A stretch of DNA of 64,000 nt from Fistulifera solaris (lineage: Eukaryota), in the NCBI GenBank assembly GCA_030295235.1, contig AP026145.1, positions 868,001-932,000 of the forward strand, read 5' to 3'. Positions within the stretch are counted from its first letter, which is position 1. Each line of letters begins with the position of its first letter. Shown here piece after piece: positions 1 to 64,000 of the stretch. The position numbers and the translations under genes were made by a program. Under the pieces are notes generated by a model. That model saw only the letters and a program-made list of their open reading frames with translations. It ran no database searches and was not told where the DNA came from.

Positions 1-942
1 CAAGCAATGTTCTCTCTCCGAGCCATGTCGAAACCTTTCTCCAGAGCACGTACGCCGTAACGGATCGAAAAATAAAGTTGTGTTTTGTCAACTACCAAGC
101 ACTGCTCCATCAAAGCGAGTACCTGGACCAGCGGATGCAAAAGGGCTGGATTTTGGCAAACCCTGCCGATGATTCCAAGCTAATGAGATTGTTGACGGCC
201 CAACACGTGTCACAGCAGATCATGACGAGAGCAGCATCTTGGATCGTTTTGTGATTCAACTCGAGATTATTGATACTGAAGATAAGCAAGAGAGAAGAAT
301 GAGAACCTCTAGCGTTCGGGGAATCACAAAACCAGCAAAAGCTCACTTACAGTCCCGTCATGACGCGCGGTTTGCTCAACAAATACTCGCGAAAGTTCTC
401 TTCGACCGCTAAATTGGCGATGCATCCGACGGATCGCAATCGTATCGCTTTGTTGGACGCATGAAGGGCCACGATGATCTTCTCCAGAGCATCTTCGGAA
501 GTGACAATGAGACGCGCGTATTTACTGTACGCAATCTCCACAAAGATTCCGACCGCTTTGATTTGAATCTTTTCGCACATGCCGGGCGTCAAAAGTCGAC
601 ATAATAAATGAAATTCGTAGTCTCGGACGGCTTCGTAGAACAGCTTGGTTGCTTCCATGTCTCTTTCGTTGTTCGCTTGCACGAACAGCGTTTTGAGGGA
701 ATCGACGGCCGCCAACAACTCGTCCGGAGTCCCAGCCTGAAGTAATTCGTCGATTTGCAGAAAGAGCTGATGAGCTTGTTCGGATGGACGGTTGGCGCTC
801 CAATGAAGACGAGACACGGAGGCTTTCGCCGCCGGCGACGACAGTTCGGAAAGGAGAGTGCCTTCGCGATGATTCTTTTGATGACAAAGGCGTGCTTCGC
901 TTGCAGTTTCTTCTTGCGGAGTTGATAGCTTGACGCTTTCAT
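1..942 (-). CDS. Importin-alpha-like ARM-repeat protein, 5' part; runs off the window edge
   Basis: ATG at 942 gives MKASSYQLRKKKLQAKHAFVIK. Adding one base in the A-run near 878 continues as KNHREGTLL (IBB-like) into ORF 347..817, which has ARM-like text (GCIANLAVE). A GTAAGT donor lies at 350, and the next exon contains CWAVNNL. Confidence 0.55.
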
Positions 943-1448
943 TCTCTCTCTTGATCGCTGAGTAAAAGAAAGACTGTAGAACGATTGATTATGATTTGTA
1001 AAAGAAAAAGAGAAGCAGCAACAATGCGATTGTTTTGATTCTTGTTCTGTGCGCGTTGTTGTGGTCGCGTTTTGGCTTCTTGTCACGAATGAAGTGGATC
1101 GCTGAAACATCCTTCCAACCACTGTTAACGCTCCAGTAACGCTGTTTTGAAATCTATGCTTAAGTAACACGTGCGATACTTATTCTATCCTGTTTCACTA
1201 TTAAGGATATTTCGGATCATACTATCGCCTATAAATGCATACTACAGCGAGCACCTATCATGTCACAGTGCACCACGGTTGTATAGGCTGATAAGTGCCT
1301 GTGTCACGGAGTGACTGATTCTATGTCACGGGCACATTCACACTAAAAATAATTGCACAATGCATTGAATGAAGTGAAATGAATGATTGAATGAAAGCTG
1401 CTTCTTTGTTGTTCGACCATTGCACTAAAACAATTTAACAAAGAAGAA

Positions 1449-2839
1449 ATGGAGGAAACACTCTACACATTTAGCTGGTCGGCTTCGAAAGGATTGTACT
1501 GTCGATTGTGTGGGAAAACGGTCGGCTCCTCGCCAGCTGCCCTGTTAAGTCATATGAGCATCGACGGGGAACATGCTCAAAAAGGACTTTGCCGTCATGA
1601 GGCCAATATTATTTCCAACTGGGTGATTCAATTGAATCGTAATGCTCCCAAGAAGAAGCGACGAGGGTATCACTGCTTCGAATGTAAAAAGGTGGCCTTT
1701 AGGAAGTGCAACTTGAAAAAACACGTGGAAAAGAAGGGATCGCGCTGTGCTTTTTTGGGATATTGGCGATGCCATGTTGTGGGAAGACACGCTGCAGCAA
1801 CTATCATTAGCGCATCTCCCTCCGCCGTGCACCCAGGGTGTCGATCCTCTTCTGTTTCCGACTCTGTATTGTGAGCCCGACGATATCGAAAAAGTTTGCA
1901 TCTGCCAGGATACCGAGACACTTTACTGCAAAAGAGTTTAAGTGAGTCTCCACAGCTTCTGGCTCGGACCTATTGGGAGAAACGAAAACAACATGGGCGA
2001 TTCGTCAGCCCGAGTCAGCCGTCGGTTCCACTCGCATTCTATGAAAGTCTCATTGCGGACGATGAAGAGGACGACGACTCTTCTTGCGCTTCTGCCTACC
2101 CGATAATGAGTGGTGCCAAAATTTTTGATTTAACAGATCCAAACGGTAAAAGGAGCGAGGTTGTAGAGGTTCTTCTTTGCGATGGTGAAATCTCCACCAT
2201 CAAAATTGTCAATGCTTCCAGTTACACGAATCTTCTCGACGTGAGTGTCAAGCTGGGCCAAGCGTTATCGCGTGGATTCAAACACGGCCACATTCGTAAA
2301 GGGGAAAATTTGGGTCGTATGTTTGCTCTCGGTCACAATTGGAAGACGGGTCGAATGTAATCTACTTGCAAGGGCAGCACTACGGCGGAATTAAATCTTT
2401 CTTTATTGCGGGACCTTAATCAGTTTGGTGAAGATTTTGTTCTAGCTGAGTTTCCGGAAGAACATATGGAAATTATCTCAGCGGAAATGGAGCAGGGCCG
2501 AAAGCCGGTGCTGTCTGCGACAATGGGATCCACGTACATCTTTTCCATCAATGCGGCCGATGCTTGCCATCTCGAACCCAGGAACGGTTCAAAAACATTG
2601 GGCTTTGGACCGAGTCGACGCCAGCGGGTGCAGAACACTGGTACCTGGTGTTTCCTTACGTGTCTTATCGTGGTAGCCGCGGCGTTGCCATTAAACTAAC
2701 GCACGGGATGGCGGTCAGCTGGGATCCTCGCAAAATCTACCATTGTACATCTTTACCGACATGCCCAGATGGTCACGAGGTTTACGGCGGTGTTTGGGGC
2801 AGTTTTGGAGCTACAATGGGGACGAATGGAGACGAGTGA
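1449..2839 (+). pseudogene. Disrupted gene: two N-terminal zinc fingers followed by a TET/JBP-like 2OG-Fe(II) dioxygenase domain
   Basis: Finger motifs CRLC..H..H and CFEC..H..C. ORFs 1896-2360 and 2406-2699 are in frame across one TAA. A frameshift near 2597 joins ...SINAADACHLEPRNGSK to IGLWTE..HWYLVFP..GVAIKLTHGMAVSWDPRKIYHCTS, a double-stranded beta-helix-like pattern with a distal His. Confidence 0.5.
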
Positions 2840-3163
2840 GCTTTTCTGATTGGAATGTTGTTAAGTCACGAGTGTAAATGGCGAAGATTCATTTTTAGGC
2901 CATTTTCCCAGATGGATCTACTCTTTCCTTTATTCAAGGCCCTTATGTTCATTCATTCGCTTCGCTTTTGGCGTTCGAACTACCTTTCCTACGAAGAACC
3001 GTCTGTCATCATACCGTGGTCGCCAGTCACAAGACACAACACACAACCGAACAGAATGAAATGCGAACCTTGAAGACATTCGTTGCCTTGTTGAGAATCC
3101 TTTCCTTCCCTTCTTCCGTTTATAAAAAAAGCCAACACGCATTTAAAACAAACAACAACAACA

Positions 3164-5422
3164 ATGAAAGCAGACGATTTTATGAAACTGGACGCCATCT
3201 TCGCTCCCCGCAGCATAGCGGTCGTTGGAGCCAGCTCGCAAGAAGGAAAAGTCGGAAATGCGATCTTTTCCAACTTATTGCACGGTCATTTCAACGGCGT
3301 GCTGTACCCCGTCAATCCTTCCGCCAATCACATCATGTGCGTCAAAGCGTACAGCAGTATTCTGGACATTCAGGATGTAGTCGATTTGGCGATGATCATC
3401 TTGCCTCCGCAGCGAGCCTTAAAGACGGTGCAAGACGCTCTGGAAAAAGGTGTCAAGGGGATTGTGATCGTCTCCGCAGGCTTTCGCGAAGTCGGACCGG
3501 AAGGACGTGCCTTGGAAGATCAAATCGTCGCACTGTGTCATGCGGCTGGCGTGCCGGTGGTCGGACCGAACTGTCTGGGTGTTATCAATCCTAAACACAG
3601 CATGAACGCTTCCTTCTCGACGCGATTGCCGAAAGCCGGAAACATCTCCTTCATCAGTCAGAGCGGTGCTCTGTGCACGGCCGTCTTGGACTTTGCGGCC
3701 GACCGGGATTTTGGATTTTCGAAATTTATTAGTATCGGAAACAAAGCCGATGTGGATGAACTCGACCTGTTGCGTTATCTCCATCAAGATCGAGATACGG
3801 AAGTAATTATGATCTATTTGGAAGAATTGCGCCGGGGCGGGCTGGAGTTTATCGAAACGGTTAAACAGATCACGACATACAGTGATCATCCGACACCCAT
3901 TCTCGTCATCAAGTCGGGCAGAACTAGTGCCGGCGCTCTGGCAGCGTCGAGTCATACGGGTGCTATAGCTGGGTCTGAAGCCGTGTACGACTCTATCTTT
4001 GAGCAAGTAAGTATTACAACTGCAATATATCCGTTATTCGTCACGAATCAAGCTTTCCTTACATGGTTTCAATTTATTGTCTTCTAGGCTGGTATGATTC
4101 GAGTGGACAGCATAAATGATCTTTTTGATTTCGCTTCCTGCTTTACCATGAAAGACAGCCAAGGCCGCCGTAAAGTCCCTGCTGGTAACAAAGTGGCCAT
4201 TGTCACCAACGCCGGTGGACCTGGTATTGTTGCCACTGACATGACGATATCCTCGGGCTTGGAACTAGCAACACTGAACGAAGAAACGGTGGAAACGTTG
4301 AAATCGCATCTTCCGGCGACGGCCAATTTTCACAATCCTGTCGACGTGATTGGTGATGCCGGCTCCGATCGTTACGAGAACGCTTTAACAGCGGTGATTC
4401 ATGACAACAATGTGGATGGAGCTATTGTCATCTTGACCCCTCAAAGCATGACAAATGTCTTGGAAACGGCCAAAAGTGTCGTGAGAATCAAACAGCGCAC
4501 CACGAAACCGATTCTTTGTGTGTTTATGGGGATACTGGACGTCAGTGCCGGAGTCAAATACTTACAAGAGCATGGAGTTCCTGTCTTTAAGTTTCCAGAA
4601 AGTGCTGCGCGAGCCTTCGGAGCGCTTTCATATTATGCCAAGTGGCTAGAACGACAGCACCTGGCACAGTTTCCGTTGAAACACGACGAAGCGAAGGCCA
4701 GAGAAATCATTGAATCTTGTCTGGCACGCGGTCAAACCTATTTGGGTGAAATCGATGGTTTGGATCTATTACGATGCTATGGATTCCCAGTACTAGAAAC
4801 CAAGTTGGCCACAACTGCAATCGAAGCCGCCGATCTCGCGGAAGCCATGGGATTTCCAGCTGTCCTCAAAATTGTATCTCCTCAAATCATTCACAAGAGT
4901 GATGCTGGAGGTGTTATGATCAAGCTGAAAAGTCGCGAAGAAGTTATGGCTGGTTTCGAAGAGATTATCGCTAATGCCAAAAGTACGATGAAAACGCTGA
5001 TATCAAGGGGTTGCCTGGTCACCACAATGGCTCCGAAAGGGCGTGAGGTCATTCTCGGCGCGAATCGCTATCCTGTATTTGGTCCACTGATTATGTTTGG
5101 ATTTGGAGGTATCTTTGTCGAAGTTTTCAAAGACGTGGCGTTCCGTTTGGCACCCATTAAACGAAATGAAGCACGTCGTATGATGCACAAGATCAAGGCC
5201 TATCATCTCTTGAAAGAGTTTCGCGGTATCCCTGCTTCCGACACTGAGACTTTGGAAAAGTTACTTGTATCATTGTCGGACATGGTGACAAATCATCCTG
5301 AGATTCAGGAGCTGGATATCAATCCGCTCATGGTACATGGAGTGGGTCAGGGAGCAACCGTTGCGGACTGTCGAATTATCCTGAAAGCACTGGAACAAAA
5401 TGCACAAATCTCAAGATTGTAA
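3164..5422 (+). CDS. ADP-forming acetyl-CoA synthetase (acetate-CoA ligase, fused alpha-beta); intron 4007-4087
   Basis: Motifs SIAVVGAS, VVGPNCLG, ISQSGA, SHTGAIAG (phospho-His), NPVDVIGDA, IIHKSDAGGV and ELDINPL. An 81-nt GTAAGT...TTCTAG intron joins the two ORFs in frame. Confidence 0.93.
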
Positions 5423-5564
5423 AAACACCATTTTTCGGTCACTTACATGAAATCAAACATACTGTTTAAACGAAAACAACATCTCTTGCAACGAAATACA
5501 TAAAACAGCAGTCTATGCTTTGTAGTGAATGGATCATTACGATGCATTACGATGTATTATCCTA

Positions 5565-6986
5565 TTACAGCTTGACGGGGTCTCCAAAGGCCGATCTATC
5601 TAGCAATTCTTCCTGGGAAAGTGTCACAACGGCAAACTGATCTCGCGATGTCCGAAACAAGCACATGCATGGCAAGACGCGGGGAATCATTCCGGTGAAC
5701 ATGGCTCCACGCAGAGGCAAGTGCGTTTGTCGAGTACTGCGTGGTAATTCCAAATCAACGTAACGGGAGTGCCATCCTGTGACCAATCCGGCGGAATAAT
5801 CGTCTCGCCCGGAACGATTATTTACGGGTGCCCATTCTCCCGCCGTGGCCACGGCGCGACGGACGTGACCCGGATTGGAATACTCGTCGGGAAACAAGAC
5901 CAAAGCTTCCAAATAATTCCCCATATGCTGCATCGTCACGTACTCTGCGCGGTCGTGCAGTGAATAAGCCACGCAGACACACGATGGTTTGAGCTGAGAA
6001 AAGAACCAAGTGGTCAAGACATCCTGCGTCGAAACGTAACTGGGAGATCCATCGAGCTCCGACCGCCGCTTTTGATAAGCTTCCTTTTTTTTCTGTACCC
6101 ATTCCATATTCACGTATCTTCTGTGTAAAATGGGTTGTGGTTGGTCTTTGGAATGCTGATGCCCCGCCCAGATCGTACGGAAAATGCTGGCTTGACTGGA
6201 AAGGAAATAATACAAGAATTTCCCACGGGCGGCTCCTTTCAGTGCCGTCAAAGGGTGTTTCTTGTAGGAATGATGACGATCGGCCCAGAGTGGTACAATG
6301 GGAGCATTGGATGCGAGCATTCCCCAAAGTTGGTACAGCAAATTCGGCTCTCCGACCATATGCGTCACGCAGACCGTAACATAGTAATCATGACATTCGG
6401 GAGAATAAACGACACAAATCTTGAGAAAGGGTTTGTTGGTATTGAGAACCTTTGCTCCAATTTCCACCGATGTTTGTTGTGTGAGAACCAGTTCCATGTC
6501 ACAAGGGTCGTCGACACGAATCTCGTAGAACAAACGATCGATGGATGGTTGGGTCTCGTCGGTCCATATCGATGGAATACCGCAATTTGTTTTCAAATAG
6601 CCACACAACCACGGATTGAAAAGCGCCATTTGCTGGACGCGCTGTCGCAAATGCTTCAAAATGTGGGGCAAATCTTCCTTTGGATTGGAACAGGTGAACC
6701 GCGATTCCAATCCAGGTGACAGATAGTGTCGAAGTAAGAAGGCCTCGTTGAACAATAGCGGTATGTAGCGACCCTTCGTTGGTGTCCGCTTGTGCCAGAA
6801 GTAGTAACAAACAAGGAATAAAGCTACCGTGAGCAGTGGTTGCCACCAGAAAGTGTTCTGCGAACAAAGTGTGCCGATGCACACAATCATCAGCCAGATG
6901 GGTGACGACGCGGTGTCATGCGACACTGTTTTCCAGTGGATCAGCCATCGCTTGCTCCGTTTCAAGGCAGTGGCGGGTCGTATCAT
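5565..6986 (-). CDS. Putative CoA-dependent (BAHD-like) acyltransferase with an N-terminal membrane segment
   Basis: Long ORF with probable ATG near 6986. It has a hydrophobic N-terminus, THMVGE at the HxxxD position, and YVSTQDVLTTWF and HMGNY motifs resembling the transferase family. Confidence 0.5.
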   Translation of the reverse strand: MIRPATALKRSKRWLIHWKTVSHDTASSPIWLMIVCIGTLCSQNTFWWQPLLTVALFLVCYYFWHKRTPTKGRYIPLLFNEAFLLRHYLSPGLESRFTCSNPKEDLPHILKHLRQRVQQMALFNPWLCGYLKTNCGIPSIWTDETQPSIDRLFYEIRVDDPCDMELVLTQQTSVEIGAKVLNTNKPFLKICVVYSPECHDYYVTVCVTHMVGEPNLLYQLWGMLASNAPIVPLWADRHHSYKKHPLTALKGAARGKFLYYFLSSQASIFRTIWAGHQHSKDQPQPILHRRYVNMEWVQKKKEAYQKRRSELDGSPSYVSTQDVLTTWFFSQLKPSCVCVAYSLHDRAEYVTMQHMGNYLEALVLFPDEYSNPGHVRRAVATAGEWAPVNNRSGRDDYSAGLVTGWHSRYVDLELPRSTRQTHLPLRGAMFTGMIPRVLPCMCLFRTSRDQFAVVTLSQEELLDRSAFGDPVKL

Positions 6987-7408
6987 GTTGCTTTTTGTGG
7001 GGTCGACCTTTGTTTCGTGTGTTTGTTGGACGGAATGAATGTGCAATGCTCGAAACAACTTGAAACGAATGAATGATTTATCGTGTTTCCGTGTGAAACG
7101 CCTTTGACGTTTCGCCTTCGGAAAGTACACCAAAAGGTTATAGTCATTTCCCCAACGCTTTCGTATCTTATGTCTTTCGTATGAAAATGTTCGACGGTTT
7201 CAACGAAATAAATCGAACACGCAATGGGAGTGTTAACTTTGGGGCCGTTTCGTCGCAGAAAGCACGAGCCGTGACACTGATAGTAAATTGTACTCATGTT
7301 TACGACACTCAAAACAGTAAACTTATTTACTATCCACTCGCTAAGCAAGGTTTTAGCTATGATGTCTTGCCGTCGCTCCTCTCCTCTCTTGTTGTGTGGT
7401 GCAATTGT

Positions 7409-7861
7409 CATGAATCTAAACGGTAAACCCTGGGTTGGGCATATGGCCGAAATGTCGCATCAGACATCCACGCGCCTCCTACTGTGTCTTAGTGTACTGC
7501 GCTGCTGGCACAAAAATTCACCGCGTAACATCACGGCAAAATGTTGATTTTAGCGTTCTTATAAATAAATATATACATGGTCCGAATGGATGCAAACACC
7601 TCGATATTATTTCATATATTTTATTGAATCGATTCAAAGTGTTTGCATCCATTCGGACCATGATTTCACATTTTTATTGACACGCTAAGATCTGAATTTT
7701 ACCGCGATGTTACGCGGTGAAAAATTTCATGAAAAAAGCAATGACAGACCGTGTACATAATGAGCTTATATGAAACTGAGACGCGTTAATCCGTGTTCGT
7801 ACTATTTTTGTATCGCGACGGACGTGTACGAAGAACCCAGGGTTTACCGTTTAGATTCATG
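7409..7861. mobile_element. 453-bp non-autonomous DNA transposon (MITE) with P-element-like termini
   Basis: Perfect 28-bp TIR CATGAATCTAAACGGTAAACCCTGGGTT at 7409-7436 and 7834-7861. 7-bp TSD CAATTGT at 7402-7408 and 7862-7868. Internal imperfect inverted repeat of about 40 bp (about 7517-7556 and 7682-7721). Confidence 0.92.
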
Positions 7862-8021
7862 CAATTGTTCGCGCCGACGACTTTTTGCAAAAGAGATCGA
7901 CGACGATGACGCGAAACGAAACGAGGGGAAGCAATAAAAACAACTCACCTTTCAATTCAAACTTATCCTTTCCGTTCTATTCTACTCAATCGCCTCCTAT
8001 CACACTTCTTTCTAAACTACA

Positions 8022-8833
8022 ATGCCCAAGAAAAATGCCCCCGAGGTCTCCAAAAGGCCTTGCAAAAGCAAAAACAAAAAGCGATTGAAGACAAAACGTT
8101 CGGGCTGAAAAACAAAAGCAAATCAAAAAAAGTACAACAACAAGTCGAAAGCATTCAAAAGAATATTATGAATTCCGGAGACCCTAAATTACGCAAACTC
8201 GAAGAACAGCGCAAAAAGCACAAGGAAGAAATGAAAGCGCGCAAAAAAGCCGCAAAGGAAGAGCAGGAAGCTCTCTTTGGCGCCGCTCTCTTGGCCGTCC
8301 AAAAGAACAAACCGACGGGCGCCAAAATTGAAGCCAAAGGCCGTGATCACAACGATGACAATGCCCCGAAAAATTCGACGAGTCGCGCGATGAAATTAAT
8401 GTACCAGATGGATGCCCAAGAGATGGCGGACAAACTGAAACAGGACAATCCGGATTATGTCCCCACATTAGAAGATGAAATTGAACAGCAACGACAAGAA
8501 AAAGTGAAACAATTGCAAGGCAAGGGGACACCGGTGACTCCGGAAACCTTTGCGGCGTGGAAAGAACGGAAACGAAAGCAAAAAGCGGAAACCGTGCAAA
8601 AGACCGTCGAACAAGAGTTCAAAAAGAAAAAGGGTGGGAAAGGCTTATCGATCTTGTCGGGACGTGACTTGTACGAGTACAAGAAAGAACTCTTTGTGGA
8701 TCGTGAGGATGATGATATTGTGAGCAGCAACAATGGTGTATCCGAAGATAAAGTGGAACAGCTGGCGGAGCATGTCAATCAAGAGTTGTTTTTACAAGAC
8801 GATGATGATTTGGACGATTTAGAAGATGATTAG
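8022..8833 (+). CDS. TMA46: DRG family regulatory protein 1 homologue (TMA46/ZC3H15-like)
   Basis: N-terminal IEDKTFGLKNKSKSKKVQ and C-terminal TLEDEIEQQR, TPVTPETFAAWK and LSGRDLY. ATG at 8022 needs one extra A in the run near 8052. Confidence 0.85.
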
Positions 8834-8933
8834 AGAGAAAATAAAAGCGGCTACCTTCTATCATTCAGTTATCTTTGTCGTACAGAATAGTTTATCGTTG
8901 CTTCATTAGATATTGCAAACTAATCAATCGTCC

Positions 8934-9512
8934 TCATTGAGTTTTTTCTCCCTTTTCTAAACCAGGATGGATCCGATCCCACGCCGATGGATAATTCGAT
9001 GATTCATCACTTCGATCCAACTTCCGAAATTGCCGTTGCAAGGCATCCAATTTTTCTGGATCAAAGTCTCCCTGAATCGCCCGTTCCCGCAATTCTTTCT
9101 CGACCGCCACCATTTGTTCGTGCAATTCTTGTCGGGTCCACGGTGCTTCGGGTTTTCGGACGGTATAATCATAAAACGAAAAGCGAGAACGAAATTCGGG
9201 ATCCTGTGCCATTTTCTTGCCAATCAGCGGCGTACAAGCAAACGCCACGAGAAAGAACGCCACAATTCCCAATTGCATCGTTCCCGTCGAATCGGCCGCC
9301 GCCGGGCCGTGATGTGCATTTTTGTTCGGCAATTTTCCCTGTCGGGCCAATTCTCGCGTGTGATGATATTGTTCCATGGTCGCATTCGCTTGACGCAAAT
9401 ACGCTTGGACTTGTTCGGGTGTCGCATTGTCGGGTAATTTGGTCGGCCGGCTGGTAAGGCGGCGGATGCCGGCCATTCGATTTGTATGAATGAATGTAAC
9501 TCTCGAGAACAT
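8934..9512 (-). CDS. Hypothetical single-pass membrane protein, possibly mitochondrial
   Basis: ORF with an Arg-rich N-terminus (MFSRVTFIHTNRMAGIRRLTSR) and one hydrophobic helix (LGIVAFFLVAFACTPLIG). Confidence 0.65.
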   Translation of the reverse strand: MFSRVTFIHTNRMAGIRRLTSRPTKLPDNATPEQVQAYLRQANATMEQYHHTRELARQGKLPNKNAHHGPAAADSTGTMQLGIVAFFLVAFACTPLIGKKMAQDPEFRSRFSFYDYTVRKPEAPWTRQELHEQMVAVEKELRERAIQGDFDPEKLDALQRQFRKLDRSDESSNYPSAWDRIHPGLEKGEKTQ

Positions 9513-9793
9513 GCTTATTGAAAGATTAGAATGTATTATTATGGAAACAACAACAACGAAGAAGAACGAAATGCTTTTCCGAGTGATGATGTGGAAAAGA
9601 GACTTTTTCATTCCCTTTGCGCGGACGACCGTCAGGAAAAGGGAAAACAAAGGCTAGTAAGGTTCAAGATTATCGCTGGTCGCGCAAACTAAAGGCGCAA
9701 ACGAGAGGCTCGGCGTTTCGCGCCACTTTTTGTGTAGAATAATGTACTAGAGCCTCGTATGTAGAAATGCACGTATTCTTACTACTGGAATAA

Positions 9794-10212
<419 letters not shown>

Positions 10213-10689
10213 TGCTGTCACTTGTCTTTTACTCTCTATTACAGTTCATCGGTTGCATTGCTGGACACCGCAACCATGAAAGTTTTTGTGCATCAGTCCG
10301 AGAAGGTTCGACCTTCTTGTTGCGGACACAACTAGAATACGCATAGATATAAAAATGAACTAGAGAGACAACAACTTTTGACAAATGTATGCTGCTTTTA
10401 CTAGAAACGCATTTTCTATATTGGTTTTTGAATGATCTGAATTCTAGGTAGCATGTCTGTTACAACAATAACGAACGATTCATTCTTCTATTATTAAAGC
10501 AGTTCTTCTAATCATTCAGAAATTCTGACTGACATGCCTGTGATGTAAATATATTCAGACAGAAATTCTGACTGACGTAATTTCGCGTCATTGACAATCC
10601 GTTTGAAACAAACCAGAAAGACCAAATAATAACTTCCAATTTCTATTCCTACTAGAAGATTACTTTTAAAAATTGTTGCTCATAAATGT

Positions 10690-12096
10690 TTAACGCTCAC
10701 AGATGTATCCTCCCTTCACACCGTCCCGCGTGTACACGACTTGAATCAAGCTGACCGACCCGGCATCGAAACAAGCGCGGCACACTTGCAAATAATTGTT
10801 CCAGCAGCGCTTGAACTTGCCACCAAAGTACGAATCGTATTTCGGCTTGAGTTCCGGCCACGCACGATTGAAGTTGTCGTTCCACACCTTTAAGGTCTTG
10901 GCGTACGAGTCTCCCATGTTGTGCATATCTTCGACACGGAACATGGGATCGGCTTCGGTCACCAACTCGTAAGTAAAGGGCAATTCGCCACCGGGAAAGA
11001 TGTACTTGTTCAACCACCCTCCGGCGCGCAACATACGGGTGGTACTGCTCGTAATGGTATGCAAGAGCATGATGCCATCTTCTTTCAAGCAACGATCACA
11101 GACTTCAAAGTAGGCACGGAAATTGTGCGAACCGACCGCTTCAAAGAATCCCACGGAAAAAATGCGATCAAATTTTTCGTTCGCATTGCGGTAATCTTCG
11201 ACCCGAATTTCGACCGGCAATCCCTTGGTGCGTTCCCGCGCAATCTTGACCTGTTCGACGGAAATGTTGTAACCGACCACGGAAACACCATAGTTTTCGG
11301 CCATATACTTGGCGGCCCCTCCGAACCCACAACCAATTTCGAGGACTTTCAAACCCGGCTTGAGTTTGAGTTTTCGCGCAATCAAATCGAGTTTGGCAAT
11401 CTGGGCATCCTTGAGGGTACGTGTCTCCGGTGTCCAGTACGCACAGGTATACGTCATGGTTTCATCCAAAAACGCCGCATACAAATCATTGCCCAAATCG
11501 TAATGTTCTTCGGCGACCCGCTTGCTCAATTTGACCGTTTGTTGGTTGCGCGCGACGTGATTCCATTCCCATAAGGGTCCCATGGGATGACTGCGCATGG
11601 GGGCTTTGAGAAAAATGGCTTCCTGGACTTTGCTTTCATCGAAATCCGTCCACAAGCCGTCCTTAAATAAGAAGCACAGTTGAGTGAAACGATCAAGTTC
11701 TAGATTGTGCAACCGCGAAAAAGATACACTTTTGGAAAGCATTCTTCCTCTTCATTCTTGGCATACACAGCAACAACCAACCATAACAAACGACGACGAC
11801 GACGGACTTACCATGTACGTATCTCCCAAGACATGCAACAACGGTCCGTCCCCCAAATGCTTGTAAAAGGCATCACTGTGAATCACCATTTCGGCCGTGT
11901 ATTTGTTTTTATCAAACCCAATTGCTTTGGGACCATTGGTTACCAAAATACCCAACTTTTCCATCTTCGCGGTAAAGACTTTCTTGAGAAAGGAGACGGG
12001 CAATAGAAAGACGACGGTCCGAAAGACCGCGAGAGCGGCCGCAATTACCAAACAAGACGTCCAGTACGCGACTTCGTGAGCAATCGTTTTGATCAT
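10690..12096 (-). CDS. cfa: Cyclopropane-fatty-acyl-phospholipid synthase; intron about 11662-11811
   Basis: Motifs HYDLGNDLY, MTYTCAYW, AQIAKLDLI, VLEIGCGFGG and WLNKYIFPGG. Splicing gives LGDTYM|DGLW. Confidence 0.92.
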
Positions 12097-12976
12097 AATG
12101 ATGTTGAATGAGAAAAAAGAATGTGTTGTTTGTTACGGAGTAGAATGGAACACACAGGCGGCCTCTTTCTTTGCAATAGTTGTTGTTGTGTCTTTGTGCT
12201 GGCGCAATGCGAAAATCTTTCAGCGAGAGGCGATCCAAGGACTCGTGCCCCAAAGTACTCTTTGGTACCCCTAGCGAAGAACGACTCCTTTAAGTACGTA
12301 TCGTGCTACAGAACTTACTTAGGCTATATTTCTCAAAGAGTCGTTGGTATGTATGGAACGAGGATTTATTTATTGAAAACGTGTTTTCGTTTTTTGTTCT
12401 TTGACACGTACTTTAACTGCAACATGAGATGCCGGAACGACTACACAAGGGATTGCACTGTATGAAAATAAGTAGCACTTTCTTCGTGCTTTTTGTGCGG
12501 GCTTTTTTTCCAAAATTTGTTTCGCTCGACAAGAAACAAAAATGAGCATCTCACGGATGTTGTTGCGAAAGCACCCTATTTTTCGGATCCAATGACTTCA
12601 TTATTTTTTTGACGCTCCTTTACCTCCAGAAAGTGATCTCTAGGGATCCAGTTATGTGAAGGAGAACGACGCAACAGAGACGAAACAATCAACCGGTTCT
12701 TTTCAGGAGAGAGATCGTCGTTGGAAAACATTGCTGCAGGAGCTTTCTCTAGGAACGAATTTACTGACAGGCAAAGAACGACATTCGATCGTCGTCCTTC
12801 TTTCTTTACAGAAAAGAGATCCTATATGAGAGCGATCGCACGAACGGATGTTCTTCGCCAGAAACTTCGACACTCTCCGCTATCGCGTTACACTGAAAAG
12901 TACTAACGAACGACCAAGAAACGATTGTCACTGAGTTGTTGCTTCTATTTTATATTGAAAGTTGAAACACATCATC

Positions 12977-15526
12977 CTATTGTTTCTCCAATTGTTGCCA
13001 ATTGTTTTGTACGGTTTTCCACAATTGCGCCACAAATTTGTTTCCCAAAGTACCCATCCATGGGCCGTATTTCGGAGCCGATTCGCGCAATTCTTTCAAC
13101 AGAATTGCCGTTTGTTCGAGTTCGAGTGATCGTGACGGCAACGATGGTTGCTGCTGCTCTTGGACCATTTCGAACAAAGTACTCGCCAACGTTTGGGCTT
13201 GTTCTTCGGACGGCGTTTTTCGTAACAAGACCTGCAAGGGCTTCTCCAAGGGCAACTCAATCTCCTTGGGTAAGGACAAAAGTTCCCGTACACGACTCGG
13301 TAACAACAAATTTTGTTGCAACAAGTCTTTGACTTGCGCCGATGCGGCCAAGGCACCTTCTTCCAATAGAATGGTTTGTAACAAATTGCCCTTGGGATTC
13401 AACAAAATGTCGGCCCCATCTTTGATCAACGCAATGGTTGCTGCAGTGTTGTCTTGGGCACTCACGGTTTTCGTATTGGTGGCCTTGTATGAAGTGATGC
13501 CTTGTGCCAAATCTTGCAATCGCTTGGCCCGGGTGTTGTCCATGCTCCCGTACAACAATTCCTGCAAGGCCCGCTTGGCCCGTGGATCTTCATCGGCCAC
13601 CAGTCGTTGGGCAACGTACGGAAAACACGATTGAATCAACGAATACGACGGATCGGCTTGCAAACTGACACCTTCCAACGTCAAAAAGGCCCGGGAGGTG
13701 TACACGAACCACTCCGGAATTTGAAACGAATCACGATTTTGTTCCTGCAAATCTTCGACTTGCATCGTAATGCCGGTCGCAATACTTTCGCGTTGCACAA
13801 TGTCTTGCATCCGCGATTTCATTTCGCTACGCATTTCGATCCGTAATTCGTCATCGGACAAACCCGGATATTTGGCGCGATATTCGTCAAAGATGCGTTC
13901 CCGAACTTGATCGGCACCACCTCCTTTTCCCGCCTGCTTCAAAAAGTATTTCAAGGGTTCTAACACGCCACTTCGTTGGGCGAATTCCAATTTTTCCGGT
14001 TTCAAAAATCCCAATTGACACAGATCTTGGGGCAATGAATCGTATTGTTCGGCCGTCAAATGTGCCACAAATTCCAGTAATCGGTACTGTAGATTGGAGT
14101 CGATGGGTAACGTCATGCCAAAATCGAGAATACACAGTTTGTTGTCTTTGGACGATATTAACAAATTTCCGGCTGAAAATTGTCGGGAGAAAAAAAGACA
14201 GCAACGTGAGAATGACAACATCCGAGTAACGATCACCATCCCAGAACTACGTACGATGCGGATCACAATGCAACTGCTGCAGTTCCAGCAACATGATCAA
14301 ATACGCATTCAATGCGACCGAACAATATTGTGGAACCAATTTCGGATCATCGATTTGATCCAACCGTTTTCCAAAGACCCATTCCGTCATGAGCACACGT
14401 TCCGAGTACCACACGACCTTCGGTGCCATCAATACCTTGTCCAATTGCCGTTCTTGCATCGCCTGATTGAATTGCATCGTCGTTCGTGCTTCTTGTCGAT
14501 AATCCAATTCGGCAATAAACCCGCGTCCCCATTCTTGAATCAAGGGTTGTAAATTGGAATTCGCATTTGCCGGAATACTTTGATACAGGGGCAACAAGAT
14601 ATTTTGTACAATATACAAATCGAGTGCAATTTCCGCCAACACATTCGGTCGTTGCAATTTGATGGCTACCGTTTGTCCCGTTTCGGGAATCGTGCCTTGA
14701 TAGACTTGTCCAATACTCGCACTGGCCATGGGCGGTTGATCAAAATTGACCTGCACATTGGGAGGAATTTGATCGGCCGTGTACTGTTCCCAGACCGGTT
14801 GGGCATTTTCAAAGGGCGGGACCGCATCTTGCAAGGTCGCCAACGCCTGAGCATATTCCGAAGCAATCAAGTCGGGCCGTACACTGAGCGCTTGTCCAAT
14901 TTTGATGGCCGTCGGACCCAATTGTTGGACAATCGACAACAATTCGTTCGCGCGTTGTTGTTGTATGACAGGATTGTTGGTATTTTGTTTCATAATGTAC
15001 TTGTCCCAAATGAATACCTTCCAAATGAAACTATTCGACAATCGAAACAATTGCAACAATCGTTGTAACACCACTAATGGAGCCTGTTGGGGATAATACA
15101 ATTGGGCGGCAATCGGATCGTATTGTCCTCGCGCGTACGGTTCTTTGTTTTGTCGATAATCGGGTGCCGGAAACGAGAGTGTATACAACAACGAAAGTGT
15201 CGAGAGGATGGTCACAACCGCCCATGTGAGAGGTGATGCCGTGAAAGGCGGTGTCCATGACGAGACATCGGACAAATGGCTGAACCAGGAAACGACTTGT
15301 TGTTTCATCGAAAGCAATTCATTGCTCGTTGACTCTCCCAAAGAGGCGGCGATACGGTTGCTTCTTGTAGACGATTCGTTAAACGTTCCCAGGCTTCATT
15401 GGTTGTAGTTGTTGTAGCTTGTAACTGTGTTGTAGGTCGTCGAATGGCCAACGAAGGAACCAAGGCGTCACCGTGTCGCTGCAGCACAACGAGTATCGTT
15501 GCAATTACCGCCCAGTGTCTCATCAT
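12977..15526 (-). CDS. ABC1/UbiB atypical protein kinase, probably plastid-targeted; intron 14173-14254, frameshift near 15390
   Basis: Motifs LGPTAIKIGQALSVRPD, ASASIGQVY, VAIKLQRP, ELDYRQEA, spliced HCDPHPGNL and ILDFGM. N-terminal signal peptide MMRHWAVIATILVVLQ. Confidence 0.9.
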
Positions 15527-16339
15527 CACGTAACAATCTTGCTGTTTCTAGTAATTTCGGAGTAGTCAATCGTTCACATGAACACAAGATGGTTGGATGA
15601 TCGTTGCCGGATTGTTATTGCTTGTTGCTTTGCTTTCTCGTTATCGTTCGATCGTTCTTTTCGTTGAAACACGCCATTGGCATTCTCATGAGTACCGTTC
15701 CTGTACTGTTATCTTCATATACATAATCCACGCCACGTCGGAGAGCAACTCATCAGTTCCGATGATGTGTCAGAGCTTGGTCTGCACGTATGTCCTCACA
15801 AAAGGACCTGATTGCGGATGGACGGCAGACGAACGAAATGGACCGTCGCCGTTTCCAGTTTCGTCTTTCGTCCGATGATGGTCCTACGGATCACAGTTGA
15901 AGAGATCACCAACGATCTTTTTTGACTGCTGGTGGAGCAATTAGGAATAATATTATTTGTTATAAAAAAAGGATTAAGAATGAGAACGTTACTGTTGGTG
16001 GATCTGTCTGGATTTTTTTGTGATTTTGAGGGGTGACAAATATTTAGTACTAGTGCTCCGTAGTAGTTGTTGTTGGCAGTCTCGAATCTCGAACATAGCC
16101 ACGTCTGTTCGTCCTACCGCTCGGGAATGATAAACAATTTTTCCTCCGTTCGTCGTCTCGTCTCGCGTCGCGTCGTAATCGCGTTTTCTCATTTTCAGAA
16201 TATCAGGAACAACAAAAAGCGTATTATTCAAGGGAAAGTATTCATTTTCTACGCCACTGATACACTATCTAACTACGATTGATTTAATTGCTAATCAGGA
16301 AAGCAATAGCGTTTCCAAGACGAGGAACTCGCAACAAAA

Positions 16340-17391
16340 ATGCTTCACGAAAAGGACCGCTTTCTCGTTTCGTCGACTTTCACTAGCATCATGCTTTTCT
16401 TATCAATCTCTCGAACTCATTCCTTCGTCATTACCCAATTCAAGGCAACGCCTTTCAAAAGTCGAGGCTTCTCTCGATTACTGGCTACATCTTCGACTAC
16501 AACGACGACAAACAACAATGAACTGGAATGGGAAACGTTTGAATTCAGTCGCAAACCGAAAAAGGATGCACGTTTTTCCAACCAGACGACGACGACGATG
16601 AAATATCACAAAATAGCAACAATTTATCCATGAACAAACAACAATTATGGCAATCACTGTCGGCAACACAAGTAAAAGACTCCATTGCCGCCTTGTTGCC
16701 GTACGTCCGACCTTCCCGCGTCGAACGCATTCAATCCGTCCTCGAAAAAAGAACCCAAAATGTTCGTTTCTTGTTTGAAAATCCCGCCAACCCCTCCAAT
16801 GTCTTTGCCTGTTTGCGGACTTTGGATTCGTTTGGCATACAAGACGCCGATGTCTTTTTACAGCCGTCTCTGTATCAAGGAACCATGGCACTGTCCCAGA
16901 AGAAGGGTGTCAAAACGGCCATGGGGAGTGCGCAATGGATGACTTTGCAACAATACATTATTCAACAAGATGCGACTTTGACGTCGACGTTACAAAAATA
17001 CAAACAGCAACACAACTGTCGCATCTACGCTTCCTGTTTGTCACCGGACGCGAAAGATATTCGTGACATTGAATGGCCCACCAACGAATCGATTTGTATT
17101 GTCATGGGCAATGAAGAACGTGGCATTACGACCGAAATGAAGGACGCCGCGGATGAACTCTTTACACTACCAATGGTGGGATTTGCGGAATCCTTCAATT
17201 TATCGGTGGCGACCGCGATTACGTGTGCGCATTTGAGTACCCAACCGGATCTCTTGCGTCCCAATTTGAGTCAAGACCAACAGGAATTGTTGCTACTGCA
17301 GGGATTGATTCATTCGATCCCGCAAAAACGCATGAGTAAGGCCTTGTTGAAACAAGCGGGGATCGGATTGCCGCATGATTTGTTGGGATAA
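16340..17391 (+). CDS. SpoU/TrmH-family RNA 2'-O-methyltransferase; frameshift near 16600-16630
   Basis: Motifs ENPANPSNVFACLRTLDSFG, IVMGNEERGIT and LPMVGFAESFNLSVA. The upstream ORF 16340-16633 supplies a signal/transit-like N-terminus. Confidence 0.88.
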
Positions 17392-17469
17392 TTAATAGTG
17401 CGATCACAAATTAGAAAAATGAGTATAGTATAACAAGCTAGACTATACTCGAACCATACTCTAATCGTC

Positions 17470-19803
17470 CTAACTTCGTTCTTTCATGGTTTGAAAGTGC
17501 GGAATCACAATCCCCAAACGTTGGGCCAATACCGCCATTTCCGGATCCATCGGTGGTGGTCCACAATACGTCGGTAGTATCGGTTGACCCCGAGCGTTTC
17601 GGGGAAACAAGGCGTCCCCCCAAGGTAATTCTGGAATGCGTGTATTGGCAGCCGTGTGTCTTTCCTCTTCCATATTCATCGTGGCGTTATCAAAATTCCC
17701 GTCCGGTGGCAGTTTCTTTCTTCGTCTTTGTCCCGACGAAGACTGCGGATTCCATACTAAACGACGTGTCGATGGAGGTGGTGCGAGAGTAACGTCGGAA
17801 CGCTCCAAACGAACGGGGAGGTCAGCGGTGGCCAATGTCACTTGTTGTGCCTCTTGGCGTGTCTTCCACCATTGCTCCAATTCGGTCGCAGCCTCTTGCA
17901 ACGTCGCCGGATTGTAAACATTCGCCTCATCTTCATCCGTCATGGAACAATTTTGCGCCTGCAGCGACTGTGCCAAACCGACCGCTTCGCGCAAAGCAGA
18001 GTGCGCCGTTTCGTAATACGACTGCAATATTGTAGTCGTTTCCTTTCGATTGCCGAGTTCCTGATGCAGAGCTTGACGGAACAGATCCGCACACACTACG
18101 CATGCCATGATGCATTCCTGTACTAATGCATGGTAATGTTCATTGTCCTCCTGCTTGGCTCCCTGAAGTTTGGATAAACACGTCGCCGCGTCCTTCCAAC
18201 ACGAATGTGCCTTTTCCCGACGGTGCAAATGCCAATGGGCTACACCACGCCACCGCATCGTCAACGAATACAATTGCCACGCTTGCAATTCGTGCTGTAA
18301 CAGTGATTCGTCCTTCGAGTGTTGTTGAATCATTTGCAGCAAGGGATCCACCGTGGTCGTTGTTGACAATTGTTGGAGAGCGGCACGATATTTCTGTTGT
18401 TCCACCAAAACAATTCCCCTATTCGTTTGTGCTTGTCCCAGTACCAGACATAACACTCGCTGATAAAAGAACTCGGTCTCCGACAAACTGCTTTGCGATT
18501 GCATGACCATTGTTTGCGCCAACTGAAACATGCGATGCGCTTGTTGCAGATGAAATTCCTGACGCCTAGCAGGATACCACAAGGATTGATTTCCCACATC
18601 CATGGCGAGTTGACGGACATGTTCTCGCGCATTCCATAACAAATCATCGTCTTCGGCTTGAGTTTGTAATAAATGCTCCAAGACTTGCCGCGATCGTTGC
18701 AATCGCACTTTGGTCAATTCCAATCGTTCTTCCGCGTTGTCTTCCGACAAAACAGAGCGATCCTGATCAATGCGTTCTCCTTCGCGACGCGTTTGTTGTT
18801 CTTCGGCTTGGACAAACTCGTGCGAGGCTTCCAATTGCGTCACATTGACGCCAAATTGTTGTTTCAATTCCCGAATCGATGTTTCCTGCAGAGGTGTAGG
18901 AGACGACGTGTCCTGGTGAATGCGAACTTTCAAGGCGGGAGTCTTTGCAAGCGACACATTGTTTTCTTCTTCTTCTTCGAGCACAATCCGTCGTCGCTTC
19001 ACGGTAGGATTGTGTTTCGGAAGGATCGACTTCACCCACGTTCCAAACGCCGGTTCCCAATCTTGTGGTGTTTGCCACTGCAAGGGTAGCACGCGTTCGT
19101 TCGATTGTTGCAAACGCTGCCAATGATAGGTGGTGCCTTGCCATTTCACGGTCAATTGTTCCATCTTGTCGGTAAATACCATTTTGTGCACAACAGCTTG
19201 ACAGTGGTGTTGCAGTTGCGCCGGTAAAATGCGGGATTGCCATTCCATGAATTGTTGTTGCAATTGTTGTTGTTCATGTTCCAATTGATTCCAAAATTGA
19301 TCGATCACGGGAAATTTTTCCAGCATACGATCCCACCATTGGGAGGATTTTCCAATGGCTTTACAATATCGCACCACCAAACCATGCTCAGAATCATTCC
19401 ATTCATCCCAACTCGTGCCATTGTAAATCCCACTATGGTAGGTATGAGACGATTGTGGTAAATGACTGGGAAAGGGATACATAGCGCGTTGATCTTCGGA
19501 AGCACGACATTCGCCCGAAATCGTCAAAATCAATCCATCGTGCAATCTCACCAGATAATAAAACAATTGCGGTAACCAGTGCGGCAATGCCGCCGGATGT
19601 TGCAGCATTTGTGGTAGTATGCTAAATTGCAAACACTCCAATCCGGCGTGTAAGGCTTGATGCAATTTTGGTAAAGTGCGACAACAGTGCTCCATGTGGT
19701 GTTGCAGTGCTGCCGGACAAGGATGCTTTTGATGCAACAATTGCAACGCTGCTAGAGCGGAATCGACCATATCGCACGACGACAGTCGTGTAGGGGATGG
19801 CAT
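17470..19803 (-). CDS. Hypothetical protein with coiled-coil and TPR-like helical region
   Basis: Uninterrupted ORF of about 777 codons from ATG 19803. LGQAQTNRGIVLVEQQKYRAALQQL is TPR-like. Confidence 0.7.
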   Translation of the reverse strand: MPSPTRLSSCDMVDSALAALQLLHQKHPCPAALQHHMEHCCRTLPKLHQALHAGLECLQFSILPQMLQHPAALPHWLPQLFYYLVRLHDGLILTISGECRASEDQRAMYPFPSHLPQSSHTYHSGIYNGTSWDEWNDSEHGLVVRYCKAIGKSSQWWDRMLEKFPVIDQFWNQLEHEQQQLQQQFMEWQSRILPAQLQHHCQAVVHKMVFTDKMEQLTVKWQGTTYHWQRLQQSNERVLPLQWQTPQDWEPAFGTWVKSILPKHNPTVKRRRIVLEEEEENNVSLAKTPALKVRIHQDTSSPTPLQETSIRELKQQFGVNVTQLEASHEFVQAEEQQTRREGERIDQDRSVLSEDNAEERLELTKVRLQRSRQVLEHLLQTQAEDDDLLWNAREHVRQLAMDVGNQSLWYPARRQEFHLQQAHRMFQLAQTMVMQSQSSLSETEFFYQRVLCLVLGQAQTNRGIVLVEQQKYRAALQQLSTTTTVDPLLQMIQQHSKDESLLQHELQAWQLYSLTMRWRGVAHWHLHRREKAHSCWKDAATCLSKLQGAKQEDNEHYHALVQECIMACVVCADLFRQALHQELGNRKETTTILQSYYETAHSALREAVGLAQSLQAQNCSMTDEDEANVYNPATLQEAATELEQWWKTRQEAQQVTLATADLPVRLERSDVTLAPPPSTRRLVWNPQSSSGQRRRKKLPPDGNFDNATMNMEEERHTAANTRIPELPWGDALFPRNARGQPILPTYCGPPPMDPEMAVLAQRLGIVIPHFQTMKERS

Positions 19804-20185
19804 AGTGTTGAGTGAGTGAGTGAGTGAGTGTGAGAAGTAACAGAGATTGAAGAAGAGGAGAAAGAAGGATGATAGTAGGCAAAGTCGAAGAATGAAAGGA
19901 AGGCATAAACAAAACATGTGTGCGCGGCACCGTTTTTCGAATGCCCGGCTGTGAGAAACAACGGAACGTTAAGTCCGTTGTAGTTTCGTCGTTGTGTATC
20001 CGTTGCTGACGTGACGCGCGCGATGCGGACGACGTAGAGACCGCAACAACAAGAACAAACAACAACAACAAAAACAAAAATGCGACGACGATGATGGTCG
20101 TCTTGTTTCATTCTTCATTCGTTCTCTTCTCGTCTCTTTCATTTCATCACGAAAATAAGCTCTTCTTTCATCGAACCAGCAAAGT

Positions 20186-21764
20186 ATGCTACAATCAGCC
20201 TTACAACGATGGGCGCACGAAATCAGTCACAATTTCAATGTCGGTACGTCCGATGCGAAATGGTCTGTAAATCATTCTACTGATTTCTCACCTTTCTCGT
20301 CGGTTAGAACAACGACTCCAAGAACAAGAAGATCGTGTGCAACAAATAGAATATACTTTACAACCATTCACAGTACCATTCGAAAATCGAGTGGCGTCCT
20401 TTCTCGAAATCGAACACGAACAGCAACGAGCCATCGAACGCCTGTCACGGAAACAACCTGCCGTACAGGAAATTACGACGACGACCAGCAACCCTCCAAC
20501 ACGACCCAAACCGTGTCCCGAATCACTTCTCTATGATTCCGTCTTACAAGATAAACAGAAAAAGGAAGAGAAAGAAAATCATCGAACAAGGCGAAAAAGC
20601 AGTACAAAGAAAAGATGGACAGTAACAAAGGGGACTCCAAAGAACGCCAACGTCAGGGAAGAAACCAAGGAGGAGATGCGGTCGACGACGACGACTCGGC
20701 AGGAAAGTGCTCGATCGTCGACTGTGGATACGAAAAGAGCTTCTTCGATTCAAGTGGCGTTGCAACAATTGGATGAATCCATGGCACTCTTGTTGACAAA
20801 TCGATCGTCCTTGGTGGAACATCAACATTCGAAACAACAGAGTACATCGTCATCATCAACGACATCGGAGGCACCATCGACCGTCGTGGCGTCTCGCTGG
20901 ACTGTCGCCGAAGATGATTCGGCTCTCTATTGTCCGACACTCGTGCCCGGTCATGCGCAGCAAGCAACTGGTTCGGCGGTCCGACGGCCTTCCAATATTC
21001 AAATGAACGAAGAAAACGTACGGAACCATGAAATGGACTTGCAATTGACGATCGATGAAGAAGACGATGATCCTTTGCAACTATTGACCACGTGTGATTT
21101 GGATCAAAAGTATCATCTCGAGCAAGACTTGTCCAAGCCACACGGCTTTCGTGTCGTACCCAATGACAGTACGACGACGCCCCGGAATCAGACCACGACA
21201 GTCGAATCCACGAAAAGTACCGTCAAAACCACCAATTATCATCCGACAACGACACAATCGAACGGACGCCAGCTGTCGTCCAGTACACCGATGCGTTTGT
21301 TGCAACACGAAATGCAACAACATCATCCGGACGCTACGCTGTTGTTGCATCAAACCTTGTCGTCCCCACAATTTCATCCCAATCATGATGACGAGGATGA
21401 GGACAACGACGACGAGAATACACAACAAAGTATGCAGCATTCGTCAAGCACTTCGAACAACAATTGTTCGTTGTTTCAAGACACGTCACAAGATCACACT
21501 CGATTGCCGTTCATTACGGAACAAGAATACAGTGCCGCACCCCGGATTGTGCAAATGCAAATGAGTTGGGAAAACATGAATCAAGCCATTGAACAATGGA
21601 ATCAAACCAACGTGGTGACGCCCATTCCGTACGAAGATGCCTTGGAAATATGGAACAGCGACGCGACACCGAATCGGGTCGTTTTGATGGCTTTGTGTCA
21701 TTTTCGACGATTGTGGTTGAAATCGCAAGAGGATGGAAAAATGTGGTTTGATGTTTGTTTGTAA
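20186..21764 (+). CDS. Hypothetical protein, possibly a SKA3/SKA1-like kinetochore protein; intron 20244-20307
   Basis: A GTACGT...TTAG intron joins the N-terminal coiled coil to ORF 20337. The middle is disordered, and the C-terminal ITEQEYSAAPRIVQMQMSWENMNQAI resembles the Ska microtubule-binding domain. Confidence 0.5.
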
Positions 21765-21888
21765 ACTTGAAAGGACGTATTATATTTTGGCAAAACAAAT
21801 AATGATTAGATAAATACTTTCATGTAAGCAGTTTGACCTCACGTCGAATTTCTCATTACACGCAACAACATTTCTCTTTCTTCCCTTC

Positions 21889-22774
21889 TTATACGTCTGT
21901 CTTGTTGCGTTTCGCGGGAACCGCCGGCAGCGACAAGAACAAATCGCGCTTGCGTTGCGCAATTTCTTCGTCCGGAATCACCCCTTCAAACTCTTTGAGT
22001 AATTCCAAATGTTCACGTACTTCCTGTACCGTCAATCGCTTTTCCTCTTCTTCTTCGGCCATCATTTTCTTGGAGGGCGATGGCTTGACTACCGCCGAAT
22101 CGGGCACTTCACTACGGGCTTTTTTGCGCAGTTCTTGCAAGTCCACCATCAATACCGGGGCCGGAAAGTTGGTATTGAGCTGATCTCCTTGATAATAGAG
22201 ACGAAAGGTCAACATGACGTGATTGTTGGCGTGTTCCCACATGGGTGGAGTCGGCCGGCCACGATGAATCCCGTCCGATCGAGATTCCTGTGTGCGAAGA
22301 GAGAAAGAGAGAGAGAGGAGTGTGAGTGCGCTGCAGTAAGTTCCCTACATTCATTAAGTATATACGTACAAAGAAATGATGCGCCAATCGATCGACCGCT
22401 TCTTCGTGAGACCGTCCCGTCACCCAAAATGGCTTGATGGCTTCCGCCAAAGTTTCCAATTCTTGTTGCAATCCGCGATGTCGCGTAATGGCGGCCGTCC
22501 CATCGAGGGGCGCTTGACTTGACATGGTCCGGTACATGATTTCGGCACTCTGATGTTGCAACAACACGCCTTCGTCGACCAATTGCTTCAGCAGATGCGT
22601 ACACTGTTCCAGATACGCCGCTTTGCGCTGAAACGGACGCAAGGTATTCATGCAGGGTTCTACGGCCCGATAGGCTTCGTACAAGACGACCGATTGCACA
22701 CTGCGGCGCATCTGGTCGACGTAGCCACCGGGACCGATTGCGTGTCGTAAACGAGAGACCCACGAATCGGGCAT
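21889..22774 (-). CDS. Hypothetical protein; intron about 22288-22368, 5' end uncertain
   Basis: ORF 22112-22774 splices (HHFF|GTACGT...ACAG|ESRSDG) in frame into ORF 21889-22242. Confidence 0.7.
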
Positions 22775-24267
22775 GATCGTTCAATAATGAAGTCTACGGA
22801 TGTAAGGCTGTCTTTCTTACGGTTAGAAACTGACCGAAGAGAGGAAGCAGAGCACGAACGAGCAGCGATACATGTTAGTCAATTGTTACGAAGAAGCAAG
22901 ATGCATTCAGTCAATCAGAGATGCCAAACAGGATCTTTATCGACGTGAGAATACGAGAACGAGCAAAGCATAGCACCGCTGTAGGCTGCAGCAGCATCAT
23001 CGTAATAGAAGACAATCAGTGGGTGTTTTCTCGTGCTATGTGCTTTAAGATCCCGATGATCCTAACATTGTGTCTTGACATCCATCGTCATTGGAAGCAA
23101 GTTACGATAAATATCGAAAATGAACGTCTCTCATCGTTTTCTTGATTTTCACTTACCTCAATTTTGGGAGATTCCCTTGCAAAATGAGGCTGCGTCTGTT
23201 TTTGCGATTTTGCGAAGCAGAAAAAAGCATCGAATGCCCAACGCACCGCACGCCGGCCAACACGCGCCGCTCTGTAGACCGTGTACTGTTGTTTACGTAC
23301 GTATGTTTCTACGCAGAATGACGTACGGTACGCGATATCGTTTTGAAACGAAAATAGCGCACCGGTATTCAACTCGAACTCCCAAAAATCGACTTCCAGA
23401 AAATGGCATCTCGTTCCGAGAACAACTCTGGTCATTTTTTTCTTGTTTTTTTTTTCTTCTTCTTTCTTTCATGTCTTTCATGTCTTTCATCGCAATGATT
23501 TCACGAGCCGCGGAACAAAAATACTACGGAGTATCATTTCTTCTTGATGCTGGATGATATAATCAAACGTTTTTGAAGAGCTTCGACTCTCCTCGTCATG
23601 TTGGACGCAAGAGGGTTCTCGTCGAGTTTTCGGGACCTGTTCCACCGATCGAGGGTCTTGGCGTTACAGACAGAAACGAGTGTATGAGATGAAAAGGTTC
23701 TACAGTGGGATTCTCTATCGCATCAATTCAGCAGCAATTTGGATCCCGGTTCGCCCTCTATCTCGAAGAACTTGGTGATGGTTTTCGATATTCATTTCTA
23801 TGTGCCGTCGAGGGAATGAAATAGGCATTGATCGCCTATCGAAACTCCGCCGCCATTGCGGAATCTTTGCTACGTCACCTTGTGGGAAGACAAAAGAATT
23901 GGACGAATACTGAGATATCAGCAATTACCCGCTGTTGCCGAGACGAATTGTGTGGCAACCGTCTCTACGATAATTTACACTGCAACATTCGTTTGCTAGG
24001 AGCTGGGTTTAATATCTGCTTGATAGAGCCCTTTGCCCTAGCTAACTGCGATGATAAAAGCTATCTTTCCGCTGTCCTTCATCGTAGGCCGTATGGGTCG
24101 AAGAGAGGCGCGAGTTCCGACCAAATACAACCCTCATAGATAGAATATAAGCGAATTAATCAGCGTCAAGTTTTCTAATCCTTTGCTTTAACTTTTCAAA
24201 CGATGACGAATAACGTTGAATTAGGAATAATACCAAGAAAGCGCCTTACTCCTTTTCTTTAAATTTA

Positions 24268-24779
24268 TTACTTTGTGAATTTACGTTCACCTGCTCGACT
24301 CAAACGACGTTGAAGTTGATGATGCGATTCTGAAGAAAGAGGATGAAGAGAATATTAGAAGACACATCATTTTATCAGATACATAAGAACGGTTCGTTCG
24401 AACAACGAACACACAGATGTACGTACCGCGCCCTTCGGCTTTGGCTCGTTTCGCTTCAACCGCCGCACCCGCTCGCATCCCCGCAAAGGGATCCGTCGGC
24501 CGACTTTTAAGTTTCTTTTGTTCCATGAGTTCGACAATGGCACTGTACGCACGGCAACTGGCCGGCAGATCTTCAATGTTGTTGGTATTTTCAGAGAGTT
24601 TACGGCAGGCTTATTAATGAATGAATGATTTGTTGATGCAAACAATAAATAATGATTGAGAAATGATGGTGTTGTTAGGCATCGTAGCAGGTATAAGCGC
24701 AATAGACAATCCGTAATCTCTCCTACTTACTTTCGTACGAAACCTTTGTTTCCTTCTTGTTCGCATTTGGTGCCACCAT
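24268..24779 (-). CDS. Small three-exon 97-aa protein of the 'RPTDPFAGM' family, copy A
   Basis: Exons 24779-24731, 24609-24427 and 24329-24268 with GT-AG introns give a stop-free frame. It is paralogous to 61586-62108 with the same intron phases. Confidence 0.8.
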
Positions 24780-25277
24780 GTTTGCTCGTTAATTATCAAA
24801 GGAAAGACTAAAGGAGAGCGCGTAAAAATGGTAACAAAGGATTCAAATAAGAACAGAAACAAGATAAGGAATGGAGTTCTCGACAGATACACAGGAGAAG
24901 CACCCAATACGATAAAGGCGAAGCAATTGGGCTTCAACACAACAGCATCAACAAGAAATCCGCAAAAGGTTATTTGCGATCTTTTTTTTGCAAAAGTGTC
25001 AAAACCTCGGAAGAATTTTGCGCGCGCGAACCTTCGTGTCGAACGATGGGGCGTTGAAGTGTGACAAAGCGCCACGTGTTCATCTACATAAAAATATTAT
25101 ACTACTTTGTTTTGTATATTGTTTGTTGTAAGACACCTTTCCGTGCAAAGAGAGCCAAAATCATCGGAGCGACATTTTTGTCGAGATCTACAAACGACTC
25201 GATTCTTACACGAATGCTCACAAAATCAACAAAATGTGAGACACAATAGAATATAGCCAACAACTCCCCCCAGCACC

Positions 25278-27332
25278 ATGAACAAGCTACGACTACGAAA
25301 ACTATGCTGTGCTCTCCTTTGTCTTGTCGTACAGGCAAAGCCGTCAACAAGGCTGCGGCAACGGACGGGAGACCGACGACTCCTCAACGCTGCGTCGTCC
25401 AACACACAATCTCGTCGCTATTGGATTCAATACGAAACGGCCGACGGTGAAGCACTTCTACTACAGCATGCAACGCAAATGCATCACTGGTTTGCCAGCG
25501 AAAACTTAATGTCGGTGGATTTGGAAGACGAGGCGGCCGTGCTGTTAGAAAACAGTCCGGGCATTGTGGCCATCGAACGCGATACCCAATGGCTTGCACA
25601 GGGATATTTGGAGCGCATGGTGGATGTAACGGAGTTGCATTCCAAACAAGGTCGATTCTTGACTTCCGAACAAAATCCAGACGAAATTATTCCTTACGGC
25701 ATTTCGATGGTACAAGCCGATCAAGTGACCATGGGGGAAACACCGATCACGGTTTGCATTGTGGATACGGGCATTGCCTTGGAACATCCCGATTTAGACG
25801 TTAATTTTGTGACGGGAGCGGATCGGGAAACGGAAGGTGCTGCGGGGGTATCTACCTTGCTTCGATGGAGCAACGATGCACGAGGACATGGTACACATGT
25901 CGCGGGGACTATCATGGCGAAAGCCAACAATGGAATCGGTGTCCGTGGGATGGGTCAAATACCCATCTTTGTGACACGTGGGTTGGATGACTCGGGCAAT
26001 GCGTTTGAATCCGACATTCGAGAAGCCATCGAGCAGTGTGAGGCCGCGGGTGCGCAAATCGTCAGTCTCAGTTTGGGTGGCGATCAAATGAGTAACGCTA
26101 TGCAGACACTGATACGGCGTTTGTACAATGAAAAGAATATGCTGATCTTTGCGGCGGCGGGGAATGCGGGAGAGTGGAAACTAGAATATCCCGCTTCGGA
26201 TCCAACGGTCATTTCGGTATCGGCGGTCGATGAAACCGAGTGGTTTTGGGATCAGGCCAATTACGGCCCTACGATAGAGCTGATGGCACCGGGTGTAGGG
26301 ATTTTATCCACGTCGGTCAATAGTTCAGGATCTTTTATCTATGCCGAATACTCCGGAACGTCCATGGCCGTCCCGCATGCATCCGCAGCAGCGGCGTTGG
26401 TGTGGAGTCACCATCCCGAATGCACGAATCATCAAATACGGTTCGCTTTAGCGGCTACTGCGAAAGACGTGGGTGAAGAGGGATGCGATACGGACTTTGG
26501 ATACGGTATTGTCCAAGTGAAAAATGCACTCGATTTTCTCGACGAGTACCCCTGTCTCAATGCCACATGGGGCGCCGCCCCAATGACTGGAAATTGCACG
26601 GTCTTGGATGTTCCGTTAGATCAAACGGTGGATGAATATCGCGACACTACCAAGTCGCCAGCGGCGGCTCCGACATCACTCAGCGATACTCCCGTGACAA
26701 CGAGTCGACCGTTCGAAACCATAACACCCAGTGCAGTCGATACCCGTCCTTCCACCGCACCCTCGAAGGAACGGGCAGACGCGACTGAACCACCAACAAC
26801 TGATATTCCGGATGATCCCCTTGAAACGGAGCCGCCCAATTTGGACGACCCAGCTCCATTTGAGTTTCCCGAGAGCATTATAACCGGCGAGACAGAATTC
26901 GAAGGACCGATGAAAGTCTCCGAGATGGATAGTCCGTCCAAAAGTGCTGGTCCAGTTGACGTTCCCATCCATCATCCGTTCGATCCTCCCAGTGTTACGG
27001 TCCTAGATATTCCTCCAGTCTATGCTCCCAGTGAAACAGTCTTGGAAACAGACCCAGATAATTCCAATTTGCCGACCATCGTACGAGCTCCGACTTCATC
27101 GCCATCCATGGTTCCCACCAGTCCATTGGGAGAGGCGCATGATGAAACATCGGAGACAACAACAGAGAAGGATGATACCACCGAAGATCCCACGGAAGAA
27201 GTCGGGACATCCAACGGGGCCACCAAGGATGCTACCTTTCTGAGTCCGTTTGATAGCACCGGCCCCGCCTCTCCTCTGGTTCCAGCCAACACCCGACCGA
27301 GAAAACAGCCGTTTCGAAGCATATGGAACTAG
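25278..27332 (+). CDS. Secreted subtilisin-like serine protease (S8) with Pro/Thr/acidic C-terminal tail
   Basis: Signal peptide and catalytic triad motifs IVDTG, HGTHVAG and GTSMA, plus AAAGN. Confidence 0.95.
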   Translation: MNKLRLRKLCCALLCLVVQAKPSTRLRQRTGDRRLLNAASSNTQSRRYWIQYETADGEALLLQHATQMHHWFASENLMSVDLEDEAAVLLENSPGIVAIERDTQWLAQGYLERMVDVTELHSKQGRFLTSEQNPDEIIPYGISMVQADQVTMGETPITVCIVDTGIALEHPDLDVNFVTGADRETEGAAGVSTLLRWSNDARGHGTHVAGTIMAKANNGIGVRGMGQIPIFVTRGLDDSGNAFESDIREAIEQCEAAGAQIVSLSLGGDQMSNAMQTLIRRLYNEKNMLIFAAAGNAGEWKLEYPASDPTVISVSAVDETEWFWDQANYGPTIELMAPGVGILSTSVNSSGSFIYAEYSGTSMAVPHASAAAALVWSHHPECTNHQIRFALAATAKDVGEEGCDTDFGYGIVQVKNALDFLDEYPCLNATWGAAPMTGNCTVLDVPLDQTVDEYRDTTKSPAAAPTSLSDTPVTTSRPFETITPSAVDTRPSTAPSKERADATEPPTTDIPDDPLETEPPNLDDPAPFEFPESIITGETEFEGPMKVSEMDSPSKSAGPVDVPIHHPFDPPSVTVLDIPPVYAPSETVLETDPDNSNLPTIVRAPTSSPSMVPTSPLGEAHDETSETTTEKDDTTEDPTEEVGTSNGATKDATFLSPFDSTGPASPLVPANTRPRKQPFRSIWN

Positions 27333-27629
27333 TTACGAACCGTTGGAAAGGTCATTTTATCCAAGGCCTATCTTCTCTGTAGATTCGTAATGAAGCGATT
27401 TGCAGTTCGTGAATGAAAAAATGCAGACGTACTTGGGTAGTACTCACAGTACATGCGCACCAATGCTACACTCCATGTTTCTTTTTCGATAAATGAATAA
27501 TGAACGCAATAAAGAAATGCGCATTAATTATGACGAACCTGCTAATCTTCATTCCTTCTTGTTTGAATCCTTATTATTCCTTATAAGCATTCCCTTTCCC
27601 TTCTTCGCTTCCTTCTCCAACAAACACAA

Positions 27630-28515
27630 GATGACAATGACGCTTCGTAATCATCAACAATTACCGTTTCTTGTTTGTCTCTTTGTGACGCTCGTCGGTC
27701 TTTTGTTGATTACGTGGCCGCGAAATACTCCTACGGTGATTGTGTCATCATCACAACAACAACCTACAACAGCATTGCCGCACATGATTCTCGAAGTGGG
27801 ATTGCCGCGTTCGGGTTCGTTGGCGATTCATCAATTTTTGCGTGTCAAATGGCGAGGAGTCGACATTACTGTTGTGATTCTTCTTCCAAAACACAATTTC
27901 CGTGCAATGAACGAACGATCGGTGAAACGATTCATCACAATGCTGTCAACGAACAACCATTGTTGCAAAATTGTGGTGACGATGAAACGACGCGTGTGTT
28001 TACGGCAATGCACGTCGAATCTTCCGAACCGTACGGGTATTTTTTGCCACAACATTTTGCTTTGCCCTTGTTCGTCAAAGATTATCCCGACGCGGTATGG
28101 ATTTTGCCTCTGCGGCACGATGCGGCGACCTGGGCGACGTCCGTGTTGCATTGGCATTCGGAAACACAACGGTTTTTGGCGTCCTTTGGTTTGCGAAAAG
28201 AAACCCGCATCGCACCCGCGAATGATCAAGAAGCGAGCCGCATCACGAAAGGATTGCAAGCCGCCGTTCAGCATGCGTACGATCCACAAACCCACCTCGA
28301 AAAGAAACAACAATTGATGAGTATTTACGATCGGCATACACAAAAGTCCGGACTTTAGCGCAACAACACCATATCCGGCTAGTGGAAATCAATATCGATG
28401 ATCCGCACGCGGGCGAACGGTTGCAAACGGAATTTCCTTCGTTCAACAGCGATTGTTGGTCGTTTGATCCAGCGACCTTGGATGACGATTGGAAGAATTT
28501 GACATTGCCTTTCTA
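27630..28515 (+). CDS. Type II membrane P-loop sulfotransferase-like protein; two frameshifts
   Basis: N-terminal transmembrane helix, then EVGLPRSGSLAIHQF. It continues in ORF 27675-28358 (YPDAVWILPLRHDAATWATSVLHW) and ends ...RLVEINIDDPHAGERL...WKNLTLPF*. Confidence 0.65.
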
Positions 28516-28563
28516 ATATAACAGAATAGTTATCATCAACAAAGCGAAATAATGATTATTATT

Positions 28564-31500
28564 TTATTTTTTCGATTGCAAGCGATTCCGAATATCACAA
28601 TGCATGTTTGTCAAAAGGCCACGTAATCCTTTTCTCCCACATTGGCATCTTCGACCAACAAACTTAAAATGCCCGTTTCCCGCAATCCTTGATGATCGGG
28701 TTGTTGGAAGACGGGAATGATGGCTGGACTTGTGGAACGTGGACTCTTTCGGATGACATGCGACAACCAATGCTCCAACAGTTCGTGACGACGACGGGCA
28801 CACCGTTCTTTCGTGTCCTCGGGAACAAGGCGACCCAAGTATAGAAAAATTCGCAAACCATCGTCAATCAAATAAATGCCATCGTCTTGAAAGGATTCCA
28901 TCGTAGGACGCACCAGCGGTGGCATATCTTGGTTGTTGTCTGGCGAATTCAAATCGATGGAATAGATATTCGGATACAAGAGTGACATACAAGTACAAGG
29001 GTTGCTTTGGAGGAGCTGGAAATTGAAATAGCCTCGTTCGTCCCCCGATGGTTGGATACGAGTACCCCCGGTGGCCGGATCGCGGCAGGGAAACCCCGGG
29101 GCCAGCAGCGGCAATTTGATGAGACACATGCAAAAAAGCGGGAGAAGTTGTAAGCTTGATGGAAGCAATAATTGGCCGGTGGGGCTGGATATCGCCGGAG
29201 TGTTCAGTCGGTAATTGACCAGCATGTTCAAGCAAGTGGCGTACAATGCATCGCGCGCTTTTTGGCGGGGTATCAGTTTGTCGTCCTTCTTTTGTTCGTT
29301 GATGGTTTTGATTAAATGCGCGTGCGTCGTGCGCACGAGATAGGGAAGAATGGCGGCAAAATCGGCGCCTTGGAATACATCGTTGGCCGATTTCGCGATA
29401 GGAATGGCCAAAGTGGATACGCGAACCAATCGTCGACCCGACAAAGAGGTATACAATAATGCTGTTTGAAAGTATACCGTCGAACTAGATTTCGGAAGCC
29501 CGCCAACGCGGTGATCCAGTTCCACCGATATGCATGTATTGGGAGACAATGAAGCCAATTCGAGTTCCGGTGAATCACCAAGGGCGCCTTCTCGCGACTT
29601 GCCTGGAGCGTAAACGAAATTCTTAATTTGTACACCAGCCGAACAACGAACTTTGAAGACTGCATCCCAACCAGAGAATGCCCGAATGTTGCTTCGTAAA
29701 TCGTTGTAAAGCGATTCTTCCCATTGCATTGCCTGTACCCAGTAAAGGCGTCCACTCGTAACTCGACACAGTTCACCCATTGAAGCAAGTCCTAAAAAGC
29801 TATTAACGCTCACCGACCCTGTATGCATGACAATATCCAAGGTCACTCGATTTGTGACGCATTCTTCGGCCAGTTTGGAATAAAACAATGCGGCAGTTTC
29901 ATCTTCATTTCCTTCTGGCTTCTTTTGACTTTGCACTGGTACATAGGTCAACGTGTTCTCGGCTCTAGATCGTCCCAATAGCAACGCCTGACTTTCTTCC
30001 CTATACGCCAAGCTACCCACTCCGAAATTCGGTCTTCGCCAAGTCAAAAGCGTTCCTCGTCCTCCGGATGAGGCCAAGGCGTTGGAAAGAAACGCCAGGG
30101 CAGCTCCGCCACAGCTTAACTCTGATCCATCTAATCCATACGCATTTCGTGCAAACGATTCCTTTCGCCATTGTTTCAAATTCAGATTGTCTAGGAGCTG
30201 GCACCATGCGTCAGCAGACTCGTTCATCACAAACGTCCAGTCCTCCAATGGTGCGGGTGTAAAGGGTCTTCTGTTACGTCCGCAACCACCATACATGATA
30301 TTTCACCACTGGAAGCATTCCACCGAGGGATCATAATGCCCATGGAAGAGACGAGACATAAACCAATGCGCGGCGCCGCCCCGGAAGCTTGCTGCTGATA
30401 ATGATCCGTCATATCTTGTCCTAATTGCTGCAACATGGATTTGTATGCTTCCACGTGAGGAGATGTCAAATCCAAGACGTACAATTGCACCGGCTGTACG
30501 GGAGTAGGACGTGTGATGTAAGGACCGGTCACTTCCCATTCCACCGTGGCTTCCGGACGTGCCGTGACGAGAGCCTGCGTTTGGCCCACACCGCAAAAGA
30601 TGCATTTGTGATCTGTCGCAAATGGATTCGCGTAGGCCAAACAGTTCGTACATCGAGGAGGTGCATTGGTAATCGGGAGCATGGGTACCGACGCGTTCGT
30701 CTCTTCAATTTCTTCCGGCAAAGACGCTACAAAGTCTTGTGACGGCACTGCCAATGGCACGCACTGCAAAGCCAACGGTATATCGCCCGTACTATGCCAT
30801 TGCGCACGACTGGCGGGAAATTGATACACGGTACTGCGCAATACGTGCGGCGCCGCATTCCCATCGTCCATGAGGGTCGCTGATAATTGCAACGGTGGGG
30901 GCTGTCCCATTTGCGCCCGCGGATAGTATGGCGATGATGATGGAGTTGACAGGGGACGTGGAATCAAAGACACGTCAATGCTGTCGTTGTAGGGTATCGG
31001 TGGTGGGGGCGGACCTCGAGCATGAGACGGAGGATATGCGTGACTCTGCGAGGAAGGATACATATTCGGGGTGGACGTAGAAGGTGGGTACATTTGACTT
31101 GGAGGTGCTGGAGGAGGCACGTAAGAGGGAGGATGCATTGGCATTTGACTGTGTGAGGACTGCGGATACATGTTTCCTTGCGGCGGGGGAGCCATGCGAC
31201 TCTGTGGAGGAGGCGGATGTTGATGAAACGATTGTGAAACAGGAGGATTGCTCTGGGCGTTAAAAGGAGGAGGAGGAGGCACGTGACTCGGTAGAGGACG
31301 TGGTTGCATCTGACTGGGTTGAGAAACAGGAGGATTGCCCTGGGCACCAAAAGGAGAAGGAGAAGGCAAATGATTCTGTGAAGGAGGCGGTTGCATCTGG
31401 TTCGGTTGCAAGACAGGAGGAGGCACAGGCATCGGACTCGGTTGCGAAACTGGAGGAGGCGCATAACTCTGTTGTAAAGAATCTGTAGGCCCCGGAGTTG

Positions 31501-32017
31501 GTTGACCAGAAGGGCCGTGCACACTTAAAGGAGGCACATGACTTTGTGAGGGAACCATCGGACTCGATTGCGAAAGCGACATAGAATGGTGAGCTACAGG
31601 GGGTATCTGGCTCTGGGAAGGAGGAAGATTCGGCAGATTGTGCGATGGTGGCGAAAATGACACCGGGGCATGCTGCGGCCTCGTGGATGTTTCGGTAGAC
31701 TCAAGCGACGGCGGAGCTGAAAATGTCGTCGGCGGTCTCACTGGAGGAGGCGGCATTATTTTGTGTGCTCCGGTGCTACCTCCTGACATGGGAGGAGGCG
31801 GAGGAAGAAACCGAGCATTTTGTGCTATAGAAGCAACTCCGTTGACAGGTTGCGTCAGTTGTGAAGTCATCGGCTGCTGCTGCTGCTGCAGCTGCGGTTG
31901 CGGAGGAGGAGGAGCCGTAAATCGAGGAGCGCTGGGAACTGTAGATTGCGGATACTGTTGCGCTTTGTGCCCGTTATTTCCGGGCGGTGGAGGCGGAGGA
32001 AGCGGAAATGAAGGCAT
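28564..32017 (-). CDS. SEC24: COPII coat subunit Sec24; frameshifts near 30255 and 28615
   Basis: Pro-rich N-terminus, DDGNAAPHVLRST, zinc finger PPRCTNCLAYANPF..CIFCG, DAVFKVRCSAG, YFQTALLYTSLSGRRLVRVSTL and GQLLLPSSLQLLPL. Confidence 0.93.
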
Positions 32018-32554
32018 TTTATTTTCTCTTTTCTTCTATTCGTACACAGTAATAATCCGTTAGTTCGCGGATCGTTTACAATCGAGTATTTCTTGTTTGT
32101 CAAATGAGCTTAAAAATAATGGGTATCAGATAACGCTTTTCCTTTAGTTATCGGCTTGTTGAGGAGCGTTATATTTTGGACGACACCATGGTCGACGCAA
32201 AGTCGAAATGCGCGCATGCCGCGGATCATTGCGTCGCCAGAAATTGCTGTCGCACTAAACGTGACACAAGAAAAAACAAGACCCCTTTCTGCTTACGTCA
32301 GAAGGTGTACTTCACGAGGCTATACAATGTATTCAGTCCCAGGTCGCTACGGTTTTCTACATCGATCGTCGCATGCGAAAAAATTGTTTTCGGTGTTTCC
32401 TCTTGCGATGGATTTATCGGTACCGTACCTTATTGGTACCTTACGCTCGTTGATCGACATTTCTATACATACTCGCTATTCATTTCACTCCATTACGGCA
32501 GTTCGCAAACTGGAGTTTCGCTCTGAATCTCACACTCCGTCATTGTTTCTCGCC

Positions 32555-33715
32555 ATGATACTATCTAATCAATTCATTTACGTATTAGCGCTACAGAATA
32601 GTAAATATTATGTTGGCTGCACGAATGATGTGGCACGCCGATTCCAAGAACACCAAAACGGTCAAGGATCCGCGTGGACCCGATTGTATCCTCCTTTACA
32701 AATCCAGCAACAATATGCTGTTCCACCCGACAAACATCCTGGACTGGAAGAAGATGCACAAGTGAAGTCGATGATGTTGCAGCATGGTATCGATCATGTC
32801 CGTGGAGGATCGTATTCGAATGTCCATTTAACGTCGACGCAGACGGCCATGTTGGAAAAGACGATTCGCCACGCCGAGTCGGTATGCTTTCGATGCGGGC
32901 AACAAAATCATTTTGCCAATCAATGTGACTCACAAACGATGGTGGGTTCACTTTCAACAACAAAGACTTTTCATGTTCATGGCGCCTCCCATAATCGACT
33001 GGTCCAAGATCAAACGTTGAGGCACTGTGAGCGCTGTGGTCGCAACAATCACACCGCTGATCGTTGTTTCGCCACATTTGATGTTAGAGGCGTTCGAATA
33101 GCTACCCAACACCATAGAGCAGTTTCTGAGCCACAGGAGCAAATGGTGTGTGAACGCTGTGGCCGAAACACTCACACAGTGGATCAGTGTTTCGCCCTTT
33201 CGGATATTCACGGTGTATTGTTGAGGGACGAGCAGCGTGGATCGACGAGTGTCAAGCCCTCTAATGAAGATTTGTCGAAATGTTCGTGCGAACGCTGCGG
33301 GAGAAATACTCACGACACGAATGATTGCAAAGCCATTTTGGATCTCAATGGATCACTTCTCGTGTCCGATACGTTGCGATCTGTGAAAGTGAATAGCGGG
33401 GATCCGAGGAGACGACCAACGTGTGAACGTTGTGGCAGAAACACCCATGCCGCCAAGCAGTGTCATTCAGTTTTTGATATCAATGGCATTTTGATTGATG
33501 ATCCTAGCTCGAGAACTGCCGTAACATCTCTGGAGAATAGTTACGAGCCGATGACGACCACATTCCCCATCGAAACAGACGATGATGCAAGTAGATACAT
33601 CCCCGTTCAACTTTGTTACAAGTTGTTGACAACCGGCAAATGTTTTTGTCAACTGGGCTGCGGATTCAACTCTCTAAAAAGCTTGACTACCAGCAGCGAG
33701 AGCCGAACGAGTTGA
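32555..33715 (+). CDS. GIY-YIG nuclease with five CCHC zinc knuckles and a degenerate CCCH finger (array copy 1)
   Basis: FIYVLALQNSKYYVGCT..RRFQEHQNGQGSAWT..LEED..GIDHVRGGSYS, five Cx2Cx4Hx4C motifs, and a C-terminal Cx8Cx5C lacking the His. Confidence 0.88.
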   Translation: MILSNQFIYVLALQNSKYYVGCTNDVARRFQEHQNGQGSAWTRLYPPLQIQQQYAVPPDKHPGLEEDAQVKSMMLQHGIDHVRGGSYSNVHLTSTQTAMLEKTIRHAESVCFRCGQQNHFANQCDSQTMVGSLSTTKTFHVHGASHNRLVQDQTLRHCERCGRNNHTADRCFATFDVRGVRIATQHHRAVSEPQEQMVCERCGRNTHTVDQCFALSDIHGVLLRDEQRGSTSVKPSNEDLSKCSCERCGRNTHDTNDCKAILDLNGSLLVSDTLRSVKVNSGDPRRRPTCERCGRNTHAAKQCHSVFDINGILIDDPSSRTAVTSLENSYEPMTTTFPIETDDDASRYIPVQLCYKLLTTGKCFCQLGCGFNSLKSLTTSSESRTS

Positions 33716-34576
33716 GGTACGCTGTATTGGGTTGTGAAAAACACCCCAGAGTTACCGTGGACACAACAAACACTCGTCGAGACATGACACAACCGGCGAG
33801 CCATCTTTTGAAATAGAATCACCGCTGATTGTTATTACAAATGGCCTTCACCGTCCGGCGCGGACGCTGATCTATCCTTCGTTGCCATTCAATCAATATC
33901 ATACCATCGCTCCAGAGATTAAAGCAGCCTTTGACGAAGATGCGCATGTCAATAATCCGTTAGCCGAGATCGATGTATAATCATTAATAGAGGAGCTTCC
34001 TTATTGCGTTGCAGTGTGTTCGGCAGTAGATGTTAATCGACCGTCAAGATACTATAGTGACGATTGATTGTCTCGTCGTAAACTAGCAACGCACGAACTT
34101 GATAAAGACCTTTTCCGCAAGTCTTTCCCCTTCTTTCTTGTCAAAAGGTCGATTTACTTGACTCTCTTTTGACTCGTTTATTGCTCTTTCATTTTCACTT
34201 CATCGTTCATCGTATCCTTTGGCCGTTAACCATCGATCGAAGCTGTATACCTCTGTCGCACCGGTGTCTCGTAACTTCCAAATCCGATTACTTGTAGCGA
34301 ACATTATGGCAACGATCAATGCCTCTATGTCCAACTCTAGAGAGTAGCTAGAAAGACAGAAAGACCCTTCGACAGTACATGGGATATAAGTTATCACTCT
34401 TATGATGGTTATGGCGCTTTCTCGCTTCATCGCCTTGACCCTTGCTTCACCAGTGAAAGCGAGAAAAGAAACTGTTTTACGCGATACTCCGTAATCAGTT
34501 TTCACACTTTCAACCGTTTCTCATTCACTTCCGTCAGGAATCATCGGAATCCATTCAGTTTAGGCAGACCGTGTTA

Positions 34577-36592
34577 ATGGCACCTGACAACAATCCGTTC
34601 ATTTATGTTTTGTTACTCCAACAAGGAAACTATTACGTGGGAAGCTCGAAGAATGTTGAGCGCCGCTTCCGAGATCATCAAAATGGACAGGGATCGGCAT
34701 GGACCCGCTTGTATCCCCCTCTTTCCATAGAATATTCCTACGCAGCCGGACGACACCCCGGTCTGGAAGAAGATATGCAAGTCAAGTTGTTAATGTTGGA
34801 ACATGGAATCGATCGCGTCCGGGGTGGTTCCTATTCCAACATTCAACTGACTGCTCAACAAAGAGAAGAACTACAGCGTGCGCTTCGGCATGCCAGGGGA
34901 GCTTGTTTGCGGTGTGGTCGTACAGGTCACTATGCGCATCAATGCAACGCCGCGAGGGAAAGTGATTCACTCAGCAGAAGAAATACTCGCCGTCAAGAAA
35001 GTGTAGCCGCAAACAGGGATAACCATGCTTATTCCATCTCCTACGAGCATTGGACGGGCATTACTGGCGTAGTAGGATTTAACGGAGGGCGTACATCATC
35101 GGACCGATCCTCCGTTTTTGTGGCTTTAAAATGGGCATTGCCTCGTTGGTTAGCGGGAGGAGAGGAGGGAGACCCAAGCACTGCCATTTCTGCAGTGAAT
35201 CGAGCCACAGACCATCTCAATGTGAATTTGTCCTGCAGACGTTGTGGCAGAGACAACCATACAACAGACAGGTGTCATGCCGCAAGTGCCATCGATGGAT
35301 CTAGCTTGCAGCCCGAACAAATATCACCAACAGCTTCATCGAGGGCGTGTCCCACAGGGGAGGAACCGATCGCAAGATATGTCCCACGCGCCAGCGATGT
35401 GCACTCCTATGATGGCGAATGTCAGGAAATTCAAATAATTGATGCGGAACCTTCACTTACTAATGTAGCACAAACAACAAGACGTTACGTCGAATCCGTC
35501 ATACGAAACCAAAATTTGAGCGTTCAAAGCTGTCGTGACTTTTTAAACCAGGGCCAGTGTCCCCGTGGGCCGAGTTGCACTTTTTCCCATGCCGTACAAT
35601 TGCTCGGAAGCGTCAAAGTCACAAAGAAAGCACCGGTTTCTTCCATTGCCGTATGGCCGGGTCAAGAAAGAAAACTATTCACCGGAACCGCCGATGGGTG
35701 TTGGCGTCTCTGGAAGACGAACAGTAACGGAAACTTTCAACAGATATTCGAAGGAAACATGTCCGGAGAGATCCTTTGCCTGGCGGTGAACAAGCAGTGC
35801 TTTGCTTGTGGCTTTCAACGGCAACTATCTTCGTCCATATCGAAAGGAATGATTCACATCTGGAATTTAGAATCGACCGGCGATCCGCCTTTGGAGTTGC
35901 ATATGATTCCCCGAAAGTCCCCATTTGCTCACGAAAGCTGTGTAAGCTGCATGTTTGTTGATACAACAATGGAAATAGCTTCCGGTTCAGACGATGGGAA
36001 AATCCACATGTGGGCTTTTGACTCCTCCGTTCGATCGTATAGACTTGGTCAACAAATTCAAGCTGGAGCCAAAGTTACTGCCCTGGTTCTAATGATGCAA
36101 CAAGACTTACTTTGGAGTGGTTGTGATGATGGTTCGATTCAAGTATGGAAGGTTCGCTCGGGTCAATGTCAATATCGTATTCCTGCCGGAATCACAGGAC
36201 ACTCTAGTGCCATAACGTCGCTTCAGCTCATTCGAGCCCCAAAAGGTTTGTTCATTGGTAGTGCCTCACTCGATGGCACAATCAAAGCATGGGATTGCCT
36301 CACCGGCGTTGGAGTCATCGCCAAAAACATATCGACTCCCATTCACTGCATGACGATCGGCGAAAGTAGCGAGGGATATCCACTTGTGTTACTAGGAATG
36401 AGCGACGGTTCCATTCAATGCCGCAATCTGTTATCCACATCGAACTTGTCAGCACTGGATCTCGTCTTTACTGTACCCACACAAGGGGCGGCGGTCCATG
36501 CAATCGCAAGCGGGTCGAGAGGCTCCTTTTTCAGTGGCGATGCAAACGGCATAGTGCATGCGTGGCAGATAAAAGAATTGCATCTTTCTTGA
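34577..36592 (+). CDS. GIY-YIG nuclease + two CCHC knuckles + CCCH finger + WD40 repeats (array copy 2)
   Basis: FIYVLLLQQGNYYVGSS..RRFRDH..VRGGSYS; CLRCGRTGHYAHQC; CRRCGRDNHTTDRC; CRDFLNQGQCPRGPSCTFSH; WD repeats (SGSDDGKIHMW, SGCDDGSIQVW, SASLDGTIKAWD). Confidence 0.88.
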   Translation: MAPDNNPFIYVLLLQQGNYYVGSSKNVERRFRDHQNGQGSAWTRLYPPLSIEYSYAAGRHPGLEEDMQVKLLMLEHGIDRVRGGSYSNIQLTAQQREELQRALRHARGACLRCGRTGHYAHQCNAARESDSLSRRNTRRQESVAANRDNHAYSISYEHWTGITGVVGFNGGRTSSDRSSVFVALKWALPRWLAGGEEGDPSTAISAVNRATDHLNVNLSCRRCGRDNHTTDRCHAASAIDGSSLQPEQISPTASSRACPTGEEPIARYVPRASDVHSYDGECQEIQIIDAEPSLTNVAQTTRRYVESVIRNQNLSVQSCRDFLNQGQCPRGPSCTFSHAVQLLGSVKVTKKAPVSSIAVWPGQERKLFTGTADGCWRLWKTNSNGNFQQIFEGNMSGEILCLAVNKQCFACGFQRQLSSSISKGMIHIWNLESTGDPPLELHMIPRKSPFAHESCVSCMFVDTTMEIASGSDDGKIHMWAFDSSVRSYRLGQQIQAGAKVTALVLMMQQDLLWSGCDDGSIQVWKVRSGQCQYRIPAGITGHSSAITSLQLIRAPKGLFIGSASLDGTIKAWDCLTGVGVIAKNISTPIHCMTIGESSEGYPLVLLGMSDGSIQCRNLLSTSNLSALDLVFTVPTQGAAVHAIASGSRGSFFSGDANGIVHAWQIKELHLS

Positions 36593-36604
36593 GCGATTGA
36601 ACGG

Positions 36605-36650
36605 GAGTCATTTCGCCAGTGAATGCTTTGCAAAAACGGAGATAATTGGC
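36605..36650 (+). pseudogene. Relic fragment of a further GIY-YIG/knuckle gene copy
   Basis: 36605-36643 matches 37335-37373 at 37 of 39 nt and encodes SHFASECFAKTEI. Confidence 0.7.
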
Positions 36651-36996
36651 ACTTAACACGCCGTAGGGTCACTTCTCCTGCGCCACGAAGTTATTCTTGA
36701 ACCTCGATTCAAGTTTATGAAAAGAATATAGTACGCGTCGACCAAGGGACTTCGCAATAGTTCCCCCAGCCCAGCAGGGAGGTCCACAACAGCAACGTCA
36801 TGCTTAACCCCGTGTAGATCAAAGCCCGATGATGCGTCGGCATAATGACCGTATCAGTTAAGTGATCCTTTTTCGTGAAGCGGAGCATAATGTCGACGGA
36901 GAAGAATTGTTGTCTTGTTGATTCTCCATATTCATCTCATCTCATTAATTTCATGTTCCCAACAAAGCAACTTAATTTTTCGACGAAGAAAGGGCG

Positions 36997-37791
36997 ATGG
37001 AATACATTTATGTGCGGGCCTTGCAAGACGACAAGTACTATGTTGGTTGTTCGAGCGATGTGATTCGTCGATACAAGCAACACCAAAAAGGCCAAGGCTC
37101 CTCTTGGACACAACTTTATCCTCCCGTCGATCTTCAGAGCCTACACGAAGTTGCACCAGGAAGACTTCCAGGATTCGAAGAAGATGCGCAAGTCAAGTCC
37201 TTGATGCTGATATATGGGATTGATCGCGTGCGTGGAGGCTCCTACTCGAATGTGGAGCTGACGGAAGCACAACTGGCCGAACTGAAACAAGCATTGCGAC
37301 ATGCCAAGTCAGCTTGTTACCGTTGCGGCCGAACGAGTCATTTTGCGAGTGAATGCTTTGCAAAAACGGAGATCGTTGGTTCCTCCAGCTCTACAGAATC
37401 CTAGGAGCAAGTTCCACTCGCCACGACCAGTCGCTACAATCTTCGACCAAGGATGCCGGCTTGCAAACGTTGCGGCCGAAACAGTCATACCGCAGAAAGT
37501 TGTTACGCCAGCTATAAGGTTAACGGTGTACGCGTTGCGGTAGAAATGGCCCCGGCTGCCAAACTCGTCGCCGAGGAACGAAACCGCCATTCTCCCAAAG
37601 AGATATGCGAGCGTTGTTGTCGCAACACGCACACGATCGAGTTGTGCTACGCTTCTCGTCATTTAAATGGTTCCATACTCCCCAAGGCACTGGCTAGAGC
37701 CTTCCAAAGTAGACAAGACCCGAGGAAGTTTGGTGATTTCGACATCAACGAATTGTTTAGCCAGATGAAAGTGAAATATTCGGAGAAATGA
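36997..37791 (+). CDS. GIY-YIG nuclease + CCHC knuckles (array copy 3), split by an in-frame TAG at 37402-37404
   Basis: YIYVRALQDDKYYVGCS..RRYKQH..VRGGSYS and CYRCGRTSHFASEC. ORF 37453-37791 is in the same frame and has two more knuckles. Confidence 0.8.
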
Positions 37792-38554
37792 GTTGCACAG
37801 TTTTGGATTTGACGCCGACGCGCCACTCGAAACCGATTTGCTTTCAAAGTAAGAAAAAAGCCCGACAGTCAATTCATCAAAATGATAAGCCAAAGACAAC
37901 CACAGCCGTCAAATTCCCCTTTTTCTTTGAACTTTGAGGAAAAAGCTCTACAGCGATCTCCTTACTAGACTGTCTATAAAAGCCATTGCATGCGTTTCTC
38001 GAACTGCTCGAGTGTTCCCTTGATGATCACGTAACTTCTCCTCTTCGTGACAAGATGCGTGATAGTGACGAGATGCATGAAAATAAGAGCATTGTCTCGT
38101 CGCCGTCGTCGATCGCGTGTTGTTTCGTTTTTCCGTCTCCGGGTCGCCTGCACTCGAGGAGTCGTCGATCTGTCTGTCCGGTACTAAACTTGTCAGTCTT
38201 GGTTATGGATCTTGGACATTTGAAGTGTAACATAAACTGTAGTTAAAGATATCGCAACAGCCAACAGCATAATCGCAATAGAAACAGGCGTAGCATTTTA
38301 CTACTGAAGTTCATTCACGGTCAGAAACCCTTATGTAGTGAATGTACGGAAGTGTAGAATTTCATTCCATCATTCCGTTCTGCGAGAAACTCGCACCAGC
38401 AAATTTCAAACCGACGACGACGTTGGTTGCGTGTCGTGCATAAAACGCAACAGAAGGCTCCCGGATATTTCTTTCACATTTCCGGGAAGCCGTTCATGTA
38501 TCCTTGCTTTGATTTCCTCCAGACCTCGCACGACGAAGAAGAAGCAACGCAACG

Positions 38555-39449
38555 ATGCCATTGTTCCTTGATCGCAAAAAGCCAACTCGAACACGGTCTT
38601 TGATTGATATCATGCATCCTTCCGAGCGACGCTCGTCGTCATCACCGAAACGACGATCGCAGCGACAGCAGCAACGGCAACAACAGGACAGTAGCACTTC
38701 GACGGATTCGACGGTTTCGAGCTGCATCAGCTATAGTGAAGACGGCACGGGAAGCTTGCACAGTAGCCCGAGGAAATGTGTACACTTTAGCACCGTTTCG
38801 ACGCACTGGATTCAATGCGACAAGGCCGCAACCATTGAATCGGTCGATCATCACGAGATTCGCAAATCCGCCGTGGCTCTGGAGCGCATCATTGGAGCTC
38901 TCAAAATCGAGGAATATCAACGAATGGCGTCTTCGACACGAAAACCGAAAGTAAAAGCAGAAACAAAAGAGACACAACAACCCCGAAAGATTCGCGTCGC
39001 GACACGACCTCCCCCCGAACACAGCAATCGACGCCGTATTCTTGTGCGAGCATCATCTCTTTCGACACTGCCTACCGAAAAACGCACGCGCAGTCCGTCT
39101 CCTTTACGTCGCGCGGTATCTCCCCCTTCGTCGTGCGGCATCACCCCTCCGTCGGTTCCGAAACACAGACGAAAAGGAAAATACACACACGACTAGCAAT
39201 CATAGCCGCAGCAACAAAGGCAGCAGCAATGCAACTCATCGCACGAGCAACAGCAGCAACGGTGATAACTGCAACAACAAAAGTCGTAGTAACGGGGATA
39301 GCCGCAAGAGCAAAAACCCTAACCACAGCAGCAGTATCGATAACAGCGACAAGGATGCACGCCCTGGTCGTCGCTTTTTACGAGCGGATTCCTTTTCGCG
39401 ATTAGGGCGCTCGATGGTATCGCCGCGAAAGAAACGGGTGGATCCCTAA
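38555..39449 (+). CDS. Hypothetical low-complexity Ser/Arg-rich protein; probable frameshift near 39180
   Basis: ORFs 38555-39196 and 39042-39449 overlap. The first contains KCVHF, an RVxF-like motif. Confidence 0.5.
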
Positions 39450-39778
39450 GAGACACCGAGTCAGCAGCGAAAGCGTGAGAATTCATCGTGCATAGTGACA
39501 TTAGAGTACAGTTTGTGTTTCCTATTGGATAGTCGTTTTGAATATATACAATTTCACAACAATTGCCTGCATGAAGAACAACACGTTGATGGGGTGATAG
39601 TATAACGTCGGCGATGAAGGAAGCACACAACGAATACGGAACTCGAGGCGTGATCGAAGATAATTGCACACTCTTGCAATTGTATTCAGAACCAAAATAA
39701 GGGCTCTTTAGCCTTAACGCTTCGTTTCCTGAACTTTACTTTCTCGCTCCTTTTGTGGGCTGAGGAGTGCGTCTGTTC

Positions 39779-40177
39779 TTAATGTGCTTCGAGTTGGGAG
39801 TGTGCGTTCAAATTTTGCTCCTCAGCTTGACGTTTTCGCTGCCTTCGCTGAAACCCAATGGAATGCGTTTGTGCCATATATTTGTACGCATCGATGGTAC
39901 TCCAATCGAGTATTTGTTCTAGGGTAAACGAGCCACGACTTTCAACTGCCTTCCTTCGTTCTCGAGCATGATGCATGCGATTCAATTCAAAATCGTCCAC
40001 CGAACACGTCAAAATCCATTCGACTTGATCGGTTTCGTGCACATGTTTGACCTGAACTCGACCAAAGGAGACTGATGAACGACCACCATCGTCCGAAACA
40101 GAGCTCTCGTCGCTTGAGGCATCTCGGAATGTCGGAGAATCGTGGCAATGTGTTATCGGAGAGAATAAGAAGAACAT
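39779..40177 (-). CDS. Small hypothetical protein, tandem paralogue 1 (VSFGRV..KHVHETDQV)
   Basis: Shares VSFGRVxxKHVHETDQVxWxLxCSVDDxELNxMHHARERRKA and AYKxMAQTxS with 40813-41265. Confidence 0.75.
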   Translation of the reverse strand: MFFLFSPITHCHDSPTFRDASSDESSVSDDGGRSSVSFGRVQVKHVHETDQVEWILTCSVDDFELNRMHHARERRKAVESRGSFTLEQILDWSTIDAYKYMAQTHSIGFQRRQRKRQAEEQNLNAHSQLEAH

Positions 40178-40812
40178 TGCACTTTGTCACAAATTTAGAT
40201 GCCCATGAGCTGGTTACTCCAAGTAACGTTTATCTAATCACTAATTCATTGTTTGTCGAAGAGGTGTGGAAACGATTTCAATTTTTTTTGAATGAGTTTT
40301 GCCCCGACATGCATCTCACTGGTCAACAACATTTATCAAAAAGTGATCAATCGACGGCCTTCTGTATCAGTGGAAAAATATGGGCTCCACTTCATGATGC
40401 ACAGTAAAGACGGTAGAGAAGCATAGACCAATGGCCTTTTATACACGAACTTTTATAGGTCTACTTTGTACACGAATGAACGTGCGAAGGAGCTTGTTTG
40501 AGTCACATTATGGAGCTAATCACGAGTTCACAGTTTCATCATCAAAGCGGAGATTGTTGACTTTTGATGCCATCAAAATATATTTTTTTTGCGTAAACTA
40601 GCAATTACTTTAACATTTTATTGACGTGTCGCATTTTGCTGACGTTACGTACCTGGATGTTGAACGGATTCGTGGGAGAGGTAAATTGAAGGCACGCGGT
40701 GCTCGCTATCGAAATTGATGCTCGGTGAAGCGGCCATGTTTGCATGGATCGATGCCAAGGAACCCATGTGGCTGTCTGTCTAGATTTCGAAAAAGATGAA
40801 TCCATTCAACAA

Positions 40813-41265
40813 TCAGGAAGCGTTGAGAAACCACAAGAACGACTCCTTCTTAGCGTTCTCTTGCATCTTCTTTTGTTCTAGCCGCCGGCGTCGCTTCTCT
40901 TCAAAGACTAGTGAGTTTGTTTGGGCCATGAATTTGTATGCCTCAACAGAGCTCAGCTCAGGAAATTGCTCCATCGTCAGTGTCCCTCGATTCACCTCAA
41001 TGGCGGCTTTCCTCCTTTCTCGTGCGTGATGCATCTTATTCAACTCGTAATCATCAACTGAGCACGACAGCAACCAGTCGACTTGATCGGTTTCGTGTAC
41101 ATGCTTTATGTAAACTCGACCAAAAGAGACTACGGTAGAATTGCTATTGGAAAGCGAACAGTCCTCGCTTGTCGACGACGACTCGGTGTCATCATGGCTG
41201 TCGTCCAGTTTGGTCGGATAGAAGATGAGATCTCGCAACGAAGACGACCTGAGCAAACGAAGCAT
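40813..41265 (-). CDS. Small hypothetical protein, tandem paralogue 2
   Basis: Same conserved block as 39779-40177. The start is uncertain because the ORF extends to 41391. Confidence 0.75.
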   Translation of the reverse strand: MLRLLRSSSLRDLIFYPTKLDDSHDDTESSSTSEDCSLSNSNSTVVSFGRVYIKHVHETDQVDWLLSCSVDDYELNKMHHARERRKAAIEVNRGTLTMEQFPELSSVEAYKFMAQTNSLVFEEKRRRRLEQKKMQENAKKESFLWFLNAS

Positions 41266-42006
41266 GAGTGCTGGGTTTAAGACAAGGATAGCTGAAGATT
41301 TTGTACAATTCAAAAGTGGCTTTGTCAAGTAATTGACTGCTGCAATTTTGCGCAATGCGAGAAGGAGGAGTATCGTCGTCAGCCGCCTCATTTATTCGAG
41401 GACGAGAATGGTTTTGAAAAGATCGCGCGTGTGAGCCGCGAGGACAAAATTACGCGGCATACAACATGTACTAATTTGTATCATCGATTTTTCTCACTGG
41501 AAATTTTGCATATTTTCAATGAAACAAATTGTACAGACAGGCCATAGTAAAAAGTGGGCTCCGAACTCATGACTCACAGATCACGACTCAAAGGTACTGA
41601 GCACTATACAAAGTGCAATTCAAATGAAGTCGCTGTAGGCTTTAAAGTACGCAAACGTTCGGAGGCTAACAGCCCTCTTAACTTTAACGATAATGTAGTT
41701 GGTGAACTAGGAACTAGAGGGAAGATATCAATTTTCAACTATCAACCTTCGTCGTCACTCGTCACTCGTCACTTACTTCAAACCGAATTATAGCCCCGAT
41801 ATAAATCTTAAATACTTATTATCAGCAACAACAACCACAGCCTGCTTTGCGCTTTGCGCGTCGCTTCTTCTCTAGTAGTAGAAAACTATTATCTGGAAAC
41901 AGTCTGATCTATACAGAGTACAGCGTACAGCGTTCAACGTATCAGATTTCGTACTTTGTGTCTAGCGCTTACACTAGCATTGGACCTTGGACCCATGATC
42001 AGCGCA

Positions 42007-43230
42007 CTACACTGCTTTCGGGGCAGAATTTCGCTTTATCTTCAAAAGTTTCTTCAGCATTGCTTTTCGCTGTTCAGTTGACTTTACTCGAGGCGAAGCT
42101 TGGCTCGCCGACCCCGTTTCCGCTTTTCGAATGATTGGACTACAATTGTGAATTGTATGTCGAGGTGATGGCTGGCTCTCTTTTGTGTTTGTCGACCGTT
42201 CTATTCGCGGCGTCGCTGGTCTAGAAACATCGGATACGTTTGAACTTTTCGTATCACACCTCTGTGATTTCTTTCGCGAGATAAGAATAATCGATGCGAT
42301 GTGGCTCTCCGAATCCGACTTTGTGCTTTTAGGCCGGCGTGTTATGTGTTGCTGTTTTTCCAAGTTGGCCTTACTTTCCAAAGCTTTACTCAAAGTATTC
42401 AAATCTGTTGGCGTTTCCTGTTTGTTGGAAGTCTGTCGCCTGTGTTCCACGATTTCTTCATCACTCTTTATAGCTTTACTTTTCCAGATATGTTGGATGC
42501 CGCCTTCTTTATCGATTGTGCGACGCCTTGGTTGCTCGCTTTTTCCGTATCGGTGTACTCGCTCTTTTCTGATTTTCTTAAGGGCGCAACGCCGTGTTGA
42601 ATTTGCTGAATAGATTTCTGTGCCGATGGCTCCTTCTTTACAGAACGTTCTGAAAATTTACTTTGCGCGAATATAAGGCCAGACGGTGGAGAGCTGCATC
42701 CTTCAAATACAGAGGCACGATTGGCAATGAGCTCGGATCGCCGTTTCGAGGGGGGATACAACAATTTTGTCTTTAGCCGGAGCGTCTGTCACGGGTTGAT
42801 GTATATCGTCCAACGAGTTCTGAAACAAATTGGAGCTTGAAACTTGAGGTGACATTGGTTCGAAAGTAACATCCGAAACATTCATTCCGGACAATACCGA
42901 AACGCGCTTTCGTGTGATGTGAATGGGTGGTCCAATGTGTTCGTACATGTTGTCGCTTATTGAGTCTTCGCCTATGGCATTCATTGTCTCAATCGTCAAA
43001 GAGCTTCGTCGTGCCGATGCTGAAAGACTCCCAGAGCCGAACGTATTTGAGGAATTTTCACTTATATCCATTGTCGCTTGCGTTGAATCGTCCTTGACAG
43101 CATCGTTTGTCGTTCTTCGGCGCGCCAGGTTGGTGAGGAACGAACCGCTCTGCGAGTCGCTATTTGCATTTGCTTCGAAGATGGCACACCGATCCGCCAG
43201 TAAATTGCGTTTGCGTCGTAGACTTGACAT
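42007..43230 (-). CDS. Hypothetical Ser-rich disordered protein, fragmented by frameshifts
   Basis: Three consecutive minus-strand ORFs (42703-43230, 42468-42764, 42007-42450) with a repeated motif: LLADRCAIFE and LIANRASVFE. Confidence 0.5.
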
Positions 43231-43883
43231 GCTTTGTTGTGGGTGAGAGTTGGATTTTCTATAAATCAGCGGTAAAATAAGCGATTGTTGATTGTAGATT
43301 GTTGTTCGAATGTGTTTTGCTGTTTTGCTTCAATGGTTCGATGATGAATCACAGTTGCCGCGATTTTTCGTCACTTGTCATTTTGTTCATTGTCCGATGT
43401 GACCAAGAGCTATGGAAATCAGAAAATGCAACCTCGCCGCCCACCGCCGCGCGAATTCTACACATAACGCATAAATCACAAAGTAACCAGTAACAATAAC
43501 ATAGTCTAAGTACCAGGTAGTACTGACAAAATGACGGACAAAGGACAAGACCAAATCGCAAATCGCAAATTGCAATACTAAAGTCGAGCTCTGTTTCGGA
43601 GAAAGGTTATCAGGGAACGATGTATACGCTTCAAAGTACCTGATCGACATCCATTCTCTACAACGGCTGATAAGAGAAAGTAGCTTTATTCGTTGAACCA
43701 CGATTCACACGGTCGAGCTGTTTATTCGTATCACCCAGAATGTACAAGACGAAAAACGTACAAATTATGAACAATGAACATCGTACAAAGATGGTTTAGC
43801 TTCTTGCATTCTTTATTCTTCATTGTTTTTCATTCAAGTGCTACTTGTAGCACTTAGCGTCTACGTATCCAAGGACTCACCAA

Positions 43884-44147
43884 TATAGTTCGACAAATAT
43901 CGATATTTGGATTTTTACGAATATCAATATCGTATAATACGATATAATAACCGTTATTAATACTCGCAGCCGTCTGTTTTTGTCCGTAAATTACAGCCAC
44001 TTTGACGTGAAAAGCCTCAAATCCGTCTGTCAGACGTACGAATATCGATAAATATCGATATTGGCTAAAATTGCCCTGATATAATATGCTATTATAACGC
44101 GAATATCGATATTCGTTATTTGTTATTTGAGTGGGTGTCGAACTATA
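43884..44147. mobile_element. 264-bp MITE, hAT-like (8-bp TSD)
   Basis: Perfect 12-bp TIR TATAGTTCGACA at 43884-43895 and 44136-44147. 8-bp TSD CTCACCAA at 43876-43883 and 44148-44155. Repeated internal AATATCGATA motifs. Confidence 0.9.
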
Positions 44148-45631
44148 CTCACCAATCAATCACTAATCACCGCTTTGAAAAGCTAAGGTCTATCATACCC
44201 GGTATGAGCCGGGGGACGGGTCCTTGCACTAAGAGAAAGGTTTGTGCTTTTAGTGTAGTCAAGCCGGTTCGGAAACTCAGCTCTCTAGAGCATTAGCTGG
44301 TAGGTTTTGCAACACATCTTTCTCAAATTTTACATTTCTCAGGCTTACTAAAGTTCCAGAAAATGTAGGATACGGAGTATGTAACAAGCTGACACGACGC
44401 ACCACGCAGCCGATTTAATTGCGGTGAGAGGAGGTTCATATTATAATAAACAAACACGCCCAGAATTATGTGTTTGACACTAGAAAATTCTCCTTCGCCG
44501 ATTAATTGATGGCAGACACGACGCATGTAAGATTCCTCTAGCCAAGAAAAACGGTAGATGCAGCTGCATAGACTATTTGGAACGCTGAGTAGCTACCATA
44601 GAGCTAGATATGAGACTGATCAAAGGCCGACTGGCTCAGGGCTTCCCTGCTGGCTAGCTCTAGAGAGAAGATCCTTTAGCTGGAATAGTCTAAACTCTAA
44701 ACAGGTGTCACTTGAACCGCACAAAAATACATCATATATTTTTTTTATAAAAAATAAAATTTTCGGCTTAAATCGGATGCACTGCCCATTGCCCAGCATT
44801 TTTTTTATTAAAAATAAAAACTACTCCAGCTGTTCGGGTTGTTGTTAGTCGCTCCATTGTTCCACTTAAATTCCGTATCCGTCCGAGAAGCATAAAGGGC
44901 AATAATAACGCAGTCTCCCTAATATCCTATTCTCAATTCAACGTGTTCCCACTTCCCACTGTTTCGAAAAGTGCCGAAAAACACAAGCCCTTTTTACTTT
45001 TTTACAACTTTTCGGATTCTTCCAAACCAGAAGTCAGAAAATTATAAAAAATCCTTCTCTTTACTATAAGCAAAACAGTAAATAATGCACAGGCGCTGGC
45101 TAAATTCCCCATAAATATTCTATAAGTGTCCGTTTTCCAAGTTCGAACTGTTCATTCCCACAGTTCCTTGCTTTTCTCTTGAGACTTTAATGCGGAACGT
45201 TGCTGTTTCGGAAGTTTAGCTATAGAGATTTATGTACTCTCATTTGATATCGAAAGTACGTGGATGGTTTACGATTAGATCGTTGCCATCACGTCTCAAG
45301 ATGGCCGCCTACGGAAGAACCTTCTAATGAACGCGATTATCGCGGGGCTTAATTAAAATGTATAGTTTGGCGAACGTAGATTTGCGCCATCAAGAAAGCA
45401 TTTCAAAAGCCCTCTCTCTTTTGTATGAAATCCCAATTCCACGAGCGATGGCCTTGGATGGCGAGGAGAGCCGGAAGTGTAAGGATGCATTGCGAATGAA
45501 CTCATAGACGATGATTTTCTTATCAATCATGAGGATGCGAATTCACCTGCAAGGCTCACAACATTACCAACAACGCAACAAAGGTAGAGGACTTCTGGAT
45601 CAATAAATAGGTTTGCGGAGACTCTAGAACA

Positions 45632-46390
45632 ATGATATCGACATCTTTCTCCTGCGAGAGGATAGGAACGAATGCGAAGTCGAATCACCAGCAACGGCCA
45701 CGCGAACCCCTCAATGACACACCAATGCGCAACAGCGCTGAATTCTGTACAGGAAAGATCCAATCCTTACGGACCCGATCGTATCCGGAATCTCCTCGTC
45801 ACAAAGCGTCGTTGATGAAACTCTCTTCACAGAATTCGTCGTCCTTGACGAGTCTGCTGCAAGAAAAAGCAAAGACGCGCGTCGGACTGCGTAATCCACC
45901 CCATATAATTTATCGAGCACTGCAAGAGCACAAGTTAAAAATGGCGAATGTTTTGAACGATACACAGAATAGCAATCAAGCGGAGCATTTGCAACAGCTT
46001 CGGCAACAACTGCATTCGATCGAGGAGGAATTAAAGAGAATGTTGGCGGAAGATCAAGAACAATTTCAATCAGATAGGGCTAGTGCAGCGGAGGAGGGCC
46101 CACAACGAGTTGCCCCGAGACGACGGAACAGTATCGGTCGTTGCACCAATATTGCGCACGAAATTGAATCTATTCGCCACGCATTATCGTACGATTATAC
46201 GCCTCAACAACAGCAGCAGGAGCATCAACAACGGCAACAACGAAGACGGCGCAACCGCAAGCATACGTTTCCCGTTCCCTTGTCAATTCCGGAAGGAGAA
46301 GAGGAACATTGTTTGTGGTCCTCGTGTCCTTCTCTTGAGTACGAACCAGAACCGCGTGATTTGCCTCCCAAATTACCGACGCGAAGATAA
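45632..46390 (+). CDS. Hypothetical coiled-coil / Gln-rich protein
   Basis: 252-codon ORF ending DLPPKLPTRR; the start is uncertain. Confidence 0.6.
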   Translation: MISTSFSCERIGTNAKSNHQQRPREPLNDTPMRNSAEFCTGKIQSLRTRSYPESPRHKASLMKLSSQNSSSLTSLLQEKAKTRVGLRNPPHIIYRALQEHKLKMANVLNDTQNSNQAEHLQQLRQQLHSIEEELKRMLAEDQEQFQSDRASAAEEGPQRVAPRRRNSIGRCTNIAHEIESIRHALSYDYTPQQQQQEHQQRQQRRRRNRKHTFPVPLSIPEGEEEHCLWSSCPSLEYEPEPRDLPPKLPTRR

Positions 46391-47047
46391 ACGCGATGAT
46401 CCGATGGCCGTATGCAGACGTGTGCTTCTCAAAGTTAAAGACGTGAGCGCAGTCGCTTTCTATTTTTGAAGAAGAATGATTTTTGGTGGACTAAAGCTGT
46501 AGTGTTACACTATGTTTTCAATCTCTTGATGCTTATCGATTCCATTTATAAGTAGATTTCACCGCTAAATTGATGAAATTCGTCTACGAAATGCGTATAT
46601 TATTGAATGCTGGCGCTATAAAGACAAGGACAAAGTGTGCGGGGCTAATATTCGGAGGAGAAACATCATTGATACGTAGTATGCGCTTAATAGCAGTCGG
46701 TCCAATAATAACGGTATCTATAAGGGCAAAACAGTTCACTCTCTTTTTCTAACCTGTGAAATTCAATTGAAAGCGGTCGTATCAATCAGCGCTTTAGAGC
46801 TCGACTTAGTCTTGGGGCTGCGTCGCACGACTCCTCCTCGAGTTGTTTCGCGGATGCTTGTGAAAGCGCGCGCGAACTTTTCGCGGTATGCGGACGACGG
46901 ACGGTCCTCGTCATCATTGCAATGTAAGAATGTAAGCAAAAAGACGAGATGAGCAAATCAAAAACCGCTCTTGCTTTTGTTTGTTGACTCTTACAGTATT
47001 CATTCCCTTCAATTCCTTAGTTTTCAGTTTAGTTGTAAGCAGTAATA

Positions 47048-47430
47048 ATGCAGGTAAGGAAGAAATAATTGCGAAAAGTGCCGAAAGGATAACCAGCACA
47101 TGCAGGCCGTCTCGTTCTTTGCAACTCATCCCGCTCATTTCTCCGTCCTCTCATTTACTTCTTTTTCTTCTTGTCACTCGTTCCCTCTTTTCTTTTACAC
47201 AGATTTTCATCAAAACATTGACCGGCCGTAAACAAGCCTTGAATTTCGAACCCGATCAACACGTATTGGCGATCAAGCAAGCGTTGCAAGAAAAGGAAGG
47301 CATTCAAGTCGATCAAATCAAATTGATTTACAGCGGAAAGCAACTGGCGGACGATAAGTCGTTAGAATCGTACAGTATTAGTGCGGGTGCGACCATTCAT
47401 ATGGTGCTGCAATTGCGGGGTGGTATTTGA
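47048..47430 (+). CDS. NEDD8: NEDD8/RUB1 ubiquitin-like protein; intron 47054-47202
   Basis: ATG CAG|GTAAGG...ACAG|IFIKTLTGRK..EKEGI..LIYSGKQL..IHMVLQLRGG plus a 1-residue extension. Position 72 is not Arg, as in NEDD8 rather than ubiquitin. Confidence 0.88.
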
Positions 47431-47548
47431 GTTGTTGTAACAAAACAAATGCAAATATGACTGTTTCCTTAACAAGTTCGGTACTAAGCCAACAAATAAG
47501 TGTCTAGGACCCAATCTACAAACTCTATTGTTATCATGATACGTTCGT

Positions 47549-49226
47549 CTACTCGTTCGTGTCGTCATTTGAATTGCTCGATTTCCCATAATGCTGTGGA
47601 GACACTTGTCGTCGTAGGGCGGGTATTTGTTCGTGTAAGATCGATTGCAAATACTGAATGTCTTTCGCACTCGGCTTCGAAGGTGATTGCGACAAGGCTG
47701 TTGGCAACGTATGACGCAAACGTTGCCATACGGCGGCCGTATACTCATCCCCGTTTTGTATTTCGCGGGCGTGGGTCCGTGAAAAGGCAGCACTCAATTC
47801 GCTAGCGGTTTGGGATTGTTCCGTCCAAGCCTGCAAGGCGGTGGAATGATACCACATCAATCCACTTGTCGACAGCAGTACCGTAGCCGCCATACCACTT
47901 GTGACGGCTGCTGCCGACGAAACCGTGGCGGCGGCCGTCGTATGCCACAATGCCGTTGCGGCACTCCCCACAGTCAAAACTCCCGTGACTTGCTGTACCG
48001 CCTTCCAAAACAATTTGCTTTTTCGAGCATGCCAATCCTGCAATAACTTGGCTTGCATTTCCAACAAGCAGCAACTATCGTACAGTAGCGTAATGACGTT
48101 GTCGACGCGCCGGGCGGGTGCTTGACGAATTTGTTCGACCACTTCGTGTCGCGCGGTTTCCAAATCTTGTTGTAAGACCGAAACCGTTGGAGCGTCACTC
48201 TTGTCACTATTGGAGGTCGGCAAACACATAGTATAGATGCGCGGCAAATCTTTGCGCGGAATCACTTTACTCAAATTCCAACACAAACTTCCGTACGCGC
48301 GGGCAAAATCGTGCATCTTTTCAAACTGATCGGCCTTATTCAAAACAATCAACAGTTTATGATCCATCCCACTCAAACTGTGCAACAAGACACTGAGCGT
48401 TTCACCGGTCGTCCCTGGTTTGTCCGGATCAAAGAACAAACACACGACATCGGCCCGTTCGGCCATCCAGCGCAAAACTCCTTGAAAGTCGTATCCCCGA
48501 TCCATGGGTGTTTTTCCTAAAAAGCCCGTAGCATTTCCGGGACTGTCAATCATCCCGGGTGTATCAATCATGATGAAATTGGCATTCAAATCGCGACGAA
48601 TTTTCAATAAAGAATGATGAATGAGGGTGGGACCAAATTGTCGCAACGGACTGAATCCCCAATCGGGGTCACCGATTCTGTAGTCGAAACAACAACGAAT
48701 AGGAAGCAGCCAAGAACAGAGATGGATAAGTGGGAGATGAGTTACGCAAACAATATTTCACACAAATACGCAGGCGCATATTCTGGATACGTACAACGCC
48801 GGCCCATCTTGATCACGATCTTCGGGTCCGGGAGCAATAATGGTAAAGGCATCATCTGTAGGCGCGACACCTGCTTTTTGAATTTGTCGTCCCAGCACAT
48901 GATTGATGAAGGAACTTTTTCCGGACGAATGATTGCCCACTAAGAGTACGGCGGGCAACGCCATACTCGGATAAATGGCGTCTAAAGGGCCGTGTAGCTG
49001 AAAAATCATGGAAAGTAAGAAGAACTGCTGTATTGAGAAAAGAGGGGAATAACTCGTTTGTTCTTACCTTTTCATTGAGAGGCAATAACGATTGGTACAA
49101 AGCTTGACATTGATCCATCACTTGTTGTTGTTGTGTTGAGTAATAATTTGTGTTATTAGCGGACGATAAGCATCGAACCAGACGGCCTAATTGCGGGAAG
49201 CGAATGCATCTTCGAGTAGCTAACAT
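47549..49226 (-). CDS. EHD/sarcalumenin-like dynamin-superfamily GTPase with two C-terminal hydrophobic segments; introns 48998-49067 and 48678-48794
   Basis: Motifs VGNHSSGKSSFIN, GVAPTDDAFT, IDTPGMID, FFDPDKPGTTGE, LNKAD and RAYGSLCWNLSKVI. Confidence 0.9.
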
Positions 49227-49825
49227 GTTTGACAGAAACAGAGGAAGAAGAGAAGAAAGAGTGAAGACGAATGCAATGGCGTTTGTCGAGGACCAACTTA
49301 CTTTGTATTGTGCGACAACAAAAAGATGAAAAAAAAAGCGGCGTTCTCGTAATTTGGTCTGGCTTTTTCACGTCAGTCACGAGCCGTCTACGTCCTTGGT
49401 TCATGTGACATCATCATTAGCACGATGCGACACTGGAATATTTTGCGTCATTGAAAATGGTCCTATTTCCTATTTACTCAGCATTTCGTAAGACATCGCT
49501 TCGTTTAATTGTATAGTACATAGTACCACTACAAACAAATCAAATGGGGATTTCTGGCTAATTCTATTTTTTTCGATATTGTTCCGTAGGTCATTGAGGA
49601 CTTATTGGGACTTTCGTACGCTGGACAAATTTGTACTAGAAAATTCCATAATCACAGATCATGTATCATGTATCATGTACGTAGTATCATGTGCCTTCCA
49701 GTTTTGCGCACCACAGCAAAGTGCAAAGAAAAGAACGAAAACATGACACATCATTCGAATGAGACGAAAGGCTTATGATTCACACGATTGTTCTAATAGA
49801 AGCTTTTCCATTATTCGATAAAGCA

Positions 49826-51506
49826 ATGAGAAAAATGAAGAGATCTGTTGGTCTTCTTATTGTTGTTTCCGCGGCTGTTTTGGCGCCTACGAGTGCACAA
49901 TGCATTAGTATTGGTAAGTTTTGTCCAAAAGTCCTCACCATTTATTCTCGCAAGTCCACGTTTCCTCACACAAAATATTCATTGACAGTCGATTTTATAT
50001 GCCGTGTCAGTACGCTATCTATGCTTTGCGCTTCTGTAACGCAAGTAGGCATCGGAACACAACTGAATAGTGGAAATTGGACTGTTTTTGCGCCGACAAA
50101 CAACGCTTTTTTCAGACTTGGCGACCGACTTGGAGTGGTACTTGGAAATCCTGACGTTCTTGCGGGTGTAATATCATATCATACGGTTGAAGGAATCGTC
50201 AACGCGGAGGATTTGACTTGCTCAGGATCGTTAGAAATGGCAAACGGGCAGACAAGTAGAACGGAATGTCGAAGCGATTCTATCTATCAAAAAGGACAGG
50301 GGAATGGGTTGGGTGCGATGCCTCAAGTGGTAGCCAGTAACATCAATACCTGTTCCGGAGTGGTACATATGGTGGATGAAGTACTTTTACCCGCTGAACT
50401 TGGTCCTGAATCTCAGATACCAGCTGGCTGTAAATCCATTGGTACGTATCTTGCGTTTTCAGCGAAAACGAGTTATGACAAGTGCTTTATCTAAACGAAC
50501 ACTGTCTTCATCAAAATCAGCTGATATTGTATGCGAATCGAGTTTGTTTTCAACGCTGTGCACAGCAATCACACAAGCTGGTTTACGGGAGGCTTTAAGT
50601 GGAGGATCCTGGACGATATTCGCTCCGACGAACGATGCTTTTGCAAGACTTGGAAATACGCTCACGACAGCTCTAGCGGACAATACGCTTTTAACAGATA
50701 TTTTACTCACACATGCGATTGAAAGCGTCATTTACTCGAATTCTTTGGAGTGCGGTGGCACTTTAACCATGGCAAACAGTCAACAAACATCAACAGTATG
50801 TCACGCTGATTCAATCTTTCAAGTCGCCAACGGAAACGAAGCCTCATCGTTGCCCCAAATTGAATTATCTATTTACGCCTGCAATGGTGTACTGCATCTG
50901 GTAAGCAATGTCCTTTTGCCGAGTGTAAACGAATCAGAAGAAGCGCCGATGACATTCCCGATAGTTGCTCCCATGCAAGCACCGGTCGGAGAATGTCGAT
51001 CTATCGGTACGTAGTATTCGTCGTCGTTGCAGAAACTTTTTGCTAGATCACTTGCTGATGACTCATATTGACATTATCTTTGTTGTACAGTCGAAATAGC
51101 ATGCAGCACAGAGAACCTTTCCACTCTTTGCTCTGCTGTGACACAAGCCGACCTGGTAGGGACTCTGAGCGAAGGGTCTTATACCATTTTCGCTCCAACT
51201 AATATTGCGTTCTCGAATTTGGGAGCCACACTCGACACTGTTTTAGCCGACAACAATCTCCTAACCGACATATTACTCTACCATTTGGTTGAAGGCGCCG
51301 TTTACTCGACGGATCTAGTATGCGATAGCGAGGTGGTAATGGCCAATGGTCAAACGAGTCGCACCTTTTGTGAGAACGACGATATTTTTCTAGCGGGTCA
51401 AGGCAACGAAGCAACCGCATTACCTTTGGTCGTTCTTGTGGATCTTGCGGCTTGTAATAACAGTGTGCTACATGCTGTAGATGAAGTCATTCTTCCAATG
51501 TTGTAA
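49826..51506 (+). CDS. Secreted fasciclin protein with three FAS1 domains; introns 49914-49988, 50442-50520 and 51007-51090
   Basis: Signal peptide and three repeats of T[VI]FAPTN.AF ... H.V..V[LI]LP, joined by phase-1 GT-AG introns. Confidence 0.9.
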
Positions 51507-53134
51507 ATCGTTCATTGATAATATGTATTTTAAAAGGGAGTTTATACCTAGGTGGAGTCCGTCCATTTGCAAAGATTGATGACATCGCCAAACACACTTG
51601 GCACTCGACACAAGTGTACGTGCACAAGCTCAATGATTTGCATCGACTGAGACTGAGAGCAACTTAGTCTTGAGTATGAATTCCATATTCAACTCCACCT
51701 TAACTGACAAGTTATTATTTTGATCTTGAGTCCCGTACCATTATTTCCGTTCATACAGAAATTATGTTTGATCGAGAAATTCTGGACCGGTTTATTCGAT
51801 CCTACGAAGTGATGCTTTTTCACTCAAAGTGGTCTTTTTTCAAAGCCTAACCGCTGTTTATCGCATCACCGTTGCTGTTGCTCTTCCTCTCACGGAAAGG
51901 CAAATGTGAGACTATTCAAGATAAAGCATTCCACTCAATGTTCTATTGAATCGATTTTCTTTCGTCGAAAGTGGCAACTCGCGATCGGGCGCATGCTTAG
52001 CCAGCACTTGCTACAACGGCGTGTGTGCTAAGGATAATGAGGATGACGTAACTGCTTAGTTGATTCACAATGATGCTTATTCACTGCAAAAGCGCATATA
52101 TATCACGAACATAAACTGAAGAGTCAGATTCAACTGAGGCATCTCTTGGTTATGAACAAGCGAAAAGAAAATACTTGCCTCTTGAAAAGTCTTTTGCCCT
52201 GAACTGCCAATGAGGTGCAACAGTTTTCATACCACATCAAACCATCCTGGTGAAACGAAGGCCTCATCAAACAACAAACCAAACTAAGGCGAGAACATAG
52301 CATGGAAAGGCCTGTCAAGGCTATTTTGCGCTGACGTTTTACTCGCGGCTCAAAGTTCAAAGTTCAAAGTGAACGCGCGAGCCGCAACGGCAGACGGCAA
52401 ACAGCGAGATACACTTGATTCTGTGTGGAACGGGTGTGACTATGTAACGATTAATTTTACTTAAAGACTGGGTACCGATGCGCTTGAGTGAGAAACGAGC
52501 TAGAGGATGGTCATGAGTCTTGATTCCTTTCGAATGCAGACACGATCACGAGCATCTCATTTTTACTCAATACCAGTCAGTGAAGACAAAAATCGTTAAA
52601 ATAAATATGAGGAAGTTCCGAATGGCGGTTTCCCGTCATACTTTTTACACTTTATATTTGATTCCCGATAACGCTGGAGGGCAATAGCAAATAAATCGCA
52701 ATTCAGTATGAAATGTTGCTCGTTTGCTCGACAAGAATCGTTACTGTGTTACTGTCCTATTTGGTTTTCTCATTCTTTTTCCGTTATTGCACTTTTTGGA
52801 GGTATTCTTACTTATCTTCTTTCACTAACCAATACCGTTTCGGAGCATCGGAACGAAGTTGCACACATCCACGGGATGCCCGCTCCGAAACCATCCGATC
52901 ACAAAAAAGACGGTGATAGACGCATCCTTTCCCTCTCGTAGTTGCCTTTGCAGATCCCAAGACTCATAGCAGGGCTATTGTATTGTTTTACTTCTCTTTG
53001 TGATCATCTTCTCGCAAAGATTCATTTGCAGGCGCACGTTCTTCACCAACGGTCGCATCATTGAAGAGGCTGCAACAGATTCTTTGCATTGACGGCAGCA
53101 GTTTCATCAACGTCGTCATTGATCCTGATAAACA

Positions 53135-54678
53135 ATGCTGATTCCTCCGCAAGAGATTCGATGGGACGGGCGCTGCTCGTCAACGACGAACAGCAGTCCG
53201 CAGGAACAATTCCTAGAATCACAGAAACTGCAATTGGAGGATTGGAAAGCCGATTTGACAATGAATTCGTACGATACTATTGAATTGTTGAAGCAGTCGT
53301 TGAAGCAATTGAATTACTTGACGCAACAACAAGCACAACAGGAACAAGCGACTTGTTTGCAAGGCGTTGACGACGAAGAAGCCAAGGAGACGTTAGAAAG
53401 TAACACTCGTTCGTCACTACTCAAACTCATTGAAGAATATGATCAACCGCGATCCGTACTGTTGAATGGCCGCAGCAAAACACTCTCACGTCGCAACTCA
53501 TTCAGTTCGCAAGTCTCCACCAGTTCGAACAAATCAGTGCGCTTCGGGAATGTTAGTATCGTTACCGCACAAGAGTTGGCGCAATTGAGTGTCACGACTG
53601 TTGATGCTTATGAACGAGAAAGTAGTGCACGGAAACATTTAAAGAAGAAACCCGATAAGACAGATGCTCTGGAAGAATATGTGAAAATGGCACAATCTAC
53701 GCGGCGACGAAAGACAATGGAACGGACGCATTCGACGTCGACCCTTTCGAATAGTACGGATACAAAAGCCCGGAGGCGTTCGTTGTTTCGTAAGAAAGAC
53801 GATTCGAGCAGTGTGCGTTCAACACAAAGTGCCGTGTCGCTAAACGACAGCGTCGCATCCTCCAGCCGTTCGCATCAAAATGCGAAACAGCAAAACCGGC
53901 CTTCGTCGCATCACGGCAATGACAACCACAGTGTCGGATCGTCGACAGGTAGCCGGACTACCTCTCCTCGAGGCTCGAAACAAAAGAACAGCGGACCTCC
54001 CAACATCACCAAAGGTTTCTTTGTTACCAAACTGTTCACGAAACCCTTCCAACGACGAAAAGGGAAGCATACTACTACTTGTAGTCAGCCAACTTCGAAT
54101 CCGACAGAAACGAGCAACAACCAGGACCATGTGGATATTTTCGAAGTCACCATGGACGATAATATCACCGAGACATCGTCGAATGATGATTCCGCGGCGA
54201 TTGTGATGAAAGATATTCGGTATCAACGACAACAGCGTCGTCGCACACCACAAAAGGCTTCCGTTCCGGAACAGCCTCTGCGACGCGGCGTGCGACGATC
54301 CAATTCCGGTGCGTCTTCGGTCGCATCGTCACGATCTTTGGTCCAACGGGCCGCTCGTCTTTGATGCGTCGTCCCTCGTCGGCCAACCATTCCGACGTTG
54401 GTTCTGTCGCCTCATCGATTTCGTCCAGTGCCGCCAGTGTGGTGCAAGGCAATGCTGTACATCCATCCATCGTCATTCTGAACGAGGTCACGGACGAAAC
54501 ACTCGACGACGATGACTCTTCAGATACTCCTCCCATGAACGAAGACACGGCCAAACTGCAACACGACATTGAAACTTTGAAGAAACGGCTCATGGGATTG
54601 GTGGTGGAGCACATGGAAGAAAGTGAAAAACAAAAGCAATTGAAGCTGCAACGGGCGGTACCGACGACGGCTTCTTGA
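53135..54678 (+). CDS. Hypothetical Ser/Arg-rich protein with KSVRF motif; probable frameshift near 54362
   Basis: 409-aa ORF followed directly by a 105-aa ORF of the same composition. Contains KSVRFGNVSI..TTVDAYE. Confidence 0.6.
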
Positions 54679-55245
54679 GATGGCTGGCACCCGTTGTCGA
54701 GGCGCACAGCTAAAAGAAATCAGCATGACACTCGTTGAATCACTTATTAGGATATTACACTATAGAACCATTTTTATTAGCGTCTGGCAGACATGTGACG
54801 TTTCGAGGACAGCACAAGTTTTTAGAAGTAAGTTGTTTAGGTGCGCAGCGAGGCTGTCAAGGCAATAACCTCTTCAGCGAACATAGGCGTAAATCCACAA
54901 TCAAACAGTGAATACTGTTCTTTGTACAATCTTGATAATCCATACCTTACCAGGTATTATTTGATCTTCATCCTTCCAGGCCTAGCTAGACATTTCTGGT
55001 AAACTATATTGTCTTTCGCATTGACTATAACCGCAATGTGTAGAAGACCTTTTCCACGACTGCAGCTTCCTTAGTCATGAGTTAGGGATACTACAGTATC
55101 ACGTATACAAAACATACGTGGTTGAAAGACCACATCCCCGACTCATTTTTTCGCAGCCCCGACGACGCAAAAACAAAACAAAACAACAATAAACGATCTT
55201 CGCTTTGTCTAGTCTATTTATACACTTCAAATCAATTTGTTAATA

Positions 55246-56258
55246 ATGAAATCTCTTCTCAATGCTTCCTCTCTTATGACACGGTCGTCTTCTTCGGTAA
55301 AAAGACGACAATTGTTGTGTCACCGGTCGATTAGTACGCAAGCGCAATTGTATCGCGTTCTACTCCGACAATGTCGTGCTTGGCCGTCCGAAACGGTGTG
55401 GCTGCAACCACCGATTGATCCGCATACTGCCGGAAGTGCTCGTTTGTGGTCTTGTCAAAGAAAGACGACGACGTACCCGCCGTGTATCAGTGGTTCGTGC
55501 AACAACAAGAATCATCGTCGGACCAATGGCAAGCCTGGTATTCCGATATAATCAAACATTACTTGTTGCAAACGAGAAACGAACAAAATGAAAATGATCC
55601 CGAAGCGTCAAATGATTCATCCTCGGATTCTAATTCGGACGACTCGGACGAGGAAGAAGAAGAATTCGATCGTTCCTTGTGGACGACGCGTGAGACACTC
55701 CAGCAAGCCATTCGGACCGCGTTTCGGCATTCCTCACCTCAATATGCGCCACTCGCGTTGACCGTATTTCGACAATTGCGACAACAGTGGTATCAACAAC
55801 AATCCTTTACGAGTATTCATATCGCGCACGGTCTCCGGATCAGTGTCTTGTCCCAATACATTGGGCGTTCCTTGGAACACAAGTACCGATTTGCGTATCG
55901 CGTCCGCATCGAACGTCTCGATAAGGATACGGCCGTGCAATTGTTGGGCCGCACGTGGCATATTACGGAAGCGAATGACGACGAACGCGTGGTCGTCGAT
56001 GCCCCGACCACGGGTGCGGTCGGACAATTGCCCGTCTTGGAACCGCACAGTTGTTTTGAATACGTCAGTGGTGCCGAATTGTCCTCCCCGCAGGGTCAAA
56101 TGAGTGGATGGTTTCATTTGGCTTCCGTTCCTCGAGGAACTCCCAGTGCCGTCGTGGGAATGTCCGTTCCGGCCTTGCGTTCTTCCGACAACAAATTTGC
56201 GGTCGAAATCAAACCATTTCCGTTGCGTGTCAATGATGATCATGGTGTTGTGCGGTGA
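55246..56258 (+). CDS. ApaG-domain protein, probably mitochondrial; frameshift near 55455
   Basis: Motifs YRFAYRVRIE, VQLLGRTWHI, GAVGQLPVLEP..FEYVSG and GQMSG. The N-terminal part has an LYRVLLRQC (LYR-like) motif. Confidence 0.85.
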
Positions 56259-56730
56259 ATAGAATAAATAGTATTTGCATATTCTAGTTGTAGAAATGAG
56301 CGCAATGATACTTGCAATGATGGACGAAATAGAACGGAGCAATGCGCAAGAAATCGGGAAGAAATAATGTGAAGGTAATTGAGTCTTTCCTCGAGTAAGG
56401 TTCGAGTGTTGGACGTAATGAAGGTCAGACAGTCTTTTCGTGTCTTCGCGTCGCGGTCGTTCGTACTCTATTCGTATAATTATGGATTGGGTCTATCGAC
56501 TATATCGTTAGAGTGTATCTTAAATGACCTTTGAAATGCCCCAAACAGTCATTATTCTTTGTTTCTTGCCGCAAAGAGCCACAAAACCGCAAACGCCAAA
56601 AGTGCAATAGAACGAAAGAGCAACAAAAGCACAACTAAAGACTCTTTCTTATTTTCCTCTCCTTTATTCATTCATTCGTTGCCAATTATTGTTAGTCTTT
56701 GATTGACGGGCGATCGCAAACACAGCAAAC

Positions 56731-59160
56731 ATGAAATGGCTTATCGTATGGAGTTTTCTCTTGCAACAAACGGTCCTAGCGCAAACTTCGGGCGGTGCTA
56801 CGTTGGATTTCGCGGCTCCTGTCAACACGACGGCTCCTTCGATTGTTCCTTCGATTGCTCCTTCGAGTTCTCCGAATGCGACAGTAACTCCGCCGGCTAC
56901 AACACCTGTTACGACACCGGTTACACCTCCAGCTACACCGCCGACTACTGCGGAAGAAGAACTAACGAACGCCCCTTCAGCGGCGTTTATGAATGTATCT
57001 CATCCGAACGCTGGAGGCATGACGAATACGGACGGACAAACCTTTGAAGGCATGACATTGCGTGAATTGATCATTTCACGAGAAGAGTTGACCCTCTTTC
57101 GAGACTTTTTGGATCAAGCCGGACTGCTCGAAACAATCTTGGATGATACGACCCAACAATTGACCGTCTTTGCTCCTGACAATCACGCCATGGAGAACAA
57201 TCGCAACATTCAACTTTATAGTCAAGGCATGGACGAAACACCGCCACGATGGTATCACACCATTTTATCGACGTGTCAGAATCACATGGCCGAAAGTCAA
57301 ATCCTCAATTTTGATCAAATCTTTGATCAAGTCCGGACCGAAATCACTTCCATGCACGATACGTGGCCCGTCAGTCAATTCACACTCCAAGTGGGCGGCG
57401 TCGAAATTGAAACGGCCAATCTGGTCGCGTCCAATGGGATTCTGCACGTCACGCGGGGCGTCATTGCGCCGCAATTCTATTCGCAGACCTTTGCGCAACT
57501 TGAATTGCAAGAAGAATTCGGTCCCGATCATTTGAACCGCATCAGTATGGTCGATGTCGTCGATAACATTCCCGGTGCCCGACAATTGTTGGCGACGTCT
57601 CGGGATACCGGTTTGACCTATGCGGGGTGTCGCATCCGTGCGTTTAACCGCATGGGTCTCGATTATTTGCCCCAAACCATCAATGGCGGACAGTTTGTCA
57701 AGGAAAATGAACTCATGAATGCCTCCTTTGCGGAACAATCCCTCCACAACTTTGTCGAATATCAACTCATTCCGCACAATTACTATCTGCCGGACATTGA
57801 AGAAAACTTTGAACAGCTCGTGATGCCCATCAACAAATGCAGTCACATTTGGATCACCAACCGCGTCGGCAAATTGTGTTTCAATGATGCTTGCATTGTC
57901 CGGACGCCCGATCCCCGTTGGTTTTTGGCGAGTAACGGTGTCGGCTACGTCTTGGACAAGTGCATCATTTGTTCCGGCATTGCCATGTTGACCGATTATG
58001 CCGCCGAATTTTCCAGTCTTAATACAAAAGACGCGGCGCAGTTGTTTTGGGGTACGGAATGGAATTTGCGCAATTTGAGTCTTTCGGTGGGCGATGGGGG
58101 TCCATTGACCATGTTTGCGTCCATCAATACCGGCTTTAACTTTTTTACGCTGGAAGACACGACGCGGTTGAGTACCGACAAGTGGCGTCGGCATTTGTGG
58201 GATCTGGCATCGCATTTCTTGACGCAAGGCAAATATACCCGCGATCATTTGATCAATATCACCAAGACCAATGGCGGGGCATGGAATTTGACCATGTTGA
58301 CGGGCGAAAATGTAACGATTGACTTTGACGAAAGTAGGAATATGGTGTTAGTCGATGGCGGTGATTTGTTTATGCATGATATGCAAGGACAAGATGGGTA
58401 CGTTTTTTGGAGTGATCGTGTGTTGGTACATGGTGGAATAAGAACGAATGCTGACACATCAATATCTTTGTATTTTTTCAGATTACTTCATTTTACCACT
58501 GAAGTACCACAGCCACGATCCGTGACGAGGAACTGCTTCACAATTGTCGAAGACGATCCTGATGAACGATTCAAACTGCATTTAGGATACTTGACGTCTC
58601 TCTTTTTGGAAGAAGACGTCAAACGGTTGCTACCTCTCACTGTCTTTTATGCCCCCAACGAAGCCTGGGAAGGCAAAATGGTTGATTTAATGGAGCTGTC
58701 GGAAACGGTTCTGGAAAACATGATCTTCAAAGAACTTTTGTGGTGTGAACTTTTGGTCGAAATGGCCAACACCAGGCAACCCATTGAAAGTCACAATGGT
58801 CAACTATGGAACGTAGTGGTGAACGAAGAGGGTTTCCCTTGCATCAAGACAATACAACAACTGAATGAAACCCATTCCATGGATGCTTGCATCACAAAAT
58901 GCGACATACTGGCACGAAACGGTATTGTTCACGAAGTCGATTCGCTGATAGTGTACCAAAGCTTGGATACACTCGCTCCGTTCCCACCGGTAGCGCCCTT
59001 TGCCCCGTCAGCTCCATCACCGCTCTTCGAACAGCCCATCCAACGTGACAACATGACAGCTCCTACTTTGGCACCCAGTTCGAAAGCGTGGCGATCAACA
59101 ACGTCGTCGTGGGGAGTGGTATCGTCTCTCCTAGCCGCTATGTGGTGCTATCTCCTTTAG
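56731..59160 (+). CDS. Secreted, probably GPI-anchored multi-fasciclin protein; likely in-frame intron 58398-58481
   Basis: Signal peptide, Pro/Thr-rich stalk, FAS1 motifs (LTVFAPDN, ASNGILHV, DILARNGIVHEVD) and a hydrophobic C-terminus. Confidence 0.88.
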   Translation: MKWLIVWSFLLQQTVLAQTSGGATLDFAAPVNTTAPSIVPSIAPSSSPNATVTPPATTPVTTPVTPPATPPTTAEEELTNAPSAAFMNVSHPNAGGMTNTDGQTFEGMTLRELIISREELTLFRDFLDQAGLLETILDDTTQQLTVFAPDNHAMENNRNIQLYSQGMDETPPRWYHTILSTCQNHMAESQILNFDQIFDQVRTEITSMHDTWPVSQFTLQVGGVEIETANLVASNGILHVTRGVIAPQFYSQTFAQLELQEEFGPDHLNRISMVDVVDNIPGARQLLATSRDTGLTYAGCRIRAFNRMGLDYLPQTINGGQFVKENELMNASFAEQSLHNFVEYQLIPHNYYLPDIEENFEQLVMPINKCSHIWITNRVGKLCFNDACIVRTPDPRWFLASNGVGYVLDKCIICSGIAMLTDYAAEFSSLNTKDAAQLFWGTEWNLRNLSLSVGDGGPLTMFASINTGFNFFTLEDTTRLSTDKWRRHLWDLASHFLTQGKYTRDHLINITKTNGGAWNLTMLTGENVTIDFDESRNMVLVDGGDLFMHDMQGQDGYVFWSDRVLVHGGIRTNADTSISLYFFRLLHFTTEVPQPRSVTRNCFTIVEDDPDERFKLHLGYLTSLFLEEDVKRLLPLTVFYAPNEAWEGKMVDLMELSETVLENMIFKELLWCELLVEMANTRQPIESHNGQLWNVVVNEEGFPCIKTIQQLNETHSMDACITKCDILARNGIVHEVDSLIVYQSLDTLAPFPPVAPFAPSAPSPLFEQPIQRDNMTAPTLAPSSKAWRSTTSSWGVVSSLLAAMWCYLL

Positions 59161-59274
59161 GCGAGCGGCGAACAAACACTCTCCCTTTTAGGATTGCATA
59201 TTACTTCTAGTTTATTATCTGTATGAGAATCAAACAACTGTACCAAACCTCTGTAGAACGTCTATAGCCGCTCT

Positions 59275-60940
59275 TTAGGGTCCTGATAGTTGGCAGGAGA
59301 ATGGTGCTCCATGCTTTGACCAGTCTTGTTGAATCGAATAGACAGATCCAGCAGTTGCTGTGATCATGAAGACGAGAGAAAAGTACGTCAACGCACAGCT
59401 CCAATCGAACGACAATCCAAATAATGCTAGTCCGTTCCTTTTCGCCAAAACACGGCGGGCAAGAGCAAGGTCAAGGGAACGGATGTAATCGCCCCTATGA
59501 AAGATACAAGATCCGAAAAGAAGGGAATCGCGTTTGCTACCGTGTAGGACAGCACTGCAATGAGTGCCGTCCAGATCATCCATCGTATCGTAGGAGATTG
59601 TTCGAGTAATCTCCAGTAGGCACGATCTAAACTACTGCAAAGTGCTTGCGAGTTGATGGCGTAACTCACCACAATATGGGCGTACAACAATAAGCCAGCG
59701 ATGCGCTTGGAGAGACTCCCCACCGGTCCAATGGCATCCAATAAAAGGAAGGTGGGTTGCGACCCGCCAACAACACCAAAATGACGTAAAACGTCCCAAA
59801 GGATGATAACGAAAGCGCCAGACTCTGAGGTGCTTTTTGACGATCGACCAGTTCGTGTCGAATGTTCAAAAATAGTTTTTGACTGCCGACAGCAAAACCA
59901 ATACTGCCCAAAGCACTGAATTTCCGTAACCAGTTGTTGACGGTCGAAGTGGTCAGTTGGCGGACGTCCGGACGTATTGTTGGTGATGGTGAAAAATGAA
60001 TGGCATGGAGACACTGTACTACTACCACCAACAAGGCCAATAAACTCAATAGACTGGCCGTTCGTCCCAAGCGCGCCATGGTTCGCAATTGACTGACAGC
60101 CAACATACAGAGACAGGCACACAAGCCCGCCATTGGCAAACACAATTGTGGAAAGACCGCTTGCAAAGCATGACTCATGACCAAGACATAATTTCCCAAA
60201 ACGAGAAAGATGTTGGTGTAGTATATGATGCGAACCATTCGTGTCGCTCGTTTGTGATCAAACAGTGCTTGTGTGAACCCAATAAAGTCATGAGTGGCCG
60301 TGTCGTGGTGCAATTTTTCTCCCGTACAAGCGGTCAGCGGAAGTAGATCGATCCACTCGGGGTCGTTCTGCTGCTGTTGTGACAGTAAACTCATAATAGA
60401 ATTTGCCGTATTCTGATTGATTTCTCGATAGTCAGTGTCGTCTGTTACCTTGGCTTGAATAATGTGCGATTGGGCGTTCTTTTTCGATGTCTTGGCAATT
60501 TTACCCTGCTGCAATGATTCTTGATACCATCGATTCTCTAATTCATGTTGCTGTTCGACATCGATTGCGGTCCAATGTAAGATCGTTCCTGCATATAAAT
60601 TGATCGGTAATTGCATAATTAAAAAGAAGAACCCCCAAAAACTTCCCAAGGTGGCAATGTTGCCGGGCAACGCCAACAAACCCGTCCCCAAACATTCGGC
60701 CGTCAACAATAAAGCAGCTTGTCCGACATTCAACAGATGCGATGTAGTGCCGGGTGAATAATTCGAATCGATACTAAATTCCGAATCATGACGAATCAAC
60801 AAATTGCTGGTGGTAAGATTCGTCGTGAGCGGCAACAATTGGGTTTGCTCGTTGGTTGTTGCATTCGTGAAATTAGTGGTGCCCTTCGTAGTCGAGTGAC
60901 GATCCTTCGGCGGTTCGAATATACTCAGAAGTGATGTCAT
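59275..60940 (-). CDS. Amino acid transporter (AAAP/Aa_trans family); frameshifts near 59735 and 59435
   Basis: LTAECLGTGLLALP, many transmembrane helices, and IPFFSDLVSFIGA..PLTLLLP. Confidence 0.88.
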
Positions 60941-61585
60941 ATGCTTTTCATGCAGCAGGAAGCGATAGAGGGGAAATGTGATGTAATAGGAAAGCATAAA
61001 GCATATAATGACGAGAATGCGAATCGAGGACGAATAAAACGAACATTTTTGGCGGAAAAAAATGTCGCTCATCATTCGTGATTCACTTTGACATACAGGA
61101 TTAAATAAGGACCCCATACTTTTGAAGCCACACTGCGCGCATAGGTGACGTTCGACACCTGGATGAAATCCAGTCACGGACTGAATAAAGACAAATCCAA
61201 GTTGTACTACTGCAATAACTAAACCATACAGATTACAGCTGGCTGGTTTTATAAGCGTTGTGTAGTAGCTAGACATGGAACTCATATTCATGATCCATTC
61301 GATAGGAATTCCTAGTTTGTAGTTATCATTTTTCTGCTGACTTGATTCGTTTTACAATTACCATTATGCGTTTCTAGCATAAACGATGGTGAATAACAGC
61401 TCTCGCTAGCATGAGATTGCTACATTTCAGTCATGGACATGCAAATGTAATTGTTTAAATATATATATAGTAGCCTATGGCTTTCGTTACTTTTCGATTT
61501 GCTGCATAAATCGATTCATCCATTTTTGCCTACAGAAACTCAAGTGTGCGCTTTCCTCTTGTCCGCGATTTACTCCTTCAGAAAT

Positions 61586-62108
61586 TTAGCGACGGCCCAA
61601 GGAGGTCATGCGGCGCTGAATCTGTGCGTGCGATTCTGTAAGAAGAGAGCGTGGTTAGTCACTAATGAATCATTCACGAGATACAGAAACGATGAACAAG
61701 CAACGGGGTCTCGTTCGTTCAAAGCGTCATATATTCATAAGGAAACACTCACCACGTTTTTCCGATAAAGCACGACGGGCCTCGACGGCGGCACCGGCCG
61801 TCATTCCGGCAAACGGATCGGTCGGTCGTCGCGACGACAAGCGATAACTGTGACAAGCGTCAGGAAGATCTTCGTAACGCAACTGGGATGCCAGACGCTC
61901 ACAGTAGGCTTGATCGGAAGAGGATGACGAAGTAGAACCTGTAATTAATGGAATGAATAGAAGGAAATATGAGATGACGGAAACATACAACAAGCGTGCG
62001 GCAACACGACACAACACAACTTAAAACTCCTCGAAATACACAACACGACAACTTACTCGTCTTGGAGGATGCTGGGCTGTTCTTGGGAATCGAAGTAGCA
62101 AGGATCAT
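61586..62108 (-). CDS. Small three-exon 95-aa protein of the 'RPTDPFAGM' family, copy B
   Basis: Exons 62108-62057, 61938-61753 and 61635-61586 with GTAAGT/GTGAGT donors and CAG acceptors. Paralogue of 24268-24779. Confidence 0.8.
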
Positions 62109-62531
62109 GATATTGTTCAGTTTTGTTGATCTTTGGAGAGCAATGACCGGAAGAGGAAGAAAATGAATGATCTCTTTGGCGCAGAAAATCAACAGAAGAA
62201 GCAGAAAAAAAGATCGATGGATCCGTGTCACAAGGATACCATGTCACGCGGAGTCGCAGTATGCAAAAAAGAGTGCAATCGAAATGAAGCTCTACATCAA
62301 AACACACAGAACACGGAAGAACAAGGGGCTGTAGGGTCACTGGGATCTTTGTGTTCTATAAAAAGCCGTACGTGGTGTTCTTCTACCAATCAAAACGACG
62401 GAACTAACGATCGTTCGAAGATACGCTAACGTCACGGAACGAACAAAGATTAGGAAAGACTAGACTCGTATCGTCGCAATCATTCATTATACATCTTCAA
62501 TAGATTAACGTGAACACTACTCATTGCAAAT

Positions 62532-63838
62532 CTAACCCTCATAATCTGGAATAATCTCAACACCGGGCAGCTTATCACCCGCCAAGAGTTCAAGCGTGGC
62601 GCCACCTCCGGTGGAAACGTACGTAACCGAGGACGTCTTGTCAAAAGCAGCTAGGGCCGCCACACTATCACCGCCTCCAACGACGGTAATAGTACCGTTG
62701 CGGGTCACTTTCTCGAGTTCGTCAACCAGCATACGAGTACCTTGATCGAAAGGGGCAATTTCGAAAACTCCCATGGGACCATTGAAGCAAATCTTGCTAG
62801 ATTCAGCCAATGCCGATTTGAAGGAGTCAATAGTTGCCGCACCGCAATCAAGACCCATCCAGCCTTCTTCAATTCCGGCGCCGACTTTCATCTCAAATGT
62901 CTTGGTGTCTTGAGGATCCATGGGACCCTTGGGAAATCCTTGCGCACAAACGGCATCGACAGGCAAAAGATCTTCTTACCAGCGGCTTCAGCTTGCTCTA
63001 ACAAGTTCTTGGCAGTATCAATCATGCCTTCTTCGACCAAACTGGTACCAATGTTGATACCCTTGGCTTTCAAAAACGTAAAGGCCAGGCCACCTCCCAA
63101 GATCAAATTATCCACGTTACTAAGAAGGCCTTGGATGACGGGAAGCTTGGTACTGACTTTGGATCCTCCGATGATGGCCGTGATCTTGTCGTCGGACGTG
63201 TGGCGGAAATCGAGAAAGGCCAGCTCGGAAGCGACCAAAATACCGATACCGACTTTACTCTTGTCCTCCATGCACGCCGGAACACCGTGTGTCGACGCAT
63301 GCGCACGATGGGCTGTTCCAAAAGCATCGTTGATGTAAGCATCGGCGTAACTGGCCAGAATTTGTGCCATTTCTGGATCATTCTTCTCTTCCTTCTTGTA
63401 AAAACGTAGATTCTCCAACACACAGATTTGTCCTCCAGACAATTGAGACACGATATCTTTCGCGTCGAGACAATCGGGAACAAATACGACATCTTTGTTG
63501 AGCAACTTGCCCAAGTACTCGGCAATGGGCTTGAGAGACAAGGACTGGCGTTCGTGACGCGTCGCATCATCGTCGGCGCCGGCTTGCACCAACTTGGGAC
63601 GTCCCATGTGACTGCACAAGACGGCATTGCATCCGGCGTCAATGACACATTGAATCGTCGGCAAAGCGCCACGGATACGACTATCGTCGGTAATGTTGCC
63701 ATTGGAATCCATGGGAACGTTGAAATCAACTCGAATCAAAAGAGTCTTGTTGGGCTCTCCGAGGGTTTCGAGAACATCGTATACGTTGCGTTTGCGGGTC
63801 GCGCCGACGGGCATGGGAGGAATTCCGGGTTGTGACAT
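62532..63838 (-). CDS. PGK: Phosphoglycerate kinase; frameshift near 62966
   Basis: Motifs IRVDFNVP, SHMGRP, LENLRF, NDAFGTAHRAH, GGSKVS, NGPMGVFE, GGGDS and VSTGGGA. Confidence 0.96.
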
Positions 63839-64000
63839 GATAGAAAACAAAGTAATGAACTGTTAAGAAGGAAAGGAAATCATGTGAGACCGTGTCAAAG
63901 AAGAGAACGAAATCTTCGACGCTTTTCTACGACCTCGTCTGCCGTCGAAAACATGAGCAGAAACTCCCCACAAGCAACCTGCTCTCTATCCGCCTTTCCT

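Follow-up and report, generated by a model that had tools for sequence, protein, structure and literature searches.

Tandem GIY-YIG nuclease genes with differing zinc-knuckle tails in Fistulifera solaris and their relatives in giant viruses

The array and its genes

Three co-oriented genes, here called A, B and C, lie in tandem on the + strand of a 64-kb stretch of Fistulifera solaris DNA, the whole of which was analysed and is called the window. Each begins with a GIY-YIG nuclease core, and the zinc-binding modules behind the core differ from gene to gene. The genes, their modules and two intergenic fragments (psi-1 and psi-2) are placed as follows.

32555..33715, + strand: gene A, 386 aa; GIY-YIG core and VRGGSYS extension; stop codon at 33713-33715
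32885-32926, + strand: knuckle 1 of gene A
33026-33067, 33149-33190, 33287-33328 and 33422-33463, + strand: four class-2 knuckles of gene A
33614-33673, + strand: degenerate CCCH motif of gene A, C-x8-C-x5-C-x3-S, with Ser in place of His
33858..33968, + strand: psi-1, probable relic of a further GIY-YIG copy, with a YPP...(F)DEDA.V core segment
34577..36592, + strand: gene B, 671 aa; GIY-YIG core and extension
34904-34945 and 35234-35275, + strand: knuckles 1 and 2 of gene B
35531-35590, + strand: CCCH finger of gene B, intact, with its His
about 35660-36580, + strand: WD40 propeller of gene B
36605..36649, + strand: psi-2, relic; 45-nt copy of the 3' half of the first knuckle of gene C
36997..37404, + strand: gene C as read, 135 aa; GIY-YIG core, extension and knuckle 1 (37315-37356); TAG at 37402-37404
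37405..37791, + strand: reading frame of gene C continued past its TAG, 128 stop-free codons; TGA at 37789-37791
37462-37503 and 37606-37647, + strand: two intact class-2 knuckles behind the TAG of gene C

A, B and C are uninterrupted open reading frames, which fits the description of the genes as apparently intronless. The domain of gene A starts with the ATG at 32555, its frame is open from 32216 and an alternative start is possible; a protein look-up returned no protein identical to that of gene A. The GC content of the locus (0.46-0.48) is like that of the remainder of the window.

The sequence-only reading had singled out the residues IYV, YYVG, RR..H, (L/F)EED and GID.VRGGSYS, and the alignments showed that they are indeed kept in all three genes, confirming that A, B and C share the VRGGSYS extension, an adjacent CCHC knuckle and a GIY-YIG core that, by its residues, should be catalytically intact. 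The Pfam GIY-YIG model (PF01541, cut-off 22.6 bits) matched A with 28.8, B with 30.9 and C with 22.6 bits, gene C thus sitting exactly on the cut-off, and the match spanned the first half of the domain only. An HMM of the family defined below gave E values of 1.2e-60 for A, 1.9e-57 for B and 2.7e-56 for C in a six-frame translation of the window, where it detected exactly three full domains, far above the chance level; no fourth full copy was found in the six frames, only knuckle fragments. Among the 33 sequences of the family alignment Y10, Y20, H34, E65, R82-G83-G84 and C110 are invariant, while R30 is present in at least 90%.

An AlphaFold2 model of residues 1-130 of gene B (mean pLDDT 94.1, pTM 0.83, knuckle blocks 93 and 80) places a helix and the CCHC knuckle directly behind the core and predicts that they are packed with it as one rigid unit. 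With VIA-align, eight of the nine best chains were GIY-YIG-type domains as judged from their titles, at Z scores of 4.0-7.0: I-TevI at 7.0 (rmsd 2.9 over 76 residues), the N-terminal domain of a plant Grx at 5.9, PD-T4-3 at 5.3, At-HIGLE at 5.1, Slx1 at 5.0 and 4.4, UvrC at 5.0 and T4 EndoII at 4.0. The range of Z is middling and the list is consistent, and the modelled domain has the GIY-YIG fold of a three-stranded sheet with flanking helices. Foldseek against the PDB gave no match at E<=0.001.

The tails of the three proteins differ as had been claimed, with strict C-x2-C-x4-H-x4-C knuckles numbering five in A, two in B and one in C, plus the two behind the TAG. The added knuckles do form a class of their own, C.RCGRN.HT...C.A.....G, which is distinct from the first knuckle and is called class 2 here. 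In the Pfam knuckle test (PF00098 / PF14787) zf-CCHC_5 scored 95.5 bits in gene A, with further matches of 28.8, 27.8 and 28.3 bits (cut-off 27). The tail of gene B carries C-x8-C-x5-C-x3-H (zf-CCCH, 27.5 bits, cut-off 20.5) and then WD40 repeats (66 bits, cut-off 27), which matched solved propellers with a best E of 1.6e-33; the search reveals a generic WD40 propeller, and calling it a sensor is an interpretation. The degenerate CCCH of gene A aligned with that of gene B at a local score of 36, reached by 20 of 1000 shuffles, and had no Pfam match.

The suggestion that tandem expansion was accompanied by gene birth and death was borne out, as shown by the two relics and the premature stop in gene C. 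Local alignment of psi-1 scored 57 against gene A and 58 against gene C, each reached by 0 of 300 shuffles, and the remaining seven frame-by-gene tests were at chance level. A 28-nt stretch of psi-1 is 82% identical to gene C (repeat family D3), and psi-1 was absent from the output of the six-frame family HMM search. Psi-2 begins 13 nt past the stop codon of gene B with 91% identity to 37335-37379; weaker similarity extends for about 100 nt, and its translation is interrupted by stops. No WD40 relic was found downstream of A or C by tblastn with the tail of gene B (best E 0.37). The alignment of A with C continues across the TAG of gene C, and the same TAG is present in a sequencing-run contig (X1) that matches the stretch letter for letter over its whole length and could be the very source of the window. 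The sequencing runs matching the locus gave no transcript evidence for any of the three genes: none is recorded as RNA, and the three that were compared are contigs. An intron removing the TAG is unlikely: there are 50 frame-keeping GT..AG candidates, and none of the 40 shortest has a good donor or a polypyrimidine acceptor, the only knuckle-sparing ones among these 40 being 33 nt long.

The neighbours of the array are cellular genes, among them those for Sec23/24, a subtilase, an ABC1 kinase, PGK and fasciclins. The window holds 52 ORFs of at least 180 aa, and in the 30 that were scanned we noticed no reverse transcriptase or transposase, as the sequence-only reading had said of the vicinity, no viral hallmark gene and no other known defence gene. 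Between 26000 and 44000 there was no sign of a transposon structure, with no inverted repeats of at least 40 nt and no flanking direct repeats. Rfam gave 0 matches in the window, hence no intron RNA, and the tRNA scan was likewise empty.

Relatives in giant viruses

The giant-virus-type GIY-YIG-CCHC family has no curated model and was defined by the alignment of 33 sequences. Its order of parts, namely the core, G(I/V)D.VRGGSY, a helix and an immediately adjoining CCHC knuckle, is present in the window genes. At E<=0.001 the family numbers 6063 cluster representatives, and at E<=1e-10 it numbers 2078; a further search returned 3440 clusters at E<=1e-10. At least one strict knuckle is present in 135 of the 150 best representatives. 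Neither the single-protein scan of IMG/VR nor the first metagenome scan with gene B found the relatives, but alignment-based scans did, 518 of 572 and 436 of 541 pattern matches in IMG/VR encoding them. No PHROGs family matched. In the papers searched we found no description of the GIY-YIG-CCHC family and no biochemical data on any of its members, and the papers that pair GIY-YIG with a zinc knuckle or CCHC concern other proteins, as far as titles and abstracts tell.

The likeness to giant-virus proteins, which the sequence-only reading had named, proved real and strong in IMG/VR, BFVD, labelled clusters and viral loci alike. The 16 best fold matches in BFVD reached TMq 0.74-0.87 with E of 1e-10 to 1e-13, and include proteins of Klosneuvirus, Yasminevirus, Terrestrivirus and Orpheovirus and Marseillevirus-like ones. 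Our comparators included those of Orpheovirus, Klosneuvirus, Yasminevirus, Terrestrivirus, Edafosvirus and Marseillevirus LCMAC, named in BFVD 'GIY-YIG nuclease (with zinc finger domain)' or 'CCHC-type domain-containing'; over the 11 best BFVD matches, TMq was 0.76-0.87 at 30-38% identity and E of about 1e-12 to 1e-13. Two Atlas look-ups gave virus-labelled clusters only, bar a few labelled archaeal. Like the window genes, the viral proteins have the core, the VRGGSYS extension, the helix and the adjoining CCHC knuckle, and their C-terminal knuckle is also of class 2 with the C(Y)A.....G tail. The viral ORFs have a median of 204 aa and exactly two knuckles in 66 of 90; those printed carry a C2H2-like finger between the knuckles, whereas the window genes have one to five knuckles and no such finger. 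The CCCH and WD40 modules of gene B are absent from the viral copies examined.

Viral copies are often clustered as well, 9 of 80 viral loci holding two or three within about 12 kb. Virion or core-enzyme genes were present in three of the five viral loci examined, one encoding the NCLDV major capsid protein (L062), one the RNA polymerase subunit Rpb2 (L023) and one topoisomerase II and the P8 minor capsid protein (L005). The other two had no virion or core-enzyme genes; there the family homologues adjoin restriction-modification genes (L001) and an HNH nuclease gene (L044).

In an IQ-TREE phylogeny, A, B and C were grouped with the proteins P0001, P0002 and P0003 at 98/93, with A, C and P0001 together at 95/80, P0003 joined to B and P0002 at 95/79, and the 11 viral rows on the opposite side. 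This tree has no root, and 26 of the 40 rows lack an organism label, so that 'host clade' says no more than that the proteins lie outside the sampled viral contigs. In a FastTree phylogeny of 243 rows the nearest 91 tips include no IMG/VR sequence, and the best identity of the window clade to IMG/VR copies is 38-52%. By these trees, the window genes and the three other proteins appear to form a clade of their own, apart from the sampled viral sequences. A metagenome scan, in which 356 of 504 matches were relatives, gave none more than 50% identical to the window clade, the best 80 being at 35-50%.

The GIY-YIG-CCHC-CCCH-WD40 architecture was found in two protein clusters only, P0004 and P0002, by one word-indexed search of a 5.8-billion-protein collection. 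P0004 is gene B itself, with 3 of 671 residues changed, and P0002 is the only close relative of gene B that was found. No WD40 fusion was present in the 65 proteins scanned with Pfam from the 150 best nuclease-domain matches, all four proteins of at least 500 aa included.

Likeness to known GIY-YIG systems

Among solved structures the best sequence matches were UPF0213 (COG2827) proteins, BH0048 (1zg2, E 2.9e-11) and EF2693 (1ywl, E 1.3e-8). They have RR..H..G.G..(Y/W)T in common with the window genes, and KGGPY of BH0048 aligns with VRGGSY; the Foldseek match was weak (E 9e-3, to an NMR model). UPF0213 proteins are bacterial and single-domain, of about 95 aa and without a zinc knuckle, whereas the window proteins carry extra domains. 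In SLX1 and plant HIGLE, too, a zinc-binding domain comes after the GIY-YIG core, which belongs to the same branch (Z 5.0-5.1). The zinc module of SLX1, which works with SLX4, is a RING/PHD-type finger, while the modules in the window are CCHC knuckles. I-TevI has the same fold and was the top structural match, but unlike I-TevI-type enzymes the window genes have no linker with a sequence-specific DNA-binding domain and no intron (profile E 0.46). Against TIGR01453, the model of group I intron endonucleases, two of the genes scored 17.9 and 19.3 bits (cut-off 56.05) and gene C had no match.

Two further eukaryotic groups were compared by description only. Penelope-like endonucleases and the stand-alone GIY-YIG proteins of Terminons are described in PMC8557442 and PMC6431247 as GIY-YIG proteins with Cys/His zinc-finger-like motifs. 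They are fused to a reverse transcriptase or occur in company with one, and their motifs (CX2-5CxxC, CCHH) are placed elsewhere and are not CCHC knuckles. No reverse transcriptase domain was found by Pfam in A, B or C, nor in the 30 of 52 ORFs scanned. We therefore do not count the family among the Penelope-element endonucleases, nor among the I-TevI-type homing enzymes. Plant EFFECTOR OF TRANSCRIPTION (ET) proteins, according to the description in PMC6585611, combine GIY-YIG with zinc-binding modules that are repeated a varying number of times. The ET repeat is a different, plant-specific module.

Age of the copies and possible roles

The paralogues are ancient rather than recently expanded, and under purifying selection. 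Identity at third codon positions is 0.33-0.45 and dS is saturated and not computable, while dN in the core is 0.28-0.34; the paralogues are old because their synonymous sites are saturated, and such saturation together with intact catalytic residues points to long-term constraint. The idea of a conserved nuclease with a fast-changing tail stood for one pair and failed for another: between A and C the dN of the tail is 0.55 against 0.28 in the core, about twice as high, but between B and P0002, which are identical at 559 of 671 residues (83%) with no length change, the WD40 tail (90%) is better conserved than the nuclease (79%). Variation in knuckle number is real too, but it is a trait of the whole family, with 0 to 6 per protein in 150 representatives, and not of this locus.

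On balance we consider it probable that the cluster is resident in the chromosome and consists of old paralogues, members of a large and uncharacterised family of nucleases common to eukaryotic algae and giant viruses. The anatomy, family membership, fold and distribution, the age of the copies and the conservation of gene B are what the analysis shows; the substrate, the process served and the parts played by the knuckles and WD40 are what we infer. Each gene would encode a GIY-YIG endonuclease with one active site, of the UPF0213/SLX1-like branch, in which the kept Tyr, Tyr, Arg, His and Glu are accompanied by the family-specific invariant VRGG strand. Judging from other GIY-YIG enzymes and CCHC knuckles, it may nick or cut DNA at single-stranded or branched regions, and if the core and zinc domain of SLX1 are a guide, the unpaired strand would be bound by knuckle 1 together with the class-2 knuckles, however many a given protein has. 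In gene B the CCCH finger and WD40 propeller most likely serve to anchor the nuclease, either on RNA or on a partner protein; CCCH fingers usually bind RNA, and an RNA-linked role for gene B is therefore possible. Since the full-length fusion is kept in its only close relative, gene B is probably a working host gene. Gene C may have been trimmed by its nonsense codon to the minimal form of core plus one knuckle, which is common in the rest of the family, and the two intergenic fragments would be the remains of lost copies.

A defence role for the cluster is possible. The array could belong to a conflict system, as an antiviral or anti-transposon set of nucleases whose tails are fast-evolving recognition or sensor modules and whose viral homologues are captured weapons or decoys, and several observations agree with this: the family is common to hosts and giant viruses, the tandem copies have been born and have died, knuckle number varies, the A-C tail dN is about twice the core dN, and two of five viral loci place homologues beside restriction-modification or HNH nuclease genes. 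However, purifying selection acts on the paralogues, which are ancient, the supposed sensor is the most conserved part of gene B, and the 30 ORFs scanned hold no other known defence gene, so we regard a conflict system as unlikely. It is distinctly doubtful that the array serves eukaryotic innate immunity as a nuclease family that is directly pitted against giant viruses. Were it so, the host copies would cut viral replication intermediates, that is single-stranded or branched DNA, the knuckle strings would diversify for their grip on the target, and the hundreds of giant-virus copies would be captured counter-weapons or decoys. WD40 modules serve as trigger or docking sensors in other immune receptors, and that of gene B would then do the same. 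The family would be among the first protist defence nuclease families traced on both sides of an arms race between hosts and giant viruses.

The copies could also be selfish genes, free-standing and similar to those of homing endonucleases, which spread through giant-virus and host genomes alike and decay there with no benefit to the host, except perhaps for a domesticated B fusion. For the GIY-YIG family of giant viruses, 232 duplications and 38 virus-to-virus transfers are described in PMC11334073, where the family is treated as selfish. The close-set viral copies, the two relics and nonsense codon of the window, which also fit a decaying selfish family, and I-TevI as best structural match all point the same way. 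This explanation is rather improbable in our view, as the synonymous sites are saturated and yet the catalytic residues intact, there is no association with an intron or intein, no sequence-specific DNA-binding domain and no TIGR01453 score near the cut-off, and all copies sit at one locus amid host genes with none elsewhere in the 64 kb.

That the three genes are leftovers of a giant-virus insertion is very improbable. Their nearest named or labelled relatives are viral, but over the 64 kb examined the neighbours are cellular and GC content is uniform, the 30 ORFs scanned hold no viral hallmark gene, the window clade stands apart from the viral sequences sampled, and the architecture is unlike the viral knuckle, C2H2-like finger, knuckle form. 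An ordinary repair nuclease, be it an orthologue of SLX1 or of another housekeeping GIY-YIG enzyme, is scarcely credible: the core does share its branch with SLX1 and UPF0213, and a zinc module stands behind the nuclease as in SLX1, but SLX1 chains matched at a non-significant E of 0.19-0.55 and Z of 4.4-5.1, Pfam found no RING or PHD finger, and there are three divergent paralogues instead of one conserved gene, so that these are not SLX1 orthologues.

At this locus three natural variants of the enzyme come together in a cellular genome, one minimal, one with many knuckles and one fused to WD40, and the set would be experimentally tractable if the host alga can be cultured and genetically manipulated. 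The GIY-YIG-CCHC module is among the larger protein families without experimental characterisation; its sequence clusters run into the thousands, and it is plentiful in the giant viruses that infect protists. Knowledge of its substrate would give a function to many giant-virus genes, and would show whether hosts and giant viruses turn this nuclease on one another or employ it for one common task in replication or repair.

Gene structure and variable tails

The sequence-only reading had described three co-oriented genes by their coordinates, shared motifs, tails and knuckle counts, and every item of that description was confirmed:

Gene A, 32555-33715, + strand, 386 aa, in a frame open from 32216.
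Gene B, 34577-36592, + strand, 671 aa.
Gene C, 36997-37404, + strand, 135 aa, ending at a TAG behind which the same frame is stop-free until 37791.

The open frames of all three hold a common N-terminal module, and the alignment showed that IYV, YYVG, RR..H, (L/F)EED and GID.VRGGSYS are kept in A, B and C. Strict C-x2-C-x4-H-x4-C (CCHC) knuckles number five in A, two in B and one in C, with two more behind the stop of C. They form two classes, one made up of the first knuckle of each gene and the other of the added knuckles, which carry a C.A.....G tail. The tail of B further holds a true C-x8-C-x5-C-x3-H finger and a WD40 propeller (Pfam zf-CCCH, 27.5 bits; WD40, 66 bits), the latter matching solved propellers at up to E 1.6e-33. 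At the C-terminal end of A the CCCH spacing is as in B, but Ser replaces His. As the score of its local alignment with the B finger was reached by 20 of 1000 shuffles, this end is judged from sequence to be probably, and not certainly, a broken CCCH.

A public entry, P0004, matches B at all but 3 of 671 residues, while no protein identical to A was found in a search restricted to 212-676 aa; gene A may be unannotated or differently modelled in the public annotation. Comparison of B with its close relative P0002 gave 83% identity at unchanged length, distributed over the segments as 79% in the core, 75-78% in the knuckles, 73-75% in the linkers, 85% in the CCCH finger and 90% in WD40. When the CCCH-WD40 tail of B was searched, only generic WD40 proteins (24-32% identity) were found besides P0004 and P0002.

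Family identity, fold and giant-virus relatives

The Pfam GIY-YIG model covers only the first half of the domain and scores 22.6-30.9 bits in A, B and C against a cut-off of 22.6, and neither NCBIfam nor PHROGs has a model for the module. Among solved structures, a profile built from 33 family members matched the UPF0213 proteins BH0048 (E 2.9e-11) and EF2693 (E 1.3e-8); BH0048 carries KGGPY at the position of the family VRGGSY. By sequence, SLX1 (profile E 0.19-0.55), T4 EndoII (E 0.14) and I-TevI (E 0.46) were not significant. An AlphaFold2 model of B residues 1-130 was confident (pLDDT 94.1, pTM 0.83) and showed the order strand, strand, helix, helix, strand and a long helix with the Glu, followed in turn by a short VRG strand, one more helix and the knuckle. 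A Foldseek search of PDB with this model returned nothing at E<=0.001. When 48,161 chains were searched with VIA-align, GIY-YIG-type domains, as judged from the chain titles, occurred in 8 of the top 9, with Z of 7.0 for I-TevI, 5.9 for the plant Grx N-terminal domain, 5.3 for PD-T4-3, 5.1 for At-HIGLE, 5.0 and 4.4 for Slx1, 5.0 for UvrC and 4.0 for EndoII.

The family is large. A HMMER search of 1.84 billion representative proteins, with residues 1-110 of B as the query, found 6063 at E<=0.001, of which 2078 reached E<=1e-10, and a profile search of 90%-identity clusters gave 3440 at E<=1e-10. Most of the best 150 representatives align over almost the full query, with identities of about 40-56%; 135 of these 150 contain one strict knuckle or more, the range being 0 to 6 per protein, and Pfam CCHC families were present in 47 of 65 representatives scanned. 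Since knuckle number varies across the family, the swappable knuckle tail noticed at the outset is indeed variable but belongs to the family as a whole and is not peculiar to this locus. Other architectures were also seen, such as a DnaG-type CHC2 zinc ribbon N-terminal to the nuclease in P0029 (289 aa); other members (P0009-P0011) have 2-4 matched nuclease-domain stretches in one protein.

The likeness to giant-virus proteins that the sequence-only reading had pointed out was borne out. In two Atlas look-ups the nearest clusters listed were 67-100% viral, most commonly Nucleocytoviricota, and a few were labelled archaeal. Relatives were encoded in 518 of 572 and 436 of 541 IMG/VR pattern matches, many of them on contigs of 100-570 kb. 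The 16 best BFVD fold matches, to named giant-virus proteins, had TMq 0.74-0.87 and E 1e-10 to 1e-13. Virion or core-enzyme genes were present in three of five viral loci examined, with none in L001 and L044. The median length of the viral ORFs is 204 aa. Two knuckles occur in 66 of 90, and among those listed a C2H2-like finger lies between two knuckles; 2-3 copies occur in 9 of 80 viral loci. As a separate observation, viral homologues adjoin other DNA-cutting or DNA-modifying genes.

Viral loci from IMG/VR: marker genes and neighbours of the homologues
L062: NCLDV major capsid protein; at 391-4285, three copies around a PIF1 helicase gene (two are GIY-YIG ORFs; in the third Pfam detects a knuckle alone).
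L023: RNA polymerase Rpb2.
L005: topoisomerase II and P8 minor capsid protein; at 2782-6612, homologue beside a TET/JBP oxygenase and its glycosyltransferase.
L001: at 4535-9572, homologue beside an Eco47II-like restriction enzyme and a C5 methylase.
L044: at 4918-6615, homologue beside an HNH endonuclease.

Descent, gene turnover and surroundings of the cluster

A, B and C form one clade with the database proteins P0001, P0002 and P0003 (support 99 in FastTree with 243 rows; 98/93 in IQ-TREE with 40 rows), in which A, C and P0001 group together (95/80), as do P0003 and the pair B, P0002 (95/79). The grouping comes from an unrooted tree, which carries no direction of host-virus transfer. In the 243-row tree no IMG/VR sequence lies among the nearest 91 tips, and IMG/VR searched with the nearest tree neighbours, which have 2-5 class-2 (added-type) knuckles each, gave no match above 53% identity. 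Third-codon-position identity among A, B and C is 0.33-0.45, with dS not computable; core dN is 0.28-0.34 and A-C tail dN 0.55.

Traces of further copies lie between the genes:

Relic, 45 nt, starting 13 nt past the B stop: 91% identity to the second half of the first C knuckle, weaker beyond.
Relic candidate, 33858-33968: similar to the YPP...EEDAQV segment of both A and C; none of 300 shuffles reached the alignment scores; not reported by the family HMM.

The TAG of C (37402-37404) lies in a linker, and the A-C alignment continues across it. Of 50 possible frame-keeping introns across the TAG, none of the 40 shortest is credible. The TAG is also present in one other read set, possibly of the same source as the window. 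Because 128 codons behind it are still open, we argue from the sequence that the stop is recent. At the non-coding position 37854, 3' of C, contigs of two sequencing runs (X1, X3) are one base shorter than the window.

Pfam scanning of 30 of the 52 window ORFs of at least 180 aa assigned domains to 17, all cellular, and left 13 without a match. The neighbours include acetyl-CoA synthetase-like, CMAS methyltransferase, ABC1 kinase, SpoU methylase, subtilase, Sec23/24, fasciclin, ApaG, amino-acid transporter and PGK genes. No viral or transposon-related ORF was found among the 30, in agreement with the earlier statement that no reverse transcriptase or transposase lies nearby. GC content is even, no flanking repeats were found around the cluster and no RNA genes in the window. 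Some local features were noted in passing. The ADP-forming acetyl-CoA synthetase-like gene (within 3095-5419, +) consists of two same-frame ORFs parted, in the region 4019-4087, by a TAG at 4085-4087, which ends a pyrimidine-rich stretch closing in AG; by its sequence the gene seems to contain a short intron, some 55 nt long, and not to be broken. Gene content and an intron-like segment mark the DNA as eukaryotic. Directly upstream of A, the Sec23/24-family gene (28611-32035, -) has in its Pro/Gln-rich N-terminal half two tandem 87-nt units, 74% identical, at 31182-31355, where GC content (0.54) and GC skew (0.18) are highest. Three fasciclin-domain ORFs within 10 kb (49763-51011 and 56707-59157) make up a second local gene family, and a 126-nt direct repeat (39948-40073 and 41006-41131, 79% identical, 1058 nt apart) is surrounded by ORFs without a Pfam match.

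Predicted mode of action

The fold, together with a complete set of catalytic residues, predicts that A, B and C are metal-dependent endonucleases, each with one active site. In the model the core forms a rigid block with the family-invariant VRGG strand, the next helix and the first knuckle. As CCHC knuckles bind single-stranded nucleic acid, we expect that such an enzyme would nick or cut single-stranded or branched DNA. The extra knuckles would add grip, and the CCCH-WD40 part of B may tether the enzyme to an RNA or protein partner.
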